64,000 nucleotides of DNA from Candidatus Lindowbacteria bacterium RIFCSPLOWO2_12_FULL_62_27. Its GTDB lineage: Bacteria > Lindowbacteria > 2-12-FULL-62-27. Positions 1 to 64,000 of this stretch are shown one piece after another. Within the stretch, counting starts at the first letter, position 1, and each line of letters starts with the position of its first letter. The stretch lies in contig MFPR01000017.1 of the NCBI GenBank assembly GCA_001784175.1, positions 29,024 to 93,023 on the forward strand, read 5' to 3'. The notes under the pieces are model-generated. The model saw only the letters and a list, made by a program, of their open reading frames with translations. It made no database searches and was not told the DNA's origin. A program made the position numbers and the translations under genes.

Positions 1-26
1 TAGAAGAGGAATTTCAGAAACAAAAA

Positions 27-572
27 GTGGAGACGGTCATCATAGACCTTGCCCCTGTTGCCATTCTTCCCCCGGATGGCCGGGGGGCCCTTCAACCCGC
101 CGGACAAGGATATGCCTTGGCATGTTCTTTGGTGACATCAATGGATTCGTTATCCCTGCTTTGGCCCATAAGAATTGAGAGTGAACTGAATGTGAAACGG
201 TTTATGTACGAGGAGCCCCGATTTTATTTTTCATGCGTGGATGGTCCAGGACAGCTTCATCTGATTAAACAGGAACACACCGCTCCCATAAATGAACACC
301 CGCAAAGCCCGGAAGATCGGCCACAGGTCCAAACCGATGCGGTAGGAGTCCTTGGACAACTTTTTGCCAAAAAGTATAGTCAATCGAGGCGGATGATCTG
401 GTTCTACGATCAAGTCTGTGGGTTTGATCAAGAAACAAGCGCAAGGCTGAAGAGACTCAAGGCCGGGCAAGAATGGATACTCTTGATGAACACCGACGCA
501 AAAGTAGTATCCATGAATTTTCCTCACGATCGGGTGGTCAAAAACGCCGATGAGCTGATTTTAAATAAATGA
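27..572 (+). CDS. hypothetical protein; first gene of the + strand secretion-ATPase operon, possibly 5'-partial
   Basis: GTG-initiated ORF with no in-frame stop between window start and position 27; ends 17 bp before the GspE-like gene; no recognisable motif. Confidence 0.35.
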   Translation: METVIIDLAPVAILPPDGRGALQPAGQGYALACSLVTSMDSLSLLWPIRIESELNVKRFMYEEPRFYFSCVDGPGQLHLIKQEHTAPINEHPQSPEDRPQVQTDAVGVLGQLFAKKYSQSRRMIWFYDQVCGFDQETSARLKRLKAGQEWILLMNTDAKVVSMNFPHDRVVKNADELILNK

Positions 573-588
573 GGAGAAATTTAAAAAA

Positions 589-1779
589 ATGAATGATTCA
601 CTAATCAAACAAATATTATCTTGGACCGACCAACCCGAACCGGATGCCGTCAAAATCGTGGACGCTCTCCTCCAATCTGCCGTCGATGAAAAGGCCAGCG
701 ATCTTTATATTACGCCCAACAACGAACACCTGTCTGTCCGGTTGCGCATCGAAGGCCATTATCGGGAACTCTTGAATCTGCCCAACAGTGTCCGAGATCA
801 ATTGACCGCGCGCCTCAAGGTCTTGGCGCGTTGCCAATCGCACGAATTCCGCCGGCCGCAGGAAGGGCGGATTCAGAGCCTCAACGGTAAAACGCTCGAT
901 ATCCGGGCGTCCTTTCTGCCTGCACTCCACGGTGAGCGAATCGTCTTGCGCGTCTTGCGCGGCGAAATGGAATTGCGCCCCCTGGATGCCCTTGGCTGGA
1001 CGCCGGAACAGCTCAAGCTGTATATCTCCCTCCTTCATCCCATCGACGGCGCGATCCTCTTTACAGGCCCGGCCGGCAGCGGCAAGTCAACGACAATTTA
1101 CGCGACGCTCCGGCACCTCGAGGCCACGGAGGGCAAATATCTGAATTTCGCAACGCTTGAAGATCCCATTGAATACGATTTGCGAACGATTGCGCAGACC
1201 CAGATCGCTCCAGCCGTCGGCTTGGACTTCGCCGCCGGATTGCGTTCCATGCTCCGTCAGGACCCCAACGTCATCATGATCGGAGAAATCCGGGACACAG
1301 AAACCGCCGCCACTGCCATGCGAGCCGCCATGTCCGGCCACCTGATCCTGAGCACCGTCCATGCGCGCGATACGCTCGGCGTCTCTATTCGGCTCATCGA
1401 TATGGGCGTTGAACCCTTTATCGTCGCTTCGTCCATACGCGTCGTCGCCGCCCAGCGGCTTGTGGGATTGAATTGTCCGAAATGCAGTAAACAGGTGCCT
1501 CTAGATCCATATTTGGCCGAGTATTTTCGGTTGGACAAAAATCAGGCGGTGTTTCAGGGGCAGGGCTGTGAGGTGTGTGGACAGACAGGGATTATGGAAA
1601 GAAGAGCCTTGTTCGAACTCTTTATACCCGGAGATAATTTTCAGCAGGCTGTGACAGAACGGACACCGCTTTTCGAGCTTAGAAAACTCTTTCAGCCACG
1701 CCCTTCCCTGAAGGATTCGGCCGCAGTATTGATAAAGGAGGGTTTCTTATCGCCGCTTGAAGCCGGCAGGGTCTTATGA
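589..1779 (+). CDS. GspE/PilB-family secretion ATPase (short form lacking an N1 domain)
   Basis: Walker A GPAGSGKST, Asp box LEDPIEY, Walker B IMIGEIRD, His box LSTVHA, C-terminal tetracysteine CPKC...CEVCGQTG, N2-like region upstream of the ATPase core. Confidence 0.85.
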   Translation: MNDSLIKQILSWTDQPEPDAVKIVDALLQSAVDEKASDLYITPNNEHLSVRLRIEGHYRELLNLPNSVRDQLTARLKVLARCQSHEFRRPQEGRIQSLNGKTLDIRASFLPALHGERIVLRVLRGEMELRPLDALGWTPEQLKLYISLLHPIDGAILFTGPAGSGKSTTIYATLRHLEATEGKYLNFATLEDPIEYDLRTIAQTQIAPAVGLDFAAGLRSMLRQDPNVIMIGEIRDTETAATAMRAAMSGHLILSTVHARDTLGVSIRLIDMGVEPFIVASSIRVVAAQRLVGLNCPKCSKQVPLDPYLAEYFRLDKNQAVFQGQGCEVCGQTGIMERRALFELFIPGDNFQQAVTERTPLFELRKLFQPRPSLKDSAAVLIKEGFLSPLEAGRVL

Positions 1780-2867
1780 ACGCGACCATATGGGGACGGC
1801 TGTTTCGTGACCTGAAAAAATTGGCCGGGTGGATCTGGGGCCAAATCATCGGCTCGGCCCAGCAGTTTAATGATGCGGCCCAATTACTGCTGAAACTCGA
1901 GTTCGCTGTTTCCAGCGGCCTTCCTATTCATGAAGTTCTCGATCCGGAGAGCATGCCCCGGGAGCCCTTGAAACGACAGATGGAAAAACTCGTCAATGAC
2001 GTAAAAGACGGCAAATCCCTTTCATCCGCGCTCCGGGATCATTTCAGTGATGTTTGTAGCCCGCTCTTTTTGTTTGTGATTGAGACCGGAGAAGCGGCCG
2101 GCAACCTTGAAATTACGCTCTCCCGGCTTCGAAATTACTGCGAGAAAAAAATGAAGTACATGGGCCAGTTGGCAGCAGCCTTGACCTATCCCGTTGTCCT
2201 GTCAGCCATCATGTTTCTTGTTCTCTTCTTTCTCTTGACGAAAATCATCCCCACATTTGCAAGCATGTTCACAGCGATGGGGGTCGATCTGCACTGGCTG
2301 ACCGCCCTCATAATCAGAATGTCCGAAATCACTATAAGCTACTGGCCGATCTTGCTCCTGGGTGCTCTTGGTCTCGCATATGCGTTCGTCCTTATCGCCA
2401 AACACCACAATGTATACTGGATGCCGCTATTTGGGCCTATTCTCAAAGTTGCGGACGAAATGGAAATTTTGAACTCGCTTGTATTGGTTTCTTCTCTCCC
2501 GCAGGCTCGGTGGGATGATCTGCTTGGCAATGAAAGACCGCAGGGGTTCAAATACCGCCAACTACTGCATCTCCTCGACGCACATCAGCGGGGCGTCGCG
2601 CTTTCCCAGATCGCAAAGACTTCGGCGATATTTTCGCGGGTAACGGCATGGCACTTGCTCTCGGGCGAACGGCGCGGCTCGGTGGCGAACAGCATCCAGC
2701 GGTGTTTCGATTTCGCTGAAAGACGACTCGAATCTATGACCCTTCTGACGATCCATACTGTTGAACCGACACTTGTCGTCCTGATGGGATGCGTCGTCGG
2801 AATGATCGTCTGCGGAATGTTTTTCCCGATGCTTGAACTTGTCGATTTTGTGTTTCGTCAGTATTGA
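1776..2867 (+). CDS. GspF/PilC-like inner-membrane platform protein, paralog 1
   Basis: 4-bp overlap with ATPase gene; GEAAGNLE motif; hydrophobic segments; C-terminal VEPTLVVLMGCVVGMIVCGMFFPMLEL resembles the PilC/GspF C-terminus. Confidence 0.7.
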   Translation: MNATIWGRLFRDLKKLAGWIWGQIIGSAQQFNDAAQLLLKLEFAVSSGLPIHEVLDPESMPREPLKRQMEKLVNDVKDGKSLSSALRDHFSDVCSPLFLFVIETGEAAGNLEITLSRLRNYCEKKMKYMGQLAAALTYPVVLSAIMFLVLFFLLTKIIPTFASMFTAMGVDLHWLTALIIRMSEITISYWPILLLGALGLAYAFVLIAKHHNVYWMPLFGPILKVADEMEILNSLVLVSSLPQARWDDLLGNERPQGFKYRQLLHLLDAHQRGVALSQIAKTSAIFSRVTAWHLLSGERRGSVANSIQRCFDFAERRLESMTLLTIHTVEPTLVVLMGCVVGMIVCGMFFPMLELVDFVFRQY

Positions 2868-2884
2868 TTCGATGAGGCAATTCC

Positions 2885-3931
2885 ATGCCGCTGTTTAGAA
2901 ATTACGAGTTTGAGGCGGAGATATTCGATTCGCTCGCGGAAGCGATCGTGGCCGGCATACCTTTGTCGCAGGCTATGCAGGAGCTTTCTGAGGACTACAG
3001 AAAAAGCGCGTATGGGCGCGAACTGGCAGCATGGAGCTATAACATCGAATCGGGTAGAGATCTGGTCGACAGCATCAGAGACCACCCCATTTTGAATGAT
3101 CCACAGATCAAAGCATTTCTTTGGCTTGGTCAGAAAACGGGAGCGATGGCCTCGGCATTCAGGTCCGTCGCCCAACGCCTTCGCTACAGCGGTGATCTGG
3201 CAAAAAAACTCGCTTCTGACCTTACCTATCCGGCCATCGTCGTCGTCGGGTTGGGTTGCCTTTTTTTCTTTCTAAATAACATGGTGTTTCCGCATTTTCA
3301 GGCGGTTTACAACTCGTTTAACTCGCCGCTGCCGACGTGGATTCTTTTCATTCTGAAAATGAACGCCTTTATCCTTGATCGCTGGGTGGTCATCGTCGCA
3401 GTCGCAACCATTTTGGCCGCCTGGGCCTTTTTTATTAGAAAACATCGTATCGTCGAGCAACTCTTCGACTGGTTCGTCCTTTCTATGCCATTTACCGGCA
3501 GTCTAATCCGCATGCGTGAATTGTTCACTTTTTCGCACCTCATGGGAGAAATCCTCAAGCAGGATGGGACGGTACAGGACGGTACACACGTGATGGCGGA
3601 AACTGTCAAACCTGGGCCGTTTAGGAAAGTCTGGAAAACGGTGGACGAGAAGGTCAATCAGGGCCTGCGGCTGGACCATGTACTTGCGAATTATCACTGG
3701 CATTTCCCGCTGTTATTTGTTTACGTCCTCAATCTGGGTATCGATAACGACGACCTCGTTCAGACTTTCGAGGATCTAGCCGAACATTACAAAACCGAAT
3801 ATGAGATGACCACCGAACGGTTTACATCCATGTTTGCCGTGTTTCTGGTCTTAGCCGTTGGAAGCGGTCTAATGGGTTTGGCGCTGGCATTCTGGAAACT
3901 CCAGTTCGGGCTGGTCGACCTCTTAGGGTAA
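2885..3931 (+). CDS. GspF/PilC-like membrane protein, divergent paralog 2
   Basis: Same size and hydrophobicity layout as neighbours, GQKTGAMASAF motif in the GE..G..L position; weaker C-terminal conservation. Confidence 0.5.
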   Translation: MPLFRNYEFEAEIFDSLAEAIVAGIPLSQAMQELSEDYRKSAYGRELAAWSYNIESGRDLVDSIRDHPILNDPQIKAFLWLGQKTGAMASAFRSVAQRLRYSGDLAKKLASDLTYPAIVVVGLGCLFFFLNNMVFPHFQAVYNSFNSPLPTWILFILKMNAFILDRWVVIVAVATILAAWAFFIRKHRIVEQLFDWFVLSMPFTGSLIRMRELFTFSHLMGEILKQDGTVQDGTHVMAETVKPGPFRKVWKTVDEKVNQGLRLDHVLANYHWHFPLLFVYVLNLGIDNDDLVQTFEDLAEHYKTEYEMTTERFTSMFAVFLVLAVGSGLMGLALAFWKLQFGLVDLLG

Positions 3932-3938
3932 GCGGAGA

Positions 3939-4982
3939 ATGACATATTTCAATCTGCGGGAATTGACTTTTTTTGTCCATCACTTGGCGCTCTTTGCATC
4001 TCGGGGTGCCGTTCCGCCTGATAGCGGGGCTTACCTATTCGGCAAGCGTGCGAAGGGCCGGCATGCTGAAATATGGAATCAGGTTGCCGCAAAACTGTCG
4101 GCTGGACAGAAACTGTCCTTTGTGCTTCGGGAAATGAAAAATGTCTTTCCGGATTCAATGGTCCGGCTGGTGGAATCGGGTGAACGGGCAGGCCAGCTCA
4201 GAGAATCGCTCAAACAGTACGCCGGGTTCCTCAGATTTCAGACAAAGCTTCGCGAGCTTGTAAGTATCGCCCTCGGTTATCCCACGTTGCTGTTTATTTG
4301 CACAATGGTGGCAGTCGGTTTCCTGCTCTCGTACGTCACCCAAAGATTTATAGACATGTTCAAAGCTTTGGGGGTCACGTTGCCGCTGCCCACCCGCATC
4401 GTATTGGCGGTCAGTGAATTTATGAGCCGTCACGGCATGCAGTTGGTCGTGATTGGCTTTGCGCTGTTTTTGCTTTACCGCCTGCTGAGGAAAATTACGT
4501 CGATCAGAATTTGGCTGGATGCTCTCTCCCTGCATTGGCCTGTTTTTGGCAACCTGCAAGACAAAATGGCCATGCTCAACCTCGCAGAAACGACCGCGAT
4601 GGGCCTGAAATCCGGCATTGCCCTTCACGAATCCTTTGACCTGGCGGCGGTATCAACCACCAACATGTTCCTGGCCAATGGCTTCGTCCGAATTGCTGAC
4701 GACATCAGGTCAGGCTTATCCTTGCGTGAGATTCTCCACAATCGCCCCGGGATCTTGTCCAGGGAAATCTCGATGCTCCTGATCTCCGCTGAACGCCACG
4801 GTCAATTTGACAAGGCTTTAAACAGCTATATTGTTCAACAGCGGGATGTGACCTCCGACTACGTAAAGACGATGACCACCCTGATCGAACCCATCATGGT
4901 TCTCATTTTCGGCGGGGCCATTGGCATGATCGTTATGGCCCTGTTCTTCCCGATGTTCAATATGATCAATATAGTCAAATAA
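3939..4982 (+). CDS. GspF/PilC-like inner-membrane platform protein, paralog 3
   Basis: GERAGQL motif, PLPTRIV segment, C-terminal LIEPIMVLIFGGAIGMIVMALFFPMFNM typical of T2SS F-domain proteins. Confidence 0.75.
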   Translation: MTYFNLRELTFFVHHLALFASRGAVPPDSGAYLFGKRAKGRHAEIWNQVAAKLSAGQKLSFVLREMKNVFPDSMVRLVESGERAGQLRESLKQYAGFLRFQTKLRELVSIALGYPTLLFICTMVAVGFLLSYVTQRFIDMFKALGVTLPLPTRIVLAVSEFMSRHGMQLVVIGFALFLLYRLLRKITSIRIWLDALSLHWPVFGNLQDKMAMLNLAETTAMGLKSGIALHESFDLAAVSTTNMFLANGFVRIADDIRSGLSLREILHNRPGILSREISMLLISAERHGQFDKALNSYIVQQRDVTSDYVKTMTTLIEPIMVLIFGGAIGMIVMALFFPMFNMINIVK

Positions 4983-4993
4983 CCGATCCGGAT

Positions 4994-6274
4994 CTATTCC
5001 GCACTCTTCGCGTTTGACATGGCCTTCATCTCATCCAGGCGTACCTGAAAGACGTCGGCTTCTTTGATCCTGCCCCATTTCTTGTACAGATCCCTCATAT
5101 TCTCCAAGGCTCCGATCATGACTGAATGCCCTCGACCCAAGCAGGTTTCAATAATCGGAAGTGCTTTCAAATACATGCCCTCGGCCTCCTGATATCGACC
5201 CTGTATGTAATACACCTCAGCCAAATCCATCATTCTCCGGCCGGCTCCAAGGCTGTCTGACCCGCGGGCCGCGTTTTCAATTTCGATGATTCTTTTATAA
5301 ACACGCTCAGCCTCTTCATACCTGCGCTCATTGAAATAAAATTCGGCGAGCCTCAACAGGCTCGTATTAATGTGTGGGTGGTCCGCGCCAAAGGTTTTTT
5401 CGCTGATTTCAACGGCTCTCTTATAGTGGTTTTCTGCTCGACCCTTTTCGTCAGTCACCCTATATATTTTGGCAAGCTCGATAAGAAGCGGAATCAGCAG
5501 GGAAGCGTCCATGCCGTTTTTAGACTCTGTGATTACAACGGCTCTTTCATACGCTTCCCTAGCCTTGTCTTTGAATCCACCATGCAAGTACGCCTGCCCC
5601 AATCCCGATAGTGTCCATGCCAGGTCCGGGTGACTTGTCCCCAGTAGCTTTTCATTCATAGCTAACGCGCGATGAAGTACGTTGATCGCTTCATCATATC
5701 GATGTAGTTCTCGATACAGGTCCGCCAAATTCATCAGGCCTATGGCAATGTCTGCATGCTCTTTACCAAGCGTCCCTTCCCACATGGTCAGCGAGTCTTT
5801 GTAGTATTTCTCTGCCTCGTCATGTTTTCCCTCGGCACGAGCCAGATCTCCGAGGTGATTGATGCTGGCAGCCACGCGTGGATGCGTTGATCCATATTTC
5901 TCTTGTCTGAGACACAGCGCCGCGCCATGCGCTTTCCGCGCGGCGGCATAATGTCTTGAAGACATCGCGATTGCACCGAGAAGGTCGTGGGCGTCGGCAT
6001 AATCTGGATGGTGCCCGATAAAGGCTTTTAGTTTCTCCGTTGCCTCATCCGCAGAGTACTTATCTGCTCGATAGTCAACATATATCTCGGCCAACTGCTC
6101 CGCCATTTCTATTTCTACAATCAAATCAGGCACATCTAAATCTGACTTCTCTCCGGCATTGACAATCTGTTCCAACTCATCGAGCGTTCGAATCAATGAT
6201 CGGTATTGGTATTGTCGGTAGGATTCGCGCAATTTTCCGATGCGCACAGAAATTGGATGCTTGGAATTAACCAT
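4994..6274 (-). CDS. TPR-repeat protein (kinesin-light-chain-like TPR_10/12 repeats)
   Basis: Repeated 42-residue units with A..Y..AL pattern along the whole protein. Confidence 0.8.
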   Translation of the reverse strand: MVNSKHPISVRIGKLRESYRQYQYRSLIRTLDELEQIVNAGEKSDLDVPDLIVEIEMAEQLAEIYVDYRADKYSADEATEKLKAFIGHHPDYADAHDLLGAIAMSSRHYAAARKAHGAALCLRQEKYGSTHPRVAASINHLGDLARAEGKHDEAEKYYKDSLTMWEGTLGKEHADIAIGLMNLADLYRELHRYDEAINVLHRALAMNEKLLGTSHPDLAWTLSGLGQAYLHGGFKDKAREAYERAVVITESKNGMDASLLIPLLIELAKIYRVTDEKGRAENHYKRAVEISEKTFGADHPHINTSLLRLAEFYFNERRYEEAERVYKRIIEIENAARGSDSLGAGRRMMDLAEVYYIQGRYQEAEGMYLKALPIIETCLGRGHSVMIGALENMRDLYKKWGRIKEADVFQVRLDEMKAMSNAKSAE

Positions 6275-7589
6275 CTCGCCCAGCCAATATGCCTGTCGAC
6301 TTTTTGGCCACTATGAAGCGCTCATCGGGTGACCATTTCGGAACGCTCAGCCATCCGAAATTCTCATGATTTTGTAGGATTTTCTTCCTGGTTTTGTCGT
6401 TTGTATCCACAACCGTGGGGAACAGCCTACGCGCATCAGGGCCCGGAGATTCCATCAAAAGGATTCTATCGGATATCATTGACCACTGGGGGTCGTGTAT
6501 GAAATGTCCAGTATAGATGTGATCTTTTCGCTTCGTGTCAACGTTATAGGTATAGAGTTCGTTGGCATGGCCCTTCCCCCATTTGACATAGCAAATAATG
6601 GGATTTGTAGAATGCGCCATACTCAGGAATGAAATTCGGCCGTTGGGCGTTCCGCTTTCGCCATGAGGGCCGTTGATATCCTCATCGACATGATCCAATT
6701 GGCCAGAGTCCAAATCTACCAACGCCAGATCGCTTGCTATCTTGCCTTTGGCTTTATGTTTGAAAGCTATCCTGTTCCGACCTGTTATCCATGTAAATAT
6801 ATCCACGTCGTATTCCTTGAGTACGTCCTCAAATAGATGCGCTCTTCGTTGTAAATCGTAAATCTTAAGTTCCGATACAAAATGAAATTTACCATCTGTC
6901 ACATCGTCACCTATGACGGATGTCATAAGATCGTCGATTTCTTCTTTGGAAAGTACCTGTTCTTCCCGATCGCATGGGGGAACATTACTCGCTCGCGTTA
7001 TCCGATAGGCCAGGTATCGTCCGTTTTTAGAGACAATGTGATCGCCAATAAAGCTGTCAGGCTCGTCATTACTGATGAGTCGGTCGAAACCTTTCTTCTT
7101 CAAATTAAACAAACATATCTCCATGGGCCCACTCTTATTGGCTATCCTTCGCGGCCCTTCAATGACGGCCAACAATTCACTCTCGTTAGGGATCCAGATG
7201 GGATCCTGTATTGATCGCTCTTGCTCGACGTGGACTTGATAATTTCTATTTTGTGCCGGGTCAAAAATGCCCAACACACGTTGCTCATACTCCGGTCTCG
7301 ACGGGGTCACATGTGCAATAAGTCTGCCCGAAGGAGACCATCTGGCATTGTGAACCATTGGCGGGCCACACGCGAGAAGTTTTTCGGGCGCTTCCAAAAT
7401 AATAAAGCCGTGTTCCTTCGTCCCGTGAATAGTTTCAACAAGATATTTTCCACCTGACGGACACCAAGCGTGCCCTCTACAATCAGCAGCCGCAGGGACG
7501 GAGTGGACCGCCTCTTTCACGCAATCAATACATAAAAACTCCCAGAGCATCGGAATGGTCCGTTTCATCGGAGAACCCGACTCGATCAT
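6267..7589 (-). CDS. beta-propeller protein (PD40/TolB-like repeats)
   Basis: Recurrent WSPSGRLIA / SKNGRYLAY / WSPDERFIV blade-like motifs; overlaps downstream TPR gene by 8 bp. Confidence 0.5.
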   Translation of the reverse strand: MIESGSPMKRTIPMLWEFLCIDCVKEAVHSVPAAADCRGHAWCPSGGKYLVETIHGTKEHGFIILEAPEKLLACGPPMVHNARWSPSGRLIAHVTPSRPEYEQRVLGIFDPAQNRNYQVHVEQERSIQDPIWIPNESELLAVIEGPRRIANKSGPMEICLFNLKKKGFDRLISNDEPDSFIGDHIVSKNGRYLAYRITRASNVPPCDREEQVLSKEEIDDLMTSVIGDDVTDGKFHFVSELKIYDLQRRAHLFEDVLKEYDVDIFTWITGRNRIAFKHKAKGKIASDLALVDLDSGQLDHVDEDINGPHGESGTPNGRISFLSMAHSTNPIICYVKWGKGHANELYTYNVDTKRKDHIYTGHFIHDPQWSMISDRILLMESPGPDARRLFPTVVDTNDKTRKKILQNHENFGWLSVPKWSPDERFIVAKKSTGILAGRDG

Positions 7590-8308
7590 AGAACGATCTT
7601 CTCTCGGTGTTTAAAGTATTTCGGATGCCATTCATATTCACGCCTTATCCTCTTTCCCGCATAAACGTAGTAGACCTCGGTACCCTCCGGATTGAATTCG
7701 TAGTCGGCGGCTTCCTGTATTTCCACGATTTTTCTAAATTTCCATCTCACCAATTCCCCATATGAATTCAAATATGGCTGCTCGTAAATTTTGAATTCTT
7801 TTCTGAGGCGCCTCTTTGCGTCACTGCCGTCCCTCGCCATGACCAACATGTACCTGTCTTCGTGAGTCTGATTGCCGCTTCGGTGTCCCTCTATTTGGCA
7901 GATGAATCTGGCATGGACGCAGAATAAGATGCGCGCAGGTTTCTGGTACGGCCTTTTCTTAATGCCGGCAATCGCCTCTATCGATATTGAAGTTACTTCC
8001 CTCATTTTCAAAATGATGCCCAAATCTTTGGCGTATATGGCAGCCGAAATTCCACCGGGTGCCTTTGTGGAGCCGATTCGTTGATAATTTCGGTCCGGCC
8101 ACTTTGAAACCGCCCTTCTGTATTTTTCGCGCCGGATTTTTTCCATCAGCTTTACTCTTTCTTTCGGCGGATATGGAAGCAGTTTCTTGAAAGGATCCCT
8201 AAAATAGGCCTGGATCGACAATTGCCTTTTGCCCATGTGAAGAATGGCGGAGGCGGTCCGGCCAAATCTCTCCATACCGTCCAATTTCTCTATAAATTTT
8301 GGCGGCAT
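7586..8308 (-). CDS. hypothetical protein
   Basis: ORF co-oriented and overlapping the beta-propeller gene by 4 bp; ORF-track start at 8407 is TTG, internal ATG at 8308 or 8275 more likely; no known motif. Confidence 0.35.
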   Translation of the reverse strand: MPPKFIEKLDGMERFGRTASAILHMGKRQLSIQAYFRDPFKKLLPYPPKERVKLMEKIRREKYRRAVSKWPDRNYQRIGSTKAPGGISAAIYAKDLGIILKMREVTSISIEAIAGIKKRPYQKPARILFCVHARFICQIEGHRSGNQTHEDRYMLVMARDGSDAKRRLRKEFKIYEQPYLNSYGELVRWKFRKIVEIQEAADYEFNPEGTEVYYVYAGKRIRREYEWHPKYFKHREKIVL

Positions 8309-8486
8309 TAGAATAATACGCAGAGAAAAAATAAAAATAGTGTTACGGCAATGGTGGACCAGATCGACATGCCGCTCTGAATGAAAAAGAAAAAAATAAT
8401 ACTGCAAATGATGAGGCCGGCTACAATTTTTATCTTTAAGAGATTGTCGACGTAAAAATTCGACGGCTTATTTTTATTCTCGTCCA

Positions 8487-9734
8487 TTATTTCACATCAT
8501 TCGGCTCACGCCGTTTAGTATCAGAACTGGCTTCAGACACCGTATCCGAAATATCCATCTTTTGACGTTGAACACTCACTTTTTTGATCTGCGCCGGTAT
8601 TTGCTTGTCGTCTTTCACCAGATTAATCATCTCAAACATGGGAAAAAACATGGCCATTACGACGATCCCGATCGCTCCGCCAAGACATACGACCATCAGT
8701 GGTTCGATCAAGTGGGATACTGCCAAGACCGTCTCATCCACGATTCTTTCGTAGCTGCTCGATGATTCCATGAGTTTCTGTCCCAAGTCATCGTCTCGTT
8801 CGGCCTCTTTTACTGCCAGAACAATAATGTTGAGTGGGAAAACCGTGGCGTGCTTCATTGAATCCGAAAGGTTATTGCCTTGTTCCAGATGCGTTAATAC
8901 AAGGTCTAATTCTGCCGCAATGACAGAATTATCAATTACATCCTGTAAAGTTCTTACGGCAGCGATGACGTCGACTCCGGATTTCAGCAGAATGCCCAAG
9001 ATATTCAGACTGCGAGAAACCAAATTCTTTAAAAGAATGTCCCCTATGATAGGTAATTTTAGAATCATTCGATCCATAACAGGCCGAATCCTGCAGGGTC
9101 TGGTCATGAACACGTAAATCGCAAATGAATAGAGTGCGATGAAAATTAAGAAACCCCACCAGTACTCGACCAGAATCTTGCTCATTTCTAGGACAATCCT
9201 GGTTGGCAGGGGCAACTTTACACCCATGTCTTCAAACATCTTTCCAAAGGTCGGAATAATCTTGAAAAGTAAAAATGCGATGACAAGTATCGAAATTGCG
9301 GCCATGACAACCGGATACGTCATTATTCCCCTCAATGTTGCTGTTCTTAGATATTCCTTTCCGATCTTATGGGCCAGATGGCTCAGTGCCGTCCCGAGCA
9401 CCCCATTCATCTCACCGGCCTTCACCGTCTGGATATACATGGGGCTGAAGTATACCCGATGCTTCGATATAGCCTCGGACAAAGACGAACCGCGGTTCAC
9501 ATCGTGTTGTAATTTCTTCAGCAATCTTTTCATTCTTTGGGTTTGCATTCGCTGTTCCAGCAACGACAGCGCTCGCGGGAGGGAATCGCCAGACTTCAAA
9601 AACGTCCCGAGGTTACGGGTGAAATTTGCAATATCCTCGATAATTATTTGCGCCTTAAATAAATGTCGGCCGTTTAGTTCCATGCGGCTCCATCCTCTGT
9701 CATGGGCGCCAAGCCACTCGCCACGCGATGGCAT
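8487..9734 (-). CDS. GspF/PilC-like inner-membrane platform protein, paralog 4
   Basis: GEMNGVLGTAL motif, PLPTRIV, C-terminal LIEPLMVVCLGGAIGIVVMAMFFPMFEM; alternative start at 9683 (MELNGRHLF) has a GAGGA ribosome-binding site. Confidence 0.7.
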   Translation of the reverse strand: MPSRGEWLGAHDRGWSRMELNGRHLFKAQIIIEDIANFTRNLGTFLKSGDSLPRALSLLEQRMQTQRMKRLLKKLQHDVNRGSSLSEAISKHRVYFSPMYIQTVKAGEMNGVLGTALSHLAHKIGKEYLRTATLRGIMTYPVVMAAISILVIAFLLFKIIPTFGKMFEDMGVKLPLPTRIVLEMSKILVEYWWGFLIFIALYSFAIYVFMTRPCRIRPVMDRMILKLPIIGDILLKNLVSRSLNILGILLKSGVDVIAAVRTLQDVIDNSVIAAELDLVLTHLEQGNNLSDSMKHATVFPLNIIVLAVKEAERDDDLGQKLMESSSSYERIVDETVLAVSHLIEPLMVVCLGGAIGIVVMAMFFPMFEMINLVKDDKQIPAQIKKVSVQRQKMDISDTVSEASSDTKRREPNDVK

Positions 9735-9747
9735 GAATCCGGAAACC

Positions 9748-10521
9748 TCAGCTTCTCTTGATTATCTCTAAACAACCTCTTTTATATCTGCCCGATTTTT
9801 CCGTCATGACATTAATATCAGTATGAAAACTATCGGAACAAAAGTTAAATTTGCCTTGTTGTTTCTCGGATTTCCAATACTCGAGGCCGGCCATAGTTTC
9901 GATCCTACTGAACATATCCGGCACGACTTTAAGTGGCACGGACGGCATTTTTTCCAATTTCCCGAGTTTTAACAATTCGACTTTTAAGCTGTGTTCTTCG
10001 GGCGAAAATATTATTTGATCCGCGCCCTCCCTGATCGCCTGCAAGAGAATCATATGAACCAATCTGCTAACGGGGGCGTTATGGTGATCTACTATTTCTA
10101 AGTTGAATATTTTCGTGTCGTGCGTTTGCATGTCCTTTATGACTTGTTCTAATGACGTCAAGAGATCAGCCCTGTTTAAGAGTGTCGCATCGTATTGTGC
10201 TATAAGCTGCTCTATAGATTGAACAAAATCCGTACTATCTTCTGCCCTTTCTACATCCTTCCAAAAATCACGAGGGAAATACCCTTGTGCATGATGGGCA
10301 ATGGATCCGGATAGCCGCGTACCATGCGAAACTTCTTGGGCAATTCGAATGTTTATTCCGAGTGCCACAAAAACTATGAGATCCCGATCGAGAGACAAAA
10401 ATCGAACCACGTCTGTCAATCTATATCCTTCCTTGATGAGTTTGGCGAGTTTTGCGAGCCAGATGTATGCATATTTCTTCTTTATAAACTCCGGCGCGAA
10501 TTTAAATAGTTTCAGCCACAT
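9748..10521 (-). CDS. secretion-ATPase N-terminal (N2-like) domain protein without ATPase core; possible truncated gspE-like paralog
   Basis: C-terminal half RLVHMILLQAIREGADQIIFSPEEHSLKVELLKLGKLEKMPSVPLKVVPDMFSRIETMAGLEY matches the N2 region preceding the Walker A in GspE/PilB; no Walker A or Asp/His boxes; directly upstream of a GspF-like gene. Confidence 0.45.
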   Translation of the reverse strand: MWLKLFKFAPEFIKKKYAYIWLAKLAKLIKEGYRLTDVVRFLSLDRDLIVFVALGINIRIAQEVSHGTRLSGSIAHHAQGYFPRDFWKDVERAEDSTDFVQSIEQLIAQYDATLLNRADLLTSLEQVIKDMQTHDTKIFNLEIVDHHNAPVSRLVHMILLQAIREGADQIIFSPEEHSLKVELLKLGKLEKMPSVPLKVVPDMFSRIETMAGLEYWKSEKQQGKFNFCSDSFHTDINVMTEKSGRYKRGCLEIIKRS

Positions 10522-10582
10522 CTTGGCATTTCATCTCCGATAACGAGGATCGAGGCCGACTCAAGTATATCCCATGATGTTT

Positions 10583-11347
10583 TCATGGCGTTGTCTTCCT
10601 TTTGAATTCTGCGATGTCTTTCACTGTTTGATCTATGAGTCCCTCTATTTTCTTATCTTTGATGTCGTGCTCCTTTAGATCCTGCTTGATGTTCGCTAAT
10701 GTCTTGGTGGTATCATCCATAAGTTGATCGAATTGTTTTCTATCCTGTTTTACCTCTTTCTTTACCCACAGATATCCAGCCCATGCAATGATGATGCATG
10801 GTATGGCTACCAGCCACAATCTCGAAGAGGCGGCCTGAAAGCGCATCAATAGTAAAGACGTGATACCGGCTAAAATAACGGCGAATAGGCAGTAGATAAG
10901 TACCACCCGCCGTCGACTTAATCTCTGGCGGAGAACATTATCAGAATCATTTAGAGGGCCCGTTCGTATGAGCTGAATATTGAACTCGTCGACTTCAAGC
11001 TTTATCTCCCCTAGCATATTGTCGAATGTAAGATCGCCCGTGCCGGGGTCATAGGTCAAATCATTAAACATCTCGTCGACGTGGTCATTGCCGTATGTAA
11101 TGACACAGCTTTTCACATTTTTAACGTATAGAAGGTAGTATCCGGAGTGTGGTTCATCTGTCCGTTTGAAAGGGATCTTTAGCAATCTTTGATCGGAATC
11201 GAATTCTAATTCGTTTCGGTGATACCACTGATCGTGAATAACATCGAGCAGCGTACCAATCTGATGCTCTGAAAAGACACCGGAGAACTCCAGAGTCATC
11301 TGAGTGCGGGGCTGTGCGAACGGCGGCGGGGCTTGGAATAGAAACAC
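10583..11347 (-). CDS. hypothetical membrane protein with C-terminal coiled-coil
   Basis: Two predicted transmembrane helices (VVLIYCLFAVILAGITSLLL, LWLVAIPCIIIAWAGYLWV) followed by a K/E/D-rich helical tail. Confidence 0.4.
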   Translation of the reverse strand: MFLFQAPPPFAQPRTQMTLEFSGVFSEHQIGTLLDVIHDQWYHRNELEFDSDQRLLKIPFKRTDEPHSGYYLLYVKNVKSCVITYGNDHVDEMFNDLTYDPGTGDLTFDNMLGEIKLEVDEFNIQLIRTGPLNDSDNVLRQRLSRRRVVLIYCLFAVILAGITSLLLMRFQAASSRLWLVAIPCIIIAWAGYLWVKKEVKQDRKQFDQLMDDTTKTLANIKQDLKEHDIKDKKIEGLIDQTVKDIAEFKRKTTP

Positions 11348-11369
11348 TGCCGCCGCGGCCGAGTTTTCA

Positions 11370-11837
11370 TCATGAACCGATTTTGGAGGGACTGTTTTTA
11401 GTCTGCTCTATGATGGCCTTCGGGCTACACAGCCAAAGAGCCCATAAACTGAGGAGCGTAAATCCAATTTGGATTGGATAACTCCCGCCCAGCATGATCC
11501 AAACTAAACCATATATGGCAATCACGTCGCAAAAAGCCCATAAAATAATCCCATATAGGAGTATGGGATCTTGTGTTTTGTTTCCAGTTTCACTCGACGA
11601 TTTGTAAAAACATTTCAAGAGAAATGGCCGTACTTTGAAATTCACATGGATGCACGCCGATATGCTTACTGCAAGAACAACTAGGATGGGAAACACAAAA
11701 TCTGGCGGTGTTACACCACCCTTTCTCTGTCCGAGCAGCGTATGGCCAATATACAGATAGGCCCAAATGGCGTGAACAAATGCCCAATAAATATATTTCA
11801 TATTTTGAGGCGGTTCTGTGGCTGATCTTATGTTCAT
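11370..11837 (-). CDS. hypothetical polytopic membrane protein
   Basis: 155-aa ORF with four hydrophobic segments. Confidence 0.4.
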   Translation of the reverse strand: MNIRSATEPPQNMKYIYWAFVHAIWAYLYIGHTLLGQRKGGVTPPDFVFPILVVLAVSISACIHVNFKVRPFLLKCFYKSSSETGNKTQDPILLYGIILWAFCDVIAIYGLVWIMLGGSYPIQIGFTLLSLWALWLCSPKAIIEQTKNSPSKIGS

Positions 11838-11839
11838 CT

Positions 11840-12529
11840 CTACCTCGCCCCCACCCTCGTGCCGGCCAGCAGCATTTCCTGGACCGCATCACCCTCGTCA
11901 CGATCAATATCCAGCTCATAGTCAAACCCGGAGGACACGCTATCCAGACATCCATAGGTTATGTGTCTTGTCTGCTCTGTAAATGCCGATAGGGATGGCG
12001 CGGCGGCATCCGTGTCAGACCACTTGAGTTTCTCAACCTTCCCGTCGCGGAGGGCATTCTTAAAGCGGACAATTTGTTCGCGTGCCTTGCGAACAACCTG
12101 TCTGGGATTGCGTGAAAATTTCACCTGCCCGACTTCAACCACATGTCCATCACCGCGCCGAATGACAACCAGATCCAGCTCGCCGATCGTTTTGCCTCCT
12201 CCCATGTATTTCAAACTGGTTGCCACCAGGTAATCGTCGAGTGGATACCGAGTCCACTGAAGATGTATCCGTAAAAGTTCTTCGAGAATAAATCCGACGT
12301 TTCCCCAATCACGATCGACACCCGAAAGAGTCTTCGCGAAAAATTTGATGCGGTCAGCGCTACCGATAGACGCTTTCGGCGTCCCCGCCAGCCTTAAAAT
12401 TCTTTTGTCATCGTGGTGGGATTTCTGCTGTCTTGTTCCGATGGGCATGTCGGATTTTGCGAATAGACCATGTGGAAACGTAAAAAGAAGAAATAGGCTA
12501 CATACGGCGGTGGCTGACAATCTGCGCAT
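11840..12529 (-). CDS. hypothetical secreted protein, possible PD-(D/E)xK-like fold
   Basis: N-terminal signal-peptide-like segment AVCSLFLLFTFPHGLFA; GELDLVVIRRGDGHVVEVGQVK resembles a D...E.K nuclease core. Confidence 0.4.
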   Translation of the reverse strand: MRRLSATAVCSLFLLFTFPHGLFAKSDMPIGTRQQKSHHDDKRILRLAGTPKASIGSADRIKFFAKTLSGVDRDWGNVGFILEELLRIHLQWTRYPLDDYLVATSLKYMGGGKTIGELDLVVIRRGDGHVVEVGQVKFSRNPRQVVRKAREQIVRFKNALRDGKVEKLKWSDTDAAAPSLSAFTEQTRHITYGCLDSVSSGFDYELDIDRDEGDAVQEMLLAGTRVGAR

Positions 12530-12544
12530 ACAGGAACTATATCA

Positions 12545-13906
12545 TCATCTTTTGTCTGCTGCCTCTCTCGTGGCTGCTCCCAACCCCATCCGCGCCGCCA
12601 ACTGATCCTGATTGATCAGCCCCGCCTCGCGCATCTCGACGCCCGTCTCCAACGTCAACTTCTCCGCCTGCGCCTGTTTCAGCGACTCCTGCAGATTCGT
12701 CCGGTGAAACTGCACTTCCGTCCGGTATTCCGGAAATCCCCACAATTTCAACGCGAGGTCATATACGCGCTCGATCATCCGTTTGATCCCAAGCTGGGCT
12801 GAAATGGCCGCCCGTTCCATCAGCCGCGCCTGCGCCTCCGCCCACGTCCCGCTCGGCCCGTACGAACGGCCGACCAGCATTGGAACCAGGTGCATGCCGG
12901 TGATGAGTTGCTCCTCCAGCGCCCGTAATTTTTCATAAAACCGTTCCGTCGGATTCGACGCCTGCTTGTATTCCATTTCGACGTTGCTGTACGTCACGAG
13001 GTTGGTGTCGATGTCCAGGTTCTCGACAAGGTCCACGAGTTGATTGAAATTCGCGTCGATCCGCTGTTTGTATTCCTCGTCTGTCTCCCCGCGTTTCTGC
13101 GTGTCCGGCCGGTAGACGAAATGCATCCGCGGCCACGCGGCATTGAGCTGGGCCCGGGCCATCGCCGGAATCACCTGCCTCTGCCAGTGGACATATTCGG
13201 GCAACGCATTGATGAGCGACCGGCCATATGGGCTGTCATCGTCGGGATCGAGCGCGTAATAGATGAACGTCTCCGGATTGAGTTCGATCGGCTCGCGTTG
13301 TCCCGGCACGACCTGAAACGCCTGCAACGGTGCATTCGCTGGTATTCCCCGCATCTCTTTGGAGACTTTGTACCCAAACCGAATCGTCCGGACCGGAATG
13401 GGTGCCAGCGTGGAAATGTCCGTCCGAGTGTTGTTCACGACGATCTCGCCGGCAAAGGCGCCGTATGTAAAATAGGAGAGGAGCAACCGGTTGAGCAGCC
13501 CGTCCATCCCGCCGTTCGAATCGATCCGCGCCGCCAGATCCCGAATGCGTTCGGAGAATTCGTATGTCTGCTCGCGCGTCTCCCGGTGAAACACGTTCAC
13601 GTCATGCCCCGTGTTGCACATCCGGACCCACACCCATATCCCGCCCGAAATGTCCGGGACGTTGTCCCGAAGTTCCCGGTACTGTTCCATTTTCTGCGGT
13701 GTTTCCGTTGGCGGGTGGGGAATGAAGTAAATGTCGCCGGAGGTCGCCGCCCCGCCCCCCGAAATGTAGCCGGGCACCGACAGCCTCGTACCGTTCGTCC
13801 CGGACGGCTTGGGCGTCCCCGCGCCCATCGACACGACGCGAACGAGAGGCCCATCCCGCACCGGCCTTCGTCTTGCCCGGAACAATTTTCTGAAAAAAGA
13901 AATCAT
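12545..13906 (-). CDS. phage-like structural protein, possibly a portal protein
   Basis: 453 aa, no Walker A, general resemblance to phage portal proteins; assignment by pattern only. Confidence 0.35.
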   Translation of the reverse strand: MISFFRKLFRARRRPVRDGPLVRVVSMGAGTPKPSGTNGTRLSVPGYISGGGAATSGDIYFIPHPPTETPQKMEQYRELRDNVPDISGGIWVWVRMCNTGHDVNVFHRETREQTYEFSERIRDLAARIDSNGGMDGLLNRLLLSYFTYGAFAGEIVVNNTRTDISTLAPIPVRTIRFGYKVSKEMRGIPANAPLQAFQVVPGQREPIELNPETFIYYALDPDDDSPYGRSLINALPEYVHWQRQVIPAMARAQLNAAWPRMHFVYRPDTQKRGETDEEYKQRIDANFNQLVDLVENLDIDTNLVTYSNVEMEYKQASNPTERFYEKLRALEEQLITGMHLVPMLVGRSYGPSGTWAEAQARLMERAAISAQLGIKRMIERVYDLALKLWGFPEYRTEVQFHRTNLQESLKQAQAEKLTLETGVEMREAGLINQDQLAARMGLGAATREAADKR

Positions 13907-13910
13907 CGAC

Positions 13911-14243
13911 CTATGCTGGTTTCCAGAAAGGAAATCTCCTGCGAACCCAGAACTCGTATTTCAATTCTGGCTTGCCCCGATGGAACTTCTGAAAAAACTC
14001 CGGGTCCGTCGGATGCGTGTCCGGCAAATCCCGGTGTTGCCGAAGATCCGCCCGCTCATCCCGAATGACCACCTGCACCTTGCTCTGCGGCTTGTCGCGT
14101 TCGATCGTCACGGTCACCGTTGTAGTTTCCGTGGCTGTCGCCGCCGAACCTGTTCCAACTGCCGGCGGTACAGCCGCCACGGCCGACTCCGCTCTGTTTT
14201 TTCTGAATCTCATCATGTTCCCTCCCCCCATTTCTTGGCTCAC
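13911..14243 (-). CDS. hypothetical protein
   Basis: 110-aa ORF tightly spaced between phage-like genes. Confidence 0.3.
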   Translation of the reverse strand: MSQEMGGGNMMRFRKNRAESAVAAVPPAVGTGSAATATETTTVTVTIERDKPQSKVQVVIRDERADLRQHRDLPDTHPTDPEFFQKFHRGKPELKYEFWVRRRFPFWKPA

Positions 14244-14249
14244 GCCGCT

Positions 14250-14897
14250 TCAGCCGCTCGCCACTTTCTCGATCTCTTCAAACCCACTCCCTTGCTCCAC
14301 AGCCCGGTTCCACAAATTGAGCAGCATCGCATCCCGCGTAGCCGGATCCAGCACATTCGGCCGGCCACCTGGTATCGGCGTGGCAACCGCGCTGATCCCC
14401 AGCATCTCCAAATCCCGCCGACAGCTTTCGGAGAGCCGAACAATCAGATCCAGTACGGGGTTGACCTCTCCCTCGACCACCTCGCCCGTCTTGACCATGT
14501 ATTCGTACCCGCGAAAAATCCGCATCGTCTTGCTCACAAAATTCTGCAGGATCCACCGCGCCCGCGGATCGTTCATATCCAGCCCATACCGGTTCACAAA
14601 CGCGATCGCATATTCCTCCGCCTCGGCATACTCCTGCGTCCGAACCCGCTTGGAATACATCCCGTGCTTGAATGCGTTCTCATTCCCGGCGGCCCCTGTC
14701 GAAAGTCCGCCATGCCAAAGACATCGTCCAGACGAGCCTTCGGTATGCGGCGGCCATTCGCAGACGGCGCCGCTATGAAGCCGCGCCCCGCAGACCGCCC
14801 GCCCGAGTCGTTTTTCCGCTCCCTGAATTTTTTTGAGATGTGTCTTGTCCCATCTGGGCGACGGCATCGTTCCTTGCCGTGCCACGCTCTCACTCAT
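14250..14897 (-). CDS. phage small-terminase-like protein (zinc-ribbon plus HGG/KHG motif)
   Basis: CGARLHSGAVCEWPPHTEGSSGRCLWHGGLSTGAAGNENAFKHGMYS resembles a motif recalled from phage small terminase / DNA-packaging proteins. Confidence 0.4.
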   Translation of the reverse strand: MSESVARQGTMPSPRWDKTHLKKIQGAEKRLGRAVCGARLHSGAVCEWPPHTEGSSGRCLWHGGLSTGAAGNENAFKHGMYSKRVRTQEYAEAEEYAIAFVNRYGLDMNDPRARWILQNFVSKTMRIFRGYEYMVKTGEVVEGEVNPVLDLIVRLSESCRRDLEMLGISAVATPIPGGRPNVLDPATRDAMLLNLWNRAVEQGSGFEEIEKVASG

Positions 14898-15151
14898 TCA
14901 TCCATCCCCCGAGTCTTCCGCGGATCCGGACACTCGACCTTGACCACGCCGGCCACCCCACCAAACATCCGCGCCCACCCGTAGTAGCAGGACTCCAATT
15001 TCTCCGCCGCCTCTTTCGCATTCCGCGCAAAAATGATCCGGCCCACGACAGACAGCGCCCCGCGCGAAGCACGCCATCCTGTCCTCCGCATCACCACCGC
15101 GTACGCTTTCATTTCCGTGTCCTTGGACGCTACTGTTCCCGACAGAGCCAT
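14894..15151 (-). CDS. hypothetical protein
   Basis: 85-aa ORF overlapping the downstream gene by 4 bp. Confidence 0.3.
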   Translation of the reverse strand: MALSGTVASKDTEMKAYAVVMRRTGWRASRGALSVVGRIIFARNAKEAAEKLESCYYGWARMFGGVAGVVKVECPDPRKTRGMDE

Positions 15152-15160
15152 ATTTCCCCC

Positions 15161-15580
15161 TCAAACCCCAAGAATATGGATACTCGCCGCCGACCCCATC
15201 CCCGACGTTTTATTTTTCAGCAGCACTCTCACCCGCTTGTAGACCTGTTCGATCACCCTCTCGACGTGCGCCGACCCGGCATTCAGAGTCGTCTCCGTTT
15301 GAACGGTCTCATCAAACTCTACTCCATCCACAGACCCCTCAATGAGAAATTTAATCTGATTCGCCCCCGAATTTTTCACCCGGAGTGTCAACAGCGTGCA
15401 ATCCGCCACCAGTACCCCCGGCCGTGTCGTATCGTAGGCATCCGGCGTGACCGCAATCATCTCCGCTTCATCCACATGCGCTGCATTCAGGATATCCTGC
15501 ACATCTCTCTGCCTGCTCGTCACGCCGTGGCCATAACAACCATTTGCCGAAGAGTCAATAAAATCGCCCGCCAAATACAA
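15161..15580 (-). CDS. hypothetical protein
   Basis: 139-aa ORF co-oriented with the phage-like block. Confidence 0.3.
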   Translation of the reverse strand: MYLAGDFIDSSANGCYGHGVTSRQRDVQDILNAAHVDEAEMIAVTPDAYDTTRPGVLVADCTLLTLRVKNSGANQIKFLIEGSVDGVEFDETVQTETTLNAGSAHVERVIEQVYKRVRVLLKNKTSGMGSAASIHILGV

Positions 15581-15609
15581 TGGTTTTATGAAATGTATTT
15601 TTGAGATAG

Positions 15610-16026
15610 ATGTGGATCATGAATCCACAAATGGAACGCCTGCGAAAAAGACTGGTCAAGCGCACAACCATTCTATCGGACCAAGAGGTCGCCGCAGTCG
15701 TGAAATTGATGTGCCAGAACCTGGGCGACCATTTTGTAAGCGCCGCGGCCGAATTCGGAGTTTCGATGCAGGACGGCGTCCGTTACGGGTCCCTCTCGGC
15801 AAAATGCCAGGAAGCCCGGGAAAAACGCCGCATGAGCATCAAACAAATTTCCGCCGAATTGAAAATCCCGCAGTATCGTCTGCAAGCAATTGAAGAAGGT
15901 CACGCCGCCGGATCATTTTTGCCGGCCGTTTTCAAAACGTATATCGCCTTCCTCGGAATCGGCCGCTGGGTGTCGCAATGGAAATCAAAAAACAAGGATT
16001 TCGCATCTCGCTTGGGAATCCTCTAA
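15610..16026 (+). CDS. XRE-family helix-turn-helix regulator
   Basis: HTH segment RRMSIKQISAELKIPQYRLQAIEEG. Confidence 0.5.
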   Translation: MWIMNPQMERLRKRLVKRTTILSDQEVAAVVKLMCQNLGDHFVSAAAEFGVSMQDGVRYGSLSAKCQEAREKRRMSIKQISAELKIPQYRLQAIEEGHAAGSFLPAVFKTYIAFLGIGRWVSQWKSKNKDFASRLGIL

Positions 16027-16042
16027 CCGGCTGGCGACCATC

Positions 16043-16672
16043 ATGGACAAACTCACGTTTGCAGGAATCATCCTCGCCGTCCAGCCCAGAATCCGCCTGA
16101 TCCGTTCGTTCGATCAGAGCAGTCACGCCTATCTGGGATTCGTCTTGCGGATCAGAGGTACGCTGGCCGGTCAGGAACGCGAATTCACCGTGGGCATCGG
16201 CAATGCCGCCCATGCCAAACACCAGTTCCGCGCCGGCGACGCCATCAGCGGCGAATGCCTTCCGGTAGCCGACCCAGAAAAAGAGCCGGTCGATTATTAC
16301 AAAACCAGCAAATTGAAACTCACCGCCCGCCCGGAACAGTCGCCGCCGTCCGCGCCTCCGCCATGGCTCGGCATCCCGCCGACCTTGCCGACCTACCGCG
16401 CCCGAGGCCACCGCCGCCTGGCCGCCCGCACCTACGACACCCAGTGCCTCACGTGTATATGGGCCTGCCGTATGTCCGTCGAAATGATCATCGACCACTG
16501 GAACCCGTCCAAAAAACGCTACCGCACCGAAACCTTCTGTTACGGTCCCAAATCCTGCCCCCTCTACAAACCCGGCCCCACCCGCAAAGTCCCCGGCCGA
16601 CGCGGCATGAGCTGGACAGAAGAGGACTGGGTTGATGAGCAAGCGACTGCCCATAGAGGGGAGCACGACTAA
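16043..16672 (+). CDS. hypothetical cysteine-rich protein
   Basis: ATG at 16043 follows the upstream stop by 16 bp; CLTCIWAC and CYGPKSCP motifs; no known family recognised. Confidence 0.4.
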   Translation: MDKLTFAGIILAVQPRIRLIRSFDQSSHAYLGFVLRIRGTLAGQEREFTVGIGNAAHAKHQFRAGDAISGECLPVADPEKEPVDYYKTSKLKLTARPEQSPPSAPPPWLGIPPTLPTYRARGHRRLAARTYDTQCLTCIWACRMSVEMIIDHWNPSKKRYRTETFCYGPKSCPLYKPGPTRKVPGRRGMSWTEEDWVDEQATAHRGEHD

Positions 16673-16676
16673 GCGC

Positions 16677-17693
16677 ATGCAGATTCCTGTCCTCCGCTCC
16701 GGCGAACAGATCACGAATCTACCCGCCGCGCTTGGTTCCCTCAAGGAAACGCGGCTGACCGCATTCCTCGCCTATCTCATGGGTCTTTGCCCACAGCCAT
16801 TCACTGATCTGTTCCTGGACGAGAGCGAAAAAATATCAAGAATTCTTATCGAGTACGCGGAATACGATGGGCGCTATGACATCGTCCTGGAGGGCATCAA
16901 AACCACAACGATTATTGAGGCCAAGACCACCTTTGAGCAGTCCAGAAAGCAGATCACGAAATATATTTCCACGCTCGCTCGCCGTAAGGGACAACATTTC
17001 AAGGTTGTCCTGCTGGATGTGGGGTCCAAGGCATCCAGCTACTGGATGCGCGACATGCGCGACGAACTGCCTCCCAACTGCCAAATCGACTTTGTCTCTT
17101 GGAATCAAGTGCTGGCAAAACTACGATGGGTCTTGAAGTCCAAATACATTCGGCGGCTTTCGCCATTTGCGCAAGGACTCGCCGCAGATATAATCACGCA
17201 CCTAAAGGAGAACGCCATGGTCAAAGAACGCGAAGGTGAAATATACGTGAGAGACATGAGCGGCCGATCCGTCGAACTGTTTTTCCGCCACCGGATATAC
17301 AGATCCCAACCGAAGTTCTATAACTCGGCCAAGGGGAACCTCTATTTTTCTCCGATCTTCACCCACGCGGCGAACCTGTCCTTTGCAGGCCACGAATACA
17401 TGAACCTGCGTGACGGCCTCTCGTACATCGCCAAAATCAGGCACCTCGAAATTGTCCCCAATAAACACATGAAGGAATTTCTGATGGATCACGATCATCC
17501 AAACGCGGCCGAGGCGGCAAAATTCAGCCTCAAAGGCGCCAAACACAAAACGCTGCTGGTGCTATTGCTCGACCGACCCCACCGGCTGTTCCTGACACCG
17601 CTGACCAAAACAAAATTGAACATCCATGGCGCCACGGGATCCAGATCATTCACCTTGGATCGACTGCTGACCGCCGCCGAATCCGGGAGGTAG
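16677..17693 (+). CDS. hypothetical protein with PD-(D/E)xK nuclease-like motif, immediately upstream of hsdR
   Basis: YDGRYDIVLEGIKTTTIIEAKT matches a D-x(n)-E-x-K core; GGGGAG ribosome-binding site before ATG 16677; stop lies 10 bp before the hsdR start. Confidence 0.45.
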   Translation: MQIPVLRSGEQITNLPAALGSLKETRLTAFLAYLMGLCPQPFTDLFLDESEKISRILIEYAEYDGRYDIVLEGIKTTTIIEAKTTFEQSRKQITKYISTLARRKGQHFKVVLLDVGSKASSYWMRDMRDELPPNCQIDFVSWNQVLAKLRWVLKSKYIRRLSPFAQGLAADIITHLKENAMVKEREGEIYVRDMSGRSVELFFRHRIYRSQPKFYNSAKGNLYFSPIFTHAANLSFAGHEYMNLRDGLSYIAKIRHLEIVPNKHMKEFLMDHDHPNAAEAAKFSLKGAKHKTLLVLLLDRPHRLFLTPLTKTKLNIHGATGSRSFTLDRLLTAAESGR

Positions 17694-17702
17694 TCGGAAC
17701 GC

Positions 17703-20387
17703 ATGACGCAGGACGAAGCCGAGTGGAAGACCCGTAAAGAGCGAATCGACAAACGTCTCAAATTGCTCAACCCCGCGTGGTCCATCATCCATTACAAAGA
17801 AGGCATGGACACGTCCGTCCTGAAAGCCCACGCCGTCGAGGAGTATCCGACCCAAAACGGCCCCGCCGACTACGCGCTGTTTGTCGCCGGACGCCTTCTC
17901 GGTATACTTGAAGCAAAAAAAGTCGGTGTCGGCCCGCAGAATGTCCTCGAACAGGCCAAACGCTATGCCAAGGGTGTCACGGACGGATCTGGAAACTGGA
18001 ACGGCTTTCGCGTCCCGTTTCTATATTCCTCCAACGGCGAACTCATTTTCCACGCCGACGTCCGATCCGGCAAAATCATTTCACGCCAGCTGGCCGATTT
18101 CCATACGCCGGCCGCGCTCGCTGATTTTTTTGCTCACGCTCCCGACGCCGGCCACGCATGGCTGAAATCCACGCCGAATACGATTGATAAACTCCGCGAC
18201 TACCAAAAAAAGGCCATCGCCGCCTGTGAGTCGGCCATCCTCTCCGGCAAACGCGCCATGCTCGTCGCGATGGCAACTGGCACCGGCAAAACGTTCATGA
18301 CCGTCGCCCAAGTTTACCGCCAGCTGGAATCCAAGGCCGCCCGCCGAATCCTCTTTCTCGTCGACCGCAAAGCCCTCGCCGCGCAGGCTGTCCGCGCTTT
18401 CGCGTCGTTCCAGACGCCCCGAGGAAACAAATTCGATCAGGAGTACGAAGTTTACAGCCAGAAGTTTCGCAAGGAGGATTTCGGCGATGATGAGCCATAT
18501 GATCCGAAGCTGTTGCCGACCGAATACTTGACCAAACCGGACGCTTCAAAAACATTCGTCTATGTCTGCACCATCCAGCGCATGGCCATCAATCTCCTCG
18601 GAAAGCAGGCCTATCAGTCTGGAGGCGAAAGCGGAGAGGACGATGAGGATGCGGACAAACTCGATATTCCGATTCATGCCTTTGACGTGGTCATCGCCGA
18701 TGAGTGCCATCGCGGCTACACTTCCAAAGAAACCGGCATCTGGCGGCAGGTGCTCGACTATTTCGACGCCGTGAAAATCGGCCTGACCGCCACGCCGGCC
18801 GCCCACTCCCTGACCCTTTTCAGGGAGGTCGTCTACCGCTACACGACCGACGAGGCCATTGACGACGGCTGGCTCGTCGAATATGAACCGGTCAAAATCA
18901 ACTCGAACGTCCGCATGCAGGGCGCATTTCTCAAGGAAGGCGAACTCGTTGGCCGCGTCGACACGGAAACCGGCGTGGAAAAACTCGACGAGCTGGAGGA
19001 TGAGCGCGCCTACGACAGCAGTCAGATCGAAAGAGACATCACCGCGCCGGACAGCAACCGCAAAATTATCGCGGAAATCGCCAAATATGCTCTCGCCCAT
19101 GAAACCGAAACAGGCCGCTTTCCGAAAATCCTGATCTTCGCCGCCAACGATATCCCTCACACGTCCCACGCGCAACAACTCGTGAATATCGCGCGCGAGG
19201 TGTTCAACCGGGGGGATGACTTCGTCCAGAAAATCACCGGCGCCAAGGACGTCGACCGGCCGCTTCAGAGAATACGCGAGTTCCGAAACCGCCCCGAGCC
19301 TAAAATCGTTGTAACCGTCGACATGCTCTCAACCGGCGTCGACGTACCGGCCATCGAGTTCATCGTTTTTCTGCGCCCCGTAAAATCCCGCATCCTCTGG
19401 ACGCAGATGCTCGGACGCGGCACCCGCCGCTGTGACGCCATCAACAAAAAGAAGTTCGTCATCTTCGACTGCTTTAACGGCACGCTCATCGAATACTTCA
19501 AAAACTCCACCGATTTCAAAATCGAAATGCAGAAGGATACCGTGCCGATCGAAGAGGTCATCGAAAATATTTACAACAACGTCGACCGTGACTATCACGT
19601 CAAAGTCCTGGTACGCCGTCTGCGCCGTATTGAGCGCGATATGAGCGGCGAAGCCCGCGAACGGTTCGCGGCTTTTATTCCCGAGGGAGACATCGGCAAA
19701 TTCGCCGGCGACATCCCCCGCGCGATCAAGGCCGACTTCTCCGGCGCTATGAAACTGCTTCGCGACAAGAATTTTCAGGAACTCCTGCTGAATTACCCAA
19801 AGGCCAAACGAACTTTTTTGAAGGGATACGAGATCCAGGACACGGTCTCGTCGGAATTGGTCTTTCGCATGGGATCGGAATACAAAAAACCGGAAGACTA
19901 TCTGGTCTTGTTTGATCGGTTCGTCAAGGAACATCAAAACGAGATCGAAGCCATTCGCATCCTGCTGGCCCGGCCCAAAAAATGGAATCCGAAAGCGCTC
20001 GATGAATTGAAAAAGAAACTCGAACAGAACCAGTTCCGGCTATCGGACCTCCAAAAAGCCCACCGGCTCGTGTACCATAAGGACTTGGCCGACATCATTT
20101 CGATGATCAAGCATGCCGTGCGCAAGGAAGAGCCGGTTTTGTCGGCGGAAGAGCGGGTTGACCGCGCCATGAGCAATGTCACTTCAGGCAAGACATTCAC
20201 CGCCGAACAGCGCCAATGGCTGGATCTCATCCGCCACCATCTCGTGGAGAACCTGACGCTCGATCAGGAGGATTTCGACCTCGCGCCCATCTTCGAACAG
20301 CGCGGAGGCCTCGCCGTCGCCCGCAATGTCTTCCGTGACCGATTTGATTCTCTCATCGAGGAGATCAACTATGCCCTCGCGGCGTGA
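17703..20387 (+). CDS. hsdR: type I restriction enzyme R subunit
   Basis: N-terminal PD-(D/E)xK region (ADYALF...GILEAKK), SF2 helicase motifs MATGTGKT, DECH, GLTATP, arginine-finger-like QMLGRGTRR. Confidence 0.9.
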   Translation: MTQDEAEWKTRKERIDKRLKLLNPAWSIIHYKEGMDTSVLKAHAVEEYPTQNGPADYALFVAGRLLGILEAKKVGVGPQNVLEQAKRYAKGVTDGSGNWNGFRVPFLYSSNGELIFHADVRSGKIISRQLADFHTPAALADFFAHAPDAGHAWLKSTPNTIDKLRDYQKKAIAACESAILSGKRAMLVAMATGTGKTFMTVAQVYRQLESKAARRILFLVDRKALAAQAVRAFASFQTPRGNKFDQEYEVYSQKFRKEDFGDDEPYDPKLLPTEYLTKPDASKTFVYVCTIQRMAINLLGKQAYQSGGESGEDDEDADKLDIPIHAFDVVIADECHRGYTSKETGIWRQVLDYFDAVKIGLTATPAAHSLTLFREVVYRYTTDEAIDDGWLVEYEPVKINSNVRMQGAFLKEGELVGRVDTETGVEKLDELEDERAYDSSQIERDITAPDSNRKIIAEIAKYALAHETETGRFPKILIFAANDIPHTSHAQQLVNIAREVFNRGDDFVQKITGAKDVDRPLQRIREFRNRPEPKIVVTVDMLSTGVDVPAIEFIVFLRPVKSRILWTQMLGRGTRRCDAINKKKFVIFDCFNGTLIEYFKNSTDFKIEMQKDTVPIEEVIENIYNNVDRDYHVKVLVRRLRRIERDMSGEARERFAAFIPEGDIGKFAGDIPRAIKADFSGAMKLLRDKNFQELLLNYPKAKRTFLKGYEIQDTVSSELVFRMGSEYKKPEDYLVLFDRFVKEHQNEIEAIRILLARPKKWNPKALDELKKKLEQNQFRLSDLQKAHRLVYHKDLADIISMIKHAVRKEEPVLSAEERVDRAMSNVTSGKTFTAEQRQWLDLIRHHLVENLTLDQEDFDLAPIFEQRGGLAVARNVFRDRFDSLIEEINYALAA

Positions 20388-20440
20388 TTTCAATCTCCTC
20401 CCCCCTTGCGGGGGAGGCTGGGTGGGGGGTCGAGGACAAC

Positions 20441-21856
20441 ATGTCTGACATCGTCAACAAACTCTGGGGCTTTTGCCACACCCTCCGCCACGATGGCATC
20501 GATTACGGCGACTACATCGAACAGCTCACGTATCTGCTCTTCCTCAAAATGGCCGACGAACGCGAGGTCGTCATTCCCAAGGGCTTCGACTGGAATAGCC
20601 TCAAGACACGCTCCGGCACCGACTTGACCGACCACTACGCCGAAATCCTCCGAAAACTGCGCGAGGAAAAGGGACTGCTCGGCGACATCTTCGCCCAGTC
20701 CATGCCCCGGTTCAATAATCCCGTCAATCTCAAACGCCTCGTCACCATGATCGACGAGGAACACTGGTCGGCGATGGATGTCGACGTGAAAGGCGCCTGT
20801 TTCGAGGGACTGCTCGAGAAGGCGGCCAGCGAAGGCAAGAAAGGCGCCGGGCAATATTTCACGCCGCGCGTGCTCATTCAGTCGGTTGTCCGCGTCATGA
20901 AACCCGACCCGCGCGCCCGGACGGATTTCACCCTCTGCGACCCCGCCTGCGGCAGCGGTGGATTTCTCATGTCCGCCTATGAATGGCTCATGGGCGTCAC
21001 GAAAGGCGCGCTGGAGCGCGGCGAGATCAAACGCATCAAGACCAAGACCTACTTCGGCCAGGACCTCGTCCCGCGTCCCCGTCGCCTCGCGCTCATGAAT
21101 CTATATCTCCACGGCATCGTCCCAAAAATTTATCTCGGCGATGCCATCTATGAGCCCGATCGCGGCGAACTCTATGACTGCGTCCTCACCAACCCGCCCT
21201 TCGGCACCAAAGGCGCCAATCAAGCCCCTGACCGCGAGGATTTCACAATCGAGACCAGCAACAAACAGCTCAACTTTGTCCAGCACGTCGTGAACATCCT
21301 CAAAGACGGCGGCCGCGCCGCGATGGTTCTGCCGGACAACTGTCTCTTCGAAGGCAAAGCCGGCGAGGTCTTCAAGATTCTGATGCAGGACTGCAACCTC
21401 CACACGGTCCTGCGCCTGCCGCGCGGCACCTTCACGCCCTACAGTCAGGGCGTCAAAGCCAACGTCGTCTTTTTCCAAAAAGGCGTGAAGACCGAACACG
21501 TCTGGATTTTCGACGCCCGATCCAACGTCCCCGGCATCACCAAAAAAGACCGCCCCCTCGCCCGCGCGCACTTCGAGGAATTCGAAAAATGCTACGGCAA
21601 AGATCCCAACGGCCAGAGCAAACGCGAGGACACCGGCGAGTCGGGCCGGTTCCGCAAGTTCCACATCAGCGACATCGAAAACCGCGACTACAAACTCGAC
21701 ATCACCTGGCTCAAGGACGATTCCCTCGAAGACGCCGACGACCTCCCCGCCCCGGAAGAACTGGCCGCCGAAGCCATCACCGAACTCGAAGCCGCTGTGG
21801 ATGAACTCAAGGCAATCGTGGCACTTGTGGAAAATAATGAGGGCGTTGAGAAATGA
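20441..21856 (+). CDS. hsdM: type I restriction-modification N6-adenine DNA methyltransferase
   Basis: AdoMet motif DPACGSGGFL and catalytic NPPFG; N-terminus MSDIVNKLW typical of HsdM; ORF-track GTG at 20384 overlaps the hsdR stop. Confidence 0.9.
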   Translation: MSDIVNKLWGFCHTLRHDGIDYGDYIEQLTYLLFLKMADEREVVIPKGFDWNSLKTRSGTDLTDHYAEILRKLREEKGLLGDIFAQSMPRFNNPVNLKRLVTMIDEEHWSAMDVDVKGACFEGLLEKAASEGKKGAGQYFTPRVLIQSVVRVMKPDPRARTDFTLCDPACGSGGFLMSAYEWLMGVTKGALERGEIKRIKTKTYFGQDLVPRPRRLALMNLYLHGIVPKIYLGDAIYEPDRGELYDCVLTNPPFGTKGANQAPDREDFTIETSNKQLNFVQHVVNILKDGGRAAMVLPDNCLFEGKAGEVFKILMQDCNLHTVLRLPRGTFTPYSQGVKANVVFFQKGVKTEHVWIFDARSNVPGITKKDRPLARAHFEEFEKCYGKDPNGQSKREDTGESGRFRKFHISDIENRDYKLDITWLKDDSLEDADDLPAPEELAAEAITELEAAVDELKAIVALVENNEGVEK

Positions 21857-23358
21857 CCGACGAAATCCCGCTAGGGTGGACAAAAGCTCATATCTCCGAG
21901 ATATGTGATGTGTCGAAGGAACGCGGACGTGAGGGAATTACACCGTACCTCGAGATAGGGAACGTCGATATTGTGTCCAAGCGATACATGTTCACTGACA
22001 AGCTTTCGGTTAGAGGCTGTCAGATGGCGAAGCAAGATGATGTTCTTATTTCAAGGGTGAGACCAACCCGTGGGGCGATCGTTTGGATTCGTGAGAGCGA
22101 ATTGCACGTGTCTTCGGCTTTCACTGTACTGCGAGATTGTGGGACACTTTCAAAAAAATATCTTTGGTTATTTCTTGCTTGGAATCGTGCCTACCTCAAC
22201 CACCTTGGCGATAACTGCACTGGAACTATGTATCCGACCACTTCAGAGGATGCGATTACTGACTTTGATGTCCCTATCGCTCCACTTGCCGAGCAGAAGC
22301 GGATCGTCGAAAAACTGGACGCGGTGATGGCGCGGCTGGAGGCGTGCAAGTCCCGGCTGGCCCTCATCCCGCCCCTCCTCAAACGTTTCCGCCAATCCGT
22401 CCTCTCCGCCGCCTGCTCCGGGAAACTCACAGCCGATTGGCGCGAGCAAAATTTAATTATAGAAAATGCTGATGCTCTGCTCGACAGGATTAGAGAGAAG
22501 CGATTGGCATCAGCTCCGACCAAAAAAGAGAAGGCACGGATTGATGAAGTATTTGACGAGGGGAATCTGCGTATTGACGAGGGAGACCTTGGACTGGATG
22601 AGATTCCTGACACTTGGTTTGGCTGCCGCGTCGGCGCCGTTGGCGCGGTCTCCAACGGCAGCACGCCATCACGAAAGCGGCCGGATTTTTGGGGCGGAGC
22701 AATTCCGTGGGTCAGTTCGGGCGAAGTACGTAACAATATCATCTCGGCAACGCGCGAACGAATTACCAAAGCGGGCTACGAAGATAGTTCCGTGCGCCTC
22801 CTGCCCCGTGGCACCGTCCTGCTTGCCATGATTGGCGAGGGGAAAACCAGAGGGCAGACAGCCATCCTCCACATCGAGGCTACGATTAACCAGAACATCG
22901 CCGCCGTTGTTTTGGATCACGGTTTGCTTAGCTCCGCATACTTGTGGCGATGGTTTCAACTGCAATACGAAGCAACGCGAGAACGAGGCAGCGGGTCCGG
23001 CCCGCAGGCGTTGAACTGTCAACGAGTCCGTGAACTGCCCTTTGTTCTGCCCCCGTTGCCCGAACAACACGAAATCGTCTGTCGAGTGGAGGCGTTGTTC
23101 GCGATTGCGGACAAGATCGCGGAGCGCTACAAAAACGCCAAAGCCAACGTGGACAAACTGGCCCAATCCATCCTCACCAAAGCCTTCCGCGGCGAACTCT
23201 TGCCGCAGGACCCCTCAGACGAACCAGCCTCCTTACTCCTTGAGCGCATCCGCACACAGCGCATCAGCCGGGAAGCGCAGCAGAGCACCTCGAAGAAATC
23301 TCATCGGAATGGAATCAAAAGAGTGGCAAGACAGATACATAAGACTTTGAAAATATGA
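21853..23358 (+). CDS. hsdS: type I restriction-modification specificity subunit
   Basis: 4-bp overlap with hsdM; two target-recognition-domain halves separated by a conserved helical spacer (LAEQKRIVEKLDAVMARLE and LPEQHEIVCRVEALFAIADKI). Confidence 0.85.
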   Translation: MTDEIPLGWTKAHISEICDVSKERGREGITPYLEIGNVDIVSKRYMFTDKLSVRGCQMAKQDDVLISRVRPTRGAIVWIRESELHVSSAFTVLRDCGTLSKKYLWLFLAWNRAYLNHLGDNCTGTMYPTTSEDAITDFDVPIAPLAEQKRIVEKLDAVMARLEACKSRLALIPPLLKRFRQSVLSAACSGKLTADWREQNLIIENADALLDRIREKRLASAPTKKEKARIDEVFDEGNLRIDEGDLGLDEIPDTWFGCRVGAVGAVSNGSTPSRKRPDFWGGAIPWVSSGEVRNNIISATRERITKAGYEDSSVRLLPRGTVLLAMIGEGKTRGQTAILHIEATINQNIAAVVLDHGLLSSAYLWRWFQLQYEATRERGSGSGPQALNCQRVRELPFVLPPLPEQHEIVCRVEALFAIADKIAERYKNAKANVDKLAQSILTKAFRGELLPQDPSDEPASLLLERIRTQRISREAQQSTSKKSHRNGIKRVARQIHKTLKI

Positions 23359-23518
23359 ACATTACGCAATTGGCCTTTTATCTGAGTCTCACTCGTCGTC
23401 TCATTGGCACAACTACCATCCTTTCAACTGATTATGCTATTTTATTACATATACCTTGCCATTTGTTAAGTTTTATATTAGCAATGTCGATAGATGAAAT
23501 TAAGCGCCGGGTGGCCAT

Positions 23519-23893
23519 TTGAATACCACGGTTCTGCATGTTGGCGAAAAGTTGAAGGTCGAGGCGGTGCTCAATCCCGACGGAAAATGTCCGGCGCAGG
23601 AATTTTTGGATGAGCAGTTGGAAAGTGACAGGCAGAAAATCAAGGCCTTATTTTTCATGGTTGCTCTCAAGGGCAATCAGTTTCGAAACGGGGAGAAATT
23701 CAAGAAGCTCGATGGCGAAATTTTCGAATTCAAGAGTTATCAAATTCGCCTCCTCTGTTTCTTTCACAGAGGCGGCAGGTTGATCATCACTCACGGACTC
23801 ATCAAACAGACGGATAACATGCGAAGAGGGGAAATCGAGAAGGCGGAGCGAATCCGCCAACAGTTTCTTGCGGAGGAGGTTTCCCATGGCTGA
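23519..23893 (+). CDS. higB: HigB/RelE-superfamily toxin (Gp49-like)
   Basis: EFKSYQIRLLCFFHRGGRLIITHGLIKQTD resembles the Gp49-like/HigB fold; overlaps the downstream HTH gene. Confidence 0.55.
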   Translation: MNTTVLHVGEKLKVEAVLNPDGKCPAQEFLDEQLESDRQKIKALFFMVALKGNQFRNGEKFKKLDGEIFEFKSYQIRLLCFFHRGGRLIITHGLIKQTDNMRRGEIEKAERIRQQFLAEEVSHG

Positions 23894-24284
23894 AGAAACG
23901 TGGTTTGAAAAGCATCACAAAACCGACGAGGAGAAGCGGCTGTTCGCGCAGGAAGTCGCCATTCTGTCCGCGCTTGAAGAAGTCTGCCGGGTGATGGAAA
24001 CGGAAAACGTCTCCCGGGCGGACATGGCGACCAAACTCGGAAAAAGCCGGGCGTTTGTAACCCAGGTGCTGCGCGGCAGCAACAACATCACGATTCGTAC
24101 GCTCGCCGATTTCGCATGGGCCTGCGGCCGCACCGTCGATATCCGACTTCGCAAAGGCGCCGGACATAACTTCGAGCCGACCGTGTATGCCGAGTGGAAA
24201 GAGTCGGCGGAAACGCAGGCGACGGTCAACCCGTCGGGACCGGCTCAACAAGTAGAAGATTTGGAATCGTCGCTGGCAGGATGA
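23886..24284 (+). CDS. higA: HigA-like HTH antitoxin with C-terminal extension
   Basis: HTH MATKLGKSRAFVTQVLRGSNNITIRTLADFA; aromatic-containing C-terminal tail (EPTVYAEWKES) compatible with a chaperone-addiction region; 8-bp overlap with toxin gene. Confidence 0.55.
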   Translation: MAEETWFEKHHKTDEEKRLFAQEVAILSALEEVCRVMETENVSRADMATKLGKSRAFVTQVLRGSNNITIRTLADFAWACGRTVDIRLRKGAGHNFEPTVYAEWKESAETQATVNPSGPAQQVEDLESSLAG

Positions 24285-24754
24285 CGCCGGAACTCAAAAC
24301 GGCGGCCAAGGTTGCCGCCGTCTCACAGATTCAGAACGTCCGATTGACGTTTGTGCACTCCGATCTGCAACCCGGATTCGAAAAAGTTCTAAACGGAAAA
24401 TCCGAGATTCAGATTGACCACCGGATGACGGAATATATCGTTCGTGAAGACGAACTCCAACTCATCCTCGAATTCAAACTAAAGATCGTTGTTGAATCCG
24501 CAGAGGAGAAGACCGCCCCTCAACCTGGGGAAACTTCCACTCCGCCTCTCGAAATCCACGCAAAATTCTGCGTTGACTACACGGTCAAAGATCTCAAGAC
24601 TTTTTCTGAACAGGACATTCAGGCCTTCGCAAAAATCAACGCCGTTTTCAATTCGTGGCCCTACTGGCGGGAAATCGTCCAATCCACATTTTGGCGCATG
24701 GGCCTGCCGCCGTTCGTCATCCCCGTATTCCGGATGCCGCTGAAGTCAGATTAG
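24281..24754 (+). CDS. SecB-like chaperone of a TAC system
   Basis: AFAKINAVFNSWPYWREIVQSTFWRMGLPPFVIPVF parallels the SecB C-terminal conserved region; ATGA overlap with higA-like stop. Confidence 0.6.
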   Translation: MTPELKTAAKVAAVSQIQNVRLTFVHSDLQPGFEKVLNGKSEIQIDHRMTEYIVREDELQLILEFKLKIVVESAEEKTAPQPGETSTPPLEIHAKFCVDYTVKDLKTFSEQDIQAFAKINAVFNSWPYWREIVQSTFWRMGLPPFVIPVFRMPLKSD

Positions 24755-24767
24755 GCCGGCATTTCAT

Positions 24768-25592
24768 TCACACCTGCTCGACGCTAAACCCCTGCTTGAA
24801 TCTGACTGTCTTGCCGCACTTCGCACAACCCGCCGTCGCGCCATTCAGCACACGGTGCTTTCCGACAAAATTCTCCGCATCGCATGATGGGCACGGGTAT
24901 TTGACCTGCCGGAGGTGGACAATTATTTCATTGCCTTTGCCGGGTTCTACGTCGTAAACCGCTTGGCAGTTGGTGATGGGACACTTCACTCCCCCTTCGG
25001 CTGTGAAACTGCCGGCGCGACGCTGTATCTGCTCTCCGCAGTCTTGGCACTGAAACTCGAAAAACTGTCCGAAATTAACCCTGAAAATCGGCGACGTCAA
25101 AATTGCCTCGCACTCATCGGCAACGGCCGCCGCCCGCTTGATCATTCCAGCCAGATTGGAAGTTTTGCCGGACTCGATCTGGTGGATCGTTAGAGCGTGG
25201 AGAAAATTCCCCAGCGCGTTGTGGTTATCGTTGGCCCACTTCCGCGAAAACCTTCTGTCCTGCCCCAGCATCTGCATTTCCTCGCCCGGTGGCGGGACAC
25301 CGTACGTGTGTTCGATCCCAACCGCCAAGCTGACGCTCTGGTCGGCATGCGGGTCAACTTCGCGCATCTCTGAAATTACGTGTCTGGGCTGCCACTTCTT
25401 GAGCGCATCATTTGGAACTTCTTTCAGGTACGCCAGCAGTTGATCATAGGTGATGTACTCAATCGTGAGACGCAACTCGAGGCAGGCATACCGGACAGAA
25501 GGTTCATCGCCCTTTGCCAACAAATTCCTTGCACGAGCGAGACATTCGCGGGCCACGCATCGCATATCGGGCACGGTTATCGTCGCCGTCAT
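24768..25592 (-). CDS. hypothetical protein with C-terminal multi-zinc-ribbon region
   Basis: Helical N-terminal half; C-terminal CQDCGEQ, CPITNC, CPSCDAEN, CAKCGK cysteine pairs. Confidence 0.5.
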   Translation of the reverse strand: MTATITVPDMRCVARECLARARNLLAKGDEPSVRYACLELRLTIEYITYDQLLAYLKEVPNDALKKWQPRHVISEMREVDPHADQSVSLAVGIEHTYGVPPPGEEMQMLGQDRRFSRKWANDNHNALGNFLHALTIHQIESGKTSNLAGMIKRAAAVADECEAILTSPIFRVNFGQFFEFQCQDCGEQIQRRAGSFTAEGGVKCPITNCQAVYDVEPGKGNEIIVHLRQVKYPCPSCDAENFVGKHRVLNGATAGCAKCGKTVRFKQGFSVEQV

Positions 25593-26146
25593 TTTGCCCC
25601 TCCCCCGGTGGCGTGAGTTATTCTGCCTGTTTTCGGCGGCCCAAACCCACCGGCTTCATCCTTCTTCCGAATAATCTCCTCCTGGTCTTTCTTGGCCTGT
25701 TTTGCCGTGTGCTTATCGCCTCTTCTTGAAGCCTCACTTTCCTCAACGACTTTTCTGGAAAAGGCTTTATCCAAGTCTTCAAAATTCTTAGGAGTCATTT
25801 CGTATTCCTCCTTTAATTGTTCGTTGCAGGACGTGTCAAAGGCCGCCCGCAAGTCAGTTTCCTTATCCAGCCGTGAATCCTCGTCGCTATCGACGTGAAC
25901 ACAAATACAGTTGCCGCCATTCTTCTCAACACATGGCCATTTCTCGTGGGATGGGATCCTATCCGAGAGGGAATCGGTTTGGCCGATATAACGAGGCGTA
26001 TGTGTGCCTCCGTTCGATCCGACCACACGTTTGCTGAATATGTAGACAGCCCCGACATCTTTGAACCTCGTGTCTGTGGTATATGCTTGGAACTTGTACT
26101 CCGTGCCACTTCCTCCTGCAAAAGTAACGTCAGAAATTTTTGACAT
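25589..26146 (-). CDS. GIY-YIG-like nuclease-domain protein
   Basis: GAVYIFSKR ... PRYIGQTDSLSDRIPSH matches the GIY-(10-11)-YIG plus Arg pattern; 4-bp overlap with the downstream zinc-ribbon gene. Confidence 0.45.
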   Translation of the reverse strand: MSKISDVTFAGGSGTEYKFQAYTTDTRFKDVGAVYIFSKRVVGSNGGTHTPRYIGQTDSLSDRIPSHEKWPCVEKNGGNCICVHVDSDEDSRLDKETDLRAAFDTSCNEQLKEEYEMTPKNFEDLDKAFSRKVVEESEASRRGDKHTAKQAKKDQEEIIRKKDEAGGFGPPKTGRITHATGGGAK

Positions 26147-26438
26147 GTGAAACTCCTTCATTATCGAAGCCCGCGGCTGCCGGCGGTCCCAGCCACCGAG
26201 GTGCTCATTGTCATCAAGCTTATGTCGTCTGCAACGCGACGACGTTCTGACCGTTCACGTAAACGTGCGCAACCCGTCGACCATCTAAATCGATGGCCTT
26301 GCTGCACAAAAAAACACTCATCACAGGGGTCGTTTCCCCCCTCTCCTCGACTGGATTGCTCTTGCTGTACGGAAGGCCGCCATGCTAACGTCACTCTGGA
26401 CTAGTGAGGGACGGGGGCGGCCTGCCGGATGCGCAAGC

Positions 26439-26466
26439 GGACGGCGTCGTTACCGTCCTTTTTTAT
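26439..26466 (+). terminator. intrinsic-terminator-like hairpin followed by T-run
   Basis: GGACGG-cgtcgtta-CCGTCC followed by TTTTTTAT; no convincing + strand CDS upstream. Confidence 0.3.
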
Positions 26467-26522
26467 GGCTGTTTCACAATCTGAAAAACAAACACCATAA
26501 AAGCCGTATCATTCATCTGGAC

Positions 26523-26774
26523 TTACTTTCTCCTTCCACGCCTGCTGTGAATCAAGTCGTTCACAGACGCAAACCCGGTTTTCTGAAGAAGCGTTCCGAC
26601 ATGCATATCGTCCCGAACGCCGAAATCGCGGTTGTACTGTTTCTCCAATGTCGAAACGTGCTTGTCGTCACGCGTGTCCCGGAGCGGTCCGTTCGCATTC
26701 CGTGTCCGATAACCCCGCATTCCTGCTGCGTCTTTGGCCATATTCATCACCCCCTTTCTCTGCCGAATGTTCAA
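26523..26774 (-). CDS. small hypothetical protein, divergent from the ATPase operon
   Basis: 83-codon ORF, hydrophilic; coding status uncertain. Confidence 0.25.
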   Translation of the reverse strand: MNIRQRKGVMNMAKDAAGMRGYRTRNANGPLRDTRDDKHVSTLEKQYNRDFGVRDDMHVGTLLQKTGFASVNDLIHSRRGRRK

Positions 26775-26846
26775 TTATCTATATGTACCATATCTGTAAA
26801 AAAAATCAAGGTTTTAGATGATAATGTTATGGGTCACAAAAAAAGC

Positions 26847-26875
26847 TTGACAAAAACATGAATTTATCATAGAGT
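26847..26875 (+). promoter_or_regulatory. putative sigma70-type promoter for the ATPase-subtilase operon
   Basis: Consensus TTGACA at 26847-26852, 17-nt spacer, TAGAGT -10-like hexamer; preceded by an A7 tract. Confidence 0.2.
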
Positions 26876-26881
26876 CACAAT

Positions 26882-28012
26882 ATGAAAGGTCTTCCGTTTA
26901 TAGGCCAATTGGCCAAAATGTCACTGAAATCTCACAACCAAGAGGCCACCCCTTATGTGGAGGCGCTTATCCGTTTGGCCGAGGAAGAAGGGGATGTTAA
27001 ATCGGCCAAGAAACTGGCGGCAATCCTCGAAGATGCCCGAAAACGGGGATTTGTCGGGTCTAATTCGTCCTCGTCGCCCGGTGATCGATATCCGATGACA
27101 ACGTCTTCCGCGACAATGGAAATGCCTGTATCGATATCGAAATTCCTGGAAGACTCCCTGCCGGCGCCGCCGGAACGGCCGACTCTGGATGCTTCCGTAT
27201 CGCAAGGTATTCGAGATTATATTTTTCATGCTTCACATGGATTGAAGGAGAACATCTTTTTTGTCGGACCTTCGGGTACAGGCAAGACCTTGACGGCTGC
27301 ATGGCTTGCCGCACAATTGGAAAAGCCGTTGTATCGTCTGGCTTATCCTCGGGTCTTCGATAGTTATCTTGGCAGAACCGCTAGAAATCTGGTCGCGGCG
27401 TTCGAGGAGGTTAAACTCCTGGGTGGGATCCTTTTTATTGACGAGGTGGACGCCATTTTGAGGTCTCGGGAACTTACAGGCGACCACGGCGAGATGCAGC
27501 GGACGGTCAATGTGCTGCTCATGGAAATCGATAGAGCCCGCGATGAATTACCGATCTTTGCCGCGACCAATCTGTTCCATAAGGTGGATACGGCGGTGGC
27601 CAGACGATTTCATCTGATACTCCACTTCAATTTGCCCTCTGACTTTTTGCGCGAGCATTATGTTCGACTGAAGGTGAAACAATATATTCCTTCGTACCTG
27701 ATGACGTCTTTGATCAGGCTGACGGAAGGATTCTCCTACGCGGATTTGGAAAAGTTGCTTGGTTGCATGCCGGATTTCGATTTACCTCCGACCGCGTTTT
27801 GGCCGGAATTCTTGCGCGTTCTTTCACAAACGTCGCCACCCGCGACCGCTCAATCTATTTCAGAATTCGCGCATTCGCCATCCCCGATACAGGCGAGAAA
27901 GCTGATTGAATGGGGTGTGGAGAAACAAGTCGTCACTCAGATGTTTGGGATATCTTCTGCCCTTCTGACGAAATGGATTCAGGGAGAGAAGCTGGAGGTA
28001 GTCCATGGCTGA
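26882..28012 (+). CDS. AAA+ ATPase (IetA-like)
   Basis: Walker A GPSGTGKT, Walker B ILFIDEVD, sensor region AATNLFHKVD. Confidence 0.75.
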   Translation: MKGLPFIGQLAKMSLKSHNQEATPYVEALIRLAEEEGDVKSAKKLAAILEDARKRGFVGSNSSSSPGDRYPMTTSSATMEMPVSISKFLEDSLPAPPERPTLDASVSQGIRDYIFHASHGLKENIFFVGPSGTGKTLTAAWLAAQLEKPLYRLAYPRVFDSYLGRTARNLVAAFEEVKLLGGILFIDEVDAILRSRELTGDHGEMQRTVNVLLMEIDRARDELPIFAATNLFHKVDTAVARRFHLILHFNLPSDFLREHYVRLKVKQYIPSYLMTSLIRLTEGFSYADLEKLLGCMPDFDLPPTAFWPEFLRVLSQTSPPATAQSISEFAHSPSPIQARKLIEWGVEKQVVTQMFGISSALLTKWIQGEKLEVVHG

Positions 28013-30413
28013 CGAACCGGGTCGGCCGCGAAGCAGCATCCTCCGGGTTGATAAGCGGAAACAGAGGACGAAAGAGTTTACCGATAAGCGGACTGGGGGT
28101 GGGTATAAAAAGATTTTTCCGGATGTACAAGAACGCTTGACCTTCGTCGCCCATCAACTGGATATCGCCATCGACGATTACAAGTCCGCTTACGCCCTGA
28201 CGGAGTCATCCGCCCCGTACCTGGTATTTGAATTGCAGCCATCGGCCATCGCCAAATCTCACAGCGCCTTGGACGTGTTAAATGATTGCGGGCTCGAAGT
28301 CGTTGCCACTCGGACTCTGGAGGAGAAGATTGTGCATGGGGTCGAAGGGGCCTTTAAGCGGCTCGGGGGCGATTTGGTGATGGCCGCGAAAGATGCCCCG
28401 ACGGACGAACAACTCAAAAAATTGGATGCGGAAGATAAGGAGATTCGGAAGATAAAAAGGGAAGAAAAACGACTTGGAAAAGAAAGTGATGCCAAGAAAA
28501 CGGTTCACCGCTATCTGCCGGGTGGGAAGTTTTCATGGAACGAGGTGGCCCAGTTCTCAACGTTCCGGAATGTCGGGTTCATACGTCCTGAAGAGAAAAT
28601 GATGGTTCCGGCCAATTTCGAATCGGCGCCGGTCTTTGTCTCGACATTCCCGTTGTGTGACAGCGCAAACGACGACATCAGAATATGGATTACATGCATT
28701 GATAGCATCATCAAGAAATACAAAACGGGTATCCGTGTTTTACGCGCCAATAAGAAATTCATGGAAAATATACAGGAACACGCGTCGGGTTTGGAATGCG
28801 ATTGGAATTTTAAAGTGAATCGGGAATACAAATCCCATCAAAAATCCTTTGTGTTTCTGATTGAAAATGCGGGTGTCAAAGCGGTGCGTGAGTTGGCCGG
28901 GTGCGAGTTTGTGCGTACGGTGGCTTTGGGACATATCCAAACAGATGTGTTGCGCGCATCTTCAAAGTTGTCCATACCATCCCCGCCTGCGGCGATTCGA
29001 TCTTTGCCGGCGGCGGGGTTGGTGGACACGGGTATTGCATCTCCTTCAAAATTGGATCCCTATATCACTTTCCGTGGTGGAGAAAATACTATCCGCAATA
29101 AAAAAGTGTTTCATGCAACGGACGTGGCCTATCTCCTTGTCCACAATGGCGCCGCCACGCCTTGGAAACCGGACGTGGCCGGATTGCCGTGTGCCATCCG
29201 CGACGTGGCCAGAATTGATGGTGGAGACGTTGACGGGGATCAGCTGCGGGCGGCCATCTGGGAGGCAACCCGGGATTCGTCGGGGGATGGAACTGTGAAT
29301 TTTTCGGCATATGTGAACGAGGGGAGGCGGGCGAAGCCTACGCCGGAAGTCTCTGTGTTTGGTGAACTGTTGGATGATATGTCATTGGAGGCCGAAAATC
29401 TCATGATCGTTTGTTCCGCCGGTAATTCCGGATCGGTGGGAATGGATTCTCCCGCCGACGGAGTTCATGTGGTTTCCGTAGGTGCCTTTACCCGCACACC
29501 GCAAGGAAACTTTGTACGGTCGGATTACTCCTGTCACGGCGGCGGGATCGCGCACAATGCCAAGCCCACTTTTGTTGTACCTGTCCATGACTTGAATAAT
29601 AAGGATTCTACCTGGGATACACTCATTCCATCGGGTTCGCCTGGCACAAGTTTCGCTGCTCCGGTTGCCACGCGAGTTCACGCCGGCCTACGGCATCGTG
29701 GATATAATCGAGATGAAGCTTTGGCGCTGATGGTGCACCACGCAAAACATCCGGGGAAGGATGTTTATTACAAGCCATCGTCAAAAGAAATTGAGGAGTT
29801 TGGGTTTGGGGTGGTTCCTTCTATCAATGAATGCGACCCGCCGGATGGTTCGAGGATAACGTTGATCTACGATGTTCCCGTCAAACTCGGCAAATTTTAT
29901 GAATTGAGATTGCCGATACCGCAAGAGCTTTCGGATTATTCGGCATTTGCCCGTCTGACTGCATACACTCGCGCGCCATGCAGCCGAGAAATGGGTGAGG
30001 AATATGTTGCCGCCGAGGTTCCGACACATCTGAGAATGTATAAAAAAGAGGTCAAAAAGAATGGAGTGCCATATGTGGATTTGCCGCCGGAGCCGGTCGA
30101 CTGGAAAGCCCGATACGAGGAACATCGCATTAAATATGGATGGAAATGGGGCACGCTGAGGCGATATAGCAAGACCATCCGGTTCGGAAAATATAAAGAA
30201 TTTGCTCTAAGGATTGGTCCGGTTATATGGCGGAAATGGGTACCAGGGACTGTGAAAGGACAAGAAACAAAGGTGCAGTGTGTTCTTTCGTTTTATCCGC
30301 TTGAGGGCGAAGCACCGCCGTTTTTTGATTTCTTCCGCAGGGCGTTTGTTGCCGCGCAGGTGGAAGTGGAGGTTCCATTGGAGGTGCAAATCGAATTGGA
30401 AGGTGAAAGTTGA
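28005..30413 (+). CDS. S8 subtilisin-family serine peptidase with N-terminal non-catalytic region (IetS-like)
   Basis: Asp motif GLVDTGIASP, His region FHATDVAYLLV, Asn CSAGNSGS, Ser GTSFAAPVA; 8-bp overlap with the ATPase gene. Confidence 0.75.
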   Translation: MADEPGRPRSSILRVDKRKQRTKEFTDKRTGGGYKKIFPDVQERLTFVAHQLDIAIDDYKSAYALTESSAPYLVFELQPSAIAKSHSALDVLNDCGLEVVATRTLEEKIVHGVEGAFKRLGGDLVMAAKDAPTDEQLKKLDAEDKEIRKIKREEKRLGKESDAKKTVHRYLPGGKFSWNEVAQFSTFRNVGFIRPEEKMMVPANFESAPVFVSTFPLCDSANDDIRIWITCIDSIIKKYKTGIRVLRANKKFMENIQEHASGLECDWNFKVNREYKSHQKSFVFLIENAGVKAVRELAGCEFVRTVALGHIQTDVLRASSKLSIPSPPAAIRSLPAAGLVDTGIASPSKLDPYITFRGGENTIRNKKVFHATDVAYLLVHNGAATPWKPDVAGLPCAIRDVARIDGGDVDGDQLRAAIWEATRDSSGDGTVNFSAYVNEGRRAKPTPEVSVFGELLDDMSLEAENLMIVCSAGNSGSVGMDSPADGVHVVSVGAFTRTPQGNFVRSDYSCHGGGIAHNAKPTFVVPVHDLNNKDSTWDTLIPSGSPGTSFAAPVATRVHAGLRHRGYNRDEALALMVHHAKHPGKDVYYKPSSKEIEEFGFGVVPSINECDPPDGSRITLIYDVPVKLGKFYELRLPIPQELSDYSAFARLTAYTRAPCSREMGEEYVAAEVPTHLRMYKKEVKKNGVPYVDLPPEPVDWKARYEEHRIKYGWKWGTLRRYSKTIRFGKYKEFALRIGPVIWRKWVPGTVKGQETKVQCVLSFYPLEGEAPPFFDFFRRAFVAAQVEVEVPLEVQIELEGES

Positions 30414-31075
30414 TGTCCCGTATACTCTTGAACCTCCCCCCTCACGACCGCCCCCGCGAGAAATTCAAAGCCAAAGGCTCCGAATCCCTGTCCGACCAGG
30501 AGCTATTGGCCATCCTGCTTGGCAGCGGCACCAAAAAATCGGACGTTTTGAAAGTCGCCGAACATATACTCAAAGAGATCGACGGCTCTAAGAAAAAATG
30601 GAGGTTGGCGGATCTTCAGAAAATCGAAGGTGTCGGCGAAGCCAAGGCCATGCAGATTCTGGCTGCGATGGAGTTTGCCCGGCGCCGCATCCAGCCCGCC
30701 GGATTTAAAATCTCGTTCCCGGCTGACGTCGTCCCCCTCATTCGCCACTACGCCGACCGCAAACAAGAACATCTGATCTGCGTCACTCTGAACGGCGCAA
30801 ACGAAATCATCGCCACCCGCGTCGTTACGGTCGGCCTCGCCGACAAAATCCAAGTCCACCCCCGTGAACTCTTCGCCGACCCCCTGACCGACCGCGCCAC
30901 CGCCGTCATCATCGCCCACAATCATACCGGCTCGGACCTCATCCCGACCCGCGAAGACATCGAGACCACCCGCCGCCTCAAGGCCGCCGGCGAAACGATT
31001 GGCATCAAATTGCTCGACCACATCATATTCAACAAAACCGGCTATTACAGTTTTCTCGAGAAAGATAATTTGTGA
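30410..31075 (+). CDS. radC: RadC-like JAB/MPN domain protein
   Basis: N-terminal HhH-like LSDQELLAILLGSG and JAB motif AVIIAHNHTGSDLIPTREDIETTRRL; ATGA overlap with subtilase stop. Confidence 0.8.
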   Translation: MMSRILLNLPPHDRPREKFKAKGSESLSDQELLAILLGSGTKKSDVLKVAEHILKEIDGSKKKWRLADLQKIEGVGEAKAMQILAAMEFARRRIQPAGFKISFPADVVPLIRHYADRKQEHLICVTLNGANEIIATRVVTVGLADKIQVHPRELFADPLTDRATAVIIAHNHTGSDLIPTREDIETTRRLKAAGETIGIKLLDHIIFNKTGYYSFLEKDNL

Positions 31076-31088
31076 ATTGAGGTAATCC

Positions 31089-32723
31089 ATGGCCACCGGT
31101 CGCAATCAGCCGTGCCCCTGCGGAAGCGCAAGGAAATACAAGAGGTGTTGCGGCAATCCGCTAAAAATGTCGCTTAAGGGCATTCATCGCCCGACAGAAA
31201 GCCGCGTCGCGGACGGAATCGCCAAAGCGCTCGAACATCACAAGGCCTCTGAACTCATCCGATGTCAACAGCAGGGACTGGGCAAGCCGATCATCTCTAC
31301 AGAACATCAGGGCAGGCGCCTCGTGGCTGTTGGAAACAAAGTCTACCATTCGACCAAATTCAAAACATTCCCTGATTTTCTGTTCGCTTATGTAAAAGGC
31401 AAACTCGGTTCGGAGTGGGGCAATGCGGAGATCGTCAAGCCCCTGGAGGAGAGGCATATTATTCTGCAATGGTACAACGAGTATTACCTCTTCCAAAAAC
31501 GGCACTTCGACAAAGACCACGAAATCCAGTCTTTTCCGGCAACGGGTGTGGTCAATTGTTATCTCGGCCTTGCCTACAGTCTGTACTTGCTGGAGCACAA
31601 CGTCGAGCTCCAGGACCGTTTGCTCAAACGGCTAAAAGACTCGGCAAATTTCCAGGGAGCGTATTACGAATTAATCGTCGCAAACTGTCTGATTCGAGCC
31701 GGATTTGATTTGGTTCTCGAAGATGAAACCGATCGTGCCTCGAAGCATTGTGAATTTTCCGCCGTTTCACAGAAGACTGGAAAAAAATACTGGGTCGAAG
31801 CCAAGATGCGGGCGGTTTCCGGCATTCTCGGTAAATCCGACCATGACGGCACCCAATCGTTGGAACCGACTTCCTCGCTGATACAGCATGTGAACAAGGC
31901 GCTTGCAAAGCCGGCGGCGGATGAACGACTCATTTTCATCGATCTCAACACCGATCCGCCCGACGGGCAGAGTCTGCCGGATTGGATGGAACGAGCCGCA
32001 CAAAAACTTGAAGGCCTCGAAAAAACTTACCAAAAAGGGGAGCGCGCTTATATTTTTGTGACGAACATGGCGTTTCACCGGCGCTTGACGGACGCCCGCC
32101 CGGCTGGCGCCGTTTTGGTTCACGGATTTGGAATTCCCGATTTTGGAAGGCCGGGGGAATATCGGCTTACGGAAATTTACAGGAAAAGACAAAAACATAA
32201 GGATGCCTATCACATTTTTGAAGCCGTCAAAGAATATCCGAAATTTCCTTCGACGTTTGACGGTAGTTTGCCATCCGAAACCTTTGGTGATGGAGGTGGT
32301 CGCATTATTATTGGAGAAACGTATTTTTTTCCTGATATGGACGAGAAGGGAATTACAGGGACCGTCACTTCTGCCATGGTGAGTGAAACTGAAAAGACAG
32401 AACATTTGGGCATTACGACAAAAGATAACGGGTCATTTATTCTCAGCAGGCCGATGACAGAGGCGGAACTGACAGATTACAAAAACCATCCCGAGGCGTT
32501 TTTTGGTGTGATTCTTCAACCACCAGGGAACGCGAATGACCCGTACGAATTATTTGAATTTTTTGTTGGATGTTATAAAAACTCGTCTAAAGAGAAATTG
32601 CTAGAATTTTTAAAGGATTCGCAGGACACCGACTCCCTCGCGGCGTTGCCTCATATGGATTTGGTACTCGAATACTGCGAACGATTGGTCGCTGCCGCAG
32701 TGGCTGGCCAAGAAAACAGATGA
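31089..32723 (+). CDS. SEC-C-motif protein with PD-(D/E)xK-like core
   Basis: N-terminal NQPCPCGSARKYKRCCG; central FDLVLEDETD ... KYWVEAKM resembling a D-E-K nuclease triad. Confidence 0.55.
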   Translation: MATGRNQPCPCGSARKYKRCCGNPLKMSLKGIHRPTESRVADGIAKALEHHKASELIRCQQQGLGKPIISTEHQGRRLVAVGNKVYHSTKFKTFPDFLFAYVKGKLGSEWGNAEIVKPLEERHIILQWYNEYYLFQKRHFDKDHEIQSFPATGVVNCYLGLAYSLYLLEHNVELQDRLLKRLKDSANFQGAYYELIVANCLIRAGFDLVLEDETDRASKHCEFSAVSQKTGKKYWVEAKMRAVSGILGKSDHDGTQSLEPTSSLIQHVNKALAKPAADERLIFIDLNTDPPDGQSLPDWMERAAQKLEGLEKTYQKGERAYIFVTNMAFHRRLTDARPAGAVLVHGFGIPDFGRPGEYRLTEIYRKRQKHKDAYHIFEAVKEYPKFPSTFDGSLPSETFGDGGGRIIIGETYFFPDMDEKGITGTVTSAMVSETEKTEHLGITTKDNGSFILSRPMTEAELTDYKNHPEAFFGVILQPPGNANDPYELFEFFVGCYKNSSKEKLLEFLKDSQDTDSLAALPHMDLVLEYCERLVAAAVAGQENR

Positions 32724-32821
32724 TTTGGAATATTGGGATCCGGCCGGTGCGCAATTTGTGGACAACGCGCCGCCTTCTCTTTCACTGTCTCTCTTTCTAT
32801 ATCTCTCTTTCCCGTGCACTC

Positions 32822-32865
32822 TGTGTCACCATTCGCGGGCATCGTGTGTCACCATCTCGGTGACA
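32822..32865. repeat. two direct 11-bp repeats TGTGTCACCAT plus inverted GGTGACA forming a 7-bp palindrome
   Basis: Repeat copies at 32822-32832 and 32845-32855; inverted core at 32859-32865; preceded by a CT-rich tract 32775-32815. Confidence 0.5.
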
Positions 32866-32870
32866 GGGAG

Positions 32871-33248
32871 TCACATATCGGGGATTGTTGTGCACGGTTT
32901 TGGGGATAACGGCAGTTCGTCCTGGATGGCGAGGAGGGTGTAGGTGTTTGACCGCCGGCGGCGGCCTACGGACGGCGGGCTTCGTTTGATCGAGATGAGG
33001 CCGAGGTCGGCCAGTTGGCGGACGACGCGGATCACGTGGCGGCGCGAGAGGGCGAGCATCCGGGCGAGGGTGTCGTAGGAGGGGTGGCAGGAGCGGTGGT
33101 TGAAATCCGCGAACCGCGCCAGGGCCGCGTAGACGCCGACGCCGATGGCGCCGATTTCGGCGGCGTAGTTGTCGATTACGATGTGGTCGATGCGAAGCCA
33201 GTGGCCCGATGGGGCCCTGGGTTTGGGGTCCGGCATTGGGTCATCCAT
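32871..33248 (-). CDS. winged-helix DNA-binding protein
   Basis: SYDTLARMLALSRRHVIRVVRQLADLGLI wHTH-like segment. Confidence 0.4.
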   Translation of the reverse strand: MDDPMPDPKPRAPSGHWLRIDHIVIDNYAAEIGAIGVGVYAALARFADFNHRSCHPSYDTLARMLALSRRHVIRVVRQLADLGLISIKRSPPSVGRRRRSNTYTLLAIQDELPLSPKPCTTIPDM

Positions 33249-33260
33249 TTCTCCGCGCGA

Positions 33261-33521
33261 TCATTTGCCGGACGGCGGCCGGTAGGACTCGAAGATGAAG
33301 CGGTCGAGATCTTCCCGCCGGAATCTCCGGCTCTTGCCGATTTTGGAATAGGGCAGCCTGCCGCGCGCCACGAACGCGTCGAGGGCGTTCAGCGTCACCC
33401 GCAGATAACACGCCGCCTCCTTCGAACTCAGGTAGGGCGTGCTCGGCACCGGCACATCCGGCACCCGGCACCGGCTCTCGGTGCCGGCCTCTTTTTGCTC
33501 ATTATCCGTCGGGTGATCCAT
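33261..33521 (-). CDS. excisionase/AlpA-like HTH DNA-binding protein
   Basis: YLSSKEAACYLRVTLNALDAFVARGRLPYSKIGKSRRFRREDLDRFI matches the excisionase-type HTH. Confidence 0.5.
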   Translation of the reverse strand: MDHPTDNEQKEAGTESRCRVPDVPVPSTPYLSSKEAACYLRVTLNALDAFVARGRLPYSKIGKSRRFRREDLDRFIFESYRPPSGK

Positions 33522-33735
33522 GAATCAGTGTCCTTCCGCCTCTTCCGCGTCCTCGGACGCCTGAGTTGTATATCAGGAGAGATTATGTCTGTCAAGAAGC
33601 CATTATTGTTTTTAGAGTGATTATGTGGTATATAACACTGTCAGAAAGGATTGTATCTTTGTGAGAGAGCCGCTTGACAGAGGGGGTGGCCCATGTTGAA
33701 GTCGCCCGTAAGCGTATTTCCGAGGAGGTGGCCGG

Positions 33736-34152
33736 ATGGACAAATCGCTGGGAGAAGTGTTTCGAGAGCAGACGCATGCCAAGGACTTGACCGCGGAGGA
33801 TCTGGTCAAAAAAACGGGTGTCGGCACCCGTTCCCTGGTTTTCCAATTCTGGGCGGGCCGGACCTTTCCGCCGCTGCACAAGCTGATTTCGATGTTCAAC
33901 CTGGTTGGAATGGAATTCCACATATATGTCAACGGCCAGTTGCGAAAACTGAAACTGGACGGCCGGCGCGGTCTTTCTGACGCCGAGCGTGTGCTCGTCG
34001 GCGATCCCGGCGAAGTGGGCCTGCTGGATGGCCTGACGCCTTCCCAGGGAGAGGCGATTCTGGCGCAGGCGAATTTTTTCAGGGAATACAACGCCAGGAA
34101 GCAATCGGCGAAACCCGCCTCCGCCCGGCGTCGCGCGGACGCGGCGGCATAG
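33736..34152 (+). CDS. XRE-like HTH regulator
   Basis: LTAEDLVKKTGVGTRSLVFQFWAG HTH-like; GAGGAGG ribosome-binding site; divergent from the excisionase-like gene. Confidence 0.45.
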   Translation: MDKSLGEVFREQTHAKDLTAEDLVKKTGVGTRSLVFQFWAGRTFPPLHKLISMFNLVGMEFHIYVNGQLRKLKLDGRRGLSDAERVLVGDPGEVGLLDGLTPSQGEAILAQANFFREYNARKQSAKPASARRRADAAA

Positions 34153-34162
34153 GAGAAAGACC

Positions 34163-35335
34163 ATGCGCGTCAGGGTCATTCAACGAAAGGGCGCTTGGTG
34201 GATCGACTATTACTATCTGGACGAAACGGGCGCTTTGCGAAGAAAATACGAAAAGATCGGCCCGGGCAGGAAATTTGCGGAGACGGTGGCCGCCAAGCGC
34301 CGCGTGGAAATTCTGGAAGGAAAATTTCTGGACCGCCGTCGTTTCAAGCCCATCACGTTTGCGGACTTTATCCGGGAATTCGACGACAAGCACATGCGGT
34401 TTTTGAGAATTTACCGGCATGGCGGCAAGCAGTATCTCCGCCATCTGGTTTCCTTCTTTGGCGCAAGGCAACTCATGTCCATTTCGCAATTCGACGCCGC
34501 GCGGTTCAAGGTCCATTTCATGAGCCGGAAAACGCGCGCTGGAACCCCGCCGGCGAAATCGACCTTCAACCGGTATCTGTCGACTCTCATTTGCATCATG
34601 AACAAAGCGGTCGAATGGGGACATCTCCCGCAAAATCCGCTGTCGCGGGTGAAGAAGGAGCGAGAGGACGAAAAGCCGATGCGAATTTTAACGGCCGCCG
34701 AAAAAGTACGTCTCCTCGAAGTCGCGCTGGAGGATGGCCAGGAAGCGCACTCGCTCATCACGTTGGCGCTCAACACAGGTCTTAGGCGTGGTGATCTTCT
34801 GCGTCTTCAAATGAACGCGGCCATGATGCGTGAGCGAGAAATCCATCTCACGATGCAAAAAACCCGCCACGCCATTCATGTGCCGCTCAACAGAGCCGCC
34901 GAGTCTGCGATCAAAGCGTTGAACCGGGGCGACGACGAATTGTTATTCCCACCGAGGCGCGCGGACTCGAAAGACTCGCGCTGGCACTATGCATTGTGGC
35001 TAAAACTTGCAAATAGGGCCCAACTTCGTTATTGTCGTTTCCATGATTTGCGTCACACCTTCGCCACGGATCTTTTGCGGCGGGGCGTGAACATCAAAGT
35101 GGTCAAGGAGCTCCTGGGTCACCGGTCGATCCAAACGACAATGCGATATTTGCATTTCGTGGAGATCGACCGAAGGGCCGCGGTGGACACGCTGGAACCC
35201 GCCGCCGACGCCCGTGAGCCCCGTATGGCCCGGCAGTTTCCAATGCCAACGAATGCCGACTTACAGAACGCAACTGGAAACCTACTGGAGACCAAATGGA
35301 GACCAGAACGTCAAGTCGAGGAAGCGATCGCATGA
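34163..35335 (+). CDS. int: tyrosine-type site-specific recombinase/integrase
   Basis: C-terminal catalytic region HDLRHTFATDLLRRGVNIKVVKELLGHRSIQTTMRYLH with R, H-x-x-R and Y. Confidence 0.9.
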   Translation: MRVRVIQRKGAWWIDYYYLDETGALRRKYEKIGPGRKFAETVAAKRRVEILEGKFLDRRRFKPITFADFIREFDDKHMRFLRIYRHGGKQYLRHLVSFFGARQLMSISQFDAARFKVHFMSRKTRAGTPPAKSTFNRYLSTLICIMNKAVEWGHLPQNPLSRVKKEREDEKPMRILTAAEKVRLLEVALEDGQEAHSLITLALNTGLRRGDLLRLQMNAAMMREREIHLTMQKTRHAIHVPLNRAAESAIKALNRGDDELLFPPRRADSKDSRWHYALWLKLANRAQLRYCRFHDLRHTFATDLLRRGVNIKVVKELLGHRSIQTTMRYLHFVEIDRRAAVDTLEPAADAREPRMARQFPMPTNADLQNATGNLLETKWRPERQVEEAIA

Positions 35336-35380
35336 AAGTACATTCGCAATCCTCTATACATATTGGAGTACTGTAAACAC

Positions 35381-35464
35381 GGGGAGGTGCTCCAGTGGAC
35401 AACGAGAGCAGACTGTAAATCTGCCGCCCTTCGGGCTACGGAGGTTCGAATCCTCCCCTCCCCA
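35381..35464 (+). tRNA. tRNA-Tyr (anticodon GTA), class II with long variable arm
   Basis: Acceptor stem GGGGAGG/CCTCCCC, anticodon stem GCAGA/TCTGC with loop CTGTAAA, variable-arm hairpin GCCC-ttcg-GGGC, T-arm GGAGG-TTCGAAT-CCTCC, discriminator A; CCA not encoded. Confidence 0.8.
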
Positions 35465-35496
35465 TACATGGAGGTACAGGTCATGGGTCATGAGTC

Positions 35497-36225
35497 ATGA
35501 CTTCCAAGCCAGGGCTGTTTGAAACCTTTCTGTGCGTGCGCAGGCGTGCGCCATTTCTGGATTTTCATCTGATGAGGCTCAAGGGATCGGCCCGAAGGCT
35601 GCACATTCCTGTTGAGGCGGGGCTTGCCGCCGAGGTGTCGCGGCGTGTGGAGGCGCTCGGGTCGCATCCGCATCGCGGGCGGTTGGAGGTTTCGAGCGCG
35701 GGCGAGGTTCGATTGACATTTGCGGGGTATGACGCGCGCTTGATTTTTCGCAAAACGCCGATCGCCGAAAAACTTATTTCCCTTGCCGCGCCGCGCGGGT
35801 ATCCCGGCGCGTGGGCGGGGATGAAGACATTTCCGCGAATGCTCCTGGATCAGGCGCACGCCGAGGCAGGACGGCGGGGCGCGGCCGATGCGGTACTGGC
35901 GCGCCGATGGGTTTACGAAACGGCGCAGGGGAATTTGTTCTGGCTGAGGGGCGATGTCCTGCACACGCCGGCGGTCGGGCTGGGATGCCTTCCGGGAATT
36001 CTGCGGGGATGGGTGATCGGTGAGGCGCGGAGACTGGGCGTGAAGGTGCGCGAGGGCCGGTTTTCGCCGTCGAGCCTGACAGGCGCCGAGTCGATCTTCA
36101 GGACAAACGCGCTGATCGGCATTCGGTGGGTCCGTGAAATTGCGGGTCTTGGCCGGTGGCGCCGGCCCGTTCATCCGCTGGTCATGGAACTTTACCGGCG
36201 GTGGTGTGATAAGATCCGGTCATGA
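35497..36225 (+). CDS. pabC: class IV aminotransferase-fold protein, aminodeoxychorismate lyase-like
   Basis: Size and general similarity to PabC/class IV aminotransferases; overlaps ruvX start by 4 bp. Confidence 0.5.
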   Translation: MTSKPGLFETFLCVRRRAPFLDFHLMRLKGSARRLHIPVEAGLAAEVSRRVEALGSHPHRGRLEVSSAGEVRLTFAGYDARLIFRKTPIAEKLISLAAPRGYPGAWAGMKTFPRMLLDQAHAEAGRRGAADAVLARRWVYETAQGNLFWLRGDVLHTPAVGLGCLPGILRGWVIGEARRLGVKVREGRFSPSSLTGAESIFRTNALIGIRWVREIAGLGRWRRPVHPLVMELYRRWCDKIRS

Positions 36226-36638
36226 CGCTTTTGGCCGTTGATTTCGGGACCAAGCGACTGGGTGTGGCGGTGACGGACAGCGCCGAACGGATGGCGCTGC
36301 CACTGGCGTCGTTTGCCGTCCGGTCGGAAGACGAGGGCGTGGACAAGATCGCGCGCATCGCACAGGAGCGCGGCGTCCGGGAGATCATCGTGGGCCTGCC
36401 GATCGGCCACCGGGGCGGGGAGACTCAGATGAGCGCGCAGGTGCGCGCATTCGGAGAAAAACTGCGAGTGAGAATCGCCGTCCCCGTGACGTTTTCGGAC
36501 GAGCGCTTCACGACCAAGCTTGCGGAGGCCCCGATGATGGAGGCGGGCGTCAGCGCCAAAAAGCGCCGTGGGCTCGTCGACGCCGGCGCGGCTTCGCTGC
36601 TCCTACTGGCCGTCCTCGACGCGCGCCGTCCGAGCTGA
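36222..36638 (+). CDS. ruvX: Holliday-junction-resolvase-like pre-16S rRNA nuclease YqgF/RuvX
   Basis: N-terminal LAVDFGTKRLGVAV signature; 138 aa. Confidence 0.85.
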   Translation: MTLLAVDFGTKRLGVAVTDSAERMALPLASFAVRSEDEGVDKIARIAQERGVREIIVGLPIGHRGGETQMSAQVRAFGEKLRVRIAVPVTFSDERFTTKLAEAPMMEAGVSAKKRRGLVDAGAASLLLLAVLDARRPS

Positions 36639-36641
36639 AGC

Positions 36642-37610
36642 ATGCGGTGGCTCCGCTCGGTCATTCTGTTGGCGTGCGTTGCTCTATTGGGCTGGAGTTT
36701 CCATTTTGCCGTGTCGCGTCCCCTGCCGGAACTGCGCGAGGGCGTGGTGGAGATCCGGCGCGGGTGGGGCCTGTCGGAGATCGGGCGCGCGTTTTTCGGA
36801 TCGAATCGGTGGTCCGTCGGCTCGTTCAAGGCATATGTGATTCTGACCGGCCGCAGCCGGCGGCTCAAAGCCGGCGAGTATGAATTGGACCGGGATTCGA
36901 TTCGAAGCCTGACGCGGAAACTGGCCGCCGGCCGAGTGCTTCAGTACCGCGTCACCGTCGCGGAGGGTGTGTGGGCGTCGGACATCGCGGTGCTCCTGGA
37001 GGGCGCGGGCCTGTGCGACCGCGAGAGGCTGCTTTCGTTGATCCGCGACCCCGCCTTCGCCACGGACATGGCCGGCGCCCGTGTTCCGTCGCTGGAGGGC
37101 TATCTCTTTCCTGAAACGTATTTTTTCACAAAGGGAATGTCGGAAGAGGACATTCTGAAAACGTTCGTCGCGCGGTTCAACGAAAAGGCCCGGCCGCTGC
37201 TTCGTTCCGACACGCATTCGGCGCACGACCTCCTGACGCTGGCCTCGATGGTGGAGCGCGAGGCTGCAAGGGACGAGGAGCGGCCGGTGATCGCGGGCGT
37301 GTTCTGGAACCGGCTCCGGCGCCGGATGCCCCTCGAATCGTGCGTCACCGTCGAGTACGCGCTGGGCCGGAAGAAAAAGAAGCTGACCGACGAGGACCTC
37401 CGGGCGGACTCGCCCTACAACACCTACCGCCGCGCGGGCCTTCCGCCGGGCCCGGTGGGCAATCCCGGCCTGCGGGCGATTGCGGCGACCGTGATGCCGG
37501 CCGCCACCGGATACCTTTTTTTCGTCGCCGCCGGCGACGGAAGCCATCACTTTTCCGCCACGTGGGCTGAGCACCTGCGCGCCAAGCGTCGGGCGGGGCG
37601 GGGGAGATAG
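36642..37610 (+). CDS. mltG: endolytic murein transglycosylase MltG (YceG family)
   Basis: N-terminal membrane helix; EGYLFPETY and SPYNTYRRAGLPPGPVGNPG motifs. Confidence 0.85.
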   Translation: MRWLRSVILLACVALLGWSFHFAVSRPLPELREGVVEIRRGWGLSEIGRAFFGSNRWSVGSFKAYVILTGRSRRLKAGEYELDRDSIRSLTRKLAAGRVLQYRVTVAEGVWASDIAVLLEGAGLCDRERLLSLIRDPAFATDMAGARVPSLEGYLFPETYFFTKGMSEEDILKTFVARFNEKARPLLRSDTHSAHDLLTLASMVEREAARDEERPVIAGVFWNRLRRRMPLESCVTVEYALGRKKKKLTDEDLRADSPYNTYRRAGLPPGPVGNPGLRAIAATVMPAATGYLFFVAAGDGSHHFSATWAEHLRAKRRAGRGR

Positions 37611-37702
37611 GAAGGTCAAATTCGCAAAAGTCCTGTAATAAAAATCCCGCCGGATGCCGAAATAGCTATTTAGGACGTGCATATTATATATGGAGTGGAA
37701 CC

Positions 37703-39175
37703 ATGAAGAAATGGCTGTGCCTTGGGTTTCTCACGTTGATGGTCCTGGCAGGCCTTGCGGCAGGCGCGCGGGCGAAGAGTCTGGACGGTTTTTATCTCGA
37801 AAGCGCCAGCACGCTGGGCCGCGGATCCTGGGATTTAAAATCCTATCTTGAATTCGGCAGCAACGCCGAGCCTCTGACCATTCCCGGCGCGCTGACCAAC
37901 ACCGGCCGGAACATCGCCGTCAAGGTCAGCACGACCCGCCTGCCCGTGGAGCTGCGGTACGGCCTGTCGGAGGGGTGGGAGATCGGGGGCGACCTGGGAT
38001 TTGAGAGCGACGACGGCGAAGCGGACCCGCCGTCGATTTATCTGGGCAAGAGCGGCCTGCAGAGGATCCGATTTTTCGGCAAATGGAATTTTTTCCAGGA
38101 CGTGGCCGCGATGGCGGATCTGTCGATGTTCGGCGACGAGAAGTTGTATTACGGCCAGGACGGATTTGATTTCGGCCTGAAATTCATCTACGGGCCCGAA
38201 CTCGGCGCCGGCAATCTCATGCTCAATCTCGGGATTCTGCTCAAGGGCGGCGAGGCCGAGTATGCCGACGGGAACTCGAAAATTTCCGGGTCCGCCAAGG
38301 ATTTCGACAACGTGTTCTCCTACGGCATCGGCTACGCCTACCCGTACAGCGACCGATTCACCGGCATCTTTGAGCTGGCTGGATCGTCCTCCCCGTACAA
38401 GGGCGGTTCGGGCGTGAGCACGGAGGATTTGCTGGCGTTGAATCTTGGCGCGCGATACGCGTTCACGGACCAGTTTTCGCTCGAGGGCGGAATCGCCCTG
38501 GGCCTCGCCGACGGCAGCCCGAATTTCCTGCTGAGGGTCGGCATGGACTGGTGGTGGAGCGCTGCGGGCGAATACAGCGAGGCCGCCGAACCGGCGCGTC
38601 CCTGGACGCCTGCCGCCGAGCCGAAGAAATCCGAAAAGGCCGCGCCGGCCTGGACGCCGCCGGAAAGACCGGCCGAGAAACCGGCCGAGAAGAAAGAGCC
38701 GATGGCGCGCGAATCGGCGCCTTACGATGTGCCGCCGACCTATCAGGCGCCCCAAAAAGAAGCGATGCCCGAACGCGCGCCCGTCGTGGCGGCGGAAGCG
38801 CCGGCCGGTCCCTCCACGGACGAGCAGATCCAGTCGCGCGTCGCAAAAGCGGCGGATGCCTTCAACCGGGGGGACTTCGCGACCGCCGTCAGCCACTACG
38901 AGGCGGCGATCCAGTTGAAGAACAACGATCCCGTACTGCACTACAACCTCGCGACCGTGCATTTCCAGCAGAAGCGGTACGAGGACGCCAAAACATACTA
39001 TAAGAACGCGATCACCCTGAATCCGAACGATCCCGAGAGCCATCTGTATCTGGGATACACGCATTATTATCTGAACGACCAGGCGTCGGCGATCCGCGAA
39101 TGGCAGCGGGTGCTCGAGCTGAATCCCGACAACACGCTGGCCATCGAGAATCTGAAAGCCCTCGGCGTCGAGTAG
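37703..39175 (+). CDS. secreted beta-rich domain protein with Pro-rich linker and C-terminal TPR repeats, paralog A
   Basis: Signal peptide; N-terminal domain with alternating hydrophobic beta-like segments; PE-rich linker; three C-terminal TPR units. Confidence 0.6.
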   Translation: MKKWLCLGFLTLMVLAGLAAGARAKSLDGFYLESASTLGRGSWDLKSYLEFGSNAEPLTIPGALTNTGRNIAVKVSTTRLPVELRYGLSEGWEIGGDLGFESDDGEADPPSIYLGKSGLQRIRFFGKWNFFQDVAAMADLSMFGDEKLYYGQDGFDFGLKFIYGPELGAGNLMLNLGILLKGGEAEYADGNSKISGSAKDFDNVFSYGIGYAYPYSDRFTGIFELAGSSSPYKGGSGVSTEDLLALNLGARYAFTDQFSLEGGIALGLADGSPNFLLRVGMDWWWSAAGEYSEAAEPARPWTPAAEPKKSEKAAPAWTPPERPAEKPAEKKEPMARESAPYDVPPTYQAPQKEAMPERAPVVAAEAPAGPSTDEQIQSRVAKAADAFNRGDFATAVSHYEAAIQLKNNDPVLHYNLATVHFQQKRYEDAKTYYKNAITLNPNDPESHLYLGYTHYYLNDQASAIREWQRVLELNPDNTLAIENLKALGVE

Positions 39176-39220
39176 GGAACGACTTTCTCGACAATTAACT
39201 TGATTTTGACCGCATAGTAT

Positions 39221-40648
39221 ATGAATATCCATCCAATGATCTTCAGGCGACTGGTGGGGGTTGGTGTGTTCTTTGCGATGCTCTGTCTGAGCCCGGCGGA
39301 GGTTTCGGCCCGGAGCTTGAACGGCGCTTATCTCGAGCAGGCCGGCACGCTGAACGACGGCGCGTGGGCGCTCAAGTCCTACGTGGAACTCGGCAGCAAG
39401 GCGAAACCCATCAAAGTAACCAATGCGGTGACCGGGACGGGCGATGTCGAGCTCAAGACGGGAACGATCCGCCTTCCGGTGGAGCTTCGGTACGGCCTGA
39501 CGGACAAATGGGAGCTGGGCGGCGACCTGGGCCTGGAGATCGACAACGGCGGGATCATTGTGGGTTCAAAAGGTTTTCTGGATGGCAGCGGCCTGCAGGG
39601 AATCCGGATGTATGGCAAATGGAATTTCATCGAGAATCTGGCGACGAAGCTGGAGCTGTCCTTTGCCGGAGACGAGTCGCTGTACTGGACGCTGGGGAGC
39701 TTTGATCTCGGCATCAAATTCATGTTCAGCCCGGAGATCGGCCCCGGCCAGCTCAACACAAATTTGGGATTCGTGTCCAAGAGCGGCGACGTCAGCGTGT
39801 CGAGCGCCCTCGTCGTCGATTTCGGAACGATGTTCATGTACGGCGTCGGCTATACGTGGCCGTGGGGCGATCGGATCGGCTGGACGGTGGAGCTGGCCGG
39901 ATCGTCCTCGCCGTACAAGGGCGGCACGGGCGTGTCCGGCAAGAACGCGCGTTTGAGTTTGCTGTTCGGCGGGCAATACGAGCTCAGCGAGCGCGTGTCG
40001 GCTGACGCGTCGGTGTCGTTCGGCCTGGCGAAGGGCAGCCCGCGGTTCATGTTGAAGGGCGGGATGGAATGGCTGTGGGGCGCCGTGGAGGAAGCGCGGC
40101 GGACGGCGGCGGCCGCAACCCCGCAGCAGCCCTCCAAGGCATGGACGCCGTCCACGACGCCGGCGGGGGCGCCCGCGACCGGCGCGACGACCGCCGCAAC
40201 GCCGGCCAAGCCCAAGGGTCCGACCTACGAGGCGCCGGCCGCCTATGAAGTTCCCAAGCCGCCCCCCCCGCCGCCGAGCGGTCCGACGACCGCGGAACTT
40301 TTGCAGCAGCGGATCGCGGACGCCCAATCGTCGTTCAGCCGCGGCGATTTCGTGACCGCGGCCGCGCAGTACGAAGCGGCGATCAAACTGAAGGACAACG
40401 ATCCGGTGCTGCACTACAATCTCGCGACCGCGTACTTTCAGTTAAAAAGATATTCGGACGCCAAGATCTATTACAAGAACGCCGTAACCTACAATCCGGC
40501 CGATCCCGACAGTCACCTGTATCTGGGCTATTGCTACTATTATCTGCAGGATCAGCAGTCCGCGATCCGCGAGTGGCAGAAGGTTCTGGAGACGGATCCG
40601 TCCAACTCGCTGGCGCGAGAAAATCTCAAATCCTTGGGCGTTGAATAG
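39221..40648 (+). CDS. secreted beta-rich domain protein with Pro-rich linker and C-terminal TPR repeats, paralog B
   Basis: Same architecture as upstream gene, shared blocks (RLPVELRYGL, ELAGSSSPYKGG, VLHYNLATV). Confidence 0.6.
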   Translation: MNIHPMIFRRLVGVGVFFAMLCLSPAEVSARSLNGAYLEQAGTLNDGAWALKSYVELGSKAKPIKVTNAVTGTGDVELKTGTIRLPVELRYGLTDKWELGGDLGLEIDNGGIIVGSKGFLDGSGLQGIRMYGKWNFIENLATKLELSFAGDESLYWTLGSFDLGIKFMFSPEIGPGQLNTNLGFVSKSGDVSVSSALVVDFGTMFMYGVGYTWPWGDRIGWTVELAGSSSPYKGGTGVSGKNARLSLLFGGQYELSERVSADASVSFGLAKGSPRFMLKGGMEWLWGAVEEARRTAAAATPQQPSKAWTPSTTPAGAPATGATTAATPAKPKGPTYEAPAAYEVPKPPPPPPSGPTTAELLQQRIADAQSSFSRGDFVTAAAQYEAAIKLKDNDPVLHYNLATAYFQLKRYSDAKIYYKNAVTYNPADPDSHLYLGYCYYYLQDQQSAIREWQKVLETDPSNSLARENLKSLGVE

Positions 40649-41327
40649 TCGTACCCGGCTTCCCGTTCGCCGCGCCTCCGCGTTGATCCTCTGCGTCGCG
40701 ATCGCTCTCTTGGTCCTCGGAGGGTTGCCGGCCGAGGCCGGCGTGTATCTCTTCCGGGACGAGACGACGGGCAAGATGGTTCTGTCGGACGTTCCGGCCT
40801 CCGCGACGGCCCGGCGTTTGATTGGCGACCCGAAAGAGGAAGAGACGATCAACCAGTTCGTGACCGACCGCGACCGGGTCGCGCTTTATGCGGGGCTGAT
40901 CCGCCAGCACGCACGGATGTACAATCTGCCGGAACCGCTGATCAAGGCCGTGATCCAGGCCGAGTCGTCCTTCAACCCGGAGGCGGTGTCCCACAAGGGC
41001 GCGGTCGGCCTCATGCAGGTGATGCCCGCAACGGCGAAGGACATCGGGATCCTCGGCGATCTCAAGGACCCGCGCGTGAACATCGACGCCGGATGCCGGT
41101 ACCTCTCGATGATGCTGAGCCGGTTCAAAGGCCAGGTGCCGCTGGCCCTCGCGGCGTACAACGCGGGCCCGGAAGCGGTCGTCTACGCCGGCACCGCGGT
41201 GCCGAATTTTCCCGAAACGAAAGCCTACGTCAACAATGTGATCGACCTCATGAACCGCTTCAAAACCGCCGGCACGGTCTTCGTCGTCGAACTTTCCGCC
41301 GGCCGGTTTCTGCTTACGAATTACTGA
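40641..41327 (+). CDS. lytic transglycosylase (SLT domain)
   Basis: ESSFNPEAVSHKGAVGLMQVMP catalytic-Glu motif and AAYNAGP. Confidence 0.7.
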   Translation: MNSRTRLPVRRASALILCVAIALLVLGGLPAEAGVYLFRDETTGKMVLSDVPASATARRLIGDPKEEETINQFVTDRDRVALYAGLIRQHARMYNLPEPLIKAVIQAESSFNPEAVSHKGAVGLMQVMPATAKDIGILGDLKDPRVNIDAGCRYLSMMLSRFKGQVPLALAAYNAGPEAVVYAGTAVPNFPETKAYVNNVIDLMNRFKTAGTVFVVELSAGRFLLTNY

Positions 41328-41353
41328 AAGGGCTCAACCGAACGAGCGATGAG

Positions 41354-44164
41354 GTGGAGGTATCGGCGGAATCCCTGCTGACCATCGTCCGGGTTATGGT
41401 CGCCGAGGTTCACAGGGGCGACGCAGCTGCCGCCGTCGTGTCGCTGGACAGCACGCTGGACGGCGATCTCGGATTGGACAGCCTGGGCCGGGTGGAGCTT
41501 CTGATGCGGATCGAGCGGAGCTTCGGCGTCCGCCTGCCGGAAGGGGTGCTCTCGACGGCGGAGACGCCGCGCGATCTTTTGCGCGCGGCGCTGATCGCCA
41601 AAGGCGAGCCGGTCTTGGCGCAGTCCGTGGAGATGAGGAGCGGTCCCGGCGAGAAGGTGGAATCCTCTCCGGCCGGCGCCGGAACGTTGACGGAAGTTCT
41701 CGCCTGGCACGCGCGGGCCCATCCCGACCGGACGCATCTCACTCTCTATCTCGACGACGAGCGGGAAGTCGACATCACGTACCGGGACCTGTGGGACCGC
41801 GCCCGGGCGGTCGCGCGCGGACTGCAGGCGCACGATCTTCAGCCGGGCCAGTCGGTCGGCATCATGCAGCCGACGGGTCTGGATTTTTTTGTGAGTTTTT
41901 ATGGCGTGCTCATCGCCGGCGGCGCGCCGGTTCCGCTGTATCCGCCGGCGCGTCTGAGCCAAATTGAAGACCACCTGCGCCGCCAGTCGCGGATTCTGAC
42001 CAACGCCCTCGCCGTCGAACTCATCACGATGCCCGAGGCCAAGCCGCTCGCGCTCCTCATCAAGTCCCAGGTCGAAACGCTCCGGCACGTCTCGACGGTT
42101 CAGGAATTGTCCGAGAATTCCGGAACTTACACCGAACCTCCCCTCAAGACGCAGGACATCGCGCTTCTGCAATACACCTCGGGCAGCACCGGCCATCCGA
42201 AAGGCGTCGTGCTGACGCATGCGAATCTCCTGGCGAACATCCGGACGATGGGCCAGGCGTTGAAAGTGGATTCGACCGACGTGGTCGTGAGCTGGCTGCC
42301 GCTGTACCATGACATGGGCCTCATCGGCGCCTGGTTCGGGAGCCTCCACCATGCGGCCCGGCTGGTCATCATGTCTCCGCTCACGTTTCTGTCCCGGCCT
42401 TCCCGGTGGCTCTGGGCGATCCACCGGCACCGGGGAACGATTTCGGCCGCGCCGAATTTCGCGTACGAATTCTGCCTGCGAAAAATAGACGACCGCGAGA
42501 TCGAGGGACTCGACCTCAGCTCATGGCGCGCCGCCTTGAACGGCGCCGAACCCGTCCGGCCCGAAACCGTGCAGCGGTTCATCGAGCGCTATTCCAAGCA
42601 CGGATTTCGCGCCGAGTCGGTCATGCCGGTGTACGGTCTGGCCGAATGCTCCCTTGGCCTGTCTTTCCCGCCGCTCGGCAGGCCGCCGCTGATCGACCGG
42701 ATCGAGCGCGAGCTTTTTGTGACCCAGGGGCTGGCCGTGCCGGCCGCGCCGGGCGACCCTGACGCGCTGGCCTTCGTTTCGTGCGGCCGGCCGATCGCCG
42801 GCCACCAGATCCGGATCGTGGACGCGACCGGCCGGGAAGTGATCGACCGCGCGGAGGGCCGGCTGCAATTCCGGGGGCCGTCGGCGACCAGCGGATATTT
42901 TCGGAACGCCGGGGAGACGCGGCGTCTCTTTCAAGACGAGTGGCTCGAATCGGGCGACGTGGCGTACATGGCCGAGGGCAACGTGTATCTGACGAGCCGG
43001 ACCAAGGACATCATCATCCGCGCCGGCCACAACATTTATCCGTACGAGCTGGAGGACGCCATCGGCGATGTCCCGGGCATTCGAAAGGGCTGCGTTGCGG
43101 TGTTCAGCAGTCCCGATCCCGTGCTCGGCACGGAACGGCTGGTCGTGCTGGCCGAAACCCGCGAGCCGGCCGCCGGCGTCGGGGAAACTCTCCGCGCCCG
43201 GATCAACACGCTTGCGATCGATCTCATCGGCATGCCGCCGGATGATATTGTTCTCGTCCCGCCTCACACCGTTCTCAAAACCTCCAGCGGAAAAATCCGC
43301 CGCGCCGCCAGCCGCGAACTCTATGAGCAGGGTCTCATCGGCCGTCGGCAGCGCGCGGTCTGGATCCAGATTGCGCGGCTGGCCTGGGCGAGCCTTCGGC
43401 CCGCGTTGCGCCGCGCGTCGCGCGCGGCCACGGACGTGTTGTTTGCCGGCTATGTTCTCGCGCTTTTCGGCCTGTGTTTCGTCCCGGCATGGCTTGGCGC
43501 GGTGTTCCTGCCGCGGCGGTCCTGGCGCCGCGCGGCAGCCTATGGTGCGGCCCGGTGCCTGGTGCGGCTGAGCGGCGTGCGGGTCGCGGTTCGGGGGCGG
43601 GAGAATCTTCCGCTCGAAGGTCCCTGCCTGATCGTTTCCAATCATGCGAGTTATCTCGACGCGATCGTACTTGCGGCGATCGTGCCGACGCGGTTCGGGT
43701 ACACCGCCAAGCGCGAACTGGCCGGGCGATTTCTCAGCCGCGTGGGACTTCAGCGGCTTGGTTTCCAGTTTCTGGAGCGTTTTGACATTGAGCGGACGAT
43801 GGACGACACGCGGCGGATCGCGGCATCGGTCCGGAAGGGCCATCCGCTGATTTTTTTCCCGGAGGGAACCTTTGGCCGGATGCCGGGCCTGCGAGCGTTT
43901 CACATGGGCGCATTTCTCATTGCCGCCGAAGGAACGGTTCCAGTCGTCCCCGTGTCCATTCGCGGGACGCGGTCGGTCCTGCGGGACGGCCACTGGTTTC
44001 CCCGGCGTTCTTCCATCCGGATCACGATCGGCGCGCCGATTGCGCCCGACGGCCAGGACTGGTCCGCCGCGATCAAACTCCGCGACGCCGCCCGCGCCGT
44101 GATCCTTCGGCACTGCGGCGAACCCGACGTCGGCCAGGCGGTATCCGGGTCTCCCTCGCCTTGA
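41354..44164 (+). CDS. tri-domain fusion: acyl-carrier-protein domain, fatty acyl-AMP ligase/AMP-binding domain, lysophospholipid acyltransferase (PlsC-like) domain
   Basis: ACP motif GDLGLDSLGRVEL; AMP-binding YTSGSTGHPKGV; acyltransferase NHASYLDA (H-x4-D) and FPEGT; start set to GTG after the SLT stop, ATG at 41396 is an alternative. Confidence 0.7.
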   Translation: MEVSAESLLTIVRVMVAEVHRGDAAAAVVSLDSTLDGDLGLDSLGRVELLMRIERSFGVRLPEGVLSTAETPRDLLRAALIAKGEPVLAQSVEMRSGPGEKVESSPAGAGTLTEVLAWHARAHPDRTHLTLYLDDEREVDITYRDLWDRARAVARGLQAHDLQPGQSVGIMQPTGLDFFVSFYGVLIAGGAPVPLYPPARLSQIEDHLRRQSRILTNALAVELITMPEAKPLALLIKSQVETLRHVSTVQELSENSGTYTEPPLKTQDIALLQYTSGSTGHPKGVVLTHANLLANIRTMGQALKVDSTDVVVSWLPLYHDMGLIGAWFGSLHHAARLVIMSPLTFLSRPSRWLWAIHRHRGTISAAPNFAYEFCLRKIDDREIEGLDLSSWRAALNGAEPVRPETVQRFIERYSKHGFRAESVMPVYGLAECSLGLSFPPLGRPPLIDRIERELFVTQGLAVPAAPGDPDALAFVSCGRPIAGHQIRIVDATGREVIDRAEGRLQFRGPSATSGYFRNAGETRRLFQDEWLESGDVAYMAEGNVYLTSRTKDIIIRAGHNIYPYELEDAIGDVPGIRKGCVAVFSSPDPVLGTERLVVLAETREPAAGVGETLRARINTLAIDLIGMPPDDIVLVPPHTVLKTSSGKIRRAASRELYEQGLIGRRQRAVWIQIARLAWASLRPALRRASRAATDVLFAGYVLALFGLCFVPAWLGAVFLPRRSWRRAAAYGAARCLVRLSGVRVAVRGRENLPLEGPCLIVSNHASYLDAIVLAAIVPTRFGYTAKRELAGRFLSRVGLQRLGFQFLERFDIERTMDDTRRIAASVRKGHPLIFFPEGTFGRMPGLRAFHMGAFLIAAEGTVPVVPVSIRGTRSVLRDGHWFPRRSSIRITIGAPIAPDGQDWSAAIKLRDAARAVILRHCGEPDVGQAVSGSPSP

Positions 44165-44180
44165 CCCTGCCGCGCGCGTT

Positions 44181-45056
44181 ATGCTACGAGGAAACATGAA
44201 AGATTTCCCGCATGAGGAGAGATTGCTCGAGGCCGCGCGGGTTGTGCGCGCGCGATCGCCGGCGCGAAAGATCAAAGGCGCGCCGGTGGCCGGGCTGGAT
44301 CTCGGCACGGCCGACGTGGTGTTTCTGGTGCTGGACGAAACCGGCGCGCCGGTGTGCGGGTATCTCGAATGGTCGGAAGTGGTGCGGGACGGCGTGGTGG
44401 TCGATTTTGCGGGCGCGCGCCGGATCGTGCGGAAAATGGTGGAGGACGCGGAAGCGGCGCTGGGCCAGTCGATCGAATCGTGTTCGACCGGGTATCCGCC
44501 GGGGACCGACCCGGACCTCAGTGTGAATGTGGTGCGGGACGCGGGCCTGCGGATCGCCGCCGTGTTGGACGAGCCGACGGCCGCCGCGACGGCGCTGGGC
44601 ATCCGGGACGGGATCGTGGTCGACATCGGTGGCGGCACCACCGGCATCTCCATTCTGCAGGAGGGCAAGGTCCGGTACAGCGCGGACGAGGCGACGGGCG
44701 GCCGCCATCTGTCTCTGGTGCTGGCCGGCGCGTACAAGATTTCGTATGACGAAGCGGAGCGGCGCAAGCGGAGCGGCGAAGGCCGGCAATTTCTGAACGT
44801 GGTCCGGCCGGTGATCGAAAAAATGGCGTCGATCGTCCAGGCCCACATTCGCGGCGCGTCCGAAAGCCTCCCGATCGTTCTTGTCGGCGGCACGCCGCAA
44901 CTGGAGGGCTTCAAAGAGATATTTGAAGAAGAACTGGCCCGGCCCGTGACGGTGCCCCAAGAGCCGCTCTTCGCCACGCCGCTCGGAATTGCGCTGTCGG
45001 GACTGCCGGCGCGCCGCGCGTCGCCCTCGCCGGTCGCGCAGGGTTGCGCGGTCTGA
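44181..45056 (+). CDS. eutJ: EutJ-like actin-fold (Hsp70-type) ATPase
   Basis: Phosphate-binding motifs AGLDLGTADV and VDIGGGTTGI. Confidence 0.65.
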   Translation: MLRGNMKDFPHEERLLEAARVVRARSPARKIKGAPVAGLDLGTADVVFLVLDETGAPVCGYLEWSEVVRDGVVVDFAGARRIVRKMVEDAEAALGQSIESCSTGYPPGTDPDLSVNVVRDAGLRIAAVLDEPTAAATALGIRDGIVVDIGGGTTGISILQEGKVRYSADEATGGRHLSLVLAGAYKISYDEAERRKRSGEGRQFLNVVRPVIEKMASIVQAHIRGASESLPIVLVGGTPQLEGFKEIFEEELARPVTVPQEPLFATPLGIALSGLPARRASPSPVAQGCAV

Positions 45057-45063
45057 TTCCTCG

Positions 45064-45741
45064 ATGACCGGCGCCGCGATTCAGGCCGCCGTCGAACAGG
45101 CGGTCCGGCGCGTGTTCGTGTCGGCGGATCCGCCCGCCGCGTCCTCCGCGCCCGCCGCCGTCACCGTGCGCCGCGTTGTGCCGGTCGGCGTATCGAGCCG
45201 GCATCTGCATTTGCAGCCGGACCACGTGGAGGCGCTGTACGGCAAGGGTCACCGGCTGACGAAGCTGCGGGACCTGATTCAGCCGGGGCAGTTCGCCTGC
45301 AAGGAAACCGTGACGTTGATCGGCCCGCAAGGTAAGATCGCCCAAGTGCGGGTGCTGGGTCCGGAGCGGAAGCAGACGCAGATCGAGGCGGCCGTCACGG
45401 ACCTCGTGGCGCTGGGCGTGATGGCCCCGCTGCGGCTGTCCGGGGACCTGGCCGGCTCGGCGCCGCTGAAGATCCGCGGGCCGCGCGGTCTCGTCGAGAT
45501 TCGTGAGGGCCTGATCATCGCGCACCGGCATCTGCACATCGGCGGCGACGAGTCGAGCCGGTACGGCGTCCAGACCGGCGACCGCGTGCGGATCCGCACG
45601 TCGGGCTCGCGGCCGGTCCTGTTCGAAGATGTGATCGTCCGGGCCGGCGGCGATCACCGGATGGAATTTCATCTGGACACGGACGAGGCCAACGCCGCCG
45701 GCGTCAAGAACGGCGACCTCGCCGAAATCATCGGAGGCTGA
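45064..45741 (+). CDS. pduL: phosphate acyltransferase PduL-type with N-terminal amphipathic extension
   Basis: Duplicated VGVSSRHLHL and IIAHRHLHIG motifs; N-terminal AAIQAAVEQAVRRVF helix. Confidence 0.8.
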   Translation: MTGAAIQAAVEQAVRRVFVSADPPAASSAPAAVTVRRVVPVGVSSRHLHLQPDHVEALYGKGHRLTKLRDLIQPGQFACKETVTLIGPQGKIAQVRVLGPERKQTQIEAAVTDLVALGVMAPLRLSGDLAGSAPLKIRGPRGLVEIREGLIIAHRHLHIGGDESSRYGVQTGDRVRIRTSGSRPVLFEDVIVRAGGDHRMEFHLDTDEANAAGVKNGDLAEIIGG

Positions 45742-45743
45742 TC

Positions 45744-46055
45744 ATGCAACTCGCGCGCGTCATCGGAAACGTCGTGGCGACCCGCAAGGTCGACAAAATC
45801 ATGCGGTACAAACTGCTCGTGGTCGAGCCCATCGACCTGACCGGCAAGGGTTCCGGCAAGCACATGGTGGCCATCGACGCCGTGCAGGCCGGCCCGGGCG
45901 AGATCGTGTTCATCGTGGAGGGCAGCTCCGCGAGGATGGCGGTGCCGGAAAAGGACGTGCCGATCGACACGGCCATCATCGCGATCGTCGACGCGATCGA
46001 GCACGACGGCCGGATCGTCTTCCGGAAAACCGTCCAGGAATTCGCGGCGGTCTGA
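45744..46055 (+). CDS. BMC vertex protein (BMC-P; EutN/CcmL/PduN family)
   Basis: MQLARVIGNVVAT ... KLLVVEP ... VAIDAVQAGPGEIVFIVEGSSAR ... IVD matches the EutN/CcmL pattern. Confidence 0.8.
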   Translation: MQLARVIGNVVATRKVDKIMRYKLLVVEPIDLTGKGSGKHMVAIDAVQAGPGEIVFIVEGSSARMAVPEKDVPIDTAIIAIVDAIEHDGRIVFRKTVQEFAAV

Positions 46056-46056
46056 C

Positions 46057-46533
46057 ATGCTGCTCGTGCTCGGATCGGACCATGGGGGATTCGGATTGAA
46101 GACAGAGATCAAGACGTTCCTGGCGGCGCAGGGCCATTCGGTCAAGGATTTCGGCGCGTTTTCGAAGGACCCCGTCGATTATCCGGACATCGCGTTTCTC
46201 GTGGCGCAGGCGGTGGCGCGCGGGGAGTACGAGCGCGGGATCCTGGTCGACACGACCGGAATTGCGTCGGCGATCGTGGCAAACAAAGTATTCGGCATCC
46301 GCGCGACGCCCTGCGCGGACCTCACCACCCTCAAATCCTCGCGGGAACACAACGACGCCAACGTCCTGTGTCTGGGCGCCGGCCTCGTCCACGCCGACCA
46401 GGCCCGCGAATTCCTCGGCGTGTGGCTGTCGACGCCCTTCGCCGGCGGCCGGCACGCGCGCCGGGTCGACAAAATATGCCAAGTGGAAGAAATGACGATG
46501 AAACGCACCGGCGTCCATTCGGTCAGAGGTTAG
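46057..46533 (+). CDS. rpiB: sugar-phosphate isomerase RpiB/LacA/LacB family
   Basis: LGSDHGGFGLK, DTTGIASAIVANK, REHNDANVL motifs. Confidence 0.85.
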   Translation: MLLVLGSDHGGFGLKTEIKTFLAAQGHSVKDFGAFSKDPVDYPDIAFLVAQAVARGEYERGILVDTTGIASAIVANKVFGIRATPCADLTTLKSSREHNDANVLCLGAGLVHADQAREFLGVWLSTPFAGGRHARRVDKICQVEEMTMKRTGVHSVRG

Positions 46534-46535
46534 CG

Positions 46536-46817
46536 TTGGAGCTTGCGCGCGTGTTCGGGCGGGTCTGGGCGACGGCGAAGGATCCTAAACTCGAACAGAC
46601 CAAACTCCTCCTCGTGCAGCCGGTCGATTTTTATCTGAAGGACCGCGGCAAGCCCTTCATCGCAGTGGAAAGCGTGGACGCGGGCGCCGGCGAGATCGTG
46701 CTCCTGGCCCGCGGCCGGGAGGCGACGTTCCCGTTCGGCCTCGAGCCAAAGGCCCCGCCGGTCGACAAGTGCTGCGTCGGGGTCGTGGACGATGTCTATT
46801 ACGATGAGAACGCCTGA
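46536..46817 (+). CDS. BMC vertex protein (BMC-P), second paralog
   Basis: TTG-initiated ORF just after the rpiB stop; ELARVFGRVWAT ... KLLLVQP ... VESVDAGAGEIVLLARG; the longer ORF-track frame overlapping rpiB was not used. Confidence 0.65.
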   Translation: MELARVFGRVWATAKDPKLEQTKLLLVQPVDFYLKDRGKPFIAVESVDAGAGEIVLLARGREATFPFGLEPKAPPVDKCCVGVVDDVYYDENA

Positions 46818-46826
46818 TTCGATGCC

Positions 46827-47195
46827 ATGTTGATCTGTCGCGTGAAGGGCAACGTCGTGGCGACGCAGAAGGACGCGCGTCTCGACTCCTGGAAGATCCT
46901 CATCGTCCAGCCCATCGGGATGGGCGGCGAGGCGCAGGGCGAGCCGTTCATGTCCGTGGACGCCGCCCAGGCCGGCGTCGGGGATCTGGCGCTGGTGGCG
47001 CGGCATGGCGCCGCGGCCCGCGCCGCGATGATGGCGATTCGAAAGTCCGACGAGTACGCGCCGGCGAACGCCGTCATCGTCGGCATTATCGATGAGGTCA
47101 CCGATTACCGCGCGCCGGCCGGGTCAGTGCCTCCGGCCGAAAGTTCCGCCGCCCGCCGTCGAGGGCGGCCGAAGGGATCGAAGAACAAGAGATGA
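46827..47195 (+). CDS. BMC vertex protein (BMC-P), third paralog with basic C-terminal tail
   Basis: [13 protein letters not shown] ... KILIVQP ... [18 protein letters not shown] ... IVGIIDE; C-terminal [13 protein letters not shown]. Confidence 0.7.
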
Positions 47196-48091
47196 TTACG
47201 GAAGAGCTGGTCGAGCGAATCGCCGAGGCGGTCCTCCGGGAATTGGAGCGCACCGGAAATCTGCCGCGGGCGGACGACGCCGTCGTTTCGGCCTGTTTCG
47301 AGCATGACCGGGATGACGGAGAAATCTGCTGTGTCTGCTGGGGAAAAAATCCCGAGGGGGTCCAGGAATTTCTGGACGCCGGCGCGTCGCGGTTCGGCAT
47401 CCATCTCGGCCAGACCGTCACGGCGCCCACCCTGGCGAAATACATCGATCACACCCTGCTCAAGCCGCAGACCACCAAGGCCGAAATCGAGCAGCTCTGC
47501 AAGGAGGCGAAGGAATACGGGTTCGCATCGGTGTGCATCAATCCCTTCTGGGTCCCGCTCTGCGCCCAGCTCCTGAAGGGCAGCGGCGTCAAGGTCTGCA
47601 CCGTGATCGGATTTCCGCTCGGCGCGACGAGCACCGCCGCCAAGGTCGGCGAGACGCAGGACGCGATCCGAAACGGCGCCGAGGAGGTCGACATGGTGAT
47701 CAACGTGGGCGCGCTCAAGGCCGGCGACCGCGACACGGTGCGGCGCGACATTGCGGAGGTGAAGAAGGCGGCCGGTCACCGGATTCTCAAGGTTATTCTT
47801 GAAACGGGACTTCTCACAGACGAGGAAAAAATGACCGCCTGTCAGCTCTGCAAGGACGCCGGCGCCGACTTCGTCAAAACCTCCACCGGATTCGGGCCCG
47901 GCGGCGCCACGCTCGGCGACATTGCGCTCATGCGCCGCGTCGTCGGCCCGCAGATGGGCGTCAAGGCCTCCGGCGGCGTGCGGGACACCAAGACGGCCAA
48001 ACAGATGATCGAGATGGGCGCGACGCGCATCGGGGCTTCCGCCGGCATCGCCATCGTCAAGGGAGAGGAAGGAAAGGGCGCCGGGTATTAA
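47192..48091 (+). CDS. deoC: deoxyribose-phosphate aldolase with about 90-residue N-terminal extension
   Basis: DeoC core begins at [12 protein letters not shown]; catalytic-Lys region DFVKTSTGF; N-terminal [19 protein letters not shown] amphipathic helix. Confidence 0.85.
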
Positions 48092-48097
48092 TTTGAA

Positions 48098-49729
48098 ATG
48101 AAGGTCAAGAGACGCCCGTCTCTTCCCGCGGTCCCGCCGCCGCGTTTTTTGAACATCCCGGTTCATTATCTTGTTGCGCTCTTCCTGTTCGTTGTTCCCT
48201 CGGCTCTTTTCTTTCAAGTCCGGCATCACGAATTTTTCGACGTCGACGACCCGCCCTACGTGACGCAGAACGCGCATGTTCAAATGGGCCTCGCGCGGGA
48301 GAGCATCGGGTGGGCGTTTACCGCAATCCACTCCGCCAACTGGCATCCGCTCACATGGCTGTCTCACATGCTGGACTGCCGGCTCTTCGGGCTCGATCCG
48401 TTTCATCACCATCTCACGAACGTCTATCTTCACAGCGCGAACGCCGTCCTGTTGTTTCTGCTTCTCCGGATGCTCACCGGCGCGCTCTGGCGGGCGGCCT
48501 TTGTGGCCGCGGTCTTCGCCGTTCATCCTCTGGCCGTCGAGTCGGTGGCGTGGGTGGCCGAGCGCAAGAATGTCCTCAGCACGTTTTTCTGGTTTCTCAC
48601 GATGGCGCTTTATGCCCGATACGTCCGCCGGCCGACGGGTCGGGCCTACGGGTGGGTGGCGCTGTCCCTGGCGCTGGGCCTCATGGCCAAACCGATGCTC
48701 GTGACCCTGCCGGTCGTTCTGTTCCTGATGGACTTCTGGCCGTTGAACCGCGCCGGGCCGCCGCGTTCGGTCCAATCCCTGATCTTCGAGAAAATCCCGC
48801 TCATGGCGCTGGCGGCCGCTTCATCCGCGATTACCATCGTCGCCCAGAAGTCGGACGCGGCCATGTACTCGCTCAAGGCGATTTCCCTGTCGGAGCGGCT
48901 CGTCAACGCGCTGCTGAGTTTCATCAAGTACATCGGCCTCATGGTATGGCCGGTGGATCTCGCCTTCTTCTACCCGTACGATCGGGCGGCGCTTACGGGG
49001 TTGAACGCCCTGGGATTTGGGGCCGCCCTGGCCGCCGTCACGGGGATGGCCGTCGCGTCATTCCGTCGCCGGCCGTATCTGGCCTTCGGGTGGTTCTGGT
49101 ACCTGGTGACGCTCCTGCCGGTCATCGGGCTGGTTCAGGTCGGGTCGCAGGCGCTCGCGGACCGCTACACCTACGTGCCGCTGATCGGCCTGTACGTAAT
49201 CATCGCGTGGGGAGTCCACGACCTGACCTGCGGGGTGAGGGGCGCGAGAATCACGGCGGCCGTCGCGGCCTTCGTCGTGATTGCGGCGCTCGCGCGGGCC
49301 ACGTGGGTCCAGACCGGACTTTGGCGTGACAGCGTCACGATGTACACGCACGCCATCCGGGTGACCCGGGACAACGACATGGCGCTCTACAATCTCGGGA
49401 ACCTCTATCTGAAATCCGGCCGGTACGCCGACGCCGTCGAGCATTACTCGGAATCGGTCCGCATCAACGATCGCGATCCGTGGGTCCTCAACAATCTCGG
49501 ATACGCCCTGCACCGCGCCGGAAACCGGAAGGAGGCCGTCGTCCAGTACACGAAGGCGATCCAACTGAAACCGGATTACGGCCGGGCCCGATACAATCTC
49601 GGCAACGCCCTCGCCGAAGAGGGAAATTACGCGGAGGCCGAGAAACAGTTCGCCGAAGCCGTGCGGTACGATCCGGCCAACCAGCACGCGCGCGCGAATC
49701 TGGAGAAAGTCCGGGCTATTCTCCGATGA
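48098..49729 (+). CDS. polytopic membrane protein with C-terminal TPR repeats (TMTC/DUF1736-like, putative protein O-mannosyltransferase family)
   Basis: About ten hydrophobic helices followed by three TPR units ([20 protein letters not shown] ...). Confidence 0.6.
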
Positions 49730-50129
49730 TCTTCACCAGCACGCGTTTTCGCCGCTGACCGTCGAACTCGCCGTAATGAATCCGTTCCCACGGCCCGAAG
49801 TCCAGCTTGCCGTTCGTGATCGCCACAACGACCTCGCGTCCCATGAGATTGCGCTTGAGATGCGCGTCGCCGTTGTCTTCGCCGGTGTTGTGATGCGCAT
49901 AATCCCTGCCGTAGGGCGCCATCTTCTCGGCCCACTCGATCTGGTCCTTGTAGAGGCCGGGCTCGGCGTCGTTGATGAAGACGCTGGCGGTGATGTGCAT
50001 CGCGTTCACGAGGCACAGCCCCTCTTTCACGCCGCTCTTTTTCACCACCTGCTCGACCTGGCTTGTGATGTCCTGGATCGTGCAGCGGTCTTTCGTGTTA
50101 AACCAGAGGTATTCGGTTGTTGATTTCAT
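49716..50129 (-). CDS. yjbQ: YjbQ/UPF0047 family protein
   Basis: [15 protein letters not shown] ... [15 protein letters not shown] ... [13 protein letters not shown] ... [18 protein letters not shown] pattern; ATG at 50129 rather than ORF-track start. Confidence 0.7.
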
Positions 50130-50166
50130 AGCGGTATAATATTGTTTAGAAGGGAGGAATTCGCAA

Positions 50167-51393
50167 GTGAGTAATATTGGCAGAAAATCCACAGTTCAAG
50201 TCCGGGTCGGCGGTGTGGCCGTCGGCGGGGGCGCGCCGGTCGTGGTCCAGTCGATGACGAACACCGACACGGCAGACGCTGCGTCGACCGCCCGGCAGGT
50301 CGTGGACTTGGCGCGGGCGGGATCGGAACTCGTGCGGATCACGGTCAACGTGCCGGAAGCGGCGCGCGCCGTGCCGGAAATCCGGCGGCGCGTGCGGGAT
50401 GCCGGCGTCAGCGTGCCCATCATCGGGGACTTTCATTACAACGGACACCAGCTCCTCACGGATTTCCCCGACTGCGCCAAATCGCTCGACAAGTACCGGA
50501 TCAATCCCGGCAACGTCGGCGTCGGCCGCGCGCGGGACGAGCGGTTCTCGACGATCTGCCGGATCGCCGCCGATCACGGCGTGCCGGTGCGGATCGGCGT
50601 GAACGGCGGGTCGCTCAACCAGGAGCTGGTGACCGCCAAGATGGAGGAAAACACGCGCCGAAATCTCGGCCGCACCTCTCAGGAAATCGTCAACGACTGC
50701 ATGGTCATCTCCGCGCTCGAGTCCACGGACCTGGCGCTGAAAGTCGGGCTTCGCAAAGACCAGATCATCATCTCCTGCAAAGTTTCCAATCCGAACGATC
50801 TGATCCGGGTCTATCAGGATCTCTCGCAAAAAACCGACCAGCCGCTCCATCTGGGCCTGACGGAGGCCGGCATGGGATCGAAGGGCATCGTCAGTTCCGC
50901 GATCGCGTGCGGGATTCTCCTGCATCAGGGCATCGGCGACACGATCCGCGTGTCGCTTACCCCGGAAGTCGGCGGCGACCGGACGAAGGAGGTGCAGGTC
51001 GCGCAGGAGATCCTGCAGTCCCTCGGCATCCGCTCGTTCTCGCCGGCCGTCACCGCCTGCCCGGGCTGCGGCCGGACAACGAGCACGGTGTTTCAGGAGC
51101 TGGCCGAGCAGGTACAGGGATATCTGCGCGAGAGAATGCCGGCCTGGAAGGAAAAATACGAGGGCGTGGAGGAGATGAAACTGGCCGTGATGGGTTGCGT
51201 GGTGAACGGCCCGGGCGAATCGAAGTCCGCGCACATCGGGATCAGCCTCCCGGGCACAGGCGAGGAACCGACCGCGCCGGTGTTCATCGACGGTCGCAAA
51301 GCCGCGACGCTGAAAGGCGCCCCGGACCGCCTCGCGGCCGATTTCCGCGCGCTGGTGGAGGACTATGTGGCGCGGACGTTCGCAAAGAAATGA
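50167..51393 (+). CDS. ispG: 4-hydroxy-3-methylbut-2-en-1-yl diphosphate synthase (flavodoxin)
   Basis: TIM-barrel and C-terminal 4Fe-4S cluster motifs CPGCGRT and GCVVNGPGE; GGGAGG ribosome-binding site. Confidence 0.9.
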
Positions 51394-51815
51394 GCCGGTT
51401 TCCGGTTTCGGTGGACAAGGAGCGGGAACTGCTTGAGCGGATGGCGGCGCTCGGAGTTTTCGAATCCGATATCGATGAGGCCTTCACGCACTCAGGCGGC
51501 CACGGCGGGCAGAACGTGAACAAAGTCGCGACCTGCGTCCTCCTGACGCACCGGCCGACCGGCGTGCGCGTGCGGTGCCAGGAGGAGCGGTCGCAGGGTC
51601 TCAACCGCTTTCTGGCCCGGCGGATATTGGCCGACCGGATCGAAACGATTCAGATCGGGAAAAAATCGGAGGAGCAGCAGCGCATTCAGAAAATCCGACG
51701 GCAAAAACGCCGCCGGTCCCGCCGCGCCCGGCTCAAGATGCTCGCGGAGAAACATCATCGAAGTGACATCAAAACCGCCCGGCAGGGCGTCCGGCCGCAC
51801 GCGGTGACGGACTAA
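51390..51815 (+). CDS. arfB: ArfB/YaeJ-like peptidyl-tRNA hydrolase (RF-1 domain, GGQ motif)
   Basis: [20 protein letters not shown] motif and basic C-terminal tail; ATGA overlap with ispG stop; upstream part of the ORF-track frame overlaps ispG and was not used. Confidence 0.65.
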
Positions 51816-52324
51816 CCCGACAGCTTCTTCAGAATCTCCCTGCAGAACGCCGGCAGGTCCTCCGGTTTGCGGGACGTGATGAGGTTGCCGTCCACGACGA
51901 CCTCCCGGTCGAGCCACTTCGCGCCGGCCGCGGTCATGTCGTCCTTGATCGCGGAAAACGACGTGCAGGTCCGGCCTTTCACGATGCCGGCCGAGATCAG
52001 CACCCAGCCCGCGTGGCAGATCGCGCCGACGACCTTGCCCGCGCGGTCCATGTCGCGCACGAACTTATTGACCAACGGGAACCGCCGCAGGATGTCCGGC
52101 GCGTAGCCGCCCGGGATGATGACGGCGTCGAACCGCGCCGCGCGCGCCTTGCCGATCGACGTGTCGACCTTCGCCGGATAGCCGACCTTGGATTTGTATT
52201 CGTCCTTGGTGCCGGTCCCGACCAAGACCACCTCGTGGCCCGCTTCGCGAAACCGCAGCGCCGGGTACCACACCTCGAGTTCCTGGTAGAGGTCCTCCAC
52301 CAGGACAGCGATTTTCTTTTTCAT
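51812..52324 (-). CDS. DJ-1/PfpI family protein
   Basis: Nucleophile-elbow-like AICHAGWVL and PGGYAPD. Confidence 0.8.
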   Translation of the reverse strand: MKKKIAVLVEDLYQELEVWYPALRFREAGHEVVLVGTGTKDEYKSKVGYPAKVDTSIGKARAARFDAVIIPGGYAPDILRRFPLVNKFVRDMDRAGKVVGAICHAGWVLISAGIVKGRTCTSFSAIKDDMTAAGAKWLDREVVVDGNLITSRKPEDLPAFCREILKKLSG

Positions 52325-52436
52325 CGGCGTAGAGGCTAATCCGCCTCCGGATCGCTGTCAATCCCGAAAAGGGTTGCGATTTTCCGCCAACCGGTGCATA
52401 ATCTGAGTGTTCGGAACGTCAGGGTCATTCGGATTC

Positions 52437-53954
52437 ATGAAAAGGTCCAGTAAAATATTATTGATTGAAGACAATCCGGACGATGTCATCATCGTGGAGG
52501 ACGCGCTGAAAGAGGGAGGCGGACGGGCAACGCTGTCACTCGAGACGGCGGATTGTCTGTCCACCGGGCTGAAAATCCTCGAGCGTGGCGACATCGACGC
52601 GGTCATTCTGGACCTCAAGCTGCCCGACAGCACGGGCGAGACGACGATCCTCAAAACCCGCGCCGCCGCGCCCGCCGTTCCCATCGTGGTTCTCACCGGG
52701 ACTGACGACGAGGGCATGGCGGTGGAATCCATTCAAAAAGGCACGCATGATTATCTCGTCAAGGGCAAAGTCGACGGCCCCGGCCTGGTGCGCGCTCTGC
52801 ACTTCGCCATGGTGCGGCAGCGCTGTCAGATCGAGATGGAGCAGATCCGGATTCTGGAACGGATGGTCGACCTCGGGCGGCTGGCGGCCGGGGTGGCCAA
52901 TGAAATCAACAATGCGGTGTCCGGCGTCGTCGGCATGGCGGAACTGCTCCGGCGCGGCCAGGGCCGGGGCAACGAGCTGGAGATCGTCATTCAGGAGGGC
53001 CACCGGATTTCCCAGATCGCGCGGAATCTCATCCAATATACGAGGCCGGACGCGCCGGCGACCGGGGACATCGACGTGGCGGAGTTCATCGCCAAGACCC
53101 TGGATATGGCCCGGCCGCATCTCATGCTCCACCGGATCAAACTCGAAACGAGCGTTGCGAAGGATCTGCCGGCGATCCAGATCAACGAATTGCACGCCCA
53201 GCAAATTCTGCTGAACCTCATCCTCAACGGCTGCGACGCGATGCCGGACGGCGGCCAGATCGAGATCGAGGCCGGCCGAAGGAATGAATTCGTTCGATTC
53301 GTCATCTCCGACAGCGGCCCCGGCATCCCGGAGGACCTTCTGCCGAAAATTTTCGATCCTTTTTACTCCACAAAACCGAGAATTCCGTCCTTCGGGTTGG
53401 GGCTGTCGGTGGTCGCCGGGCTGGTTCGATCCTGCGGCGGCCGGATCCGGGCGGCCAACCGGCCGGAGGGCGGCGCGGTGTTTACGGTTCATCTTCCGAT
53501 CGGCCCTGTCCCGGCCACGCCGTTGCGGTCGAAGCCCCGGGTTCTCGACGCCGCGCCGAGCCACCTCAGCATTCTGGTGGTGGACGACGAGCCTCATGTG
53601 CGGGACGTGTGCAAGCGGTATCTGGAGAGAATCGGAAACCGCGTGGTCGAGGCCGGGGGCGTGGCGGAAGCCATGCAGTGTCTTCTGGCCGAGCCGTTCG
53701 ACGTCGTCCTGTGCGACCGGTATCTTCAGGATCAGGACGGGTTGGTGCTCTACGAAACGCTGAAGGAGCGGGGGAGGCTTGAAGCGACGCGGTTCGTGCT
53801 GATGTCGGGCGTTTCTTCCGATGAGCCGGAACTGGCGTTCCCCCGGCTGACCAAGCCGTTTTCATTCGAGGAACTGGGTCATGTGATCCGGCGCGTGGGA
53901 TCAGGCGCCGCGCGCGGCCGCAACAAATTTGACAGCCCCCGCGCCGCGCGGTAA
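52437..53954 (+). CDS. hybrid histidine-kinase-like protein: receiver, HisKA-like (His replaced by Asn), HATPase, receiver
   Basis: N-terminal REC (ILLIEDNPDD ... LDLKLPD), H-box position ANEINNAV, N box LLNLILNGCDAM, G1 ISDSGPGIP, G2 GLGLSVV, C-terminal REC (ILVVDDEP ... LCDRYLQDQDG). Confidence 0.75.
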   Translation: MKRSSKILLIEDNPDDVIIVEDALKEGGGRATLSLETADCLSTGLKILERGDIDAVILDLKLPDSTGETTILKTRAAAPAVPIVVLTGTDDEGMAVESIQKGTHDYLVKGKVDGPGLVRALHFAMVRQRCQIEMEQIRILERMVDLGRLAAGVANEINNAVSGVVGMAELLRRGQGRGNELEIVIQEGHRISQIARNLIQYTRPDAPATGDIDVAEFIAKTLDMARPHLMLHRIKLETSVAKDLPAIQINELHAQQILLNLILNGCDAMPDGGQIEIEAGRRNEFVRFVISDSGPGIPEDLLPKIFDPFYSTKPRIPSFGLGLSVVAGLVRSCGGRIRAANRPEGGAVFTVHLPIGPVPATPLRSKPRVLDAAPSHLSILVVDDEPHVRDVCKRYLERIGNRVVEAGGVAEAMQCLLAEPFDVVLCDRYLQDQDGLVLYETLKERGRLEATRFVLMSGVSSDEPELAFPRLTKPFSFEELGHVIRRVGSGAARGRNKFDSPRAAR

Positions 53955-54002
53955 AATCCTACTGTTCCACTGAGGGAACCACAAACCGCCAGGAGGGCAC
54001 CC

Positions 54003-54419
54003 ATGGCTTCGGAGATTGCCGTAAGTTCCGCCGTATCGTTTTTCCAGAACATTCCCAAAACGCCCGGCAAGCCGCTGGACCTGACGTTCAGCACCAAGAC
54101 CACGAGTTCCGACATCGCCGGCGACGCGCTCAAGTTCGCGGACCAGCTTGTCACGCTCGTCAATCAAACCGAGGGCACCGACACCGACACGACAACGGTC
54201 AACATTGACGAGTTCACGCGGCTGGCCAGTGGCGACCGCATCAAGAAATTTTCACAGATTACCGACACCGCTCAGAAAAGCCTCATTCAGGAAACGTTCG
54301 AGGACATCACCAAAGGCCGGCCCTTGGCCACCGCGTCGGACCTCGCCGAGTATCTGCGATTCCGGGACGGCAGGGACGGGACGACCGACGGCAAGGCCGC
54401 CATCAATTTTCTGATATAA
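54003..54419 (+). CDS. hypothetical protein
   Basis: 138-aa ORF, T/D-rich, no motif recognised. Confidence 0.35.
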   Translation: MASEIAVSSAVSFFQNIPKTPGKPLDLTFSTKTTSSDIAGDALKFADQLVTLVNQTEGTDTDTTTVNIDEFTRLASGDRIKKFSQITDTAQKSLIQETFEDITKGRPLATASDLAEYLRFRDGRDGTTDGKAAINFLI

Positions 54420-56052
54420 GCTCTTCCAGCGCGGTGCCGTCGAGCCCGTCCGGCGTCGCCACGCCCAGAATGCGCGCGAGGGTCGGCGCAAGGTCCACGG
54501 TGCGGACCGGCCGGTTCGCCGTCTTCGGCGCCGCCTGCCAGCCATAAAACAGGAGCGGCACGCGGGCGTCGTAGTCGTACGGCGATCCATGATTGGCGCC
54601 GCGCGGCGCGCCCTGCGTGATCAGATACGGTTTGGGGATGAGGTACAGGTCGGCGCCTTTTTCGGGATGGAACGAGTGAAGCATCTGTTGGCCGACGGGA
54701 TTGAGATCCCGTGGATGGAGAAGTTCCTCGCGGTCCAAGATATGCGCGATCCACGTTTCCGTAGACGCGAGGAGCCGGACCTCCTCGTAGAGATCCTGCG
54801 GATCGATCCGGCGCCGCGCAAGTTCCTCGTGATCGAAATGTATGTTCTCCTGGCCTCGGAACAGAAACAGCCGTGCCGCCGACTCGTATTTTTTTTCCAA
54901 TTCGTCGAAGAGCCGCGTCCGGAACGCCTTGACCTCGGCCGACACCCGCGCCGCCGGCAGACCCTTCGACCGGCAGACTTCCGCCAGCGGCATGACGCCG
55001 TGGTCGCTGGTCAACACGAGAAGTACACGCCCGCGGCCGAATCGCTGCTCCACGAATTGCACGAACGCTCCAAGTTCCCGGTCCACCCGGATCGCCGCGT
55101 CCATCGCCTCCTGGCTGTTGGGGCCGAAGGCATGGCCGAGAACGTCGAACGCGGACAGGCTGACCGCGAGGAGGTCGGGGTGGTCGTCCAGCCCGATCCG
55201 GGTCGACTCGATCAGGTGCCGCGCCAGCTTCACCGTCAACTCATCCAACCAGGGAAACGCCATGAAGGCCCCGAATCCATCGGAAGCCGGCCGGCCGGTC
55301 AGCCGGTGGGGGAACACCGGCGAGTCTTCATCCCTCGAAATCATATTTTCTCCCGGCGCGTCGTCCGCGCCGGCGTAGGTTCGGTAGAGCTTTTCGTCCT
55401 TGAGCGCCCTCTGCCAGTCCTTTCCGAAGAACGGCTCCACCCGGTTGCGCGCGTTAAAGATCTGGACGGCTTTCGGAATCGTGTCGGCATAATAGGTGCT
55501 GGTCGTGAAGCCGCCTGCCTGGGGGTGAAACCAGATCGCTCCATCGGGCCGCTGTCCTCCCAGAAGAACGGCCGAACGGTCCTTGCCCGCGACGGAGTAG
55601 ACGAGGGACTGCGAGTCGGCCTCTTTCATCCAATCGCCCAGGGCCGTCGCCTGGACGTTCCGGTACGAAGCGCCCCGGCCGTCCGCGCCCAAAATCCGCG
55701 ACTGGCGGTCTTCGACGGAGTACACGATCCGGCGTTCGGTCCGGTCATAAAATTCGTTGGCCGGCACGCCGGCCGGTCCGGGATGGCGGCCGGACAGGAG
55801 CACGAAATGTCCGGGCGCGGTCTGGGTCAACGCATGATCGTGGCGCGCCTGGAGAAACCGCAGCCCGCGATCGCGAAACGTCTTGAACGCGCCCGTAAAC
55901 ACCGGCCCCAGCCGGTCCAGCAGATCAGGGGTGAGCTGATCGACGACGATGACCACCACCAGCCGGGGCGGCGCCGCGTTTTTCGGGACGGCCAAAGCGA
56001 CCCCGGCGGCGCAGACAACGCCGGCGAGGATGATCCAAAATCGCGATCGCAT
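54403..56052 (-). CDS. alkaline phosphatase superfamily protein (nucleotide pyrophosphatase/phosphodiesterase-like), secreted
   Basis: Signal peptide after MRSRFWIIL; metal-site motifs VVDQLTPD and LTSDHG. Confidence 0.7.
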   Translation of the reverse strand: MRSRFWIILAGVVCAAGVALAVPKNAAPPRLVVVIVVDQLTPDLLDRLGPVFTGAFKTFRDRGLRFLQARHDHALTQTAPGHFVLLSGRHPGPAGVPANEFYDRTERRIVYSVEDRQSRILGADGRGASYRNVQATALGDWMKEADSQSLVYSVAGKDRSAVLLGGQRPDGAIWFHPQAGGFTTSTYYADTIPKAVQIFNARNRVEPFFGKDWQRALKDEKLYRTYAGADDAPGENMISRDEDSPVFPHRLTGRPASDGFGAFMAFPWLDELTVKLARHLIESTRIGLDDHPDLLAVSLSAFDVLGHAFGPNSQEAMDAAIRVDRELGAFVQFVEQRFGRGRVLLVLTSDHGVMPLAEVCRSKGLPAARVSAEVKAFRTRLFDELEKKYESAARLFLFRGQENIHFDHEELARRRIDPQDLYEEVRLLASTETWIAHILDREELLHPRDLNPVGQQMLHSFHPEKGADLYLIPKPYLITQGAPRGANHGSPYDYDARVPLLFYGWQAAPKTANRPVRTVDLAPTLARILGVATPDGLDGTALEELISEN

Positions 56053-56098
56053 GAGGGTGACCCTATCCCAAAAGGCGGCCTGCGGCAATCACTTGCCC

Positions 56099-57154
56099 TC
56101 AGGCAGCGGGCCGGAACTGGCGGGAGCCGAAGAAGCGGCAGAAGATTTTGTGTTTGTCCTCGCAGGGCGAGTTGGCCGCCACAAACGCGCGGCCGGCGTC
56201 GGTGAACCGGGTTTGGCCGATCAGGTGTTCGATGACCGGCAGCTCGCAGGGCGACACCGGGATCCATCCCGCCTGGCGCATCGCGTAGCCGAGATGGATG
56301 TCCTCGTATCCGGCGACGCCGTAGAGGTCGCCGCGCCAGCCACCCGCGTCGCGCAGGGCGCGCCGGGTCGTGAGGAGATTGAATCCGGAGACCCATGAGA
56401 GGGGCAGGCTGTAGGCCGGGAAGAAGACTTTCTGGTAATATTCCTCGCGCTCGCCGTCGAAACAGTCAAGCACGCCGAACTGCCCCGTCGCGCCGATCCG
56501 GGGATGGACGAGGAAAGACCGCATGAGCTGGCCGATCCAGTCCGGCGAGTGGATGAGGACGTCGTTGTTCAAAAAGATCAGGTGCTCGAACCGCGCCGCC
56601 GCCACGCCCTGATTGTTCGCCTCCGAAAACCCGAGGTTCCGGCCGTTCCGGATCACGCGCAGCCGCCGTTCCGACGGCGCCAGCCGCGCCAGCTCCCGGG
56701 GCGTGTCATCCTCGGAGCCGTTGTCGATCACGACCACTTCGTACTCGGGCCACACTGTTTTTGAGAACATCGTCGCCAGCGTGTCGCGCGTGAACGCCCA
56801 CTGGTTCCACGCGGGAATGATCACCGACACCGGCGGCTGCTCCGGCGGATCGTACCGGTAGGCCGGGTCGGACATGAGGGCCAGGAGGTCGTCGGCCGCC
56901 AGCCGCAGCAGCCGGATCTGGTGAATCTTGCAGATCGCGGGGTCAATCTCCGACCGGTCCCGGCCAAACCATCCGCTCCAGAGATTGAGTTCGAAGATGT
57001 TCAGGATCGTCCCGAGGTACGTGTTCAGATCCGACTTGGACTCAAGGAACCTTTCAATCCGCGGCAACTGCCGCCGGATTTCCTCCTCCGTCGGCGCCTC
57101 GATCCTCGTCCGGAGCATCATCAGGTAGTCGTAAAACGGCTCGTCCAGATTCAT
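56099..57154 (-). CDS. family 2 glycosyltransferase
   Basis: VSVIIPAWNQ, VVVIDNGSEDDT and D-x-D-like region; start set to ATG 57154 because the longer ORF overlaps the divergent transporter gene. Confidence 0.7.
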   Translation of the reverse strand: MNLDEPFYDYLMMLRTRIEAPTEEEIRRQLPRIERFLESKSDLNTYLGTILNIFELNLWSGWFGRDRSEIDPAICKIHQIRLLRLAADDLLALMSDPAYRYDPPEQPPVSVIIPAWNQWAFTRDTLATMFSKTVWPEYEVVVIDNGSEDDTPRELARLAPSERRLRVIRNGRNLGFSEANNQGVAAARFEHLIFLNNDVLIHSPDWIGQLMRSFLVHPRIGATGQFGVLDCFDGEREEYYQKVFFPAYSLPLSWVSGFNLLTTRRALRDAGGWRGDLYGVAGYEDIHLGYAMRQAGWIPVSPCELPVIEHLIGQTRFTDAGRAFVAANSPCEDKHKIFCRFFGSRQFRPAA

Positions 57155-57230
57155 ACATCTCTTATCGGCACGCGCTCGCGCGCTGTCCAGCCTTGACCTC
57201 TGGTTCGCCGGTTTGGTAGCGTCGGTCCCA

Positions 57231-58379
57231 ATGAGAGAGAAGCTGCGCATTTCTGTCCTCGGCCTCCTTCTGTTGTCGCTGGCCGCCTGCGGCGGGTCGG
57301 CCAAGAAGACGCTCGCGATCGGCGCGATTCTGCCGCTGACCGGGCCGGCCGCTTCGGCGGGGGACGAGGCGTACAAGTCGCTGATGCTGGCCGTGGAGGA
57401 GGCGAACGCCTCCCAGCGGCTCGCGCCGTACACGCTGGAGGTCGTGGTCCGGGACGACGTGTCGGACCCGAAGCAGGCGGTGAGTTCCGCGAAAGACCTG
57501 GCGTCCAACCCGGCCGTGCTTGGCGTGATCGCGCATTTCAACAGCGGCTGCTACATGCCCGCCTCCCGCGTCTATCACGAAAACGGCCTGCCGGCCATCA
57601 CGCCCGCCGCGTCCAACCCGTCGATCACCCAGCAAGGGTTCCCTGAAATCCATCGCATCGTGCCGACCGATCAGGTGCAGGGCGAAGCGGTCGGAAAATT
57701 CATCGCCAAGCGCGGGGTGAAGCGCCTCGCGATCATCCACGACAAGACGCAGTATGGCGAGCCGCTCGCCGGCATGGTGCGGGCGTCGGCGGAGCAGTCG
57801 GGCGTGAAGGTGATTTCGTACGACGGCATTCAGGTCGGCGACAAGGATTTTCGCGCGCTCCTCACGTCGCTGCGGTCAAAGAATCCCGAAGCGGTATTTT
57901 TCGGCGGCCTCTACGACGAGGGCGGCCTGATCGTCAAACAGATGCGGGAACTCGGCATGACCCAGACCTTCCACGGGCCGGACGGCATCAAGGGCAAGGA
58001 CTTCATCGACGTGGCCGGCGCCGCCGCGAACGGGGCCTACGTGAGTTTCATCGGCAACAACGCCGACGCCCTCCCGAGCGCGCGGTCGCTTCTGGAGAAT
58101 TATCAGAAGCGGTTCAACAAGCCGATCGAAAATTTCGGCCCCTACGCCTACGACGTCGCCGGCGTCTTCATCGCGGTCCTCGAAAATCTCGTCAAGCGCG
58201 GCGAAACGCCCACCCGCGCGGCGGTGTTGGCGGAACTCGGAAAAATCCGGTACGAAGGCGCGATGGGCTTTGCCGAGTTTGACGAGCGCGGGGACAACAA
58301 GAACCGCGCGATTTCCTTTTACCGCGTGGACAACGGCCAATTCGTATTCGTCGAGGCGATCGGCGAATCGTCTTCGTGA
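57231..58379 (+). CDS. branched-chain amino acid ABC transporter substrate-binding lipoprotein (LivJ/LivK-like)
   Basis: Lipobox LSLAACGG; periplasmic binding protein type I pattern. Confidence 0.8.
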   Translation: MREKLRISVLGLLLLSLAACGGSAKKTLAIGAILPLTGPAASAGDEAYKSLMLAVEEANASQRLAPYTLEVVVRDDVSDPKQAVSSAKDLASNPAVLGVIAHFNSGCYMPASRVYHENGLPAITPAASNPSITQQGFPEIHRIVPTDQVQGEAVGKFIAKRGVKRLAIIHDKTQYGEPLAGMVRASAEQSGVKVISYDGIQVGDKDFRALLTSLRSKNPEAVFFGGLYDEGGLIVKQMRELGMTQTFHGPDGIKGKDFIDVAGAAANGAYVSFIGNNADALPSARSLLENYQKRFNKPIENFGPYAYDVAGVFIAVLENLVKRGETPTRAAVLAELGKIRYEGAMGFAEFDERGDNKNRAISFYRVDNGQFVFVEAIGESSS

Positions 58380-58439
58380 TTTGTTCTGCCTGCTGAAGCT
58401 TTCCTCCAACATCTCTTAAACGGCCTGACGCTGGGCGGC

Positions 58440-59321
58440 ATGTATGCCCTCGTCGCGCTCGGCTACACCCTCGTCTACGGCATCATCGAGCTCATCAATT
58501 TCGCCCACGGCGAGATCGTCACCTTCGGCGCGTTTGTCGGACTCGCCGTCCTCGCCGCGCTGGCCGGCACGCCCCTTTCGGCCGCCGCAACGGCCCTGCC
58601 GGCCGCCTTTCTCGTGTCGATGGCGGTCACGGCGCTTCTTGGCGTGACGCTCGAGCGCTTCGCCTACCGGCCCCTGCGCGGGGCCGACCGGCTGATGGCG
58701 CTGATCAGCGCGCTGGGCGCGAGCATTTTTCTGATGAACGCGATGATGCTCGCGATCGGCCGCGATTCGAAACCGTTTCCGGCCTACCTGTCGGAGCCGG
58801 TCCTCCAACGCGGGGACCTGGTGGTCCGCCAGCTCGACCTCTTTCTCATCGGCCTCACGATCCTGCTCTGCGCGCTCCTCGATCTGTTCGTCCGCCGCAC
58901 GCGGATCGGGCGCGCGATGCGGTCGGTGGCGCAGGACCAGGAGGCCGCGCGGATGTGCGGCGTGTCGGTGAACGCGACGGTTTCGATCACGTTCGTGCTG
59001 GGCTCGGCGATGGGCGCGGCGGCCGGAATACTGAACGGCCTCTATTACGGCGTCATCCGGTTCGACATGGGGTTTCTCCTCGGCATCAAGGCATTCACGG
59101 CCGCGGTGCTCGGCGGCATCGGGAATCTGCGCGGCGCGGTCGTGGGCGGGTTCGTGCTCGGGATATCCGAGTCGCTCATCCCGGCGATTCTCGCGGCCCC
59201 GCCATTTTCGGTGCCGGAGATTTTCGATTACAAGGACGCGGTGGCCTTCGGCATTCTGATCCTGGTGCTCATGGTGAAACCGAGCGGCATCCTCGGCGAA
59301 GAGGTTCCGGAAAAGGCATGA
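58440..59321 (+). CDS. livH: branched-chain amino acid ABC transporter permease
   Basis: MYALVALGYTLVYGIIELINFAHGE N-terminal signature. Confidence 0.8.
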   Translation: MYALVALGYTLVYGIIELINFAHGEIVTFGAFVGLAVLAALAGTPLSAAATALPAAFLVSMAVTALLGVTLERFAYRPLRGADRLMALISALGASIFLMNAMMLAIGRDSKPFPAYLSEPVLQRGDLVVRQLDLFLIGLTILLCALLDLFVRRTRIGRAMRSVAQDQEAARMCGVSVNATVSITFVLGSAMGAAAGILNGLYYGVIRFDMGFLLGIKAFTAAVLGGIGNLRGAVVGGFVLGISESLIPAILAAPPFSVPEIFDYKDAVAFGILILVLMVKPSGILGEEVPEKA

Positions 59322-60529
59322 ACGGTCCGCGCGCGGCCACGTGGCTTCTGTGGGCCGGCCCGGCCTTCGTCCTTGCGTGGGTCCTCGGGTTTCTTCTGAC
59401 GCCCGAAGTCCGCGGCCTCGCGGAACCGCAGGATTTCGCGGGCCTGGCGGGCCTTGCGGCGCTGGCGGCGATCGCATGGTGTGCGTGGCGGGCTCTGGAC
59501 CGCCGGGGTCTTTTGACGGTCTTCGATGAGGCGCGGCACCGCGCCCCGGCGCAATTCGGCCTGTCGGTCCTTCTATGCGCGGCCGTCTTTCCCCTGATCC
59601 TTGCCCAACTCGGCAAATACTATTGGATCCACGTCGGCGCGCTGTCGCTGATCTACGTGATCCTCGCCGTCGGCCTGAATCTCGTGGTGGGCTTTGCGGG
59701 CCTGCTCGTGATCGGCTTTGCGGCGTTTTACGGCATCGGCGCCTACGCGGCGGCGATCGTGACCACCGAGGTGGGCGACCTGCCGCACATGATCTGGCTC
59801 CTGATACCGGCCGCCGCGGTCCTGTCGGCCGCGTTCGGCGTGCTGCTCGGCGTTCCCACGCTGAGGCTCCGCGGGGACTACCTCGCGATCGTGACGCTGG
59901 GGTTCGGAGAGATCACGCGCATCGTCTTCACCAACTGGGACACGCTGACGCGCGGCCCGCGGGGAATTTCCGGTGTCGGGTCCTTTCAGATCGGCGGCTG
60001 GAACCTGATGCATCCACTGGACGTCGGGCCGCTCCGGCTCGACGGCGACACTCAATATTATTATCTGATCCTCGCCGCCGCCCTGCTTGGCGTGTTCCTC
60101 GCGCACCGGCTCAACCACAGCCGGATCGGCCGCGCGTGGGTGGCGATGCGCGAGGACGAGCTGGCTGCGCGGTCGTTCGGAATTGACGTCGCGCGCTGCA
60201 AAATCCTGGCGTTCGCGATCGGCGCCGCCTATGCCGGCGTGGCCGGCGTGTTTTTCGGGTCGCTGCAGGGGTTTGTCGATCCGACGAGTTTCTCGTTTCT
60301 CGAATCGGTGCTGATTCTCAGCATGGTCGTGCTCGGCGGGATGGGGTCGCTGTCAGGCTCGGTCGTGGCCGCGGTCCTGCTCGTGATCCTCCCGGAGAAA
60401 CTCCAGATGCTGCGGGACTACCGCATGCTCATCTTCGGCCTCCTCATGATCCTGCTCATGATCGTGCGGCCCCAGGGGCTGATCCCGTCCAGGCGCCGGA
60501 TGCTGGAACTGGGCAGCCGCCCCGGATGA
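59318..60529 (+). CDS. livM: branched-chain amino acid ABC transporter permease
   Basis: ATG at 59318 overlapping livH stop; multiple TM helices, IYVILAVGLNLVVGFAGLL ... GFAAFYGIGAY. Confidence 0.8.
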   Translation: MNGPRAATWLLWAGPAFVLAWVLGFLLTPEVRGLAEPQDFAGLAGLAALAAIAWCAWRALDRRGLLTVFDEARHRAPAQFGLSVLLCAAVFPLILAQLGKYYWIHVGALSLIYVILAVGLNLVVGFAGLLVIGFAAFYGIGAYAAAIVTTEVGDLPHMIWLLIPAAAVLSAAFGVLLGVPTLRLRGDYLAIVTLGFGEITRIVFTNWDTLTRGPRGISGVGSFQIGGWNLMHPLDVGPLRLDGDTQYYYLILAAALLGVFLAHRLNHSRIGRAWVAMREDELAARSFGIDVARCKILAFAIGAAYAGVAGVFFGSLQGFVDPTSFSFLESVLILSMVVLGGMGSLSGSVVAAVLLVILPEKLQMLRDYRMLIFGLLMILLMIVRPQGLIPSRRRMLELGSRPG

Positions 60530-61302
60530 GCGCGCCGGCCGAGCCCGTCCTGTCCCTGCGGGACGTCACCAAACATTTCGGCGGCGTGCGGGCCGTGAAC
60601 CGGATGAGCCTCGATGTCCCCTCCGGCGCGATCACCGGCATCATCGGGCCCAACGGGTCCGGCAAGACCACGCTTTTCAATCTCATCAGCGGCATCTACG
60701 AGCCCCAGGCCGGCGAGATTGTCTTCCGAGGCCGGCCGATCCACGGAGAGCCGCCGCACCGGGTGTCGATGCTGGGCGTTGCGCGGACGTTTCAGAATAT
60801 CCGGCTGTTTAATGAAATGCTCGTCATCGAAAATCTGCTCGTCGGGATGCACGCGCAACTCTTGAGCGGCCTCTGGGCCGCCGGCCTGCGCACGCGGCGG
60901 TTCATCGCGGAGGAGCAGTCGGCGCTGCAGTCGGCGATCGAACTCCTCGAATTTTTTCCGGAACTGGCCGGAACGCACGACACGGTCGTGAAGAATCTCT
61001 CCTACGCCAACCGCCGGCGCGTCGAGATTCTTCGGGCCCTCGCCGCGCGGCCCGCCCTCCTGCTCCTGGACGAGCCGGCCGCGGGGATGAACACGACGGA
61101 GGCCGCGAAGCTTCTCCGGGACATCCGCCGCATCCGCGACCGCGGCGTGACGGTCCTCCTCATCGAACACAACATGTCGGTCATCTCCGGCGTGGCCGAT
61201 CACGTCGTCGCGATGGACCAGGGCGAAAAGGTCGTCGAAGGATCCTTCGACGAGGTCAGCCGCCATCCAAAAGTCCTCGCGTCGTATCTGGGGAGCGACT
61301 GA
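60526..61302 (+). CDS. livG: branched-chain amino acid ABC transporter ATP-binding protein
   Basis: Walker A GPNGSGKTT, signature LSYANRRRVEI, Walker B LLLLDEPAAG. Confidence 0.85.
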   Translation: MSAPAEPVLSLRDVTKHFGGVRAVNRMSLDVPSGAITGIIGPNGSGKTTLFNLISGIYEPQAGEIVFRGRPIHGEPPHRVSMLGVARTFQNIRLFNEMLVIENLLVGMHAQLLSGLWAAGLRTRRFIAEEQSALQSAIELLEFFPELAGTHDTVVKNLSYANRRRVEILRALAARPALLLLDEPAAGMNTTEAAKLLRDIRRIRDRGVTVLLIEHNMSVISGVADHVVAMDQGEKVVEGSFDEVSRHPKVLASYLGSD

Positions 61303-62006
61303 TGGGCTTGCTGGACGTTGCGGGCCTCACGAGCGGCTACGGCGGGCCCCCGGTGCTGCACGACATTGATCTCACGGTCGGCGAATCGGAATGGGTCACG
61401 CTCCTCGGCGCGAACGCGGCCGGAAAAACGACGCTCCTCAAAACGCTCATCGGCGTTCTGCCCGCGGCCTCCGGCGCTGTCCGGCTGAACGGCCGCGAGA
61501 TTCAGGCGCTGCCGCCGGAAGAACGGCTCCGGCTGGGACTCGCCATCGTGCCGGAGGGCCGCCGGGTCTTCACGCGGATGACCGTGCAGGAGAATCTGCA
61601 GATGGGCGCGCACCTCTTCGGCGGCGGCCGGGCCGAAGATTTCGACCGCGTCTATTCGTTGTTTCCCCGCATGGCCGAGCGGCGGCGCCAAAAAGCGGGA
61701 ACGCTGTCGGGCGGCGAGCAGCAGATGCTGGCGCTGGGCCGCGCGCTCATGTCCCGGCCCCGGCTGATTCTGCTGGACGAACCCTCGATGGGTCTGGCGC
61801 CAAAACTGGTGGCCGAGGTTTTCGCGCTCCTGCGCGGCATCCTGACCGAGGGCGTGTCGATTCTCCTGGTGGAGCAAAACGCGAAAATGGCGCTGAAATC
61901 CAGCGCCCGCGCCTACGTCCTGCGTCTCGGCCGGATGGTCCTGTCGGGTTCGAGCGCGGACCTTGCCGAAAACCCGGAAGTACGGCAAGCTTATCTCGGC
62001 GGCTGA
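61302..62006 (+). CDS. livF: branched-chain amino acid ABC transporter ATP-binding protein
   Basis: Walker A GANAAGKTT, signature LSGGEQQMLAL, Walker B LILLDEPSMG. Confidence 0.85.
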   Translation: MGLLDVAGLTSGYGGPPVLHDIDLTVGESEWVTLLGANAAGKTTLLKTLIGVLPAASGAVRLNGREIQALPPEERLRLGLAIVPEGRRVFTRMTVQENLQMGAHLFGGGRAEDFDRVYSLFPRMAERRRQKAGTLSGGEQQMLALGRALMSRPRLILLDEPSMGLAPKLVAEVFALLRGILTEGVSILLVEQNAKMALKSSARAYVLRLGRMVLSGSSADLAENPEVRQAYLGG

Positions 62007-62013
62007 TGGACGA

Positions 62014-64000
62014 TGAACGCGACTGACACAACGGCGATTTTCAGAAAACTAAACCGCGCGCTGATTTGGCTCCGGCTCCTGCACGGGCTCTCGCACCTGC
62101 TGAAGGCGATGGTGGTGTGGTGTCTCCTCGCGTCCTTCATCCGCGGGCGGCTCGGATGGGACACCGTCAACCTGATCGCGGCGGCCAGCTTCGTGATTTT
62201 TCTCGCGCGCGATTTCCCCTCGCGCCGCGTCGCCCTCCGCCGGCTGGAGGGACTCCGGCCCGACTCGCAGTTCCGGTTCACGACCTTCCACGAACTCGCG
62301 CGCGCGGCCCTCAGGTCCGGCGCTTCCGCCATGTGGGAAACCCTGCGAACCCAGACGGCGGCGCTCCTCGCGCGGCCGACGCCGTATCTCTCGGCGCCGG
62401 GCTTCGCGTTTTCCTTTCGCGTCTTCGCCGCCGCGCTCAGTCTCACCCTCGTGGGGTCGATGGTCGCGCCCCTCGCCGTCCGGCACACCACGAACCTCCC
62501 GGCGCTCCTGCGCGTGAAACTTCCGGCCGCGCCGGTGCGCGCGGGAACCGACGTGACGGTCCAGGTGTTTTCGGAAGGCCGGATGTCGTCGCCGCGCCTG
62601 CAAGTTCTTCCGGACGATCCGGCGTTCGGATCGGCGGGCGGCGCCGACCCTGCCATCCTGCAGATGCGCGAGACGCCGGGCGGATTTTTTGAAACGGTGC
62701 TGCCGCAGGTCCGGTTCGGTCTGCGCCTGACCGCGCTGGCCGACGTTCCCTCCGGCGGCCGCGTGGTGTCTCCGGAAGCGCGTCTTCGGGTGGTGCGCCC
62801 GCCGGTCGTGGCCTTTTCGTCCATGCTCGTCGTTCCGCCGGCCTACAGCCGTCTGCCCGCGGAGGAGATGAATGCCGTCAGCCAGAGACTTTCTGTTCTA
62901 CCGGGAACCGACCTCACGCTGAAACTGGAATCCGACCAGCCGGTGTCCCAAGCCACCGCGAATTTAGAAAGCGAGCGAAAGACGCCGCCGAAAATCGAGT
63001 GGCGGGACCGCCGCGTCGAAGTCAAGACGCAGGTCCGCTCGCCCGGCCGGTTGTCGGTGTCGGTCACGGCCGACAACGGTCTTTTGGCCGAGCCTCCCTT
63101 CGGATACGAGATCGATACGCTGCCGGACCGCCCCCCGCTCGTGTCGTGGCTGATTCCGCTCGAACCCCAGATGGACGCGCCGGTGGAGGGCCTGGTCCCG
63201 ATGCGCTGGCAGATCGAGGATGATTTCGGCTTTTCGTCGTTCGCCCTTCTCATCACGACGCCGGATCAGGCGAAGCGCGTGCCGGTGGCCTTTCTCCCGG
63301 AACGCCGGCAATCCGTGTCCTACCTGCTCGACGTCACGTCATTCCTGAGCTACGCCGGCTCGGAGATCGAGATTCGCGCCGAGGCGGAAGACAACGACGC
63401 GATCAACGGCCCCAAACGCGCCGCAAGTTCCGTCCTGCGCGTCCGCGCGCCCACCGTGATGGACATGTACCGGAACCTGGCGCAGCAGGGCGCGGATGTG
63501 AGCCGGATCATGGAACGGCTGTCCGGCGAGAGCAGCCGGCTCCTCAAAAAAATGACGGCGGCCACCCGCACGCTCAAATCCGAAGGTAAGATGGCATGGC
63601 AGATGGAGCAGGAACTCGTGAACATGGCCGAGGCGGCGCATCAGGCGAAGCGCGACGCGGAAAAGGCGCTCGCGGAACTCGGCCGGAAAACCGAGTCGGC
63701 CGCGCGGCAGAACCTCCTCTCGAGGGAAACACTCCAGAAACTGTCCGCCATCGGATCGATGATGACGAGCCTCATGAAGGAGGAATACGTCCAGGCCCAG
63801 CGCGAACTTCAGCGCGCGCTTGGCTCCGTCCGCATGGACGAGAAGGAGCGGTCGATGATGACGGCCAAGTTTAACCTCGAACAATTCGTCGAACAGGTCG
63901 ACCGCACCCACCGGATGCTGTCCCGCATGACCGACCTCCTCGCGCAGGCCGAGGCCCACAAGGCCGTGCAGGACCTCGCGGACCGCGCCCGGCAGGCCCT
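62014..64000 (+). CDS. large hypothetical protein, 3'-partial (runs off window end)
   Basis: ATG at 62014 opens a frame without a stop to position 64000 (not in ORF track because unterminated); N-terminal hydrophobic helices, C-terminal helical/coiled-coil-like region. Confidence 0.45.

What the first reader, a model, noticed from the sequence alone, without database searches (positions are those of the whole stretch)
27..12529. Lower-GC cluster with one GspE/PilB-like ATPase and four GspF/PilC-like platform paralogs, without pilin or secretin genes in view
Two convergent operons carry a short GspE/PilB-family ATPase with a tetracysteine motif, three tandem GspF-like genes, and on the opposite strand a fourth GspF-like gene next to an ATPase N-domain-only gene, plus TPR, beta-propeller and small membrane proteins. 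A 4:1 platform-to-ATPase ratio with no prepilin-like gene, prepilin peptidase or secretin recognised in the window is atypical for T2SS, T4P, Tad or Com loci. The composition is clearly lower in GC than the core half of the window, suggesting horizontal acquisition.
Basis: partly seen in the sequence, partly recalled or inferred. Interest (0 to 1): 0.6.

Follow-up and report, generated by a model that had tools for sequence, protein, structure and literature searches.

The report
Pilin-less pilus-motor cluster, four platform paralogs
A foreign, low-GC gene island in an uncultivated groundwater bacterium (Candidatus Lindowbacteria) carries the motor of a type IV pilus/type II secretion-like machine: one ATPase, four very divergent membrane "platform" genes and a fusion protein not found described in the literature searched, but no filament subunit, peptidase or outer-membrane pore gene. 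It is a real and unusual variant of a known machine, and its function is still unknown.

Summary
Window 589-4982 (+) encodes a GspE/PilB-type ATPase without the N1 domain and with all catalytic motifs and the tetracysteine site. It is followed, overlapping or closely spaced, by three full-length GspF/PilC paralogs. A fourth platform gene lies on the convergent strand.

- ORF 27-572 is the tail of a 1026-aa membrane protein with an M48 (HtpX-like) peptidase domain.
- The "N-domain-only" gene is a soluble chimera of a GspF cytoplasmic domain and a GspE N2 domain.
- The beta-propeller could not be verified.

No pilin, A24 peptidase or secretin was found in 73 kb (window plus 9.4 kb upstream). The cluster is 42-55% GC against a 62-68% core. 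It lies in an island of at least 45 kb with a portal and small-terminase remnant, type I R-M, an integrase and tRNA-Tyr.

The ATPase has no relative above 47% identity. The chimera has two relatives among 1.84 billion representative proteins. One of them sits beside a homologue of a 905-aa membrane protein encoded just upstream of the window.

Distant relatives (L019, L022) carry one ATPase, two tandem platforms and pilins. Tandem platforms therefore recur, and this locus is the extreme, pilin-less case.

Best reading: an acquired type IV filament (T4F)-family motor with a hetero-oligomeric platform. This is a new variant of a known kind, of moderate interest.

The parts
27..572 (+). C-terminal 181 aa of a 1026-aa polytopic membrane protein with an HtpX-like M48 zinc-peptidase domain (HEFAH...EIAAD). 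The gene starts about 2.5 kb upstream of the window and ends 16 nt before the ATPase start.
   Evidence: Peptidase_M48, 62.7 bits, residues 657-839; 7 predicted TM segments; weak HtpX matches.
589..1779 (+). GspE/PilB-type ATPase, 396 aa, N2 domain plus C-terminal ATPase domain only (no N1). All catalytic motifs and the tetracysteine site are intact.
   Evidence: T2SSE 320 bits; GspE 375 bits, PilB 329 bits, both below the equivalog cut-offs; TadA and FlaI about 30-40 bits; motifs; EpsE delta-N1 1p9r, E 1e-80; nearest relatives 44-47% identity.
1776..2867 (+). Platform paralog Fa (363 aa, two T2SSF domains). Its start overlaps the ATPase stop (ATGA). The Y-P (TMS1) and E-P (TMS3) channel pairs are present.
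2885..3931 (+). Platform paralog Fb (348 aa, two T2SSF domains). It is the most divergent: Y-P is kept, but the E-P pair and the FFPMF motif of TMS3 are lost.
   Evidence: Residue roles are from PMC10790770.
3939..4982 (+). Platform paralog Fc (347 aa, two T2SSF domains), with Y-P and E-P present. Its stop lies 11 nt from the stop of the convergent TPR gene, at the position where related operons carry pilin genes.
4994..6274 (-). Tetratricopeptide-repeat protein (426 aa, TPR_10/TPR_12 type, no predicted TM or signal sequence). Last gene of the minus-strand operon.
6267..7589 (-). 440-aa beta-rich protein, possibly a PD40/TolB-like propeller (unverified).
   Evidence: faint Tricorn_2nd; no Pfam; no PDB relative; three WxP[SND] motifs; AF2 pLDDT 34, unusable.
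7586..8308 (-). 240-aa protein with a DUF4288 domain.
   Evidence: (31.3 bits).
8308..8487 (-). 59-aa hydrophobic membrane protein. Not pilin-like.
8487..9734 (-). Platform paralog Fd (415 aa), the most canonical GspF/PilC of the four, with Y-P and E-P present.
   Evidence: 141 bits; GspF 250 bits, cut-off 424; M. xanthus PilC 3jc8, E 3e-47.
9748..10521 (-). 257-aa soluble chimera: N-terminal GspF-type cytoplasmic helical domain, a disordered linker, and a C-terminal GspE/PilB N2 (NTD) domain. It has no ATPase core.
   Evidence: two true relatives, P0122 at 48% and P0123 at 36% identity; T2SSF 26.6 bits in P0123; T2SSE 25.4 bits in P0122; PilB N2, E 4.5e-11; AF2 pLDDT 72.9; PilB/EpsE N2 rmsd 1.2-1.7 A; EpsF cytoplasmic domain 3c1q TM 0.62.
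10583..11347 (-). 254-aa membrane protein: soluble N-domain of about 145 aa, two TM segments, and a charged C-terminal tail. No family assignment.
11370..11837 (-). 155-aa multi-TM membrane protein, no family.
11840..12529 (-). 229-aa protein with an N-terminal signal-peptide-like segment, no family. It lies 15 nt downstream of a phage portal gene, and GC jumps at that junction.

Best explanation
This is a horizontally acquired, orphan motor module of the type IV filament (T4F/TFF) superfamily, from the bacterial GspE/PilB-GspF/PilC branch.

Shown:
- An N1-less but catalytically intact ATPase is closely linked to three full-length, mutually very divergent platform paralogs, in one operon that also contains a large M48-peptidase membrane protein.
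- A convergent operon adds a fourth, more canonical platform protein, a soluble chimera of a platform cytoplasmic domain and an ATPase N2 domain, membrane proteins, a TPR protein and others.
- No filament subunit, prepilin peptidase or secretin lies within 73 kb.

Inferred:
- The ATPase forms the usual hexamer and docks on a hetero-oligomeric platform built from Fa, Fb and Fc. The most economical version is a 1:1:1 heterotrimer, which matches the current model of one platform trimer per ATPase hexamer. Fb would be a degenerate structural subunit, because it has lost the conserved Glu-Pro channel pair.
- The chimera carries both halves of the ATPase-NTD/platform-Cyt contact, so it would plug into that interface. 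It could couple the single ATPase to the fourth platform, or regulate docking.
- The machine would act on pilins encoded elsewhere in the genome or on unrecognisably divergent membrane proteins.
- The plus-strand operon appears truncated at the position where related operons (L019, L022) carry their pilin genes.
For: - Family assignment and intact motifs.
- Operon linkage: ATGA overlap between ATPase and Fa, then 17-nt and 7-nt spacers. GC3 is uniform at 0.60-0.64 from the ATPase to Fc, against 0.43-0.55 in the minus operon.
- The paralogs share 19-31% identity, which makes them as far apart from each other as from foreign GspFs. Even so, each keeps two T2SSF domains and the TMS1 Tyr-Pro pair. 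Only Fb lost the TMS3 Glu-Pro pair that is present in Fa, Fc, Fd and three outgroup platforms.
- Those residue pairs line the PulF trimer channel (PMC10790770).
- The hexamer-to-trimer stoichiometry and the NTD-to-Cyt contact come from PMC10191384 and PMC10790770.
- Chimera architecture. Its conservation at 48% and 36% identity in two other organisms argues for selection.
- One relative of the chimera (L017) lies beside a homologue (35% identity over 923 aa, E 1e-174) of the 905-aa membrane protein encoded upstream of the window.
- A conserved operon of one ATPase, two tandem full-length platform paralogs and pilins occurs in two species whose ATPases are 41-42% identical to this one. L022 also has standalone N2-only and MshEN-only proteins, a TPR protein and a WD40 protein.
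- Island context.
Against: - No pilin, prepilin peptidase or secretin was found, so two of the four universal T4F core proteins are missing locally.
- Hetero-oligomer formation was not tested. Only monomer structure prediction was available.
- The four paralogs are not monophyletic by pairwise scores. They could have accreted from separate transfers rather than co-evolved.
- The relatives have two tandem platforms, not three, which fits a dimer model as well as a trimer model.
- The plus and minus operons differ in composition and may be unrelated neighbours.
- In L017 the chimera has no ATPase or platform gene in the 12 kb visible.
- There are no expression data, and only one organism carries the full arrangement.
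Confidence: 0.5

Rival explanations
1. Island junkyard: the cluster is a mosaic of fragments from several T2SS/T4P systems that accumulated on a mobile island. It no longer forms a working machine, and the multiplicity of platform genes reflects accretion, not stoichiometry.
For: - Paralogs are no closer to each other than to foreign GspFs.
- There are three compositional blocks.
- Convergent stops lie 11 nt apart, at the position where relatives have pilins.
- Fb lost a conserved motif.
- A prophage remnant sits next door.
- The ATPase lacks N1, and a stray N2 domain lies on another gene.
Against: - All 14 ORFs are intact and tightly packed with overlapping or short junctions.
- The ATPase motifs are complete.
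- Each platform keeps both T2SSF domains.
- The chimera and the 905-aa protein are conserved in other organisms.
- The N1-less ATPase architecture also occurs in ordinary complete loci (P0057 in L014).
Confidence: 0.2
2. Ordinary but scattered T4P/T2SS-like system: the motor genes are here, and the pilins, prepilin peptidase (often shared between systems) and any secretin are encoded elsewhere in the Lindowbacteria genome. Each platform paralog would serve a different pilin set, or would be redundant.
For: - Prepilin peptidases are known to be shared between systems (PMC6668835).
- Relatives with tandem platforms do have pilins.
- The rest of the genome could not be searched.
Against: - The cluster is foreign in composition and orphan in sequence. 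Dependence on host pilins would require cross-compatibility.
- A 4:1 platform-to-ATPase ratio and the chimera are not features of any described T2SS, T4aP, T4bP, MSH, Com or Tad locus.
Confidence: 0.15
3. Interference or hijack module of a mobile element: truncated and chimeric motor parts (N1-less ATPase, Cyt-N2 chimera, degenerate platform) mimic the ATPase-platform interface of the host's own pilus or secretion machines. They would block or re-route those machines, for example as superinfection exclusion against pilus-dependent phages.
For: - The chimera joins the two domains that contact each other in the motor.
- In L017 the chimera occurs without adjacent ATPase or platform genes, in a low-GC patch next to a toxin-antitoxin pair.
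- The locus lies in an island with phage and defence genes.
- Phage proteins that target PilB are known (own knowledge, not checked here).
Against: - No match to any PADLOC defence model.
- Four full-length membrane platforms and an intact ATPase are far more than a decoy needs.
- Nothing was found in viral or plasmid collections.
Confidence: 0.1
4. Non-filament machine: the ATPase-platform motor has been recruited to work with the 1026-aa M48 membrane protease and the 905-aa membrane protein, to extract, process or export membrane or periplasmic proteins without building a pilin fibre.
For: - The M48 gene ends 16 nt before the ATPase gene and has a complete HExxH...ExxAD site.
- The 905-aa protein co-occurs with the chimera in a second organism.
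- No pilins were found.
Against: - No T4F-family motor without pilin substrates was found in the papers read here, which state that pilins occur in every T4F system.
- The M48 gene differs in GC3 (0.50) from the ATPase-Fc block.
- The M48 homologue search returned nothing, not even the protein itself, so it is uninformative.
Confidence: 0.05

Closest known systems
Type II secretion system / type IVa pilus motor (GspE-GspF, PilB-PilC)
   Same: - The ATPase scores best against GspE (375 bits) and PilB (329 bits) models and has the N2 domain, ATPase core and tetracysteine site.
- The platforms have the two-T2SSF-domain, three-TM architecture with the conserved Tyr-Pro and Glu-Pro pairs.
   Different: - The ATPase has no N1 domain.
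- All scores fall below the equivalog cut-offs.
- There are four platform genes instead of one.
- No pilins or pseudopilins, A24 peptidase, secretin, GspC/L/M or PilMNOP were found in 73 kb.
Uncharacterised operons in L019 and L022/L023 (metagenomic): one ATPase, two tandem platform paralogs, three pilin-like genes
   Same: - The ATPase is 41-42% identical to the window's.
- Tandem full-length platform paralogs directly follow the ATPase.
- L022 also has standalone ATPase N-domain proteins (163-aa N2-only, 343-aa MshEN-only), a TPR protein and a WD40 protein nearby.
   Different: - They have two platforms, one with a long N-terminal membrane extension, not three plus one.
- They carry N_methyl pilins.
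- They have no M48 gene, no Cyt-N2 chimera and no 905-aa protein.
- Their GC matches the host contig.
Tad/Flp pilus platform pair TadB-TadC
   Same: More than one platform gene per ATPase, presumed to form a hetero-oligomeric platform (PMC6668835).
   Different: - TadB and TadC are half-size, single-T2SSF-domain products of a gene fission. Here each paralog is full length with two domains.
- The ATPase is not TadA-like (28 bits).
Com pilus of monoderms (ComGA-ComGB)
   Same: A short ATPase lacking the N1-type domain, and a minimal machine without a secretin (ComGA 227 bits; PMC10191384).
   Different: - Scores are below the ComGA and ComGB cut-offs.
- No ComGC-GG pilins and no ComC peptidase.
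- Four platforms instead of one.
L017 locus (ERR14064755 contig): Cyt-N2 chimera P0123 beside a 912-aa membrane protein
   Same: It shares the only two detectable orthologues of the accessory proteins: the chimera (36% identity) and the 905-aa protein (35% identity over 923 aa). It also lies in a low-GC patch of a high-GC contig.
   Different: No T2SSE or T2SSF gene lies within the 12 kb visible, and the contig ends 1.2 kb after the chimera gene.

Membership tests
Type IV filament (TFF/T4F) superfamily system | Extension ATPase of the GspE/PilB/TadA/FlaI family | tested here: met
   T2SSE 320 bits. Walker A, Walker B, Asp box and His box are intact.
Type IV filament (TFF/T4F) superfamily system | Platform protein of the GspF/PilC family | tested here: met
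   Four genes, each with two T2SSF domains.
Type IV filament (TFF/T4F) superfamily system | Type IV pilin(s) with a class III signal peptide. Required in the generic TFF model and named one of four universal core proteins (PMC6668835, PMC10191384). | tested here: not met
   No motif, no N_methyl-like ORF and no homologue of nine pilin or pilin-like sequences from related loci in 73.4 kb. The rest of the genome was not searchable.
Type IV filament (TFF/T4F) superfamily system | Prepilin peptidase (Peptidase_A24) | tested here: not met
   No Pfam A24 hit in the called genes. An A24 query found nothing in the six-frame ORFs. The peptidase may be encoded elsewhere.
Type II secretion system (Gsp) | Secretin GspD and the GspC/L/M assembly platform. 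The ATPase N1E domain binds GspL. | tested here: not met
   No secretin. The ATPase aligns to GspE only from model position 108, so N1E is absent. GspE scores 375 bits against a cut-off of 630.
Type IVa pilus (Pil) | PilB with an N-terminal MshEN-type domain, PilT retraction ATPase, PilMNOPQ and PilA | tested here: not met
   PilB scores 329 bits against a cut-off of 676. There is no second ATPase, no secretin and no pilin.
Tad/Flp pilus | TadA-type ATPase, single-domain TadB/TadC platforms and Flp pilin | tested here: not met
   TadA family scores 28 bits. The platforms have two T2SSF domains each. There is no Flp-like ORF.
Com pilus | ComGA and ComGB equivalogs, ComGC-GG pilins and ComC | tested here: not met
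   ComGA scores 227 bits against a cut-off of 300. ComGB scores 88-125 bits against a cut-off of 240. There are no pilins.
Integrated genomic island / mobile element | Deviant composition, a site-specific recombinase at a tRNA, and flanking direct repeats | tested here: inconclusive
   - GC of 0.42-0.60 against a 0.62-0.68 core.
- Tyrosine integrase at 34163-35335, 46 nt from tRNA-Tyr at 35381-35464.
- No att repeat was found and the left end was not reached. Low GC continues at least 9.4 kb upstream of the window.
Known anti-phage defence systems (PADLOC) | Match of cluster proteins to a defence-system model | tested here: not met
   Only marginal P-loop and TPR matches, E > 1e-3 except for generic TPR.

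The most novel reading that the evidence does not exclude
The three tandem platform paralogs are a natural 1:1:1 heterotrimeric platform under one ATPase hexamer. The Cyt-N2 chimera is a natural fusion of the two sides of the motor-platform interface. Together with the M48 membrane protease and the 905-aa membrane protein they form a mobile, pilin-independent machine derived from the type IV filament motor. This would be a new functional branch of the superfamily, and independent genetic evidence for the disputed 6:3 ATPase-to-platform stoichiometry.
Probability: 0.15. Interest if true: 0.75.

Novelty: new variant of a known kind. Interest (0 to 1): 0.52.

Why it matters
[quoted passage not shown] So is the way the platform couples to the hexameric ATPase.

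A locus in which three different full-length platform genes follow a single ATPase gene would be a natural symmetry-broken version of that complex. A separate protein in the same locus fuses a platform cytoplasmic domain to an ATPase N2 domain. Both offer handles for structural work, because distinguishable subunits and a pre-formed interface are easier to study.

The locus also shows, together with L019 and L022, that full-length platform paralogy exists outside Tad. The reference survey of the superfamily did not record this.

If the machine really works without pilins, it would be a new use of this motor. If it is only a scattered or decaying system, the finding is a curiosity of one uncultivated genome.

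Tried and rejected
- **Viral origin.** Scans of IMG/VR with the ATPase, the chimera alignment and the 905-aa alignment found no relatives. Matches in the GenBank phage collection were 35-40% GspE genes on records that look bacterial. Rejected.
- **Plasmid origin.** No match for the chimera or the 905-aa protein.
- **Walking upstream.** Scans with the FliG_C-domain fragment found nothing in the metagenome or genome collections. Scans with the 905-aa alignment returned nothing in the genome collection and only the same organism in the metagenome collection. The left end of the island and the rest of the genome therefore stayed out of reach.
- **M48 protein relatives.** The search for relatives of the 1026-aa M48 protein returned nothing, not even the protein itself. 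This is uninformative.
- **Word-indexed search for the chimera.** It found only the protein itself. The exhaustive search was needed to find P0122 and P0123.
- **att sites.** No repeat longer than 12 nt of the tRNA-Tyr region.
- **Promoter and terminator scan.** Counts were at or below the shuffle expectation.
- **AF2 of the 440-aa protein without an alignment.** pLDDT 34, discarded.
- **afdb50 fold library.** Unavailable.
- **PDB sequence searches.** Nothing for the M48 protein, the 905-aa family or the 440-aa protein.
- **Internal duplication of the 905-aa protein.** Suggested by recurring motifs (FE[IV]VGVP, WDRPxVFDY, DxDGD), but a BLAST self-comparison did not support it.
- **Archaellum-like or Tad-like origin.** Rejected, because FlaI and TadA scores are only about 30-40 bits.

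Full report
**Source and reality of the sequence.** The ATPase protein of the window is found, identical, on 20 contigs from several independent assemblies. NCBI holds a shorter call of the same gene, annotated as a hypothetical protein of Candidatus Lindowbacteria bacterium RIFCSPLOWO2_12_FULL_62_27. Loci L001-L010 are 100% identical to the window over up to 11.8 kb.

**Observation check.** Pfam and NCBIfam confirm one GspE/PilB-type ATPase (589-1779, T2SSE 320 bits). They also confirm three tandem platform genes (1776-2867, 2885-3931, 3939-4982) and a fourth on the other strand (8487-9734), each with two T2SSF domains.
- The ATPase has Walker A, Asp box, Walker B, His box and two CxxC pairs.
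- It aligns to GspE models only from position 108 and to the N1-deleted EpsE crystal construct. It is therefore an N2-plus-core enzyme.
- It scores far better against GspE and PilB than against PilT, TadA or FlaI, but stays below every equivalog cut-off.
- Gene junctions are tight. ATPase and Fa overlap in ATGA, followed by 17-nt and 7-nt spacers. The minus-strand genes also overlap or sit 1-61 nt apart.
- Per-gene GC is 0.42-0.55, against 0.62-0.66 in core genes to the right of 35.5 kb.

- ORF 27-572 is not a gene of its own. It is the C-terminal 181 residues of a 1026-aa protein with seven predicted TM segments and a Peptidase_M48 domain with HEFAH and EIAAD motifs. That gene ends 16 nt before the ATPase gene.
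- The 257-aa 'ATPase N-domain-only' protein is a chimera. A profile of it and its two relatives hits the N2 domain of PilB and EpsE (E 4.5e-11) and, weakly, the EpsF cytoplasmic domain.
  - One relative passes the Pfam threshold for T2SSF in its N-terminal half. Another passes T2SSE in its C-terminal half.
  - An AF2 model (pLDDT 72.9) shows a helical domain, a disordered linker and an alpha/beta domain.
  - Foldseek matches the alpha/beta domain to PilB/EpsE/PilF N2 at 1.2-1.7 A over about 110 residues. It matches the helical domain to EpsF 3c1q with a target-normalised TM-score of 0.62.
- The 'beta-propeller' remains unverified.

**Missing parts.** Two motif scans found nothing credible in 26 kb or in the whole 73.4-kb composite: a strict prepilin regex and a permissive class-III signal-peptide scan over every start codon. 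I also used phmmer with proteins taken from the neighbourhoods of the ATPase's relatives: a secretin, an A24 peptidase, and nine pilin or pilin-like sequences (six with an N_methyl Pfam hit). None hit any six-frame ORF of the composite. A T2SSF query used as a control recovered all four platform genes. The upstream 9.4 kb encodes:
- the M48 protein and a 64-aa TM protein;
- a 905-aa multi-TM protein and a 411-aa protein;
- a diacylglycerol kinase and a 101-aa protein;
- an endonuclease/exonuclease/phosphatase-family (Exo_endo_phos) protein and a FliG_C-domain protein.

None of these is a pilus or secretin component by Pfam.

**How unusual is it?** The nearest ATPases in 5.8 billion clustered proteins are only 44-47% identical. 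I opened ten of their neighbourhoods; L014/L015 and L022/L023 are pairs of the same locus.
- L011, L016 and L021 have one platform gene plus N_methyl pseudopilins.
- L014/L015 have a 387-aa N1-less ATPase with a secretin, a pilin, an A24 peptidase and one platform.
- L012, L013 and L020 have a lone ATPase.
- The exception is informative. L019 and L022/L023 come from two species whose ATPases are 88% identical to each other and 41-42% identical to the window's. They share an operon of ATPase, a long T2SSF protein, a 346-aa T2SSF protein and three small pilin-like genes, one with a clear N_methyl motif.
  - Their two platform paralogs are 30-32% identical to each other and conserved at 64% and 73% between the species.
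  - L022 also carries a 163-aa protein that is just an N2 domain, a 343-aa MshEN-only protein, a second ATPase, a TPR protein and a WD40 protein.

Tandem full-length platform paralogs and split-off ATPase N-domains are therefore a recurring theme. The reference survey of the superfamily does not record it: it reports platform homologue pairs only for Tad/Epd and some archaeal systems, as a gene fission (PMC6668835). The window is the extreme case, with three platforms plus one. Unlike the relatives, it has no pilin genes. Fc stops 11 nt from the convergent TPR stop, exactly where the relatives carry pilins. GC3 changes there from 0.60-0.64 to 0.43-0.55, which suggests the operon was truncated or overwritten at its 3' end.

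**The paralogs.** Pairwise identities are 19-31%. The paralogs are as far from each other (36-125 bits) as from platform proteins of other phyla (55-130 bits). All seven sequences compared keep the TMS1 Tyr-Pro pair. All keep the TMS3 Glu-Pro pair except Fb, which has FAVF there and has also lost the FFPMF motif. In PulF these pairs line the constriction of a trimeric channel. Blocking the channel abolishes pilus assembly and secretion (PMC10790770). Pelicic's synthesis likewise proposes one platform trimer per ATPase hexamer, with ATPase NTDs contacting platform Cyt domains. It lists pilin, prepilin peptidase, ATPase and platform as the four universal core proteins (PMC10191384).

**Wider system.** An exhaustive HMMER search of 1.84 billion representative proteins found just two true relatives of the chimera.
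- P0122 (48% identity) lies on a 1-kb contig.
- P0123 (36% identity) lies on contig L017. In L017 the chimera gene sits about 1.4 kb from a 912-aa protein on the opposite strand, with two small genes between. That protein is 35% identical over 923 residues (E 1e-174) to the 905-aa membrane protein encoded upstream of the window. Both lie in a low-GC patch of a high-GC contig, next to a PIN/MazE pair.
- No other gene is shared, and no T2SSE or T2SSF gene is visible in the 12 kb of L017. The contig ends 1.2 kb after the chimera.

The unit defined by co-occurrence therefore reaches beyond the window start, and the chimera may not strictly need a dedicated motor next to it. Other proteins made only of N2 domains exist, such as P0124 and P0125 with two copies each.

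**Context.** The cluster lies in at least 45 kb of deviant composition. This region contains:
- a phage portal (phrog_3753, E 3e-45) and a small-terminase-like gene directly upstream of the minus operon;
- a type I R-M system and a Gp49-like toxin;
- an AAA+/S8 subtilase-domain gene pair, RadC and a SEC-C-motif protein;
- a tyrosine integrase 46 nt from tRNA-Tyr, where GC rises to core values.

No att repeat was found and the left end was not reached. No cluster protein matches a known defence model.

**Mechanism.**
- Shown: this is a T4F-superfamily motor (ATPase plus platforms) of the bacterial GspE/PilB branch. It is intact at the motif level, operonic, foreign in composition and orphan in sequence.
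- Inferred, roughly even odds: the three tandem paralogs form a hetero-oligomeric platform under one ATPase hexamer, with Fb as a degenerate structural subunit. A 1:1:1 trimer is the simplest fit to current models. The two-paralog relatives fit a dimer equally well, and co-assembly was not testable here.
- Inferred, weaker: the chimera docks at the NTD-Cyt interface, coupling the single ATPase to Fd or regulating docking.
- Unknown: the substrate. It could be pilins encoded elsewhere, divergent small membrane proteins of the locus, or none.

The rivals are listed with their tests in the Rival explanations section: an accreted non-functional mosaic, an ordinary scattered system, an interference module of a mobile element, and a protease-linked non-filament machine.

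**Verdict.** It is a new variant of a known kind, not a new kind. The core proteins are clear family members, but the system fails the membership tests of T2SS, T4aP, Tad and Com, and of the generic TFF model (no pilin). Interest is moderate (0.52). It bears on an open question, platform stoichiometry and coupling, and it reveals an architecture I did not find described in the papers searched. However, it rests on one uncultivated genome, and no function can yet be assigned.

Noticed in passing
window 12545-14897 (-): Phage portal gene (453 aa; phrog_3753 E 3e-45; about 25% identical to Bacillus, Brevibacillus and Enterococcus phage portals), a 110-aa ORF and a small-terminase-like gene (phrog_9231, E 2e-6). 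They sit directly upstream (15-nt gap) of the cluster's minus operon, and GC jumps from 0.52 to 0.60 at the junction. No large terminase, capsid or tail genes are in the window, so this is a prophage remnant or a satellite-like fragment.
   Followed up: partly
window 34163-35464 (+): Tyrosine integrase (390 aa) ending 46 nt before tRNA-Tyr(GTA). GC rises from about 0.50-0.56 to 0.62-0.68 immediately to the right. The island lies on the 5' side of the tRNA, which is the unusual side. No direct repeat of the tRNA region longer than 12 nt occurs in the window or in the 9.4 kb upstream.
   Followed up: partly
window 17703-23358 (+): Complete type I restriction-modification operon (HsdR 894 aa, HsdM 490 aa, HsdS 501 aa) inside the island. 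It is followed by a Gp49/HigB-like toxin gene (23519-23893).
   Followed up: no
window 26882-30413 (+): AAA+ ATPase (376 aa) overlapping by 8 nt an 802-aa protein with a Peptidase_S8 subtilase domain. RadC (30410-31075) and a 544-aa SEC-C-motif protein follow. This is possibly a two-gene defence-like pair. These two proteins were not tested against PADLOC.
   Followed up: no
L001:1-776 (-), about 8.6 kb upstream of the window start: Low-GC gene for a protein of about 321 aa whose only recognisable part is a FliG C-terminal domain (Pfam 81 bits; TIGR00207 76 bits against a cut-off of 227). It is a rotor-switch-like domain in the same foreign region as a pilus-type motor. Any relation between the two is unknown.
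   Followed up: partly
L001:3947-6664 (-) and L017:5908-8646 (-): A 905/912-aa multi-TM protein family, 35% identical between two organisms. It has recurring FE[IV]VGVP, WDRPxVFDY and DxDGD (FG-GAP-like) motifs in two halves. It has no Pfam, NCBIfam or PDB relative, and it co-occurs with the Cyt-N2 chimera in both organisms. A BLAST self-comparison did not confirm an internal duplication.
   Followed up: partly
L022:3424-3915 (+) and L022:6917-7948 (-); P0124, P0125: Standalone ATPase N-terminal-domain proteins exist elsewhere: a 163-aa N2-only protein and a 343-aa MshEN-only protein beside a two-platform operon, and proteins with two tandem N2 domains and no ATPase core. Split-off motor N-domains may be an under-described class of pilus-motor accessory proteins.
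   Followed up: partly
L019:4876-7224 (+) and L022:10344-12257 (+): Platform proteins with N-terminal extensions of about 290-440 residues that contain coiled-coil-like and multi-TM segments ahead of the two T2SSF domains. Each is paired with a normal-size platform paralog, and the pair is conserved in two species.
   Followed up: partly
window 589-1779 (+): The NCBI annotation of this ATPase (OGH60571.1, 325 aa, 'hypothetical protein') starts 71 codons too late and cuts off most of the N2 domain. The 396-aa call aligns to EpsE and PilB from residue 17.
   Followed up: yes

What the first reader, a model, noticed from the sequence alone, without database searches (positions are those of the whole stretch)
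16043..17693. Two uncharacterised genes fused upstream of the hsdRMS operon, one with a PD-(D/E)xK-like core
A cysteine-rich 209-aa protein and a 339-aa protein with YDGRYDIVLEG...IIEAKT lie co-oriented with hsdR, the second ending only 10 bp before the hsdR start. They may be accessory components of the RM system or a separate nuclease-based defence gene pair.
Basis: inference. Interest (0 to 1): 0.5.

Follow-up and report, generated by a model that had tools for sequence, protein, structure and literature searches.

The report
Unrelated genes stacked before restriction operon
The two unannotated genes in front of this type I restriction-modification operon are real, but they are neither a conserved pair nor conserved helpers of the restriction system: one is a rare stand-alone nuclease, and the other belongs to a very large, strongly conserved, unnamed family of probable nucleic-acid-binding proteins that is tied to the regulator gene upstream of it.

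Summary
Both ORFs exist as described: ORF1 at 16043-16672 (209 aa) and ORF2 at 16677-17693 (338 aa; alternative start 16635). ORF2 ends 9 nt before hsdR.

The proposed linkage does not hold:
- No ORF2 homolog elsewhere lies next to a type I system or an ORF1 homolog.
- Of 86 ORF1-homolog loci, none carries ORF2 and one has an hsdM-like gene within 6 kb.
- DNA homology to two related genomes stops at the 3' end of ORF1. Beyond it one carries a ScoMcrA-like SBD-HNH enzyme and the other an unknown 532-aa ORF.

ORF1 belongs to a family of more than 4,300 clusters in many phyla, about 62-65% identical with saturated synonymous sites and no match in any family library. It has an SSB/PriB-like OB fold, four invariant cysteines and an acidic tail. 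Its demonstrable partner is the upstream HTH gene, which is conserved with it in one relative and fused to it in one protein.

Function is inferred, not shown. Interest is moderate.

The parts
15584..15612 (+). Conserved AT-rich intergenic motif (TTTTATGAAATgTATTTTTGAGATAGATGT); candidate promoter region for the HTH-ORF1 unit
   Evidence: Shared by the window, L114 and L012. In L012 it sits directly upstream of ORF1. The sigma-70 consensus scan found nothing above chance, so promoter function is inferred.
15619..16026 (+). 135-aa XRE-type HTH protein (Pfam HTH_25); the actual conserved partner of ORF1
   Evidence: Pfam HTH_25 E 1.7e-8. It is conserved together with ORF1, at the same 16-nt spacing, in L114. 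A homolog is fused to an ORF1 homolog in P0154. It is absent from L012.
16043..16672 (+). ORF1, 209 aa: N-terminal OB fold (res 1-95), C-terminal domain with invariant C135, C138, C166 and C172, and an acidic tail (EEEDWVDE). Member of a very large unnamed family.
16645..16657 (.). Recombination junction: nucleotide homology to related genomes ends here, inside the last codons of ORF1
   Evidence: blastn ends at 16653 for L012 (tblastx at 16657) and at 16645 for L114. Across the family, DNA homology typically ends at the stop codon (median -4 nt).
16677..17693 (+). ORF2, 338 aa (alternative start ATG 16635, 352 aa): N-terminal PD-(D/E)xK nuclease (E59, D68, E81-x-K83, Q92xxxY96) plus a conserved C-terminal domain (about res 185-338), possibly PUA-like
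17703..20387 (+). hsdR, 894 aa, with its own N-terminal nuclease motif (ADYALF...LEAKK)
   Evidence: Pfam ResIII, EcoEI_R_C, Helicase_C and HSDR_N
20384..21856 (+). hsdM (N6-adenine methyltransferase)
   Evidence: Pfam N6_Mtase E 7.6e-60 and HsdM_N
21853..23358 (+). hsdS (specificity subunit, two target-recognition domains)
   Evidence: Pfam Methylase_S, two stretches

Best explanation
The locus is a mosaic in which independent modules have been packed head-to-tail into what is probably one transcription unit: HTH, ORF1, ORF2, hsdR, hsdM, hsdS, with gaps of 16, 4, 9, -4 and -4 nt.

(1) HTH+ORF1 is an older, separately inherited unit. ORF1 is a strongly constrained protein with an SSB/PriB-type OB fold, a 4-Cys metal-binding (Zn or Fe-S) domain and an acidic tail. 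It most likely binds single-stranded nucleic acid. I infer that it acts with the XRE-type HTH protein as a sensor/regulator module, not as part of the restriction enzyme.

(2) The DNA downstream of ORF1 is a variable slot. In two of the three related genomes examined it holds restriction-type genes.

(3) In this genome the slot holds ORF2 and a complete, self-sufficient type I R-M system. ORF2 is a rare stand-alone PD-(D/E)xK endonuclease with an intact catalytic site. Its conserved, aromatic-rich C-terminal domain is probably the targeting domain, possibly a PUA-like reader of modified bases. That would make ORF2 a type IV-like enzyme working alongside the type I system, as mrr sits beside hsdR in E. 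coli K-12.

Shown: the gene structures, folds, conserved motifs, lack of conserved linkage, homology breakpoints and the fusion protein. Inferred: nucleic-acid binding by ORF1, a regulatory role for HTH+ORF1, modification dependence of ORF2, and co-transcription.
For: No conserved pair and no conserved RM link:
- ORF2 homolog contexts are solitary, or lie beside IS elements or housekeeping genes.
- Of 86 ORF1-homolog loci, none has ORF2 and one has an hsdM-like gene.
- Nearest-neighbour censuses show no dominant partner.

Breakpoints:
- L012 homology covers 14522-15567 and 16038-16653. L114 homology covers 15333-16645.
- Downstream of ORF1, L114 has a ScoMcrA-like SBD-HNH gene and L012 has an unknown 532-aa ORF.

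HTH-ORF1 link:
- The same two genes with the same 16-nt spacing occur in L114.
- In P0154 a homolog of the whole HTH protein (E 9e-21) is fused to an ORF1 homolog (E 1e-61).
- An upstream motif is conserved in three genomes.

ORF1 fold and constraint:
- 60 alignment columns are invariant, including C135, C138, C166 and C172.
- Median identity is 62% with third-codon-position identity of 38%, dS is saturated in 104 of 150 pairs, and gene GC ranges from 45 to 73%.

ORF2 nuclease:
- E59, R66, D68, E81, K83, Q92 and Y96 are invariant.
- PUA-superfamily hits: PH1033 EVE 6.6, YTHDC2 6.6, YTHDF1 5.9, YTHDC1 5.8, ASCH 5.8, PH0355 5.8 and AF2351 5.8.
- PUA-nuclease fusions are an established architecture for modification-dependent restriction enzymes (PMC6765204).

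hsdR carries its own nuclease motif. No terminator-like site lies between the genes.
Against: - In the window's own population the six genes are always together. Gaps of 4-16 nt permit co-translation, so a lineage-specific functional link cannot be excluded.
- The HTH-ORF1 link rests on one close relative and one metagenomic fusion protein, which could be a gene-calling artefact. No such HTH was found in the other fetched ORF1-homolog loci, apart from the window's own population and L114.
- The C-terminal half of the ORF1 model is unreliable (pLDDT 38-76).
- ORF2 lies beside a methyltransferase here, which is atypical for PUA-type modification-dependent enzymes.
- Some ORF2 homologs sit among housekeeping genes.
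Confidence: 0.6

Rival explanations
1. One reading: ORF1 and/or ORF2 are accessory subunits or regulators of this type I R-M system, for example an extra nuclease or an assembly or control factor.
For: The genes are co-oriented with gaps of 4 and 9 nt and no terminator-like site. The arrangement is invariant in 18 contigs of the same population. A few ORF1-family neighbours are type I R-related: HSDR_N_2 x2, T1R_D3-like x2 and PADLOC REase_I x3.
Against: None of the ORF2 homolog contexts examined, and 1 of 86 ORF1-homolog loci, has hsd genes nearby. Two related genomes lose homology exactly after ORF1. HsdR has its own PD-(D/E)xK motif and the R, M and S subunits are all present.
Confidence: 0.1
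2. One reading: ORF1+ORF2 form a two-gene nuclease-based defence system.
For: The genes are tightly juxtaposed or overlapping. ORF2 is a nuclease. ORF1-family genes often lie beside defence or toxin-antitoxin genes such as SoFic, AbiE, GmrSD and type I R.
Against: The two families never co-occur outside this population. The family sizes are mismatched, more than 4,300 clusters against 7. A homology breakpoint lies between the two genes.
Confidence: 0.07
3. ORF2 is not a defence enzyme but a DNA repair or recombination nuclease, or an RNA nuclease, of the RecB/Cas4- or NucS-like kind, with a nucleic-acid-binding C-terminal domain. It landed beside hsdR by chance.
Against: The family is extremely rare and patchy, with 7 clusters, unlike repair genes. 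Other contexts are mobile or defence-like: IS66, resolvase, Fic and a faint PycTM hit. The top structural matches are restriction-enzyme cleavage domains. There is a weak match to the PADLOC candidate PDC-S26.
Confidence: 0.2
4. ORF1 is a boundary or cargo gene of integrative mobile elements, or its 3' end is an integration or recombination target. Its position before the RM operon only marks an island junction and its biochemical role is unrelated to defence.
For: Homology breaks at the ORF1 3' end in three genomes and generally at the stop codon across the family. Tyrosine recombinase genes lie immediately upstream in several loci. All 8 IMG/VR hits lie within about 2.4 kb of a viral-contig end. 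There is a 1.9-kb near-identical duplicate in one Acidoferrales contig. A partial extra copy occurs 1.6 kb downstream in L019. The window has Mu-like portal and small-terminase genes on the other side.
Against: There is no partial ORF1 copy or att-like repeat elsewhere in the window. Most loci have no integrase nearby and many neighbours are housekeeping genes. The family is absent from 72,556 plasmids and 50,697 phage genomes. Ancient divergence with GC adapted to each host argues for long residence, not recent mobility.
Confidence: 0.2

Closest known systems
Type IIS/IV restriction-enzyme cleavage domains of the PD-(D/E)xK superfamily (N.BspD6I/R.BspD6I, FokI, LlaBIII Mrr-like domain, MspJI/AspBHI)
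   Different: There is no significant sequence similarity to any of them. The nuclease domain is N-terminal. The C-terminal domain matches no sequence family. There are no helicase, methyltransferase or SRA domains.
PUA-superfamily (EVE/SRA/ASCH/YTH)-nuclease fusions, i.e. modification-dependent restriction endonucleases (Lutz et al. 2019, PMC6765204)
   Same: The architecture may be the same: a nuclease plus a PUA-like pseudo-barrel with conserved aromatic residues. Most homologs are not adjacent to methyltransferases.
E. coli K-12 immigration control region (mcrBC-hsdSMR-mrr) (from general knowledge)
   Same: A type I hsdRMS operon lies directly beside an independent PD-(D/E)xK restriction nuclease, inside a variable island.
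   Different: Here the nuclease is co-oriented with hsdR and 9 nt upstream, probably co-transcribed. ORF2 is not an Mrr homolog by sequence.
SSB/PriB/RPA/RecO-type OB-fold proteins; phage T4 gp32 as a Zn-containing SSB with an acidic tail (gp32 from general knowledge)
   Same: ORF1 residues 1-95 form the five-stranded barrel with a helix between strands 3 and 4. ORF1 also has a Cys cluster and an acidic C-terminus.
   Different: There is no sequence-family membership. The Cys cluster follows the OB fold and is not inserted in it. Conservation across phyla (about 62-65%) is far higher than is usual for SSBs. The gene is sporadic and is not a housekeeping gene.
Defence-associated two-gene regulators (XRE-HTH repressor plus sensor, e.g. 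CapH/CapP or ImmR/ImmA) and R-M controller C proteins (from general knowledge)
   Same: An XRE-type HTH gene and a second small gene lie directly upstream of, and co-oriented with, interchangeable defence genes. A fused form exists.
   Different: ORF1 has no HEXXH metallopeptidase motif and no similarity to CapP or ImmA. No operator palindrome was found. Most ORF1 family members lack this HTH partner.

Membership tests
PD-(D/E)xK nuclease superfamily (ORF2) | Core alpha-beta-beta-beta-alpha-beta restriction-endonuclease-like fold | tested here: met
PD-(D/E)xK nuclease superfamily (ORF2) | Catalytic D ... (D/E)-x-K motif conserved | tested here: met
   D68, E81 and K83 are invariant in all 7 family members, as are E59 and Q92xxxY96.
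Pfam PDDEXK_4 (PF14281) (ORF2) | Score at or above the Pfam gathering threshold | tested here: not met
   17.5 bits against a cutoff of 22.3, E 0.004. One homolog (P0004) carries a faint precomputed PF14281 hit.
PD-(D/E)xK nuclease superfamily (ORF2) | Metal-dependent phosphodiester cleavage | not testable with these tools
   Needs purified protein.
Type I R-M accessory component (ORF1, ORF2) | Recurrent genomic linkage of homologs with hsdR/M/S | tested here: not met
   ORF2: none of the homolog contexts examined has hsd genes. ORF1: 1 of 86 loci has hsdM within 6 kb, and type I-related domains appear in about 4 of 154 nearest neighbours.
Two-gene defence system ORF1+ORF2 | Co-occurrence of the two families in different genomes | tested here: not met
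   There is no co-occurrence outside the window's own population. A homology breakpoint lies between the genes.
PUA-superfamily modification-dependent restriction endonuclease (ORF2) | A PUA-like (EVE/SRA/ASCH/YTH) sensor domain | tested here: inconclusive
PUA-superfamily modification-dependent restriction endonuclease (ORF2) | N-terminal sensor and C-terminal nuclease, as in all non-SRA cases in Lutz et al. 2019 | tested here: not met
   The nuclease motifs are at res 59-96, and the putative sensor is at about res 185-338.
PUA-superfamily modification-dependent restriction endonuclease (ORF2) | Cleavage dependent on modified bases | not testable with these tools
   Needs in vitro or in vivo assays on modified DNA.
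OB-fold single-stranded nucleic-acid-binding proteins (ORF1) | Five-stranded beta-barrel with a helix between strands 3 and 4 | tested here: met
Bacterial SSB / PriB families (ORF1) | Sequence-profile membership (Pfam/NCBIfam SSB, PriB) | tested here: not met
   No Pfam or NCBIfam hit at E <= 0.1 or 1. No PDB sequence relative.
OB-fold single-stranded nucleic-acid-binding proteins (ORF1) | Binding of ssDNA or RNA | not testable with these tools
   Needs EMSA or a similar assay.
XRE-HTH plus sensor regulatory module (HTH+ORF1) | Conserved adjacency or fusion of the two components | tested here: inconclusive
   Adjacent in the window population and in L114. Fused in P0154. This HTH is absent from the other fetched ORF1-homolog loci and deleted in L012.

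The most novel reading that the evidence does not exclude
The ORF1 family has thousands of members in more than ten phyla, is more conserved than many ribosomal proteins, and matches nothing in the family libraries searched here (Pfam, NCBIfam, PADLOC, PHROGs). It could be a previously unrecognised class of single-stranded-nucleic-acid-sensing metalloprotein. With an HTH partner, or fused to one, it would switch on whatever defence cassette lies downstream (here ORF2 + type I R-M; in a relative a ScoMcrA-like enzyme). That would make it a new, portable 'defence-slot controller'. Separately, ORF2 would be the first nuclease-first, PUA-last type IV restriction architecture.
Probability: 0.12. 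Interest if true: 0.7.

Novelty: new variant of a known kind. Interest (0 to 1): 0.42.

Why it matters
For annotation: these two genes should not be called type I R-M subunits or a gene pair. The tight packing before hsdR comes from mosaic assembly, and gene-neighbourhood methods would over-interpret it.

For discovery:
- ORF2 adds a very rare PD-(D/E)xK family with an unassigned, conserved C-terminal domain. It is a cheap candidate to test as a stand-alone, possibly modification-dependent, restriction enzyme.
- ORF1 exposes a large, strongly constrained family (OB fold + 4-Cys + acidic tail) that has no name in any library searched and tends to sit at junctions of variable, defence- and toxin-antitoxin-rich DNA. 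The constraint is strong: 62% identity despite saturated synonymous sites, in genes whose GC ranges from 45 to 73%. This implies an important and conserved molecular partner, so even a simple binding assay would be informative.

Tried and rejected
- **Sequence libraries for ORF1:** Pfam, NCBIfam, PADLOC and PHROGs gave nothing. A PDB sequence-profile search gave only chance hits, such as Nup57 at E 0.2.
- **Fold searches for ORF2:** Foldseek against the PDB gave nothing at E <= 0.001, with TM <= 0.25 among the top-ranked hits. The afdb50 library was unavailable. Pfam on the isolated C-terminal domains of 6 homologs gave nothing.
- **ORF1 3' end as an attachment site with a displaced copy elsewhere in the window:** tblastn and blastn-short found no significant second copy. 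This was rejected for the window. The partial copies in L019 and L030 remain unexplained.
- **tRNA-Tyr att repeat bounding the island:** only a 12-nt chance match was found.
- **Integron cassette idea for ORF1:** there is no room for an attC site, since ORF2 starts 4 nt after the stop, and the integrases seen are co-oriented and overlapping. I did not pursue it.
- **Reading the Cys/His region by eye as an HNH, deaminase or radical-SAM motif:** the patterns do not fit. The 'DH' His is Q in most members, and the spacing is CX2CX3C.
- **Known RNA element in 14800-18200:** no Rfam match at E <= 0.1.
- **Promoter and terminator scan:** counts were at or below the shuffled expectation. No operator-like inverted repeat lies upstream of the HTH gene.
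- **Plasmid and phage carriage:** no tblastn match for either protein in PLSDB or INPHARED.
- **N-terminal extensions of ORF1-like fusion proteins:** Pfam recognised only TPR and GemA.
Full report
**Observation**

The region holds six co-oriented genes with very short spacers:
- an XRE-type HTH gene (15619-16026; Pfam HTH_25, E 1.7e-8)
- ORF1 (16043-16672, 209 aa)
- ORF2 (ATG 16677 to 17693, 338 aa; public gene calls use ATG 16635, giving 352 aa and a 38-nt overlap with ORF1)
- hsdR (17703-20387; ResIII + EcoEI_R_C)
- hsdM (20384-21856)
- hsdS (21853-23358)

The quoted peptide YDGRYDIVLEG...IIEAKT is present in ORF2. ORF2 ends 9 nt before hsdR. The description is therefore correct apart from off-by-one counts. 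No promoter-like or terminator-like site above the shuffled expectation separates the genes, and no Rfam family matches the region.

**ORF2**

ORF2 scores below threshold against Pfam PDDEXK_4 (17.5 bits against 22.3) and matches the PADLOC candidate PDC-S26 weakly (E 3e-4).

The family is extremely rare. Two searches of 5.8 billion proteins, one with the sequence and one with a profile, found 7 clusters. A metagenome scan added 3 loci carrying one further, more distant relative (28% identity).

In the alignment of the seven family members, E59, R66, D68, E81, K83, Q92 and Y96 are invariant. This is a D...ExK catalytic core followed by a QxxxY motif. About 25 positions of the C-terminal half are also invariant, many of them aromatic: Y190, F202, Y208, Y223, F224 and F228.

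PUA-type sensor plus nuclease is an established architecture for modification-dependent restriction enzymes. In the cases surveyed by Lutz et al. 2019 the sensor is N-terminal and the genes are usually not beside methyltransferases (PMC6765204).

**ORF2 context**

None of the homolog contexts outside the window's own population contains hsd genes or an ORF1 homolog:
- P0003 lies between a Ser/Thr kinase and an RNase T gene.
- P0004 lies in a mobile-looking stretch with a resolvase, a Fic gene and a faint PycTM hit.
- P0005 lies beside an IS66 element.
- P0002 lies between an NHL-repeat protein and a 2-hydroxyacid dehydrogenase.
- P0277 and L117 lie among genes without annotation.

Only the window's own population, 18 contigs from several samples, shows HTH-ORF1-ORF2-hsdRMS. 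HsdR carries its own nuclease motif (ADYALF...LEAKK; Pfam HSDR_N), and the R, M and S subunits are complete. The type I system therefore has no evident need for an extra nuclease.

**ORF1**

No Pfam, NCBIfam, PADLOC or PHROG model matches ORF1, and no PDB sequence is related. Yet the family is very large:
- more than 4,311 clusters at 90% identity
- 977 representatives at 50% identity
- at least 517 hits in a one-genome-per-species collection

These hits span Planctomycetota, Chloroflexota, Acidobacteriota, Desulfobacterota, Bacillota, Ignavibacteria, Spirochaetales, Actinomycetes, Gemmatimonadetes and several candidate phyla, at 60-67% identity. The window's copy is identical to a protein of a Candidatus Lindowbacteria genome.

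In a 44-sequence alignment, 60 columns are invariant, including C135, C138, C166, C172, H28, H60 and H123. The acidic tail EEEDWVDE is nearly invariant.

Across 71 genes, median amino-acid identity is 62% while third-codon-position identity is 38%. dS is saturated or undefined in 104 of 150 pairs, and gene GC ranges from 45 to 73%. The divergence is therefore old, the genes are adapted to their hosts, and the protein is under strong purifying selection.

**ORF1 context**

Clustering all ORFs within 4 kb of 86 homologs gave no dominant partner. The largest neighbour groups were:
- a mixed Fic/wHTH group (11 loci)
- AbiEi and AbiEii (7 and 4 loci)
- tyrosine recombinases, in several loci directly upstream (7 loci)
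- wHTH-PRiA4_ORF3 proteins directly downstream (6 loci)
- ADP-ribosylglycohydrolase-like ORFs (4 loci)

Pfam and PADLOC censuses of the nearest neighbours agree:
- Pfam: Fic 5 of 79, AbiEii 3 of 75, integrase 3, HSDR_N_2 2 and T1R_D3-like 2.
- PADLOC, of 140 nearest neighbours: SoFic 5, PDC-S04 5, PDC-S24 4, AbiEi 3, AbiEii 3 and type I REase 3.
- These sit alongside many housekeeping singletons.

Only one locus (L030) has an hsdM-like gene within 6 kb, and none has an ORF2 homolog. Tight same-strand neighbours are heterogeneous. The family is absent from 72,556 plasmids and 50,697 phage genomes. Eight IMG/VR contigs carry it, in every case within about 2.4 kb of a contig end.

**Mosaic structure**

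Two close relatives with 86% identical ORF1 are decisive.
- L012 is another Lindowbacteria genome. It matches the window at 14522-15567 (80%) and 16038-16653 (84%). It lacks the body of the HTH gene and has an unrelated 532-aa ORF downstream.
- L114 matches 15333-16645 continuously (83%). That span covers the HTH gene and ORF1 at the same 16-nt spacing. Downstream it carries a ScoMcrA-like sulfur-binding-domain-HNH gene, a type IV-like restriction enzyme. Upstream it carries AbiEi/AbiEii and an integrase.

Homology therefore ends inside the last codons of ORF1 in both comparisons. What follows differs in all three genomes. Across the whole family, nucleotide homology between loci also tends to end at the stop codon (median -4 nt).

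An AT-rich motif at 15584-15612 is conserved upstream in all three genomes. In L012 it sits directly before ORF1. No inverted repeat that could serve as an operator was found.

**HTH-ORF1 link**

Among the representative proteins, P0154 (351 aa) aligns over residues 5-126 with the whole window HTH protein (29% identity, E 9e-21). Over residues 153-344 it aligns with ORF1 (50% identity, E 1e-61). Together with the conserved adjacency in L114, this fusion makes HTH+ORF1 the evidenced pair, not ORF1+ORF2.

Two caveats apply. The fusion is a single metagenomic prediction. An HMM of this HTH type found it only in the window's population and L114 among the fetched loci.

Other fusions put the ORF1 module behind a roughly 300-aa GemA-like region, a TPR array or a Zn-ribbon region. 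The module therefore appears to be portable.

**Interpretation**

The best-supported reading is a mosaic of independent modules.
- HTH+ORF1 is an older unit. ORF1 most likely binds single-stranded nucleic acid through the OB fold, holds a metal through the four cysteines, and uses the acidic tail for protein contacts. A sensor/regulator role with the HTH protein is an inference by analogy with defence-associated HTH-plus-sensor modules. ORF1 is not a homolog of those sensors.
- Downstream of ORF1 is a variable slot. Here it holds ORF2 and a complete type I system. ORF2 is a stand-alone PD-(D/E)xK nuclease, possibly a type IV-like enzyme with a C-terminal base-reader.
- The layout resembles mrr beside hsdR in the E. 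coli immigration control region (general knowledge).

Rival readings are given with their evidence in the report sections. They are an RM accessory role, a two-gene ORF1+ORF2 system, ORF2 as a repair or RNA nuclease, and ORF1 as a mobile-element boundary or target gene.

**Wider setting**

To the left, on the minus strand, lie a Mu-like portal gene (12545-13906), a small-terminase-like gene (14250-14897) and a gene with a sub-threshold DUF6385 match (15161-15580). To the right lie a Gp49-type toxin with an HTH antitoxin (23519-24284), an AAA ATPase followed by a subtilase (26882-30413), a RadC gene, a SEC-C-motif protein, and a tyrosine integrase (34163-35335) 45 nt before tRNA-Tyr (35381-35464). 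I found no att repeat. The finding sits inside a roughly 20-kb island rich in mobile-element and defence genes.

**Verdict**

ORF2 is a new variant of a known kind. ORF1 is an unnamed but very widespread family built from known folds. Interest is moderate, mainly because of the size and conservation of the ORF1 family and the untested architecture of ORF2.

Noticed in passing
window 12545-15580 (minus strand): A phage-derived block directly abuts the HTH-ORF1 unit: a Mu-like portal (PHROG portal E 3e-45), a small-terminase-like gene (14250-14897), and a gene with a sub-threshold DUF6385 match (15161-15580). No large terminase or capsid gene was recognised nearby. It may be a prophage remnant or a satellite.
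   Followed up: partly
window 23519-24284: A Gp49/HigB-type toxin gene (Pfam Gp49, E 5.6e-9) is followed by an overlapping HTH_3 antitoxin-like gene, immediately after hsdS.
   Followed up: partly
window 26882-30413: An AAA ATPase (376 aa) is followed, with overlapping stop and start, by an 802-aa protein with a subtilase S8 domain. This could be a two-gene ATPase-protease defence candidate. I did not check it against PADLOC.
   Followed up: no
window 30410-35464: A RadC-like JAB protein, a SEC-C-motif protein (544 aa) and a tyrosine integrase (34163-35335) lie here, the integrase 45 nt upstream of tRNA-Tyr (35381-35464). No att direct repeat was found, so the island borders are undefined. A SEC-C/MauJ protein also neighbours the ORF2 homolog P0004 (L005).
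   Followed up: partly
IMG/VR loci L092-L099: All 8 viral contigs that carry an ORF1 homolog have it within about 2.4 kb of a contig end. This suggests a position at prophage or island borders.
   Followed up: partly
L038 and L055 (same Acidoferrales contig, 61 kb apart); L019 8215-8509; L030 5386-5559: A 1.9-kb segment containing an ORF1 homolog is duplicated at 99.3% identity, with tyrosine recombinase genes upstream. Partial, frameshifted extra ORF1 copies lie 1.6-3.4 kb downstream of the full genes in L019 (aa 103-205) and L030 (aa 3-60).
   Followed up: partly
proteins P0164, P0190, P0193, P0194, P0220, P0237, P0167: A recurrent fusion in high-GC organisms joins a roughly 300-aa N-terminal region (the motif PSxKQLxFIxSL resembles GemA of phage Mu) to an ORF1-like OB/Cys module. 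The module ends at ...CYGPxDCxAYxPF and lacks the basic-acidic tail.
   Followed up: partly
L032, L044, L088, L090 (downstream of ORF1 homologs); L002, L009 (upstream): ADP-ribosylglycohydrolase-like or PARG-like ORFs recur next to ORF1 homologs (6 loci). In Desulfobacterota-like genomes a conserved 112-aa unknown gene lies directly upstream.
   Followed up: no
window 15932-16744 (minus) and 15890-16672 (plus, TTG start): The long antisense ORF (270 aa) and the 5'-extended ORF (260 aa) over the ORF1 gene are artefacts of its high GC content (62%). Homolog alignments support the 209-aa reading.
   Followed up: yes

Follow-up and report, generated by a model that had tools for sequence, protein, structure and literature searches.

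Does the group of three short genes lying directly behind a Type I R-M operon constitute a dedicated toxin–antitoxin–chaperone (TAC) module, or an ordinary toxin–antitoxin pair with an unrelated chaperone gene beside it, and what role might such a module play in its setting? The locus in question belongs to a 64,000-nucleotide stretch of the genome of Candidatus Lindowbacteria bacterium RIFCSPLOWO2_12_FULL_62_27 (contig MFPR01000017.1), hereafter referred to as the window. The original prediction, drawn from the nucleotide sequence and its open reading frames, had proposed a TAC operon of the mycobacterial type. Through profile, structural and comparative genomic analysis of each component, we conclude with high confidence that positions 23519–24754 encode a tripartite TAC module of the HigB-HigA-SecB-TA type, whose mechanism would most likely be that of known systems.

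Organization of the locus

The sequence and its ORF list place three co-directional plus-strand genes with two overlaps in this interval (Table 1). Genes 1 and 2 share 8 bp (23886–23893) and genes 2 and 3 share the 4-bp ATGA (24281–24284), exactly as originally described, while a Shine-Dalgarno sequence, GGAGGAGG (23872–23879), lies ahead of the gene 2 ATG; the three genes are translationally coupled. Alternative longer starts appear in the mechanical ORF list for gene 2 (TTG, 23868) and gene 3 (GTG, 24194). The ATG starts are preferred for both genes because an 80–94% identical relative, locus L081, was annotated with products of identical length (132 aa and 157 aa) from genes that likewise overlap by 4 bp. 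Homology to L081 stops at the gene 3 stop codon, which thus marks the cassette edge, and the next gene beyond this near-identical cassette in L081 is unrelated.

Table 1. Features of the TAC locus (positions are those of the window)
Feature	Position	Strand	Start, length or extent	Assignment
Spacer, hsdS to gene 1	23359–23518	+	160 bp, AT-rich	Presumed regulatory region
Gene 1	23519–23893	+	TTG start, 124 aa	HigB-like toxin, Gp49/DUF891 family, RelE/ParE superfamily
Gene 2	23886–24284	+	ATG start, 132 aa	HigA-like Xre-HTH antitoxin
Antitoxin C-terminal tail	24153–24281	+	Gene 2 residues 90–132	Candidate ChAD
Gene 3	24281–24754	+	ATG start, 157 aa	SecB-like TA-associated chaperone, SecB-TA type

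The proposed position of the operon directly downstream of hsdS (21853–23358) likewise held, with a gap of 160 bp between the hsdS end and gene 1. This spacer contains no sigma-70-like site, no plus-strand terminator and no palindrome of at least 5 bases, and searches for promoters, operators and terminators around 23200–25000 returned nothing convincing. Co-transcription of the TAC genes with hsdRMS is possible.

Gene 1 as a Gp49/HigB-type toxin

Gene 1 scores above the Pfam cut-off for Gp49 (PF05973; E 5.6e-9, 36.4 bits, cut-off 23.9), a domain recovered in 58 of the 65 members of its family, and has no match in NCBIfam. A phmmer search retrieved the Streptococcus pneumoniae HigB (6af3, E 3e-4), and the family profile, when compared with the PDB, recovered the same protein at E 7.6e-12 as the best solved-structure match, together with the Mycobacterium tuberculosis (Mtb) HigB1 (7awk/7nbu) at a marginal E of 0.015. 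The Gp49/HigB-like identity originally suggested for this protein is therefore borne out by both the Pfam score and the reach of the family profile. At the residue level, K62, E70, K72, R77 and K96 of gene 1 align with K58, E66, R68, R77 and K95 of Mtb HigB; across the toxin family R77 never varies, and F71, K72 and K96 hardly do. Since alanine substitution of R77, R68 or K95 abolishes the toxicity of Mtb HigB (PMC9098466), R77, K72 and K96 of gene 1 map onto residues needed for toxicity. Judged from its sequence, gene 1 is a RelE-fold Gp49/HigB toxin that keeps the basic and acidic residues used by Mtb HigB for cutting mRNA in the ribosomal A site, and by analogy it is predicted to be toxic.

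Gene 2 as a HigA-like antitoxin with a C-terminal tail

Residues 27–88 of gene 2 match the Pfam families HTH_3, HTH_31 and HTH_37 just under their cut-offs (22.4 bits against 23 for HTH_3), and the NCBIfam HigA model TIGR02607 reaches 12.1 bits, far below its cut-off of 47.7. The gene 2 family profile recovered HigA 4mct from the PDB at E 1.1e-6, along with 4mcx, 6chv, 6cf1 and 6af3_B, and gene 2 matches the PADLOC model PDC-M64B at E 1.6e-7. On these profile matches, gene 2 is assigned as a HigA-like Xre-HTH antitoxin that falls outside the TIGR02607 equivalog.

An HTH protein close to hsdS could also be the controller (C) protein of the upstream Type I R-M operon, and several matches point that way: R-M controllers are the weak top PDB matches in a single-sequence search (E 0.18–1.4), PADLOC ‘Control_protein’ models give weak matches (E 0.01), hsdS ends only 160 bp upstream, and C.BclI stands just behind HigA at the profile level (E 2.5e-6). 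HigA antitoxins nevertheless score best at that level, gene 2 overlaps the HigB toxin and chaperone genes downstream of hsdS, and no hsd gene lies nearby in 78 of 80 related loci. Given that the single-sequence PDB matches are non-significant (E of at least 0.18) and that the setting is a TA operon, we rejected the controller assignment as extremely unlikely.

Beyond the HTH domain, the antitoxin extends by a tail of 43 residues, among them Y101 and W104 (Trp codon 24195–24197), and ends in Leu-Ala-Gly (24273–24281). AlphaFold assigns pLDDT values below 50 to residues 90–110 and 118–132, in a model whose 6-sequence alignment limits confidence in the disorder call; the last ~43 residues are thus predicted to be unstructured. 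The tails show a clade-wide pattern. Of 68 antitoxins, 58 have W in the Trp column and 64 have an aromatic residue there, and the C-terminal dipeptide is AA, AG, AS or VA in 64 of 68 (42, 9, 8 and 5, respectively), although these 68 sequences are phylogenetically clustered, with many from Planctomycetota, so that fewer independent observations underlie these counts than they suggest. Trp is enriched ~8-fold in the tails, with the first Trp 15–20 residues in. In the comparison with L081, the tail evolves faster than the HTH domain (dN/dS 0.50 versus 0.07), yet the L081 antitoxin keeps YAxWK and LESSLAG.

The tail is absent from both two-gene comparators that we examined, namely the L082 HigA (114 aa, without a chaperone gene) and S. 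pneumoniae HigA, whose 97 residues end right after the HTH domain. The latter belongs to a two-component system lacking a chaperone gene (HigBA; PDB 6af3/6af4), although its toxin and antitoxin are recovered by the corresponding family profiles of the window. These sequence features make the tail a candidate chaperone-addiction (ChAD) element. In Mtb, the ChAD includes W108/Y114 (PMC6377645). Proven ClpXP degrons end in Val-Ala in Mtb HigA1 and Ala-Ala in CmdA, whereas the window antitoxin ends in Ala-Gly. A C-terminal ClpXP-type degron is not universal among TACs, and E. coli HigBAC is ClpXP-independent (bioRxiv 10.1101/2024.02.24.581848). The proposed Xre-HTH antitoxin is supported by the HigA profile matches, and its proposed aromatic-containing extension by a conserved Trp and a small-residue C-terminus, both features of published ChAD descriptions.

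Gene 3 as a SecB-TA-type chaperone

Because word-indexed searches gave very few relatives for genes 2 and 3, an exhaustive HMMER search was needed to recover their homologs. The best phmmer match of gene 3 is Rv1957, the Mtb TAC chaperone (5mtw, E 0.001), and a family profile built on 65 homologs recovered only this protein from the PDB, nearly full length and at E 1.2e-16, with canonical SecB sequences not reached at E ≤ 1 in that search. Pfam SecB (PF02556) scores 13.8 bits in gene 3, under the 26-bit gathering cut-off, and is matched at E < 0.01 by 6 of 65 clade members, leaving 59 without a match; NCBIfam gave no match to gene 3. The profile comparison suggested by the original prediction consequently divides, with Pfam SecB remaining below threshold and the family profile reaching Rv1957.

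The AF2 model of gene 3 (pLDDT 92.3) consists of a four-strand sheet and a long helix, and Foldseek placed 5mtw first (E 9e-9, TM 0.7–0.8), followed by the SecB structures 1fx3, 1ozb and 1qyn, with H. influenzae and E. coli SecB among them (E 1e-6 to 4e-5, TM 0.6–0.75). The by-eye alignment of the C-terminal half to the SecB core was reproduced by hhalign, which set SWPYWREIVQSTFWRMGLPPFVI against E. coli SecB in the same register, placing the helix-1 motif accordingly; this match is weak (23 columns, 12% probability), and the Pfam SecB match spans the same stretch. The case for homology to canonical SecB is therefore one of fold, since direct sequence comparison with E. coli SecB gave no more than this short match. 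The SecB resemblance of gene 3 is real, and it becomes significant only with profile and fold evidence; as modelled, gene 3 has a SecB fold that is closest to that of the mycobacterial TAC chaperone.

The alignment with Mtb Rv1957 further pairs R21, E131, R139 and L142-P143-P144 of gene 3 with R29, E143, R151 and L154-P155-P156, and shows Mtb D27 replaced by Asn (N19). The LPP motif, R139, E131 and a VRL motif are conserved in the gene 3 family, and mutagenesis has shown that TA control requires the Mtb counterparts of these residues (PMC6377645). By this comparison, gene 3 appears to keep the residues of the ChAD-binding pocket.

Conservation of gene order and selection

In 64 of 78 genome loci, a gene 3 homolog is immediately preceded by homologs of genes 1 and 2 in the same order, the 78 being those with a gene 3 homolog and enough upstream sequence. 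The toxin–antitoxin–chaperone order is conserved across several phyla, and together with the Rv1957 affinity of gene 3 this bears out the proposed mycobacterial type of architecture. The chaperone clade is large, comprising ~2,500 clusters at 50% identity, and is common in Planctomycetota, Acidobacteriota, Binatia and NC10. Elsewhere its members also follow MqsA-type antitoxins, as on an Acinetobacter plasmid where the chaperone is annotated as SecB.

This distribution bears directly on whether the locus might be an ordinary two-gene HigBA followed by chance by an export chaperone of the SecB type, whether a housekeeping one or one unrelated in some other way. The fold of gene 3 is that of a generic SecB, with canonical SecBs as strong structural matches, and its plasmid relatives carry the RefSeq label ‘preprotein translocase subunit SecB’. 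Against such a chance arrangement stand the ATGA start/stop overlap of genes 2 and 3, the gene order shared by these loci in several phyla, a sequence profile that reaches only the TA-associated Rv1957, and the extra antitoxin tail expected of a chaperone client. Canonical SecB (PDB 1qyn, 1fx3, 1ozb), moreover, stands alone, whereas gene 3 is embedded in a TA operon and falls below the Pfam gathering score; such surroundings point to a role dedicated to the TA pair. We consider a chance neighbor highly improbable.

Comparison with L081 shows purifying selection on each of the three genes, with dN/dS values of 0.09, 0.18 and 0.13 for genes 1, 2 and 3, respectively. Combined with three intact reading frames and the retention of catalytic and pocket residues, these values, obtained against a relative of 80–94% identity, make it very unlikely that the locus is a decayed, non-functional TAC remnant. 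Such decay might be suspected from the TTG start of gene 1, the lack of a recognizable promoter and the Ala-Gly that takes the place of Ala-Ala; since L081 also ends in LAG, the Ala-Gly is a conserved state rather than a lesion.

Genomic setting and possible coupling to restriction

The TAC module is flanked by the Type I R-M system upstream and IetAS downstream, on an island that carries an integrase (tyrosine recombinase) next to tRNA-Tyr; no att-like direct repeats of at least 16 nt were found in positions 1–36000. Its position between two such systems on an integrase-bearing island suggests a defense role. The same make-up could serve a purpose other than phage defense, either as an addiction or stabilization module for the island or the Type I R-M system, or as a stress-responsive growth brake. 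TACs were first described as stress-responsive and horizontally transferred (PMC3581621), and a growth brake of this kind is what was initially put forward for the TAC of M. tuberculosis. The tyrosine recombinase and tRNA-Tyr bounding the island fit such a role, as does the closest relative, locus L024 from an NC10 MAG of a different phylum, which keeps the order hsdM-hsdS-toxin-antitoxin-chaperone and is consistent with a co-travelling unit. Both flanking systems are, however, defense systems, and the two roles are mutually compatible; we regard a non-defense role as possible, though on balance unlikely.

The order retained in L024, along with the lack of a terminator between hsdS and gene 1, also led us to consider whether Type I R-M and TAC are coupled in function, the TAC serving as a back-up suicide or guard system by analogy with EcoprrI-PrrC. 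In such an arrangement the TAC would fire once a phage neutralizes or escapes restriction. We consider this unlikely. Separately, linkage of the TAC to IetAS, RadC, a SEC-C protein or two convergent ORFs was considered and rejected, as none of these co-occur with it in 80 loci.

Comparison with characterized TAC systems

The closest reference is the Mtb TAC, made up of HigB1 (Rv1955), HigA1 (Rv1956) and the SecB-like chaperone Rv1957 (PDB 5mtw, 7awk, 7nbu). Both systems share the T-A-C gene order with overlapping or tightly linked genes, a Gp49/HigB-type toxin with equivalents of K58, E66, R68, R77 and K95, an Xre-HTH antitoxin with a Trp-containing C-terminal extension of ~45 residues that is disordered (predicted here), and the L-P-P, Arg and Glu pocket residues of the chaperone, for which Rv1957 is the best profile and fold match. 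They differ in that the chaperones are only 15–18% identical and the toxin profile match to HigB1 is marginal; where the Mtb tail has two W-x-R motifs, that of the window contains one Trp (YAEWKES), and the terminal Ala-Gly and N19 stand against Val-Ala and D27. The host of the present system is an uncultured Lindowbacteria MAG, and its setting a defense island.

The HigB-HigA-SecB-TA make-up is also that of HigBAC from E. coli NT1F31, an antiphage TAC (Mets et al., bioRxiv 10.1101/2024.02.24.581848) that provides the model for the trigger, a phage protein competing for the chaperone. Its ChAD, which covers 96 residues with four aromatic SLiMs and undergoes ClpXP-independent inactivation, is recognized through aromatic residues with polar residues before and small ones after; the window tail has 43 residues and one Trp in an E-W-K context, while the gene 2 clade favors Q-W-A/T. 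A third relative is CmdTAC/PD-T4-9, another E. coli antiphage TAC, whose PADLOC chaperone models (PD-T4-9_C) match gene 3 at E 9e-4. CmdA ends in a ClpX-recognized Ala-Ala, the ending shared by 42 of the 68 antitoxins of the gene 2 clade. The CmdTAC toxin is an mRNA ADP-ribosyltransferase, whereas that of the window belongs to the HigB RNase family, and the antitoxin families differ.

Proposed mechanism

If the module works like its characterized counterparts from Mtb and E. coli, the chaperone would bind, as a tetramer, the aromatic motif in the tail of the antitoxin, keeping the antitoxin soluble and hiding its C-terminus from ClpXP-type proteolysis. So protected, the antitoxin would bind the toxin and keep it inactive, and would probably also act as a repressor of the operon. 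Once the chaperone is diverted, the antitoxin would aggregate or be degraded. The most plausible competitor is an unfolded structural protein of a phage whose aromatic pattern resembles that of the tail, the alternative being client proteins denatured by stress; both this trigger and the chaperone dependence of the antitoxin are what we infer from the characterized systems. The freed toxin, a putative ribosome-dependent mRNase, would then cleave translating mRNAs and halt growth, with abortive infection or dormancy as the outcome.

Implications

The locus is an ordinary further member of an already described kind of TAC module and represents no new system type or principle. The Mtb TAC has been known since 2011, and the antiphage HigBAC and CmdTAC since 2022–2024. 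What the analysis adds is that three ‘hypothetical proteins’ of a candidate-phylum genome can now be annotated, and that a large SecB-like clade is exposed which Pfam SecB mostly misses. A less far-reaching proposition, but a more likely one than the coupling of R-M and TAC, is that the chaperones marked by N-x-WPYWRE...GLPP form a distinct SecB-TA lineage; this lineage would co-evolve with a portable ‘one-Trp plus terminal Ala-Ala’ tail grafted onto both HigA-type and MqsA-type antitoxins. The tail signature, a Trp 15–20 residues in and a terminal dipeptide of the Ala-Ala type, could help to find chaperone-addicted antitoxins, and its clade-wide pattern supports a link, in many TACs, between recognition of the ChAD and gating by proteases.

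Organization of the three-gene operon

The original prediction described three plus-strand genes directly downstream of hsdS as a toxin–antitoxin–chaperone (TAC) operon of mycobacterial type, and both the sequence and the ORF list bear out their coordinates, their overlaps of 8 bp (genes 1 and 2) and 4 bp (ATGA; genes 2 and 3), and the position of hsdR, hsdM and hsdS immediately upstream on the same strand. Gene 2 is preceded by a strong Shine–Dalgarno sequence, GGAGGAGG, at 23872-23879. The ORF list also contains longer alternative starts for genes 2 and 3; we prefer the ATG starts because L081, a closely related cassette, was called with products of equal length (132 and 157 aa) and the same overlap. 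A search of the interval between hsdS and gene 1 for a promoter, an operator or an intervening terminator found none.

Features of the window surrounding the TAC genes
Feature	Coordinates	Strand	Description
Mu-like portal protein	12545-13906	-	Pfam Portal_Mu, E 5e-8
HTH_25 protein	15610-16026	+	Upstream of hsdR
Family-less protein	16632-17693	+	353 aa; just upstream of hsdR
hsdR	17703-20387	+	Type I R-M, upstream of TAC
hsdM	20384-21856	+	Type I R-M, upstream of TAC
hsdS	21853-23358	+	Type I R-M, adjoins TAC
Gene 1 (HigB-like)	23519-23893	+	TTG start, 124 aa
Gene 2 (HigA-like)	23886-24284	+	ATG start, 132 aa
Gene 3 (SecB-like)	24281-24754	+	ATG start, 157 aa
Convergent gene	24768-25592	-	274 aa
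Convergent gene	25589-26161	-	190 aa; overlaps preceding
IetA	26882-28012	+	AAA ATPase; PADLOC E 6e-44; Pfam AAA
IetS	28005-30413	+	Subtilase-like; PADLOC E 1e-39; Pfam Peptidase_S8
RadC-like JAB protein	30410-31075	+	After IetAS
SEC-C-motif protein	31089-32723	+	544 aa; SEC-C N-terminal, residues 5-23
Tyrosine recombinase	34163-35335	+	Phage-integrase family; 46 bp from tRNA-Tyr
tRNA-Tyr(GTA)	35381-35464	+	Abuts recombinase

Gene 3 is a predicted SecB-fold chaperone

The SecB core had been aligned by eye, and its register held up: hhalign against E. coli SecB reproduced it, and the Pfam SecB model matched exactly the same stretch (residues 103-147 only). However, neither result is significant alone, the Pfam match lying below threshold (E 0.057; 13.8 bits, cut-off 26). 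The best PDB match in a single-sequence search was Rv1957, the Mycobacterium tuberculosis (Mtb) TAC chaperone (E 0.001), and an exhaustive HMMER search with a limit of E<=0.001 recovered 2,494 cluster representatives. The profile search for SecB similarity, run with 65 of these homologs, returned Rv1957 as the sole PDB match, at E 1.2e-16 and over nearly the whole length. An AlphaFold model built on the same alignment (pLDDT 92.3) has the four-stranded sheet and long helix of the SecB architecture, and Foldseek placed all four 5mtw chains, in which Rv1957 is bound to its chaperone-addiction (ChAD) peptide, at the top (E 9e-9 to 5e-8; TM 0.65-0.80), and then the canonical SecBs of Haemophilus influenzae and E. 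coli (E 1e-6 to 4e-5). The chaperone model of the antiphage system PD-T4-9/CmdTAC in PADLOC likewise matches gene 3 (E 9e-4). Because the single-sequence PDB match, the family profile and the predicted structure agree, we consider the question settled: gene 3 is predicted to have the SecB fold and to belong to the TA-associated type.

Mutagenesis has shown that R29, E143, R151 and L154-P155-P156 of Rv1957 are required for TA control (PMC6377645). Their aligned counterparts in gene 3 are R21, E131, R139 and L142-P143-P144, most of them invariant or nearly so across the gene-3 clade, whereas Mtb D27 is replaced by Asn (N19).

Gene 1 is a putative HigB-type toxin

The assignment of gene 1 to the Gp49/HigB-like toxins proved sound: it exceeds the Pfam Gp49/DUF891 cut-off (36.4 versus 23.9 bits), as do 58 of 65 syntenic homologs, and its family profile detects Streptococcus pneumoniae HigB (E 7.6e-12), with Mtb HigB1 as a marginal match (E 0.015). 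K62, E70, K72, R77 and K96 of gene 1 align with K58, E66, R68, R77 and K95 of Mtb HigB, the residues that touch the codon in the A site; alanine replacements at the basic positions make the Mtb protein non-toxic (PMC9098466). R77 never varies in the family, and at least 90% of members retain F71, K72 and K96. By homology, gene 1 thus reads as a HigB-type toxin.

Gene 2 and its chaperone-addiction-like tail

HTH models gave only borderline matches to the single gene-2 sequence; a 68-sequence family profile matches HigA antitoxins (4mct, E 1e-6; also 4mcx, 6chv, 6cf1 and 6af3_B), in keeping with the predicted HTH antitoxin. The roughly 43 residues past the HTH domain, KGAGHNFEPTVYAEWKESAETQATVNPSGPAQQVEDLESSLAG, make up the aromatic-containing C-terminal extension of the original prediction. 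AlphaFold, on a shallow six-sequence alignment, modeled residues 1-89 with pLDDT 63-90, whereas pLDDT falls under 50 at residues 90-110 and 118-132, which are thus predicted to be disordered.

An addiction motif was sought by aligning the tails of 68 antitoxins, all from chaperone-bearing loci. They are otherwise unalignable, save for one column that is Trp in 58 and aromatic in 64 of the 68, corresponding to W104 in the window. Trp is about 8-fold commoner in the tails than in the folded domain; the first lies 15-20 residues in, usually with a polar residue before it and a small residue after. The C-terminal dipeptides are likewise restricted (AA in 42; AG, as in gene 2, in 9; AS in 8; VA in 5). 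These features agree with published descriptions of Mtb and E. coli HigA and of CmdA: in the Mtb ChAD peptide, EVPTWHRLSSYRG, W108 and Y114 are buried in chaperone pockets (PMC6377645), the E. coli HigA ChAD works via aromatic short linear motifs, and ClpX degrons are formed by the Val-Ala end of Mtb HigA1 and the Ala-Ala end of CmdA, where gene 2 instead ends in Ala-Gly.

Both chaperone-less comparators (n=2) lack this signature. S. pneumoniae HigA (97 aa) terminates after the HTH domain, unlike gene 2. The metagenomic pair L082 couples a Gp49 toxin to a 114-aa antitoxin, 48% identical to gene 2 over the HTH domain, whose Trp-free tail ends in KLRQR; judged by its N-terminal sequence, the following gene presumably resembles a tRNA-dihydrouridine synthase. 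Profile and model together identify gene 2 as a likely HigA-like antitoxin with a chaperone-addiction-like tail.

Conservation, modularity and selection

Among GTDB representative genomes, we found 80 loci with gene-3 homologs, mostly in Planctomycetota, Acidobacteriota, Binatia and NC10, with a few in Pseudomonadota and one in an archaeal MAG. A gene-2 homolog lies immediately upstream on the same strand in 67 of the 78 loci with enough upstream sequence, and 64 of those 67 carry a gene-1 homolog ahead of it. Most remaining loci place other TA types before the same chaperone clade. Among these, lying some 600-1100 bases ahead of the match, are the MqsA-type antitoxins of L013, L036 and L056 and, in L004, an HTH antitoxin accompanied by a DUF6932 protein. 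Of the 11 unmatched, non-HigA antitoxins, most bear a W-containing tail whose last two residues are AA, AS, VA or VG, and the tail therefore tracks the chaperone rather than the antitoxin family. Such modularity has already been reported for TACs (PMC5105189). On an Acinetobacter plasmid (L086, NZ_CP039151.1) an MqsA antitoxin overlaps a gene whose annotation reads 'preprotein translocase subunit SecB', and in the lambdoid Escherichia phage PhiR70_1 (L087, PV340577.1, locus positions 587-2109) three unannotated genes between cI and kil (about 136, 195 and 167 aa, the last two overlapping and the last a gene-3 homolog) probably form a phage-borne TAC.

The three-gene unit is a conserved, discrete cassette. 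Similarity between the window and L081 (83-94% nucleotide identity) ends at the gene-3 stop codon, followed by unrelated genes. Measured against L081, dN/dS is 0.09 for the toxin (over the 86 codons present there), 0.13 for the chaperone and 0.18 for the whole antitoxin, with 0.07 in its HTH domain and 0.50 in its tail, where L081 keeps the motifs YAxWK and LESSLAG.

Genomic neighborhood

The TAC sits within a defense island, with Type I R-M upstream and the antiphage system IetAS downstream (26882-30413; genes overlapping by 8 bp). Upstream of the island, the portal protein hints at genes of a prophage or of a prophage remnant; to the right of tRNA-Tyr lie housekeeping genes (class IV aminotransferase, RuvX and YceG). 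The recombinase/tRNA-Tyr site resembles one boundary of an integrative island in which R-M, TAC and IetAS reside; a search for direct repeats of at least 16 nt in window positions 1-36000 found none.

The convergent gene pair ends 14 bp past the gene-3 stop; neither Pfam nor PADLOC assigns its products to a family with significance, and none of the related loci contains them. Cys pairs in the 274-aa protein are suggestive of zinc ribbons. Since SecA binds canonical SecB through its SEC-C peptide, the presence of a SEC-C protein 6 kb from gene 3 is curious; none of the 80 related loci has one alongside the TAC.

Proteins identical to the TAC products, in a Candidatus Lindowbacteria MAG, are annotated 'hypothetical protein'. 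Among representative genomes, toxin and antitoxin have their nearest homologs in a different phylum, in the NC10 MAG L024 (CAVOIV010000047.1), which is also the only one of the 80 loci where hsd genes adjoin the TAC, in the same hsdM-hsdS-T-A-C order (locus positions 2-2023 and 2169-3500). R-M and TAC may be a co-transferred unit; a linkage of the two is possible and thinly supported.

Functional implications

Identities, folds, functional residues, tail, coupling, synteny and selection were all established in silico, and each hallmark of a HigBA-type TAC that can be checked in this way is present at the locus, upholding the predicted mycobacterial-type architecture. Only curated thresholds failed (Pfam SecB for gene 3, the TIGR02607 HigA model for gene 2), which points to divergent sub-families rather than a different mode of working. 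We regard the locus as very probably a TAC module. By analogy with the Mtb and E. coli systems, a chaperone tetramer would bind the Trp-centered motif of the antitoxin tail, keeping the antitoxin soluble and its C-terminus shielded so that the HigB RNase is neutralized; diversion of the chaperone would inactivate the antitoxin and release the toxin, which would cleave A-site mRNA and stop translation. For the E. coli system, a nascent phage tail protein with a similar aromatic pattern is the client that draws the chaperone away. Candidate roles include defense, island addiction and stress response, and phage defense specifically is roughly an even call.

The locus thus adds a further member to a known kind of system. 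What is modestly new concerns the clade: a large SecB-TA lineage that the Pfam SecB model for the most part overlooks, a possible if thinly supported link to R-M, and a simple Trp plus Ala-Ala tail signature common to several antitoxin families.
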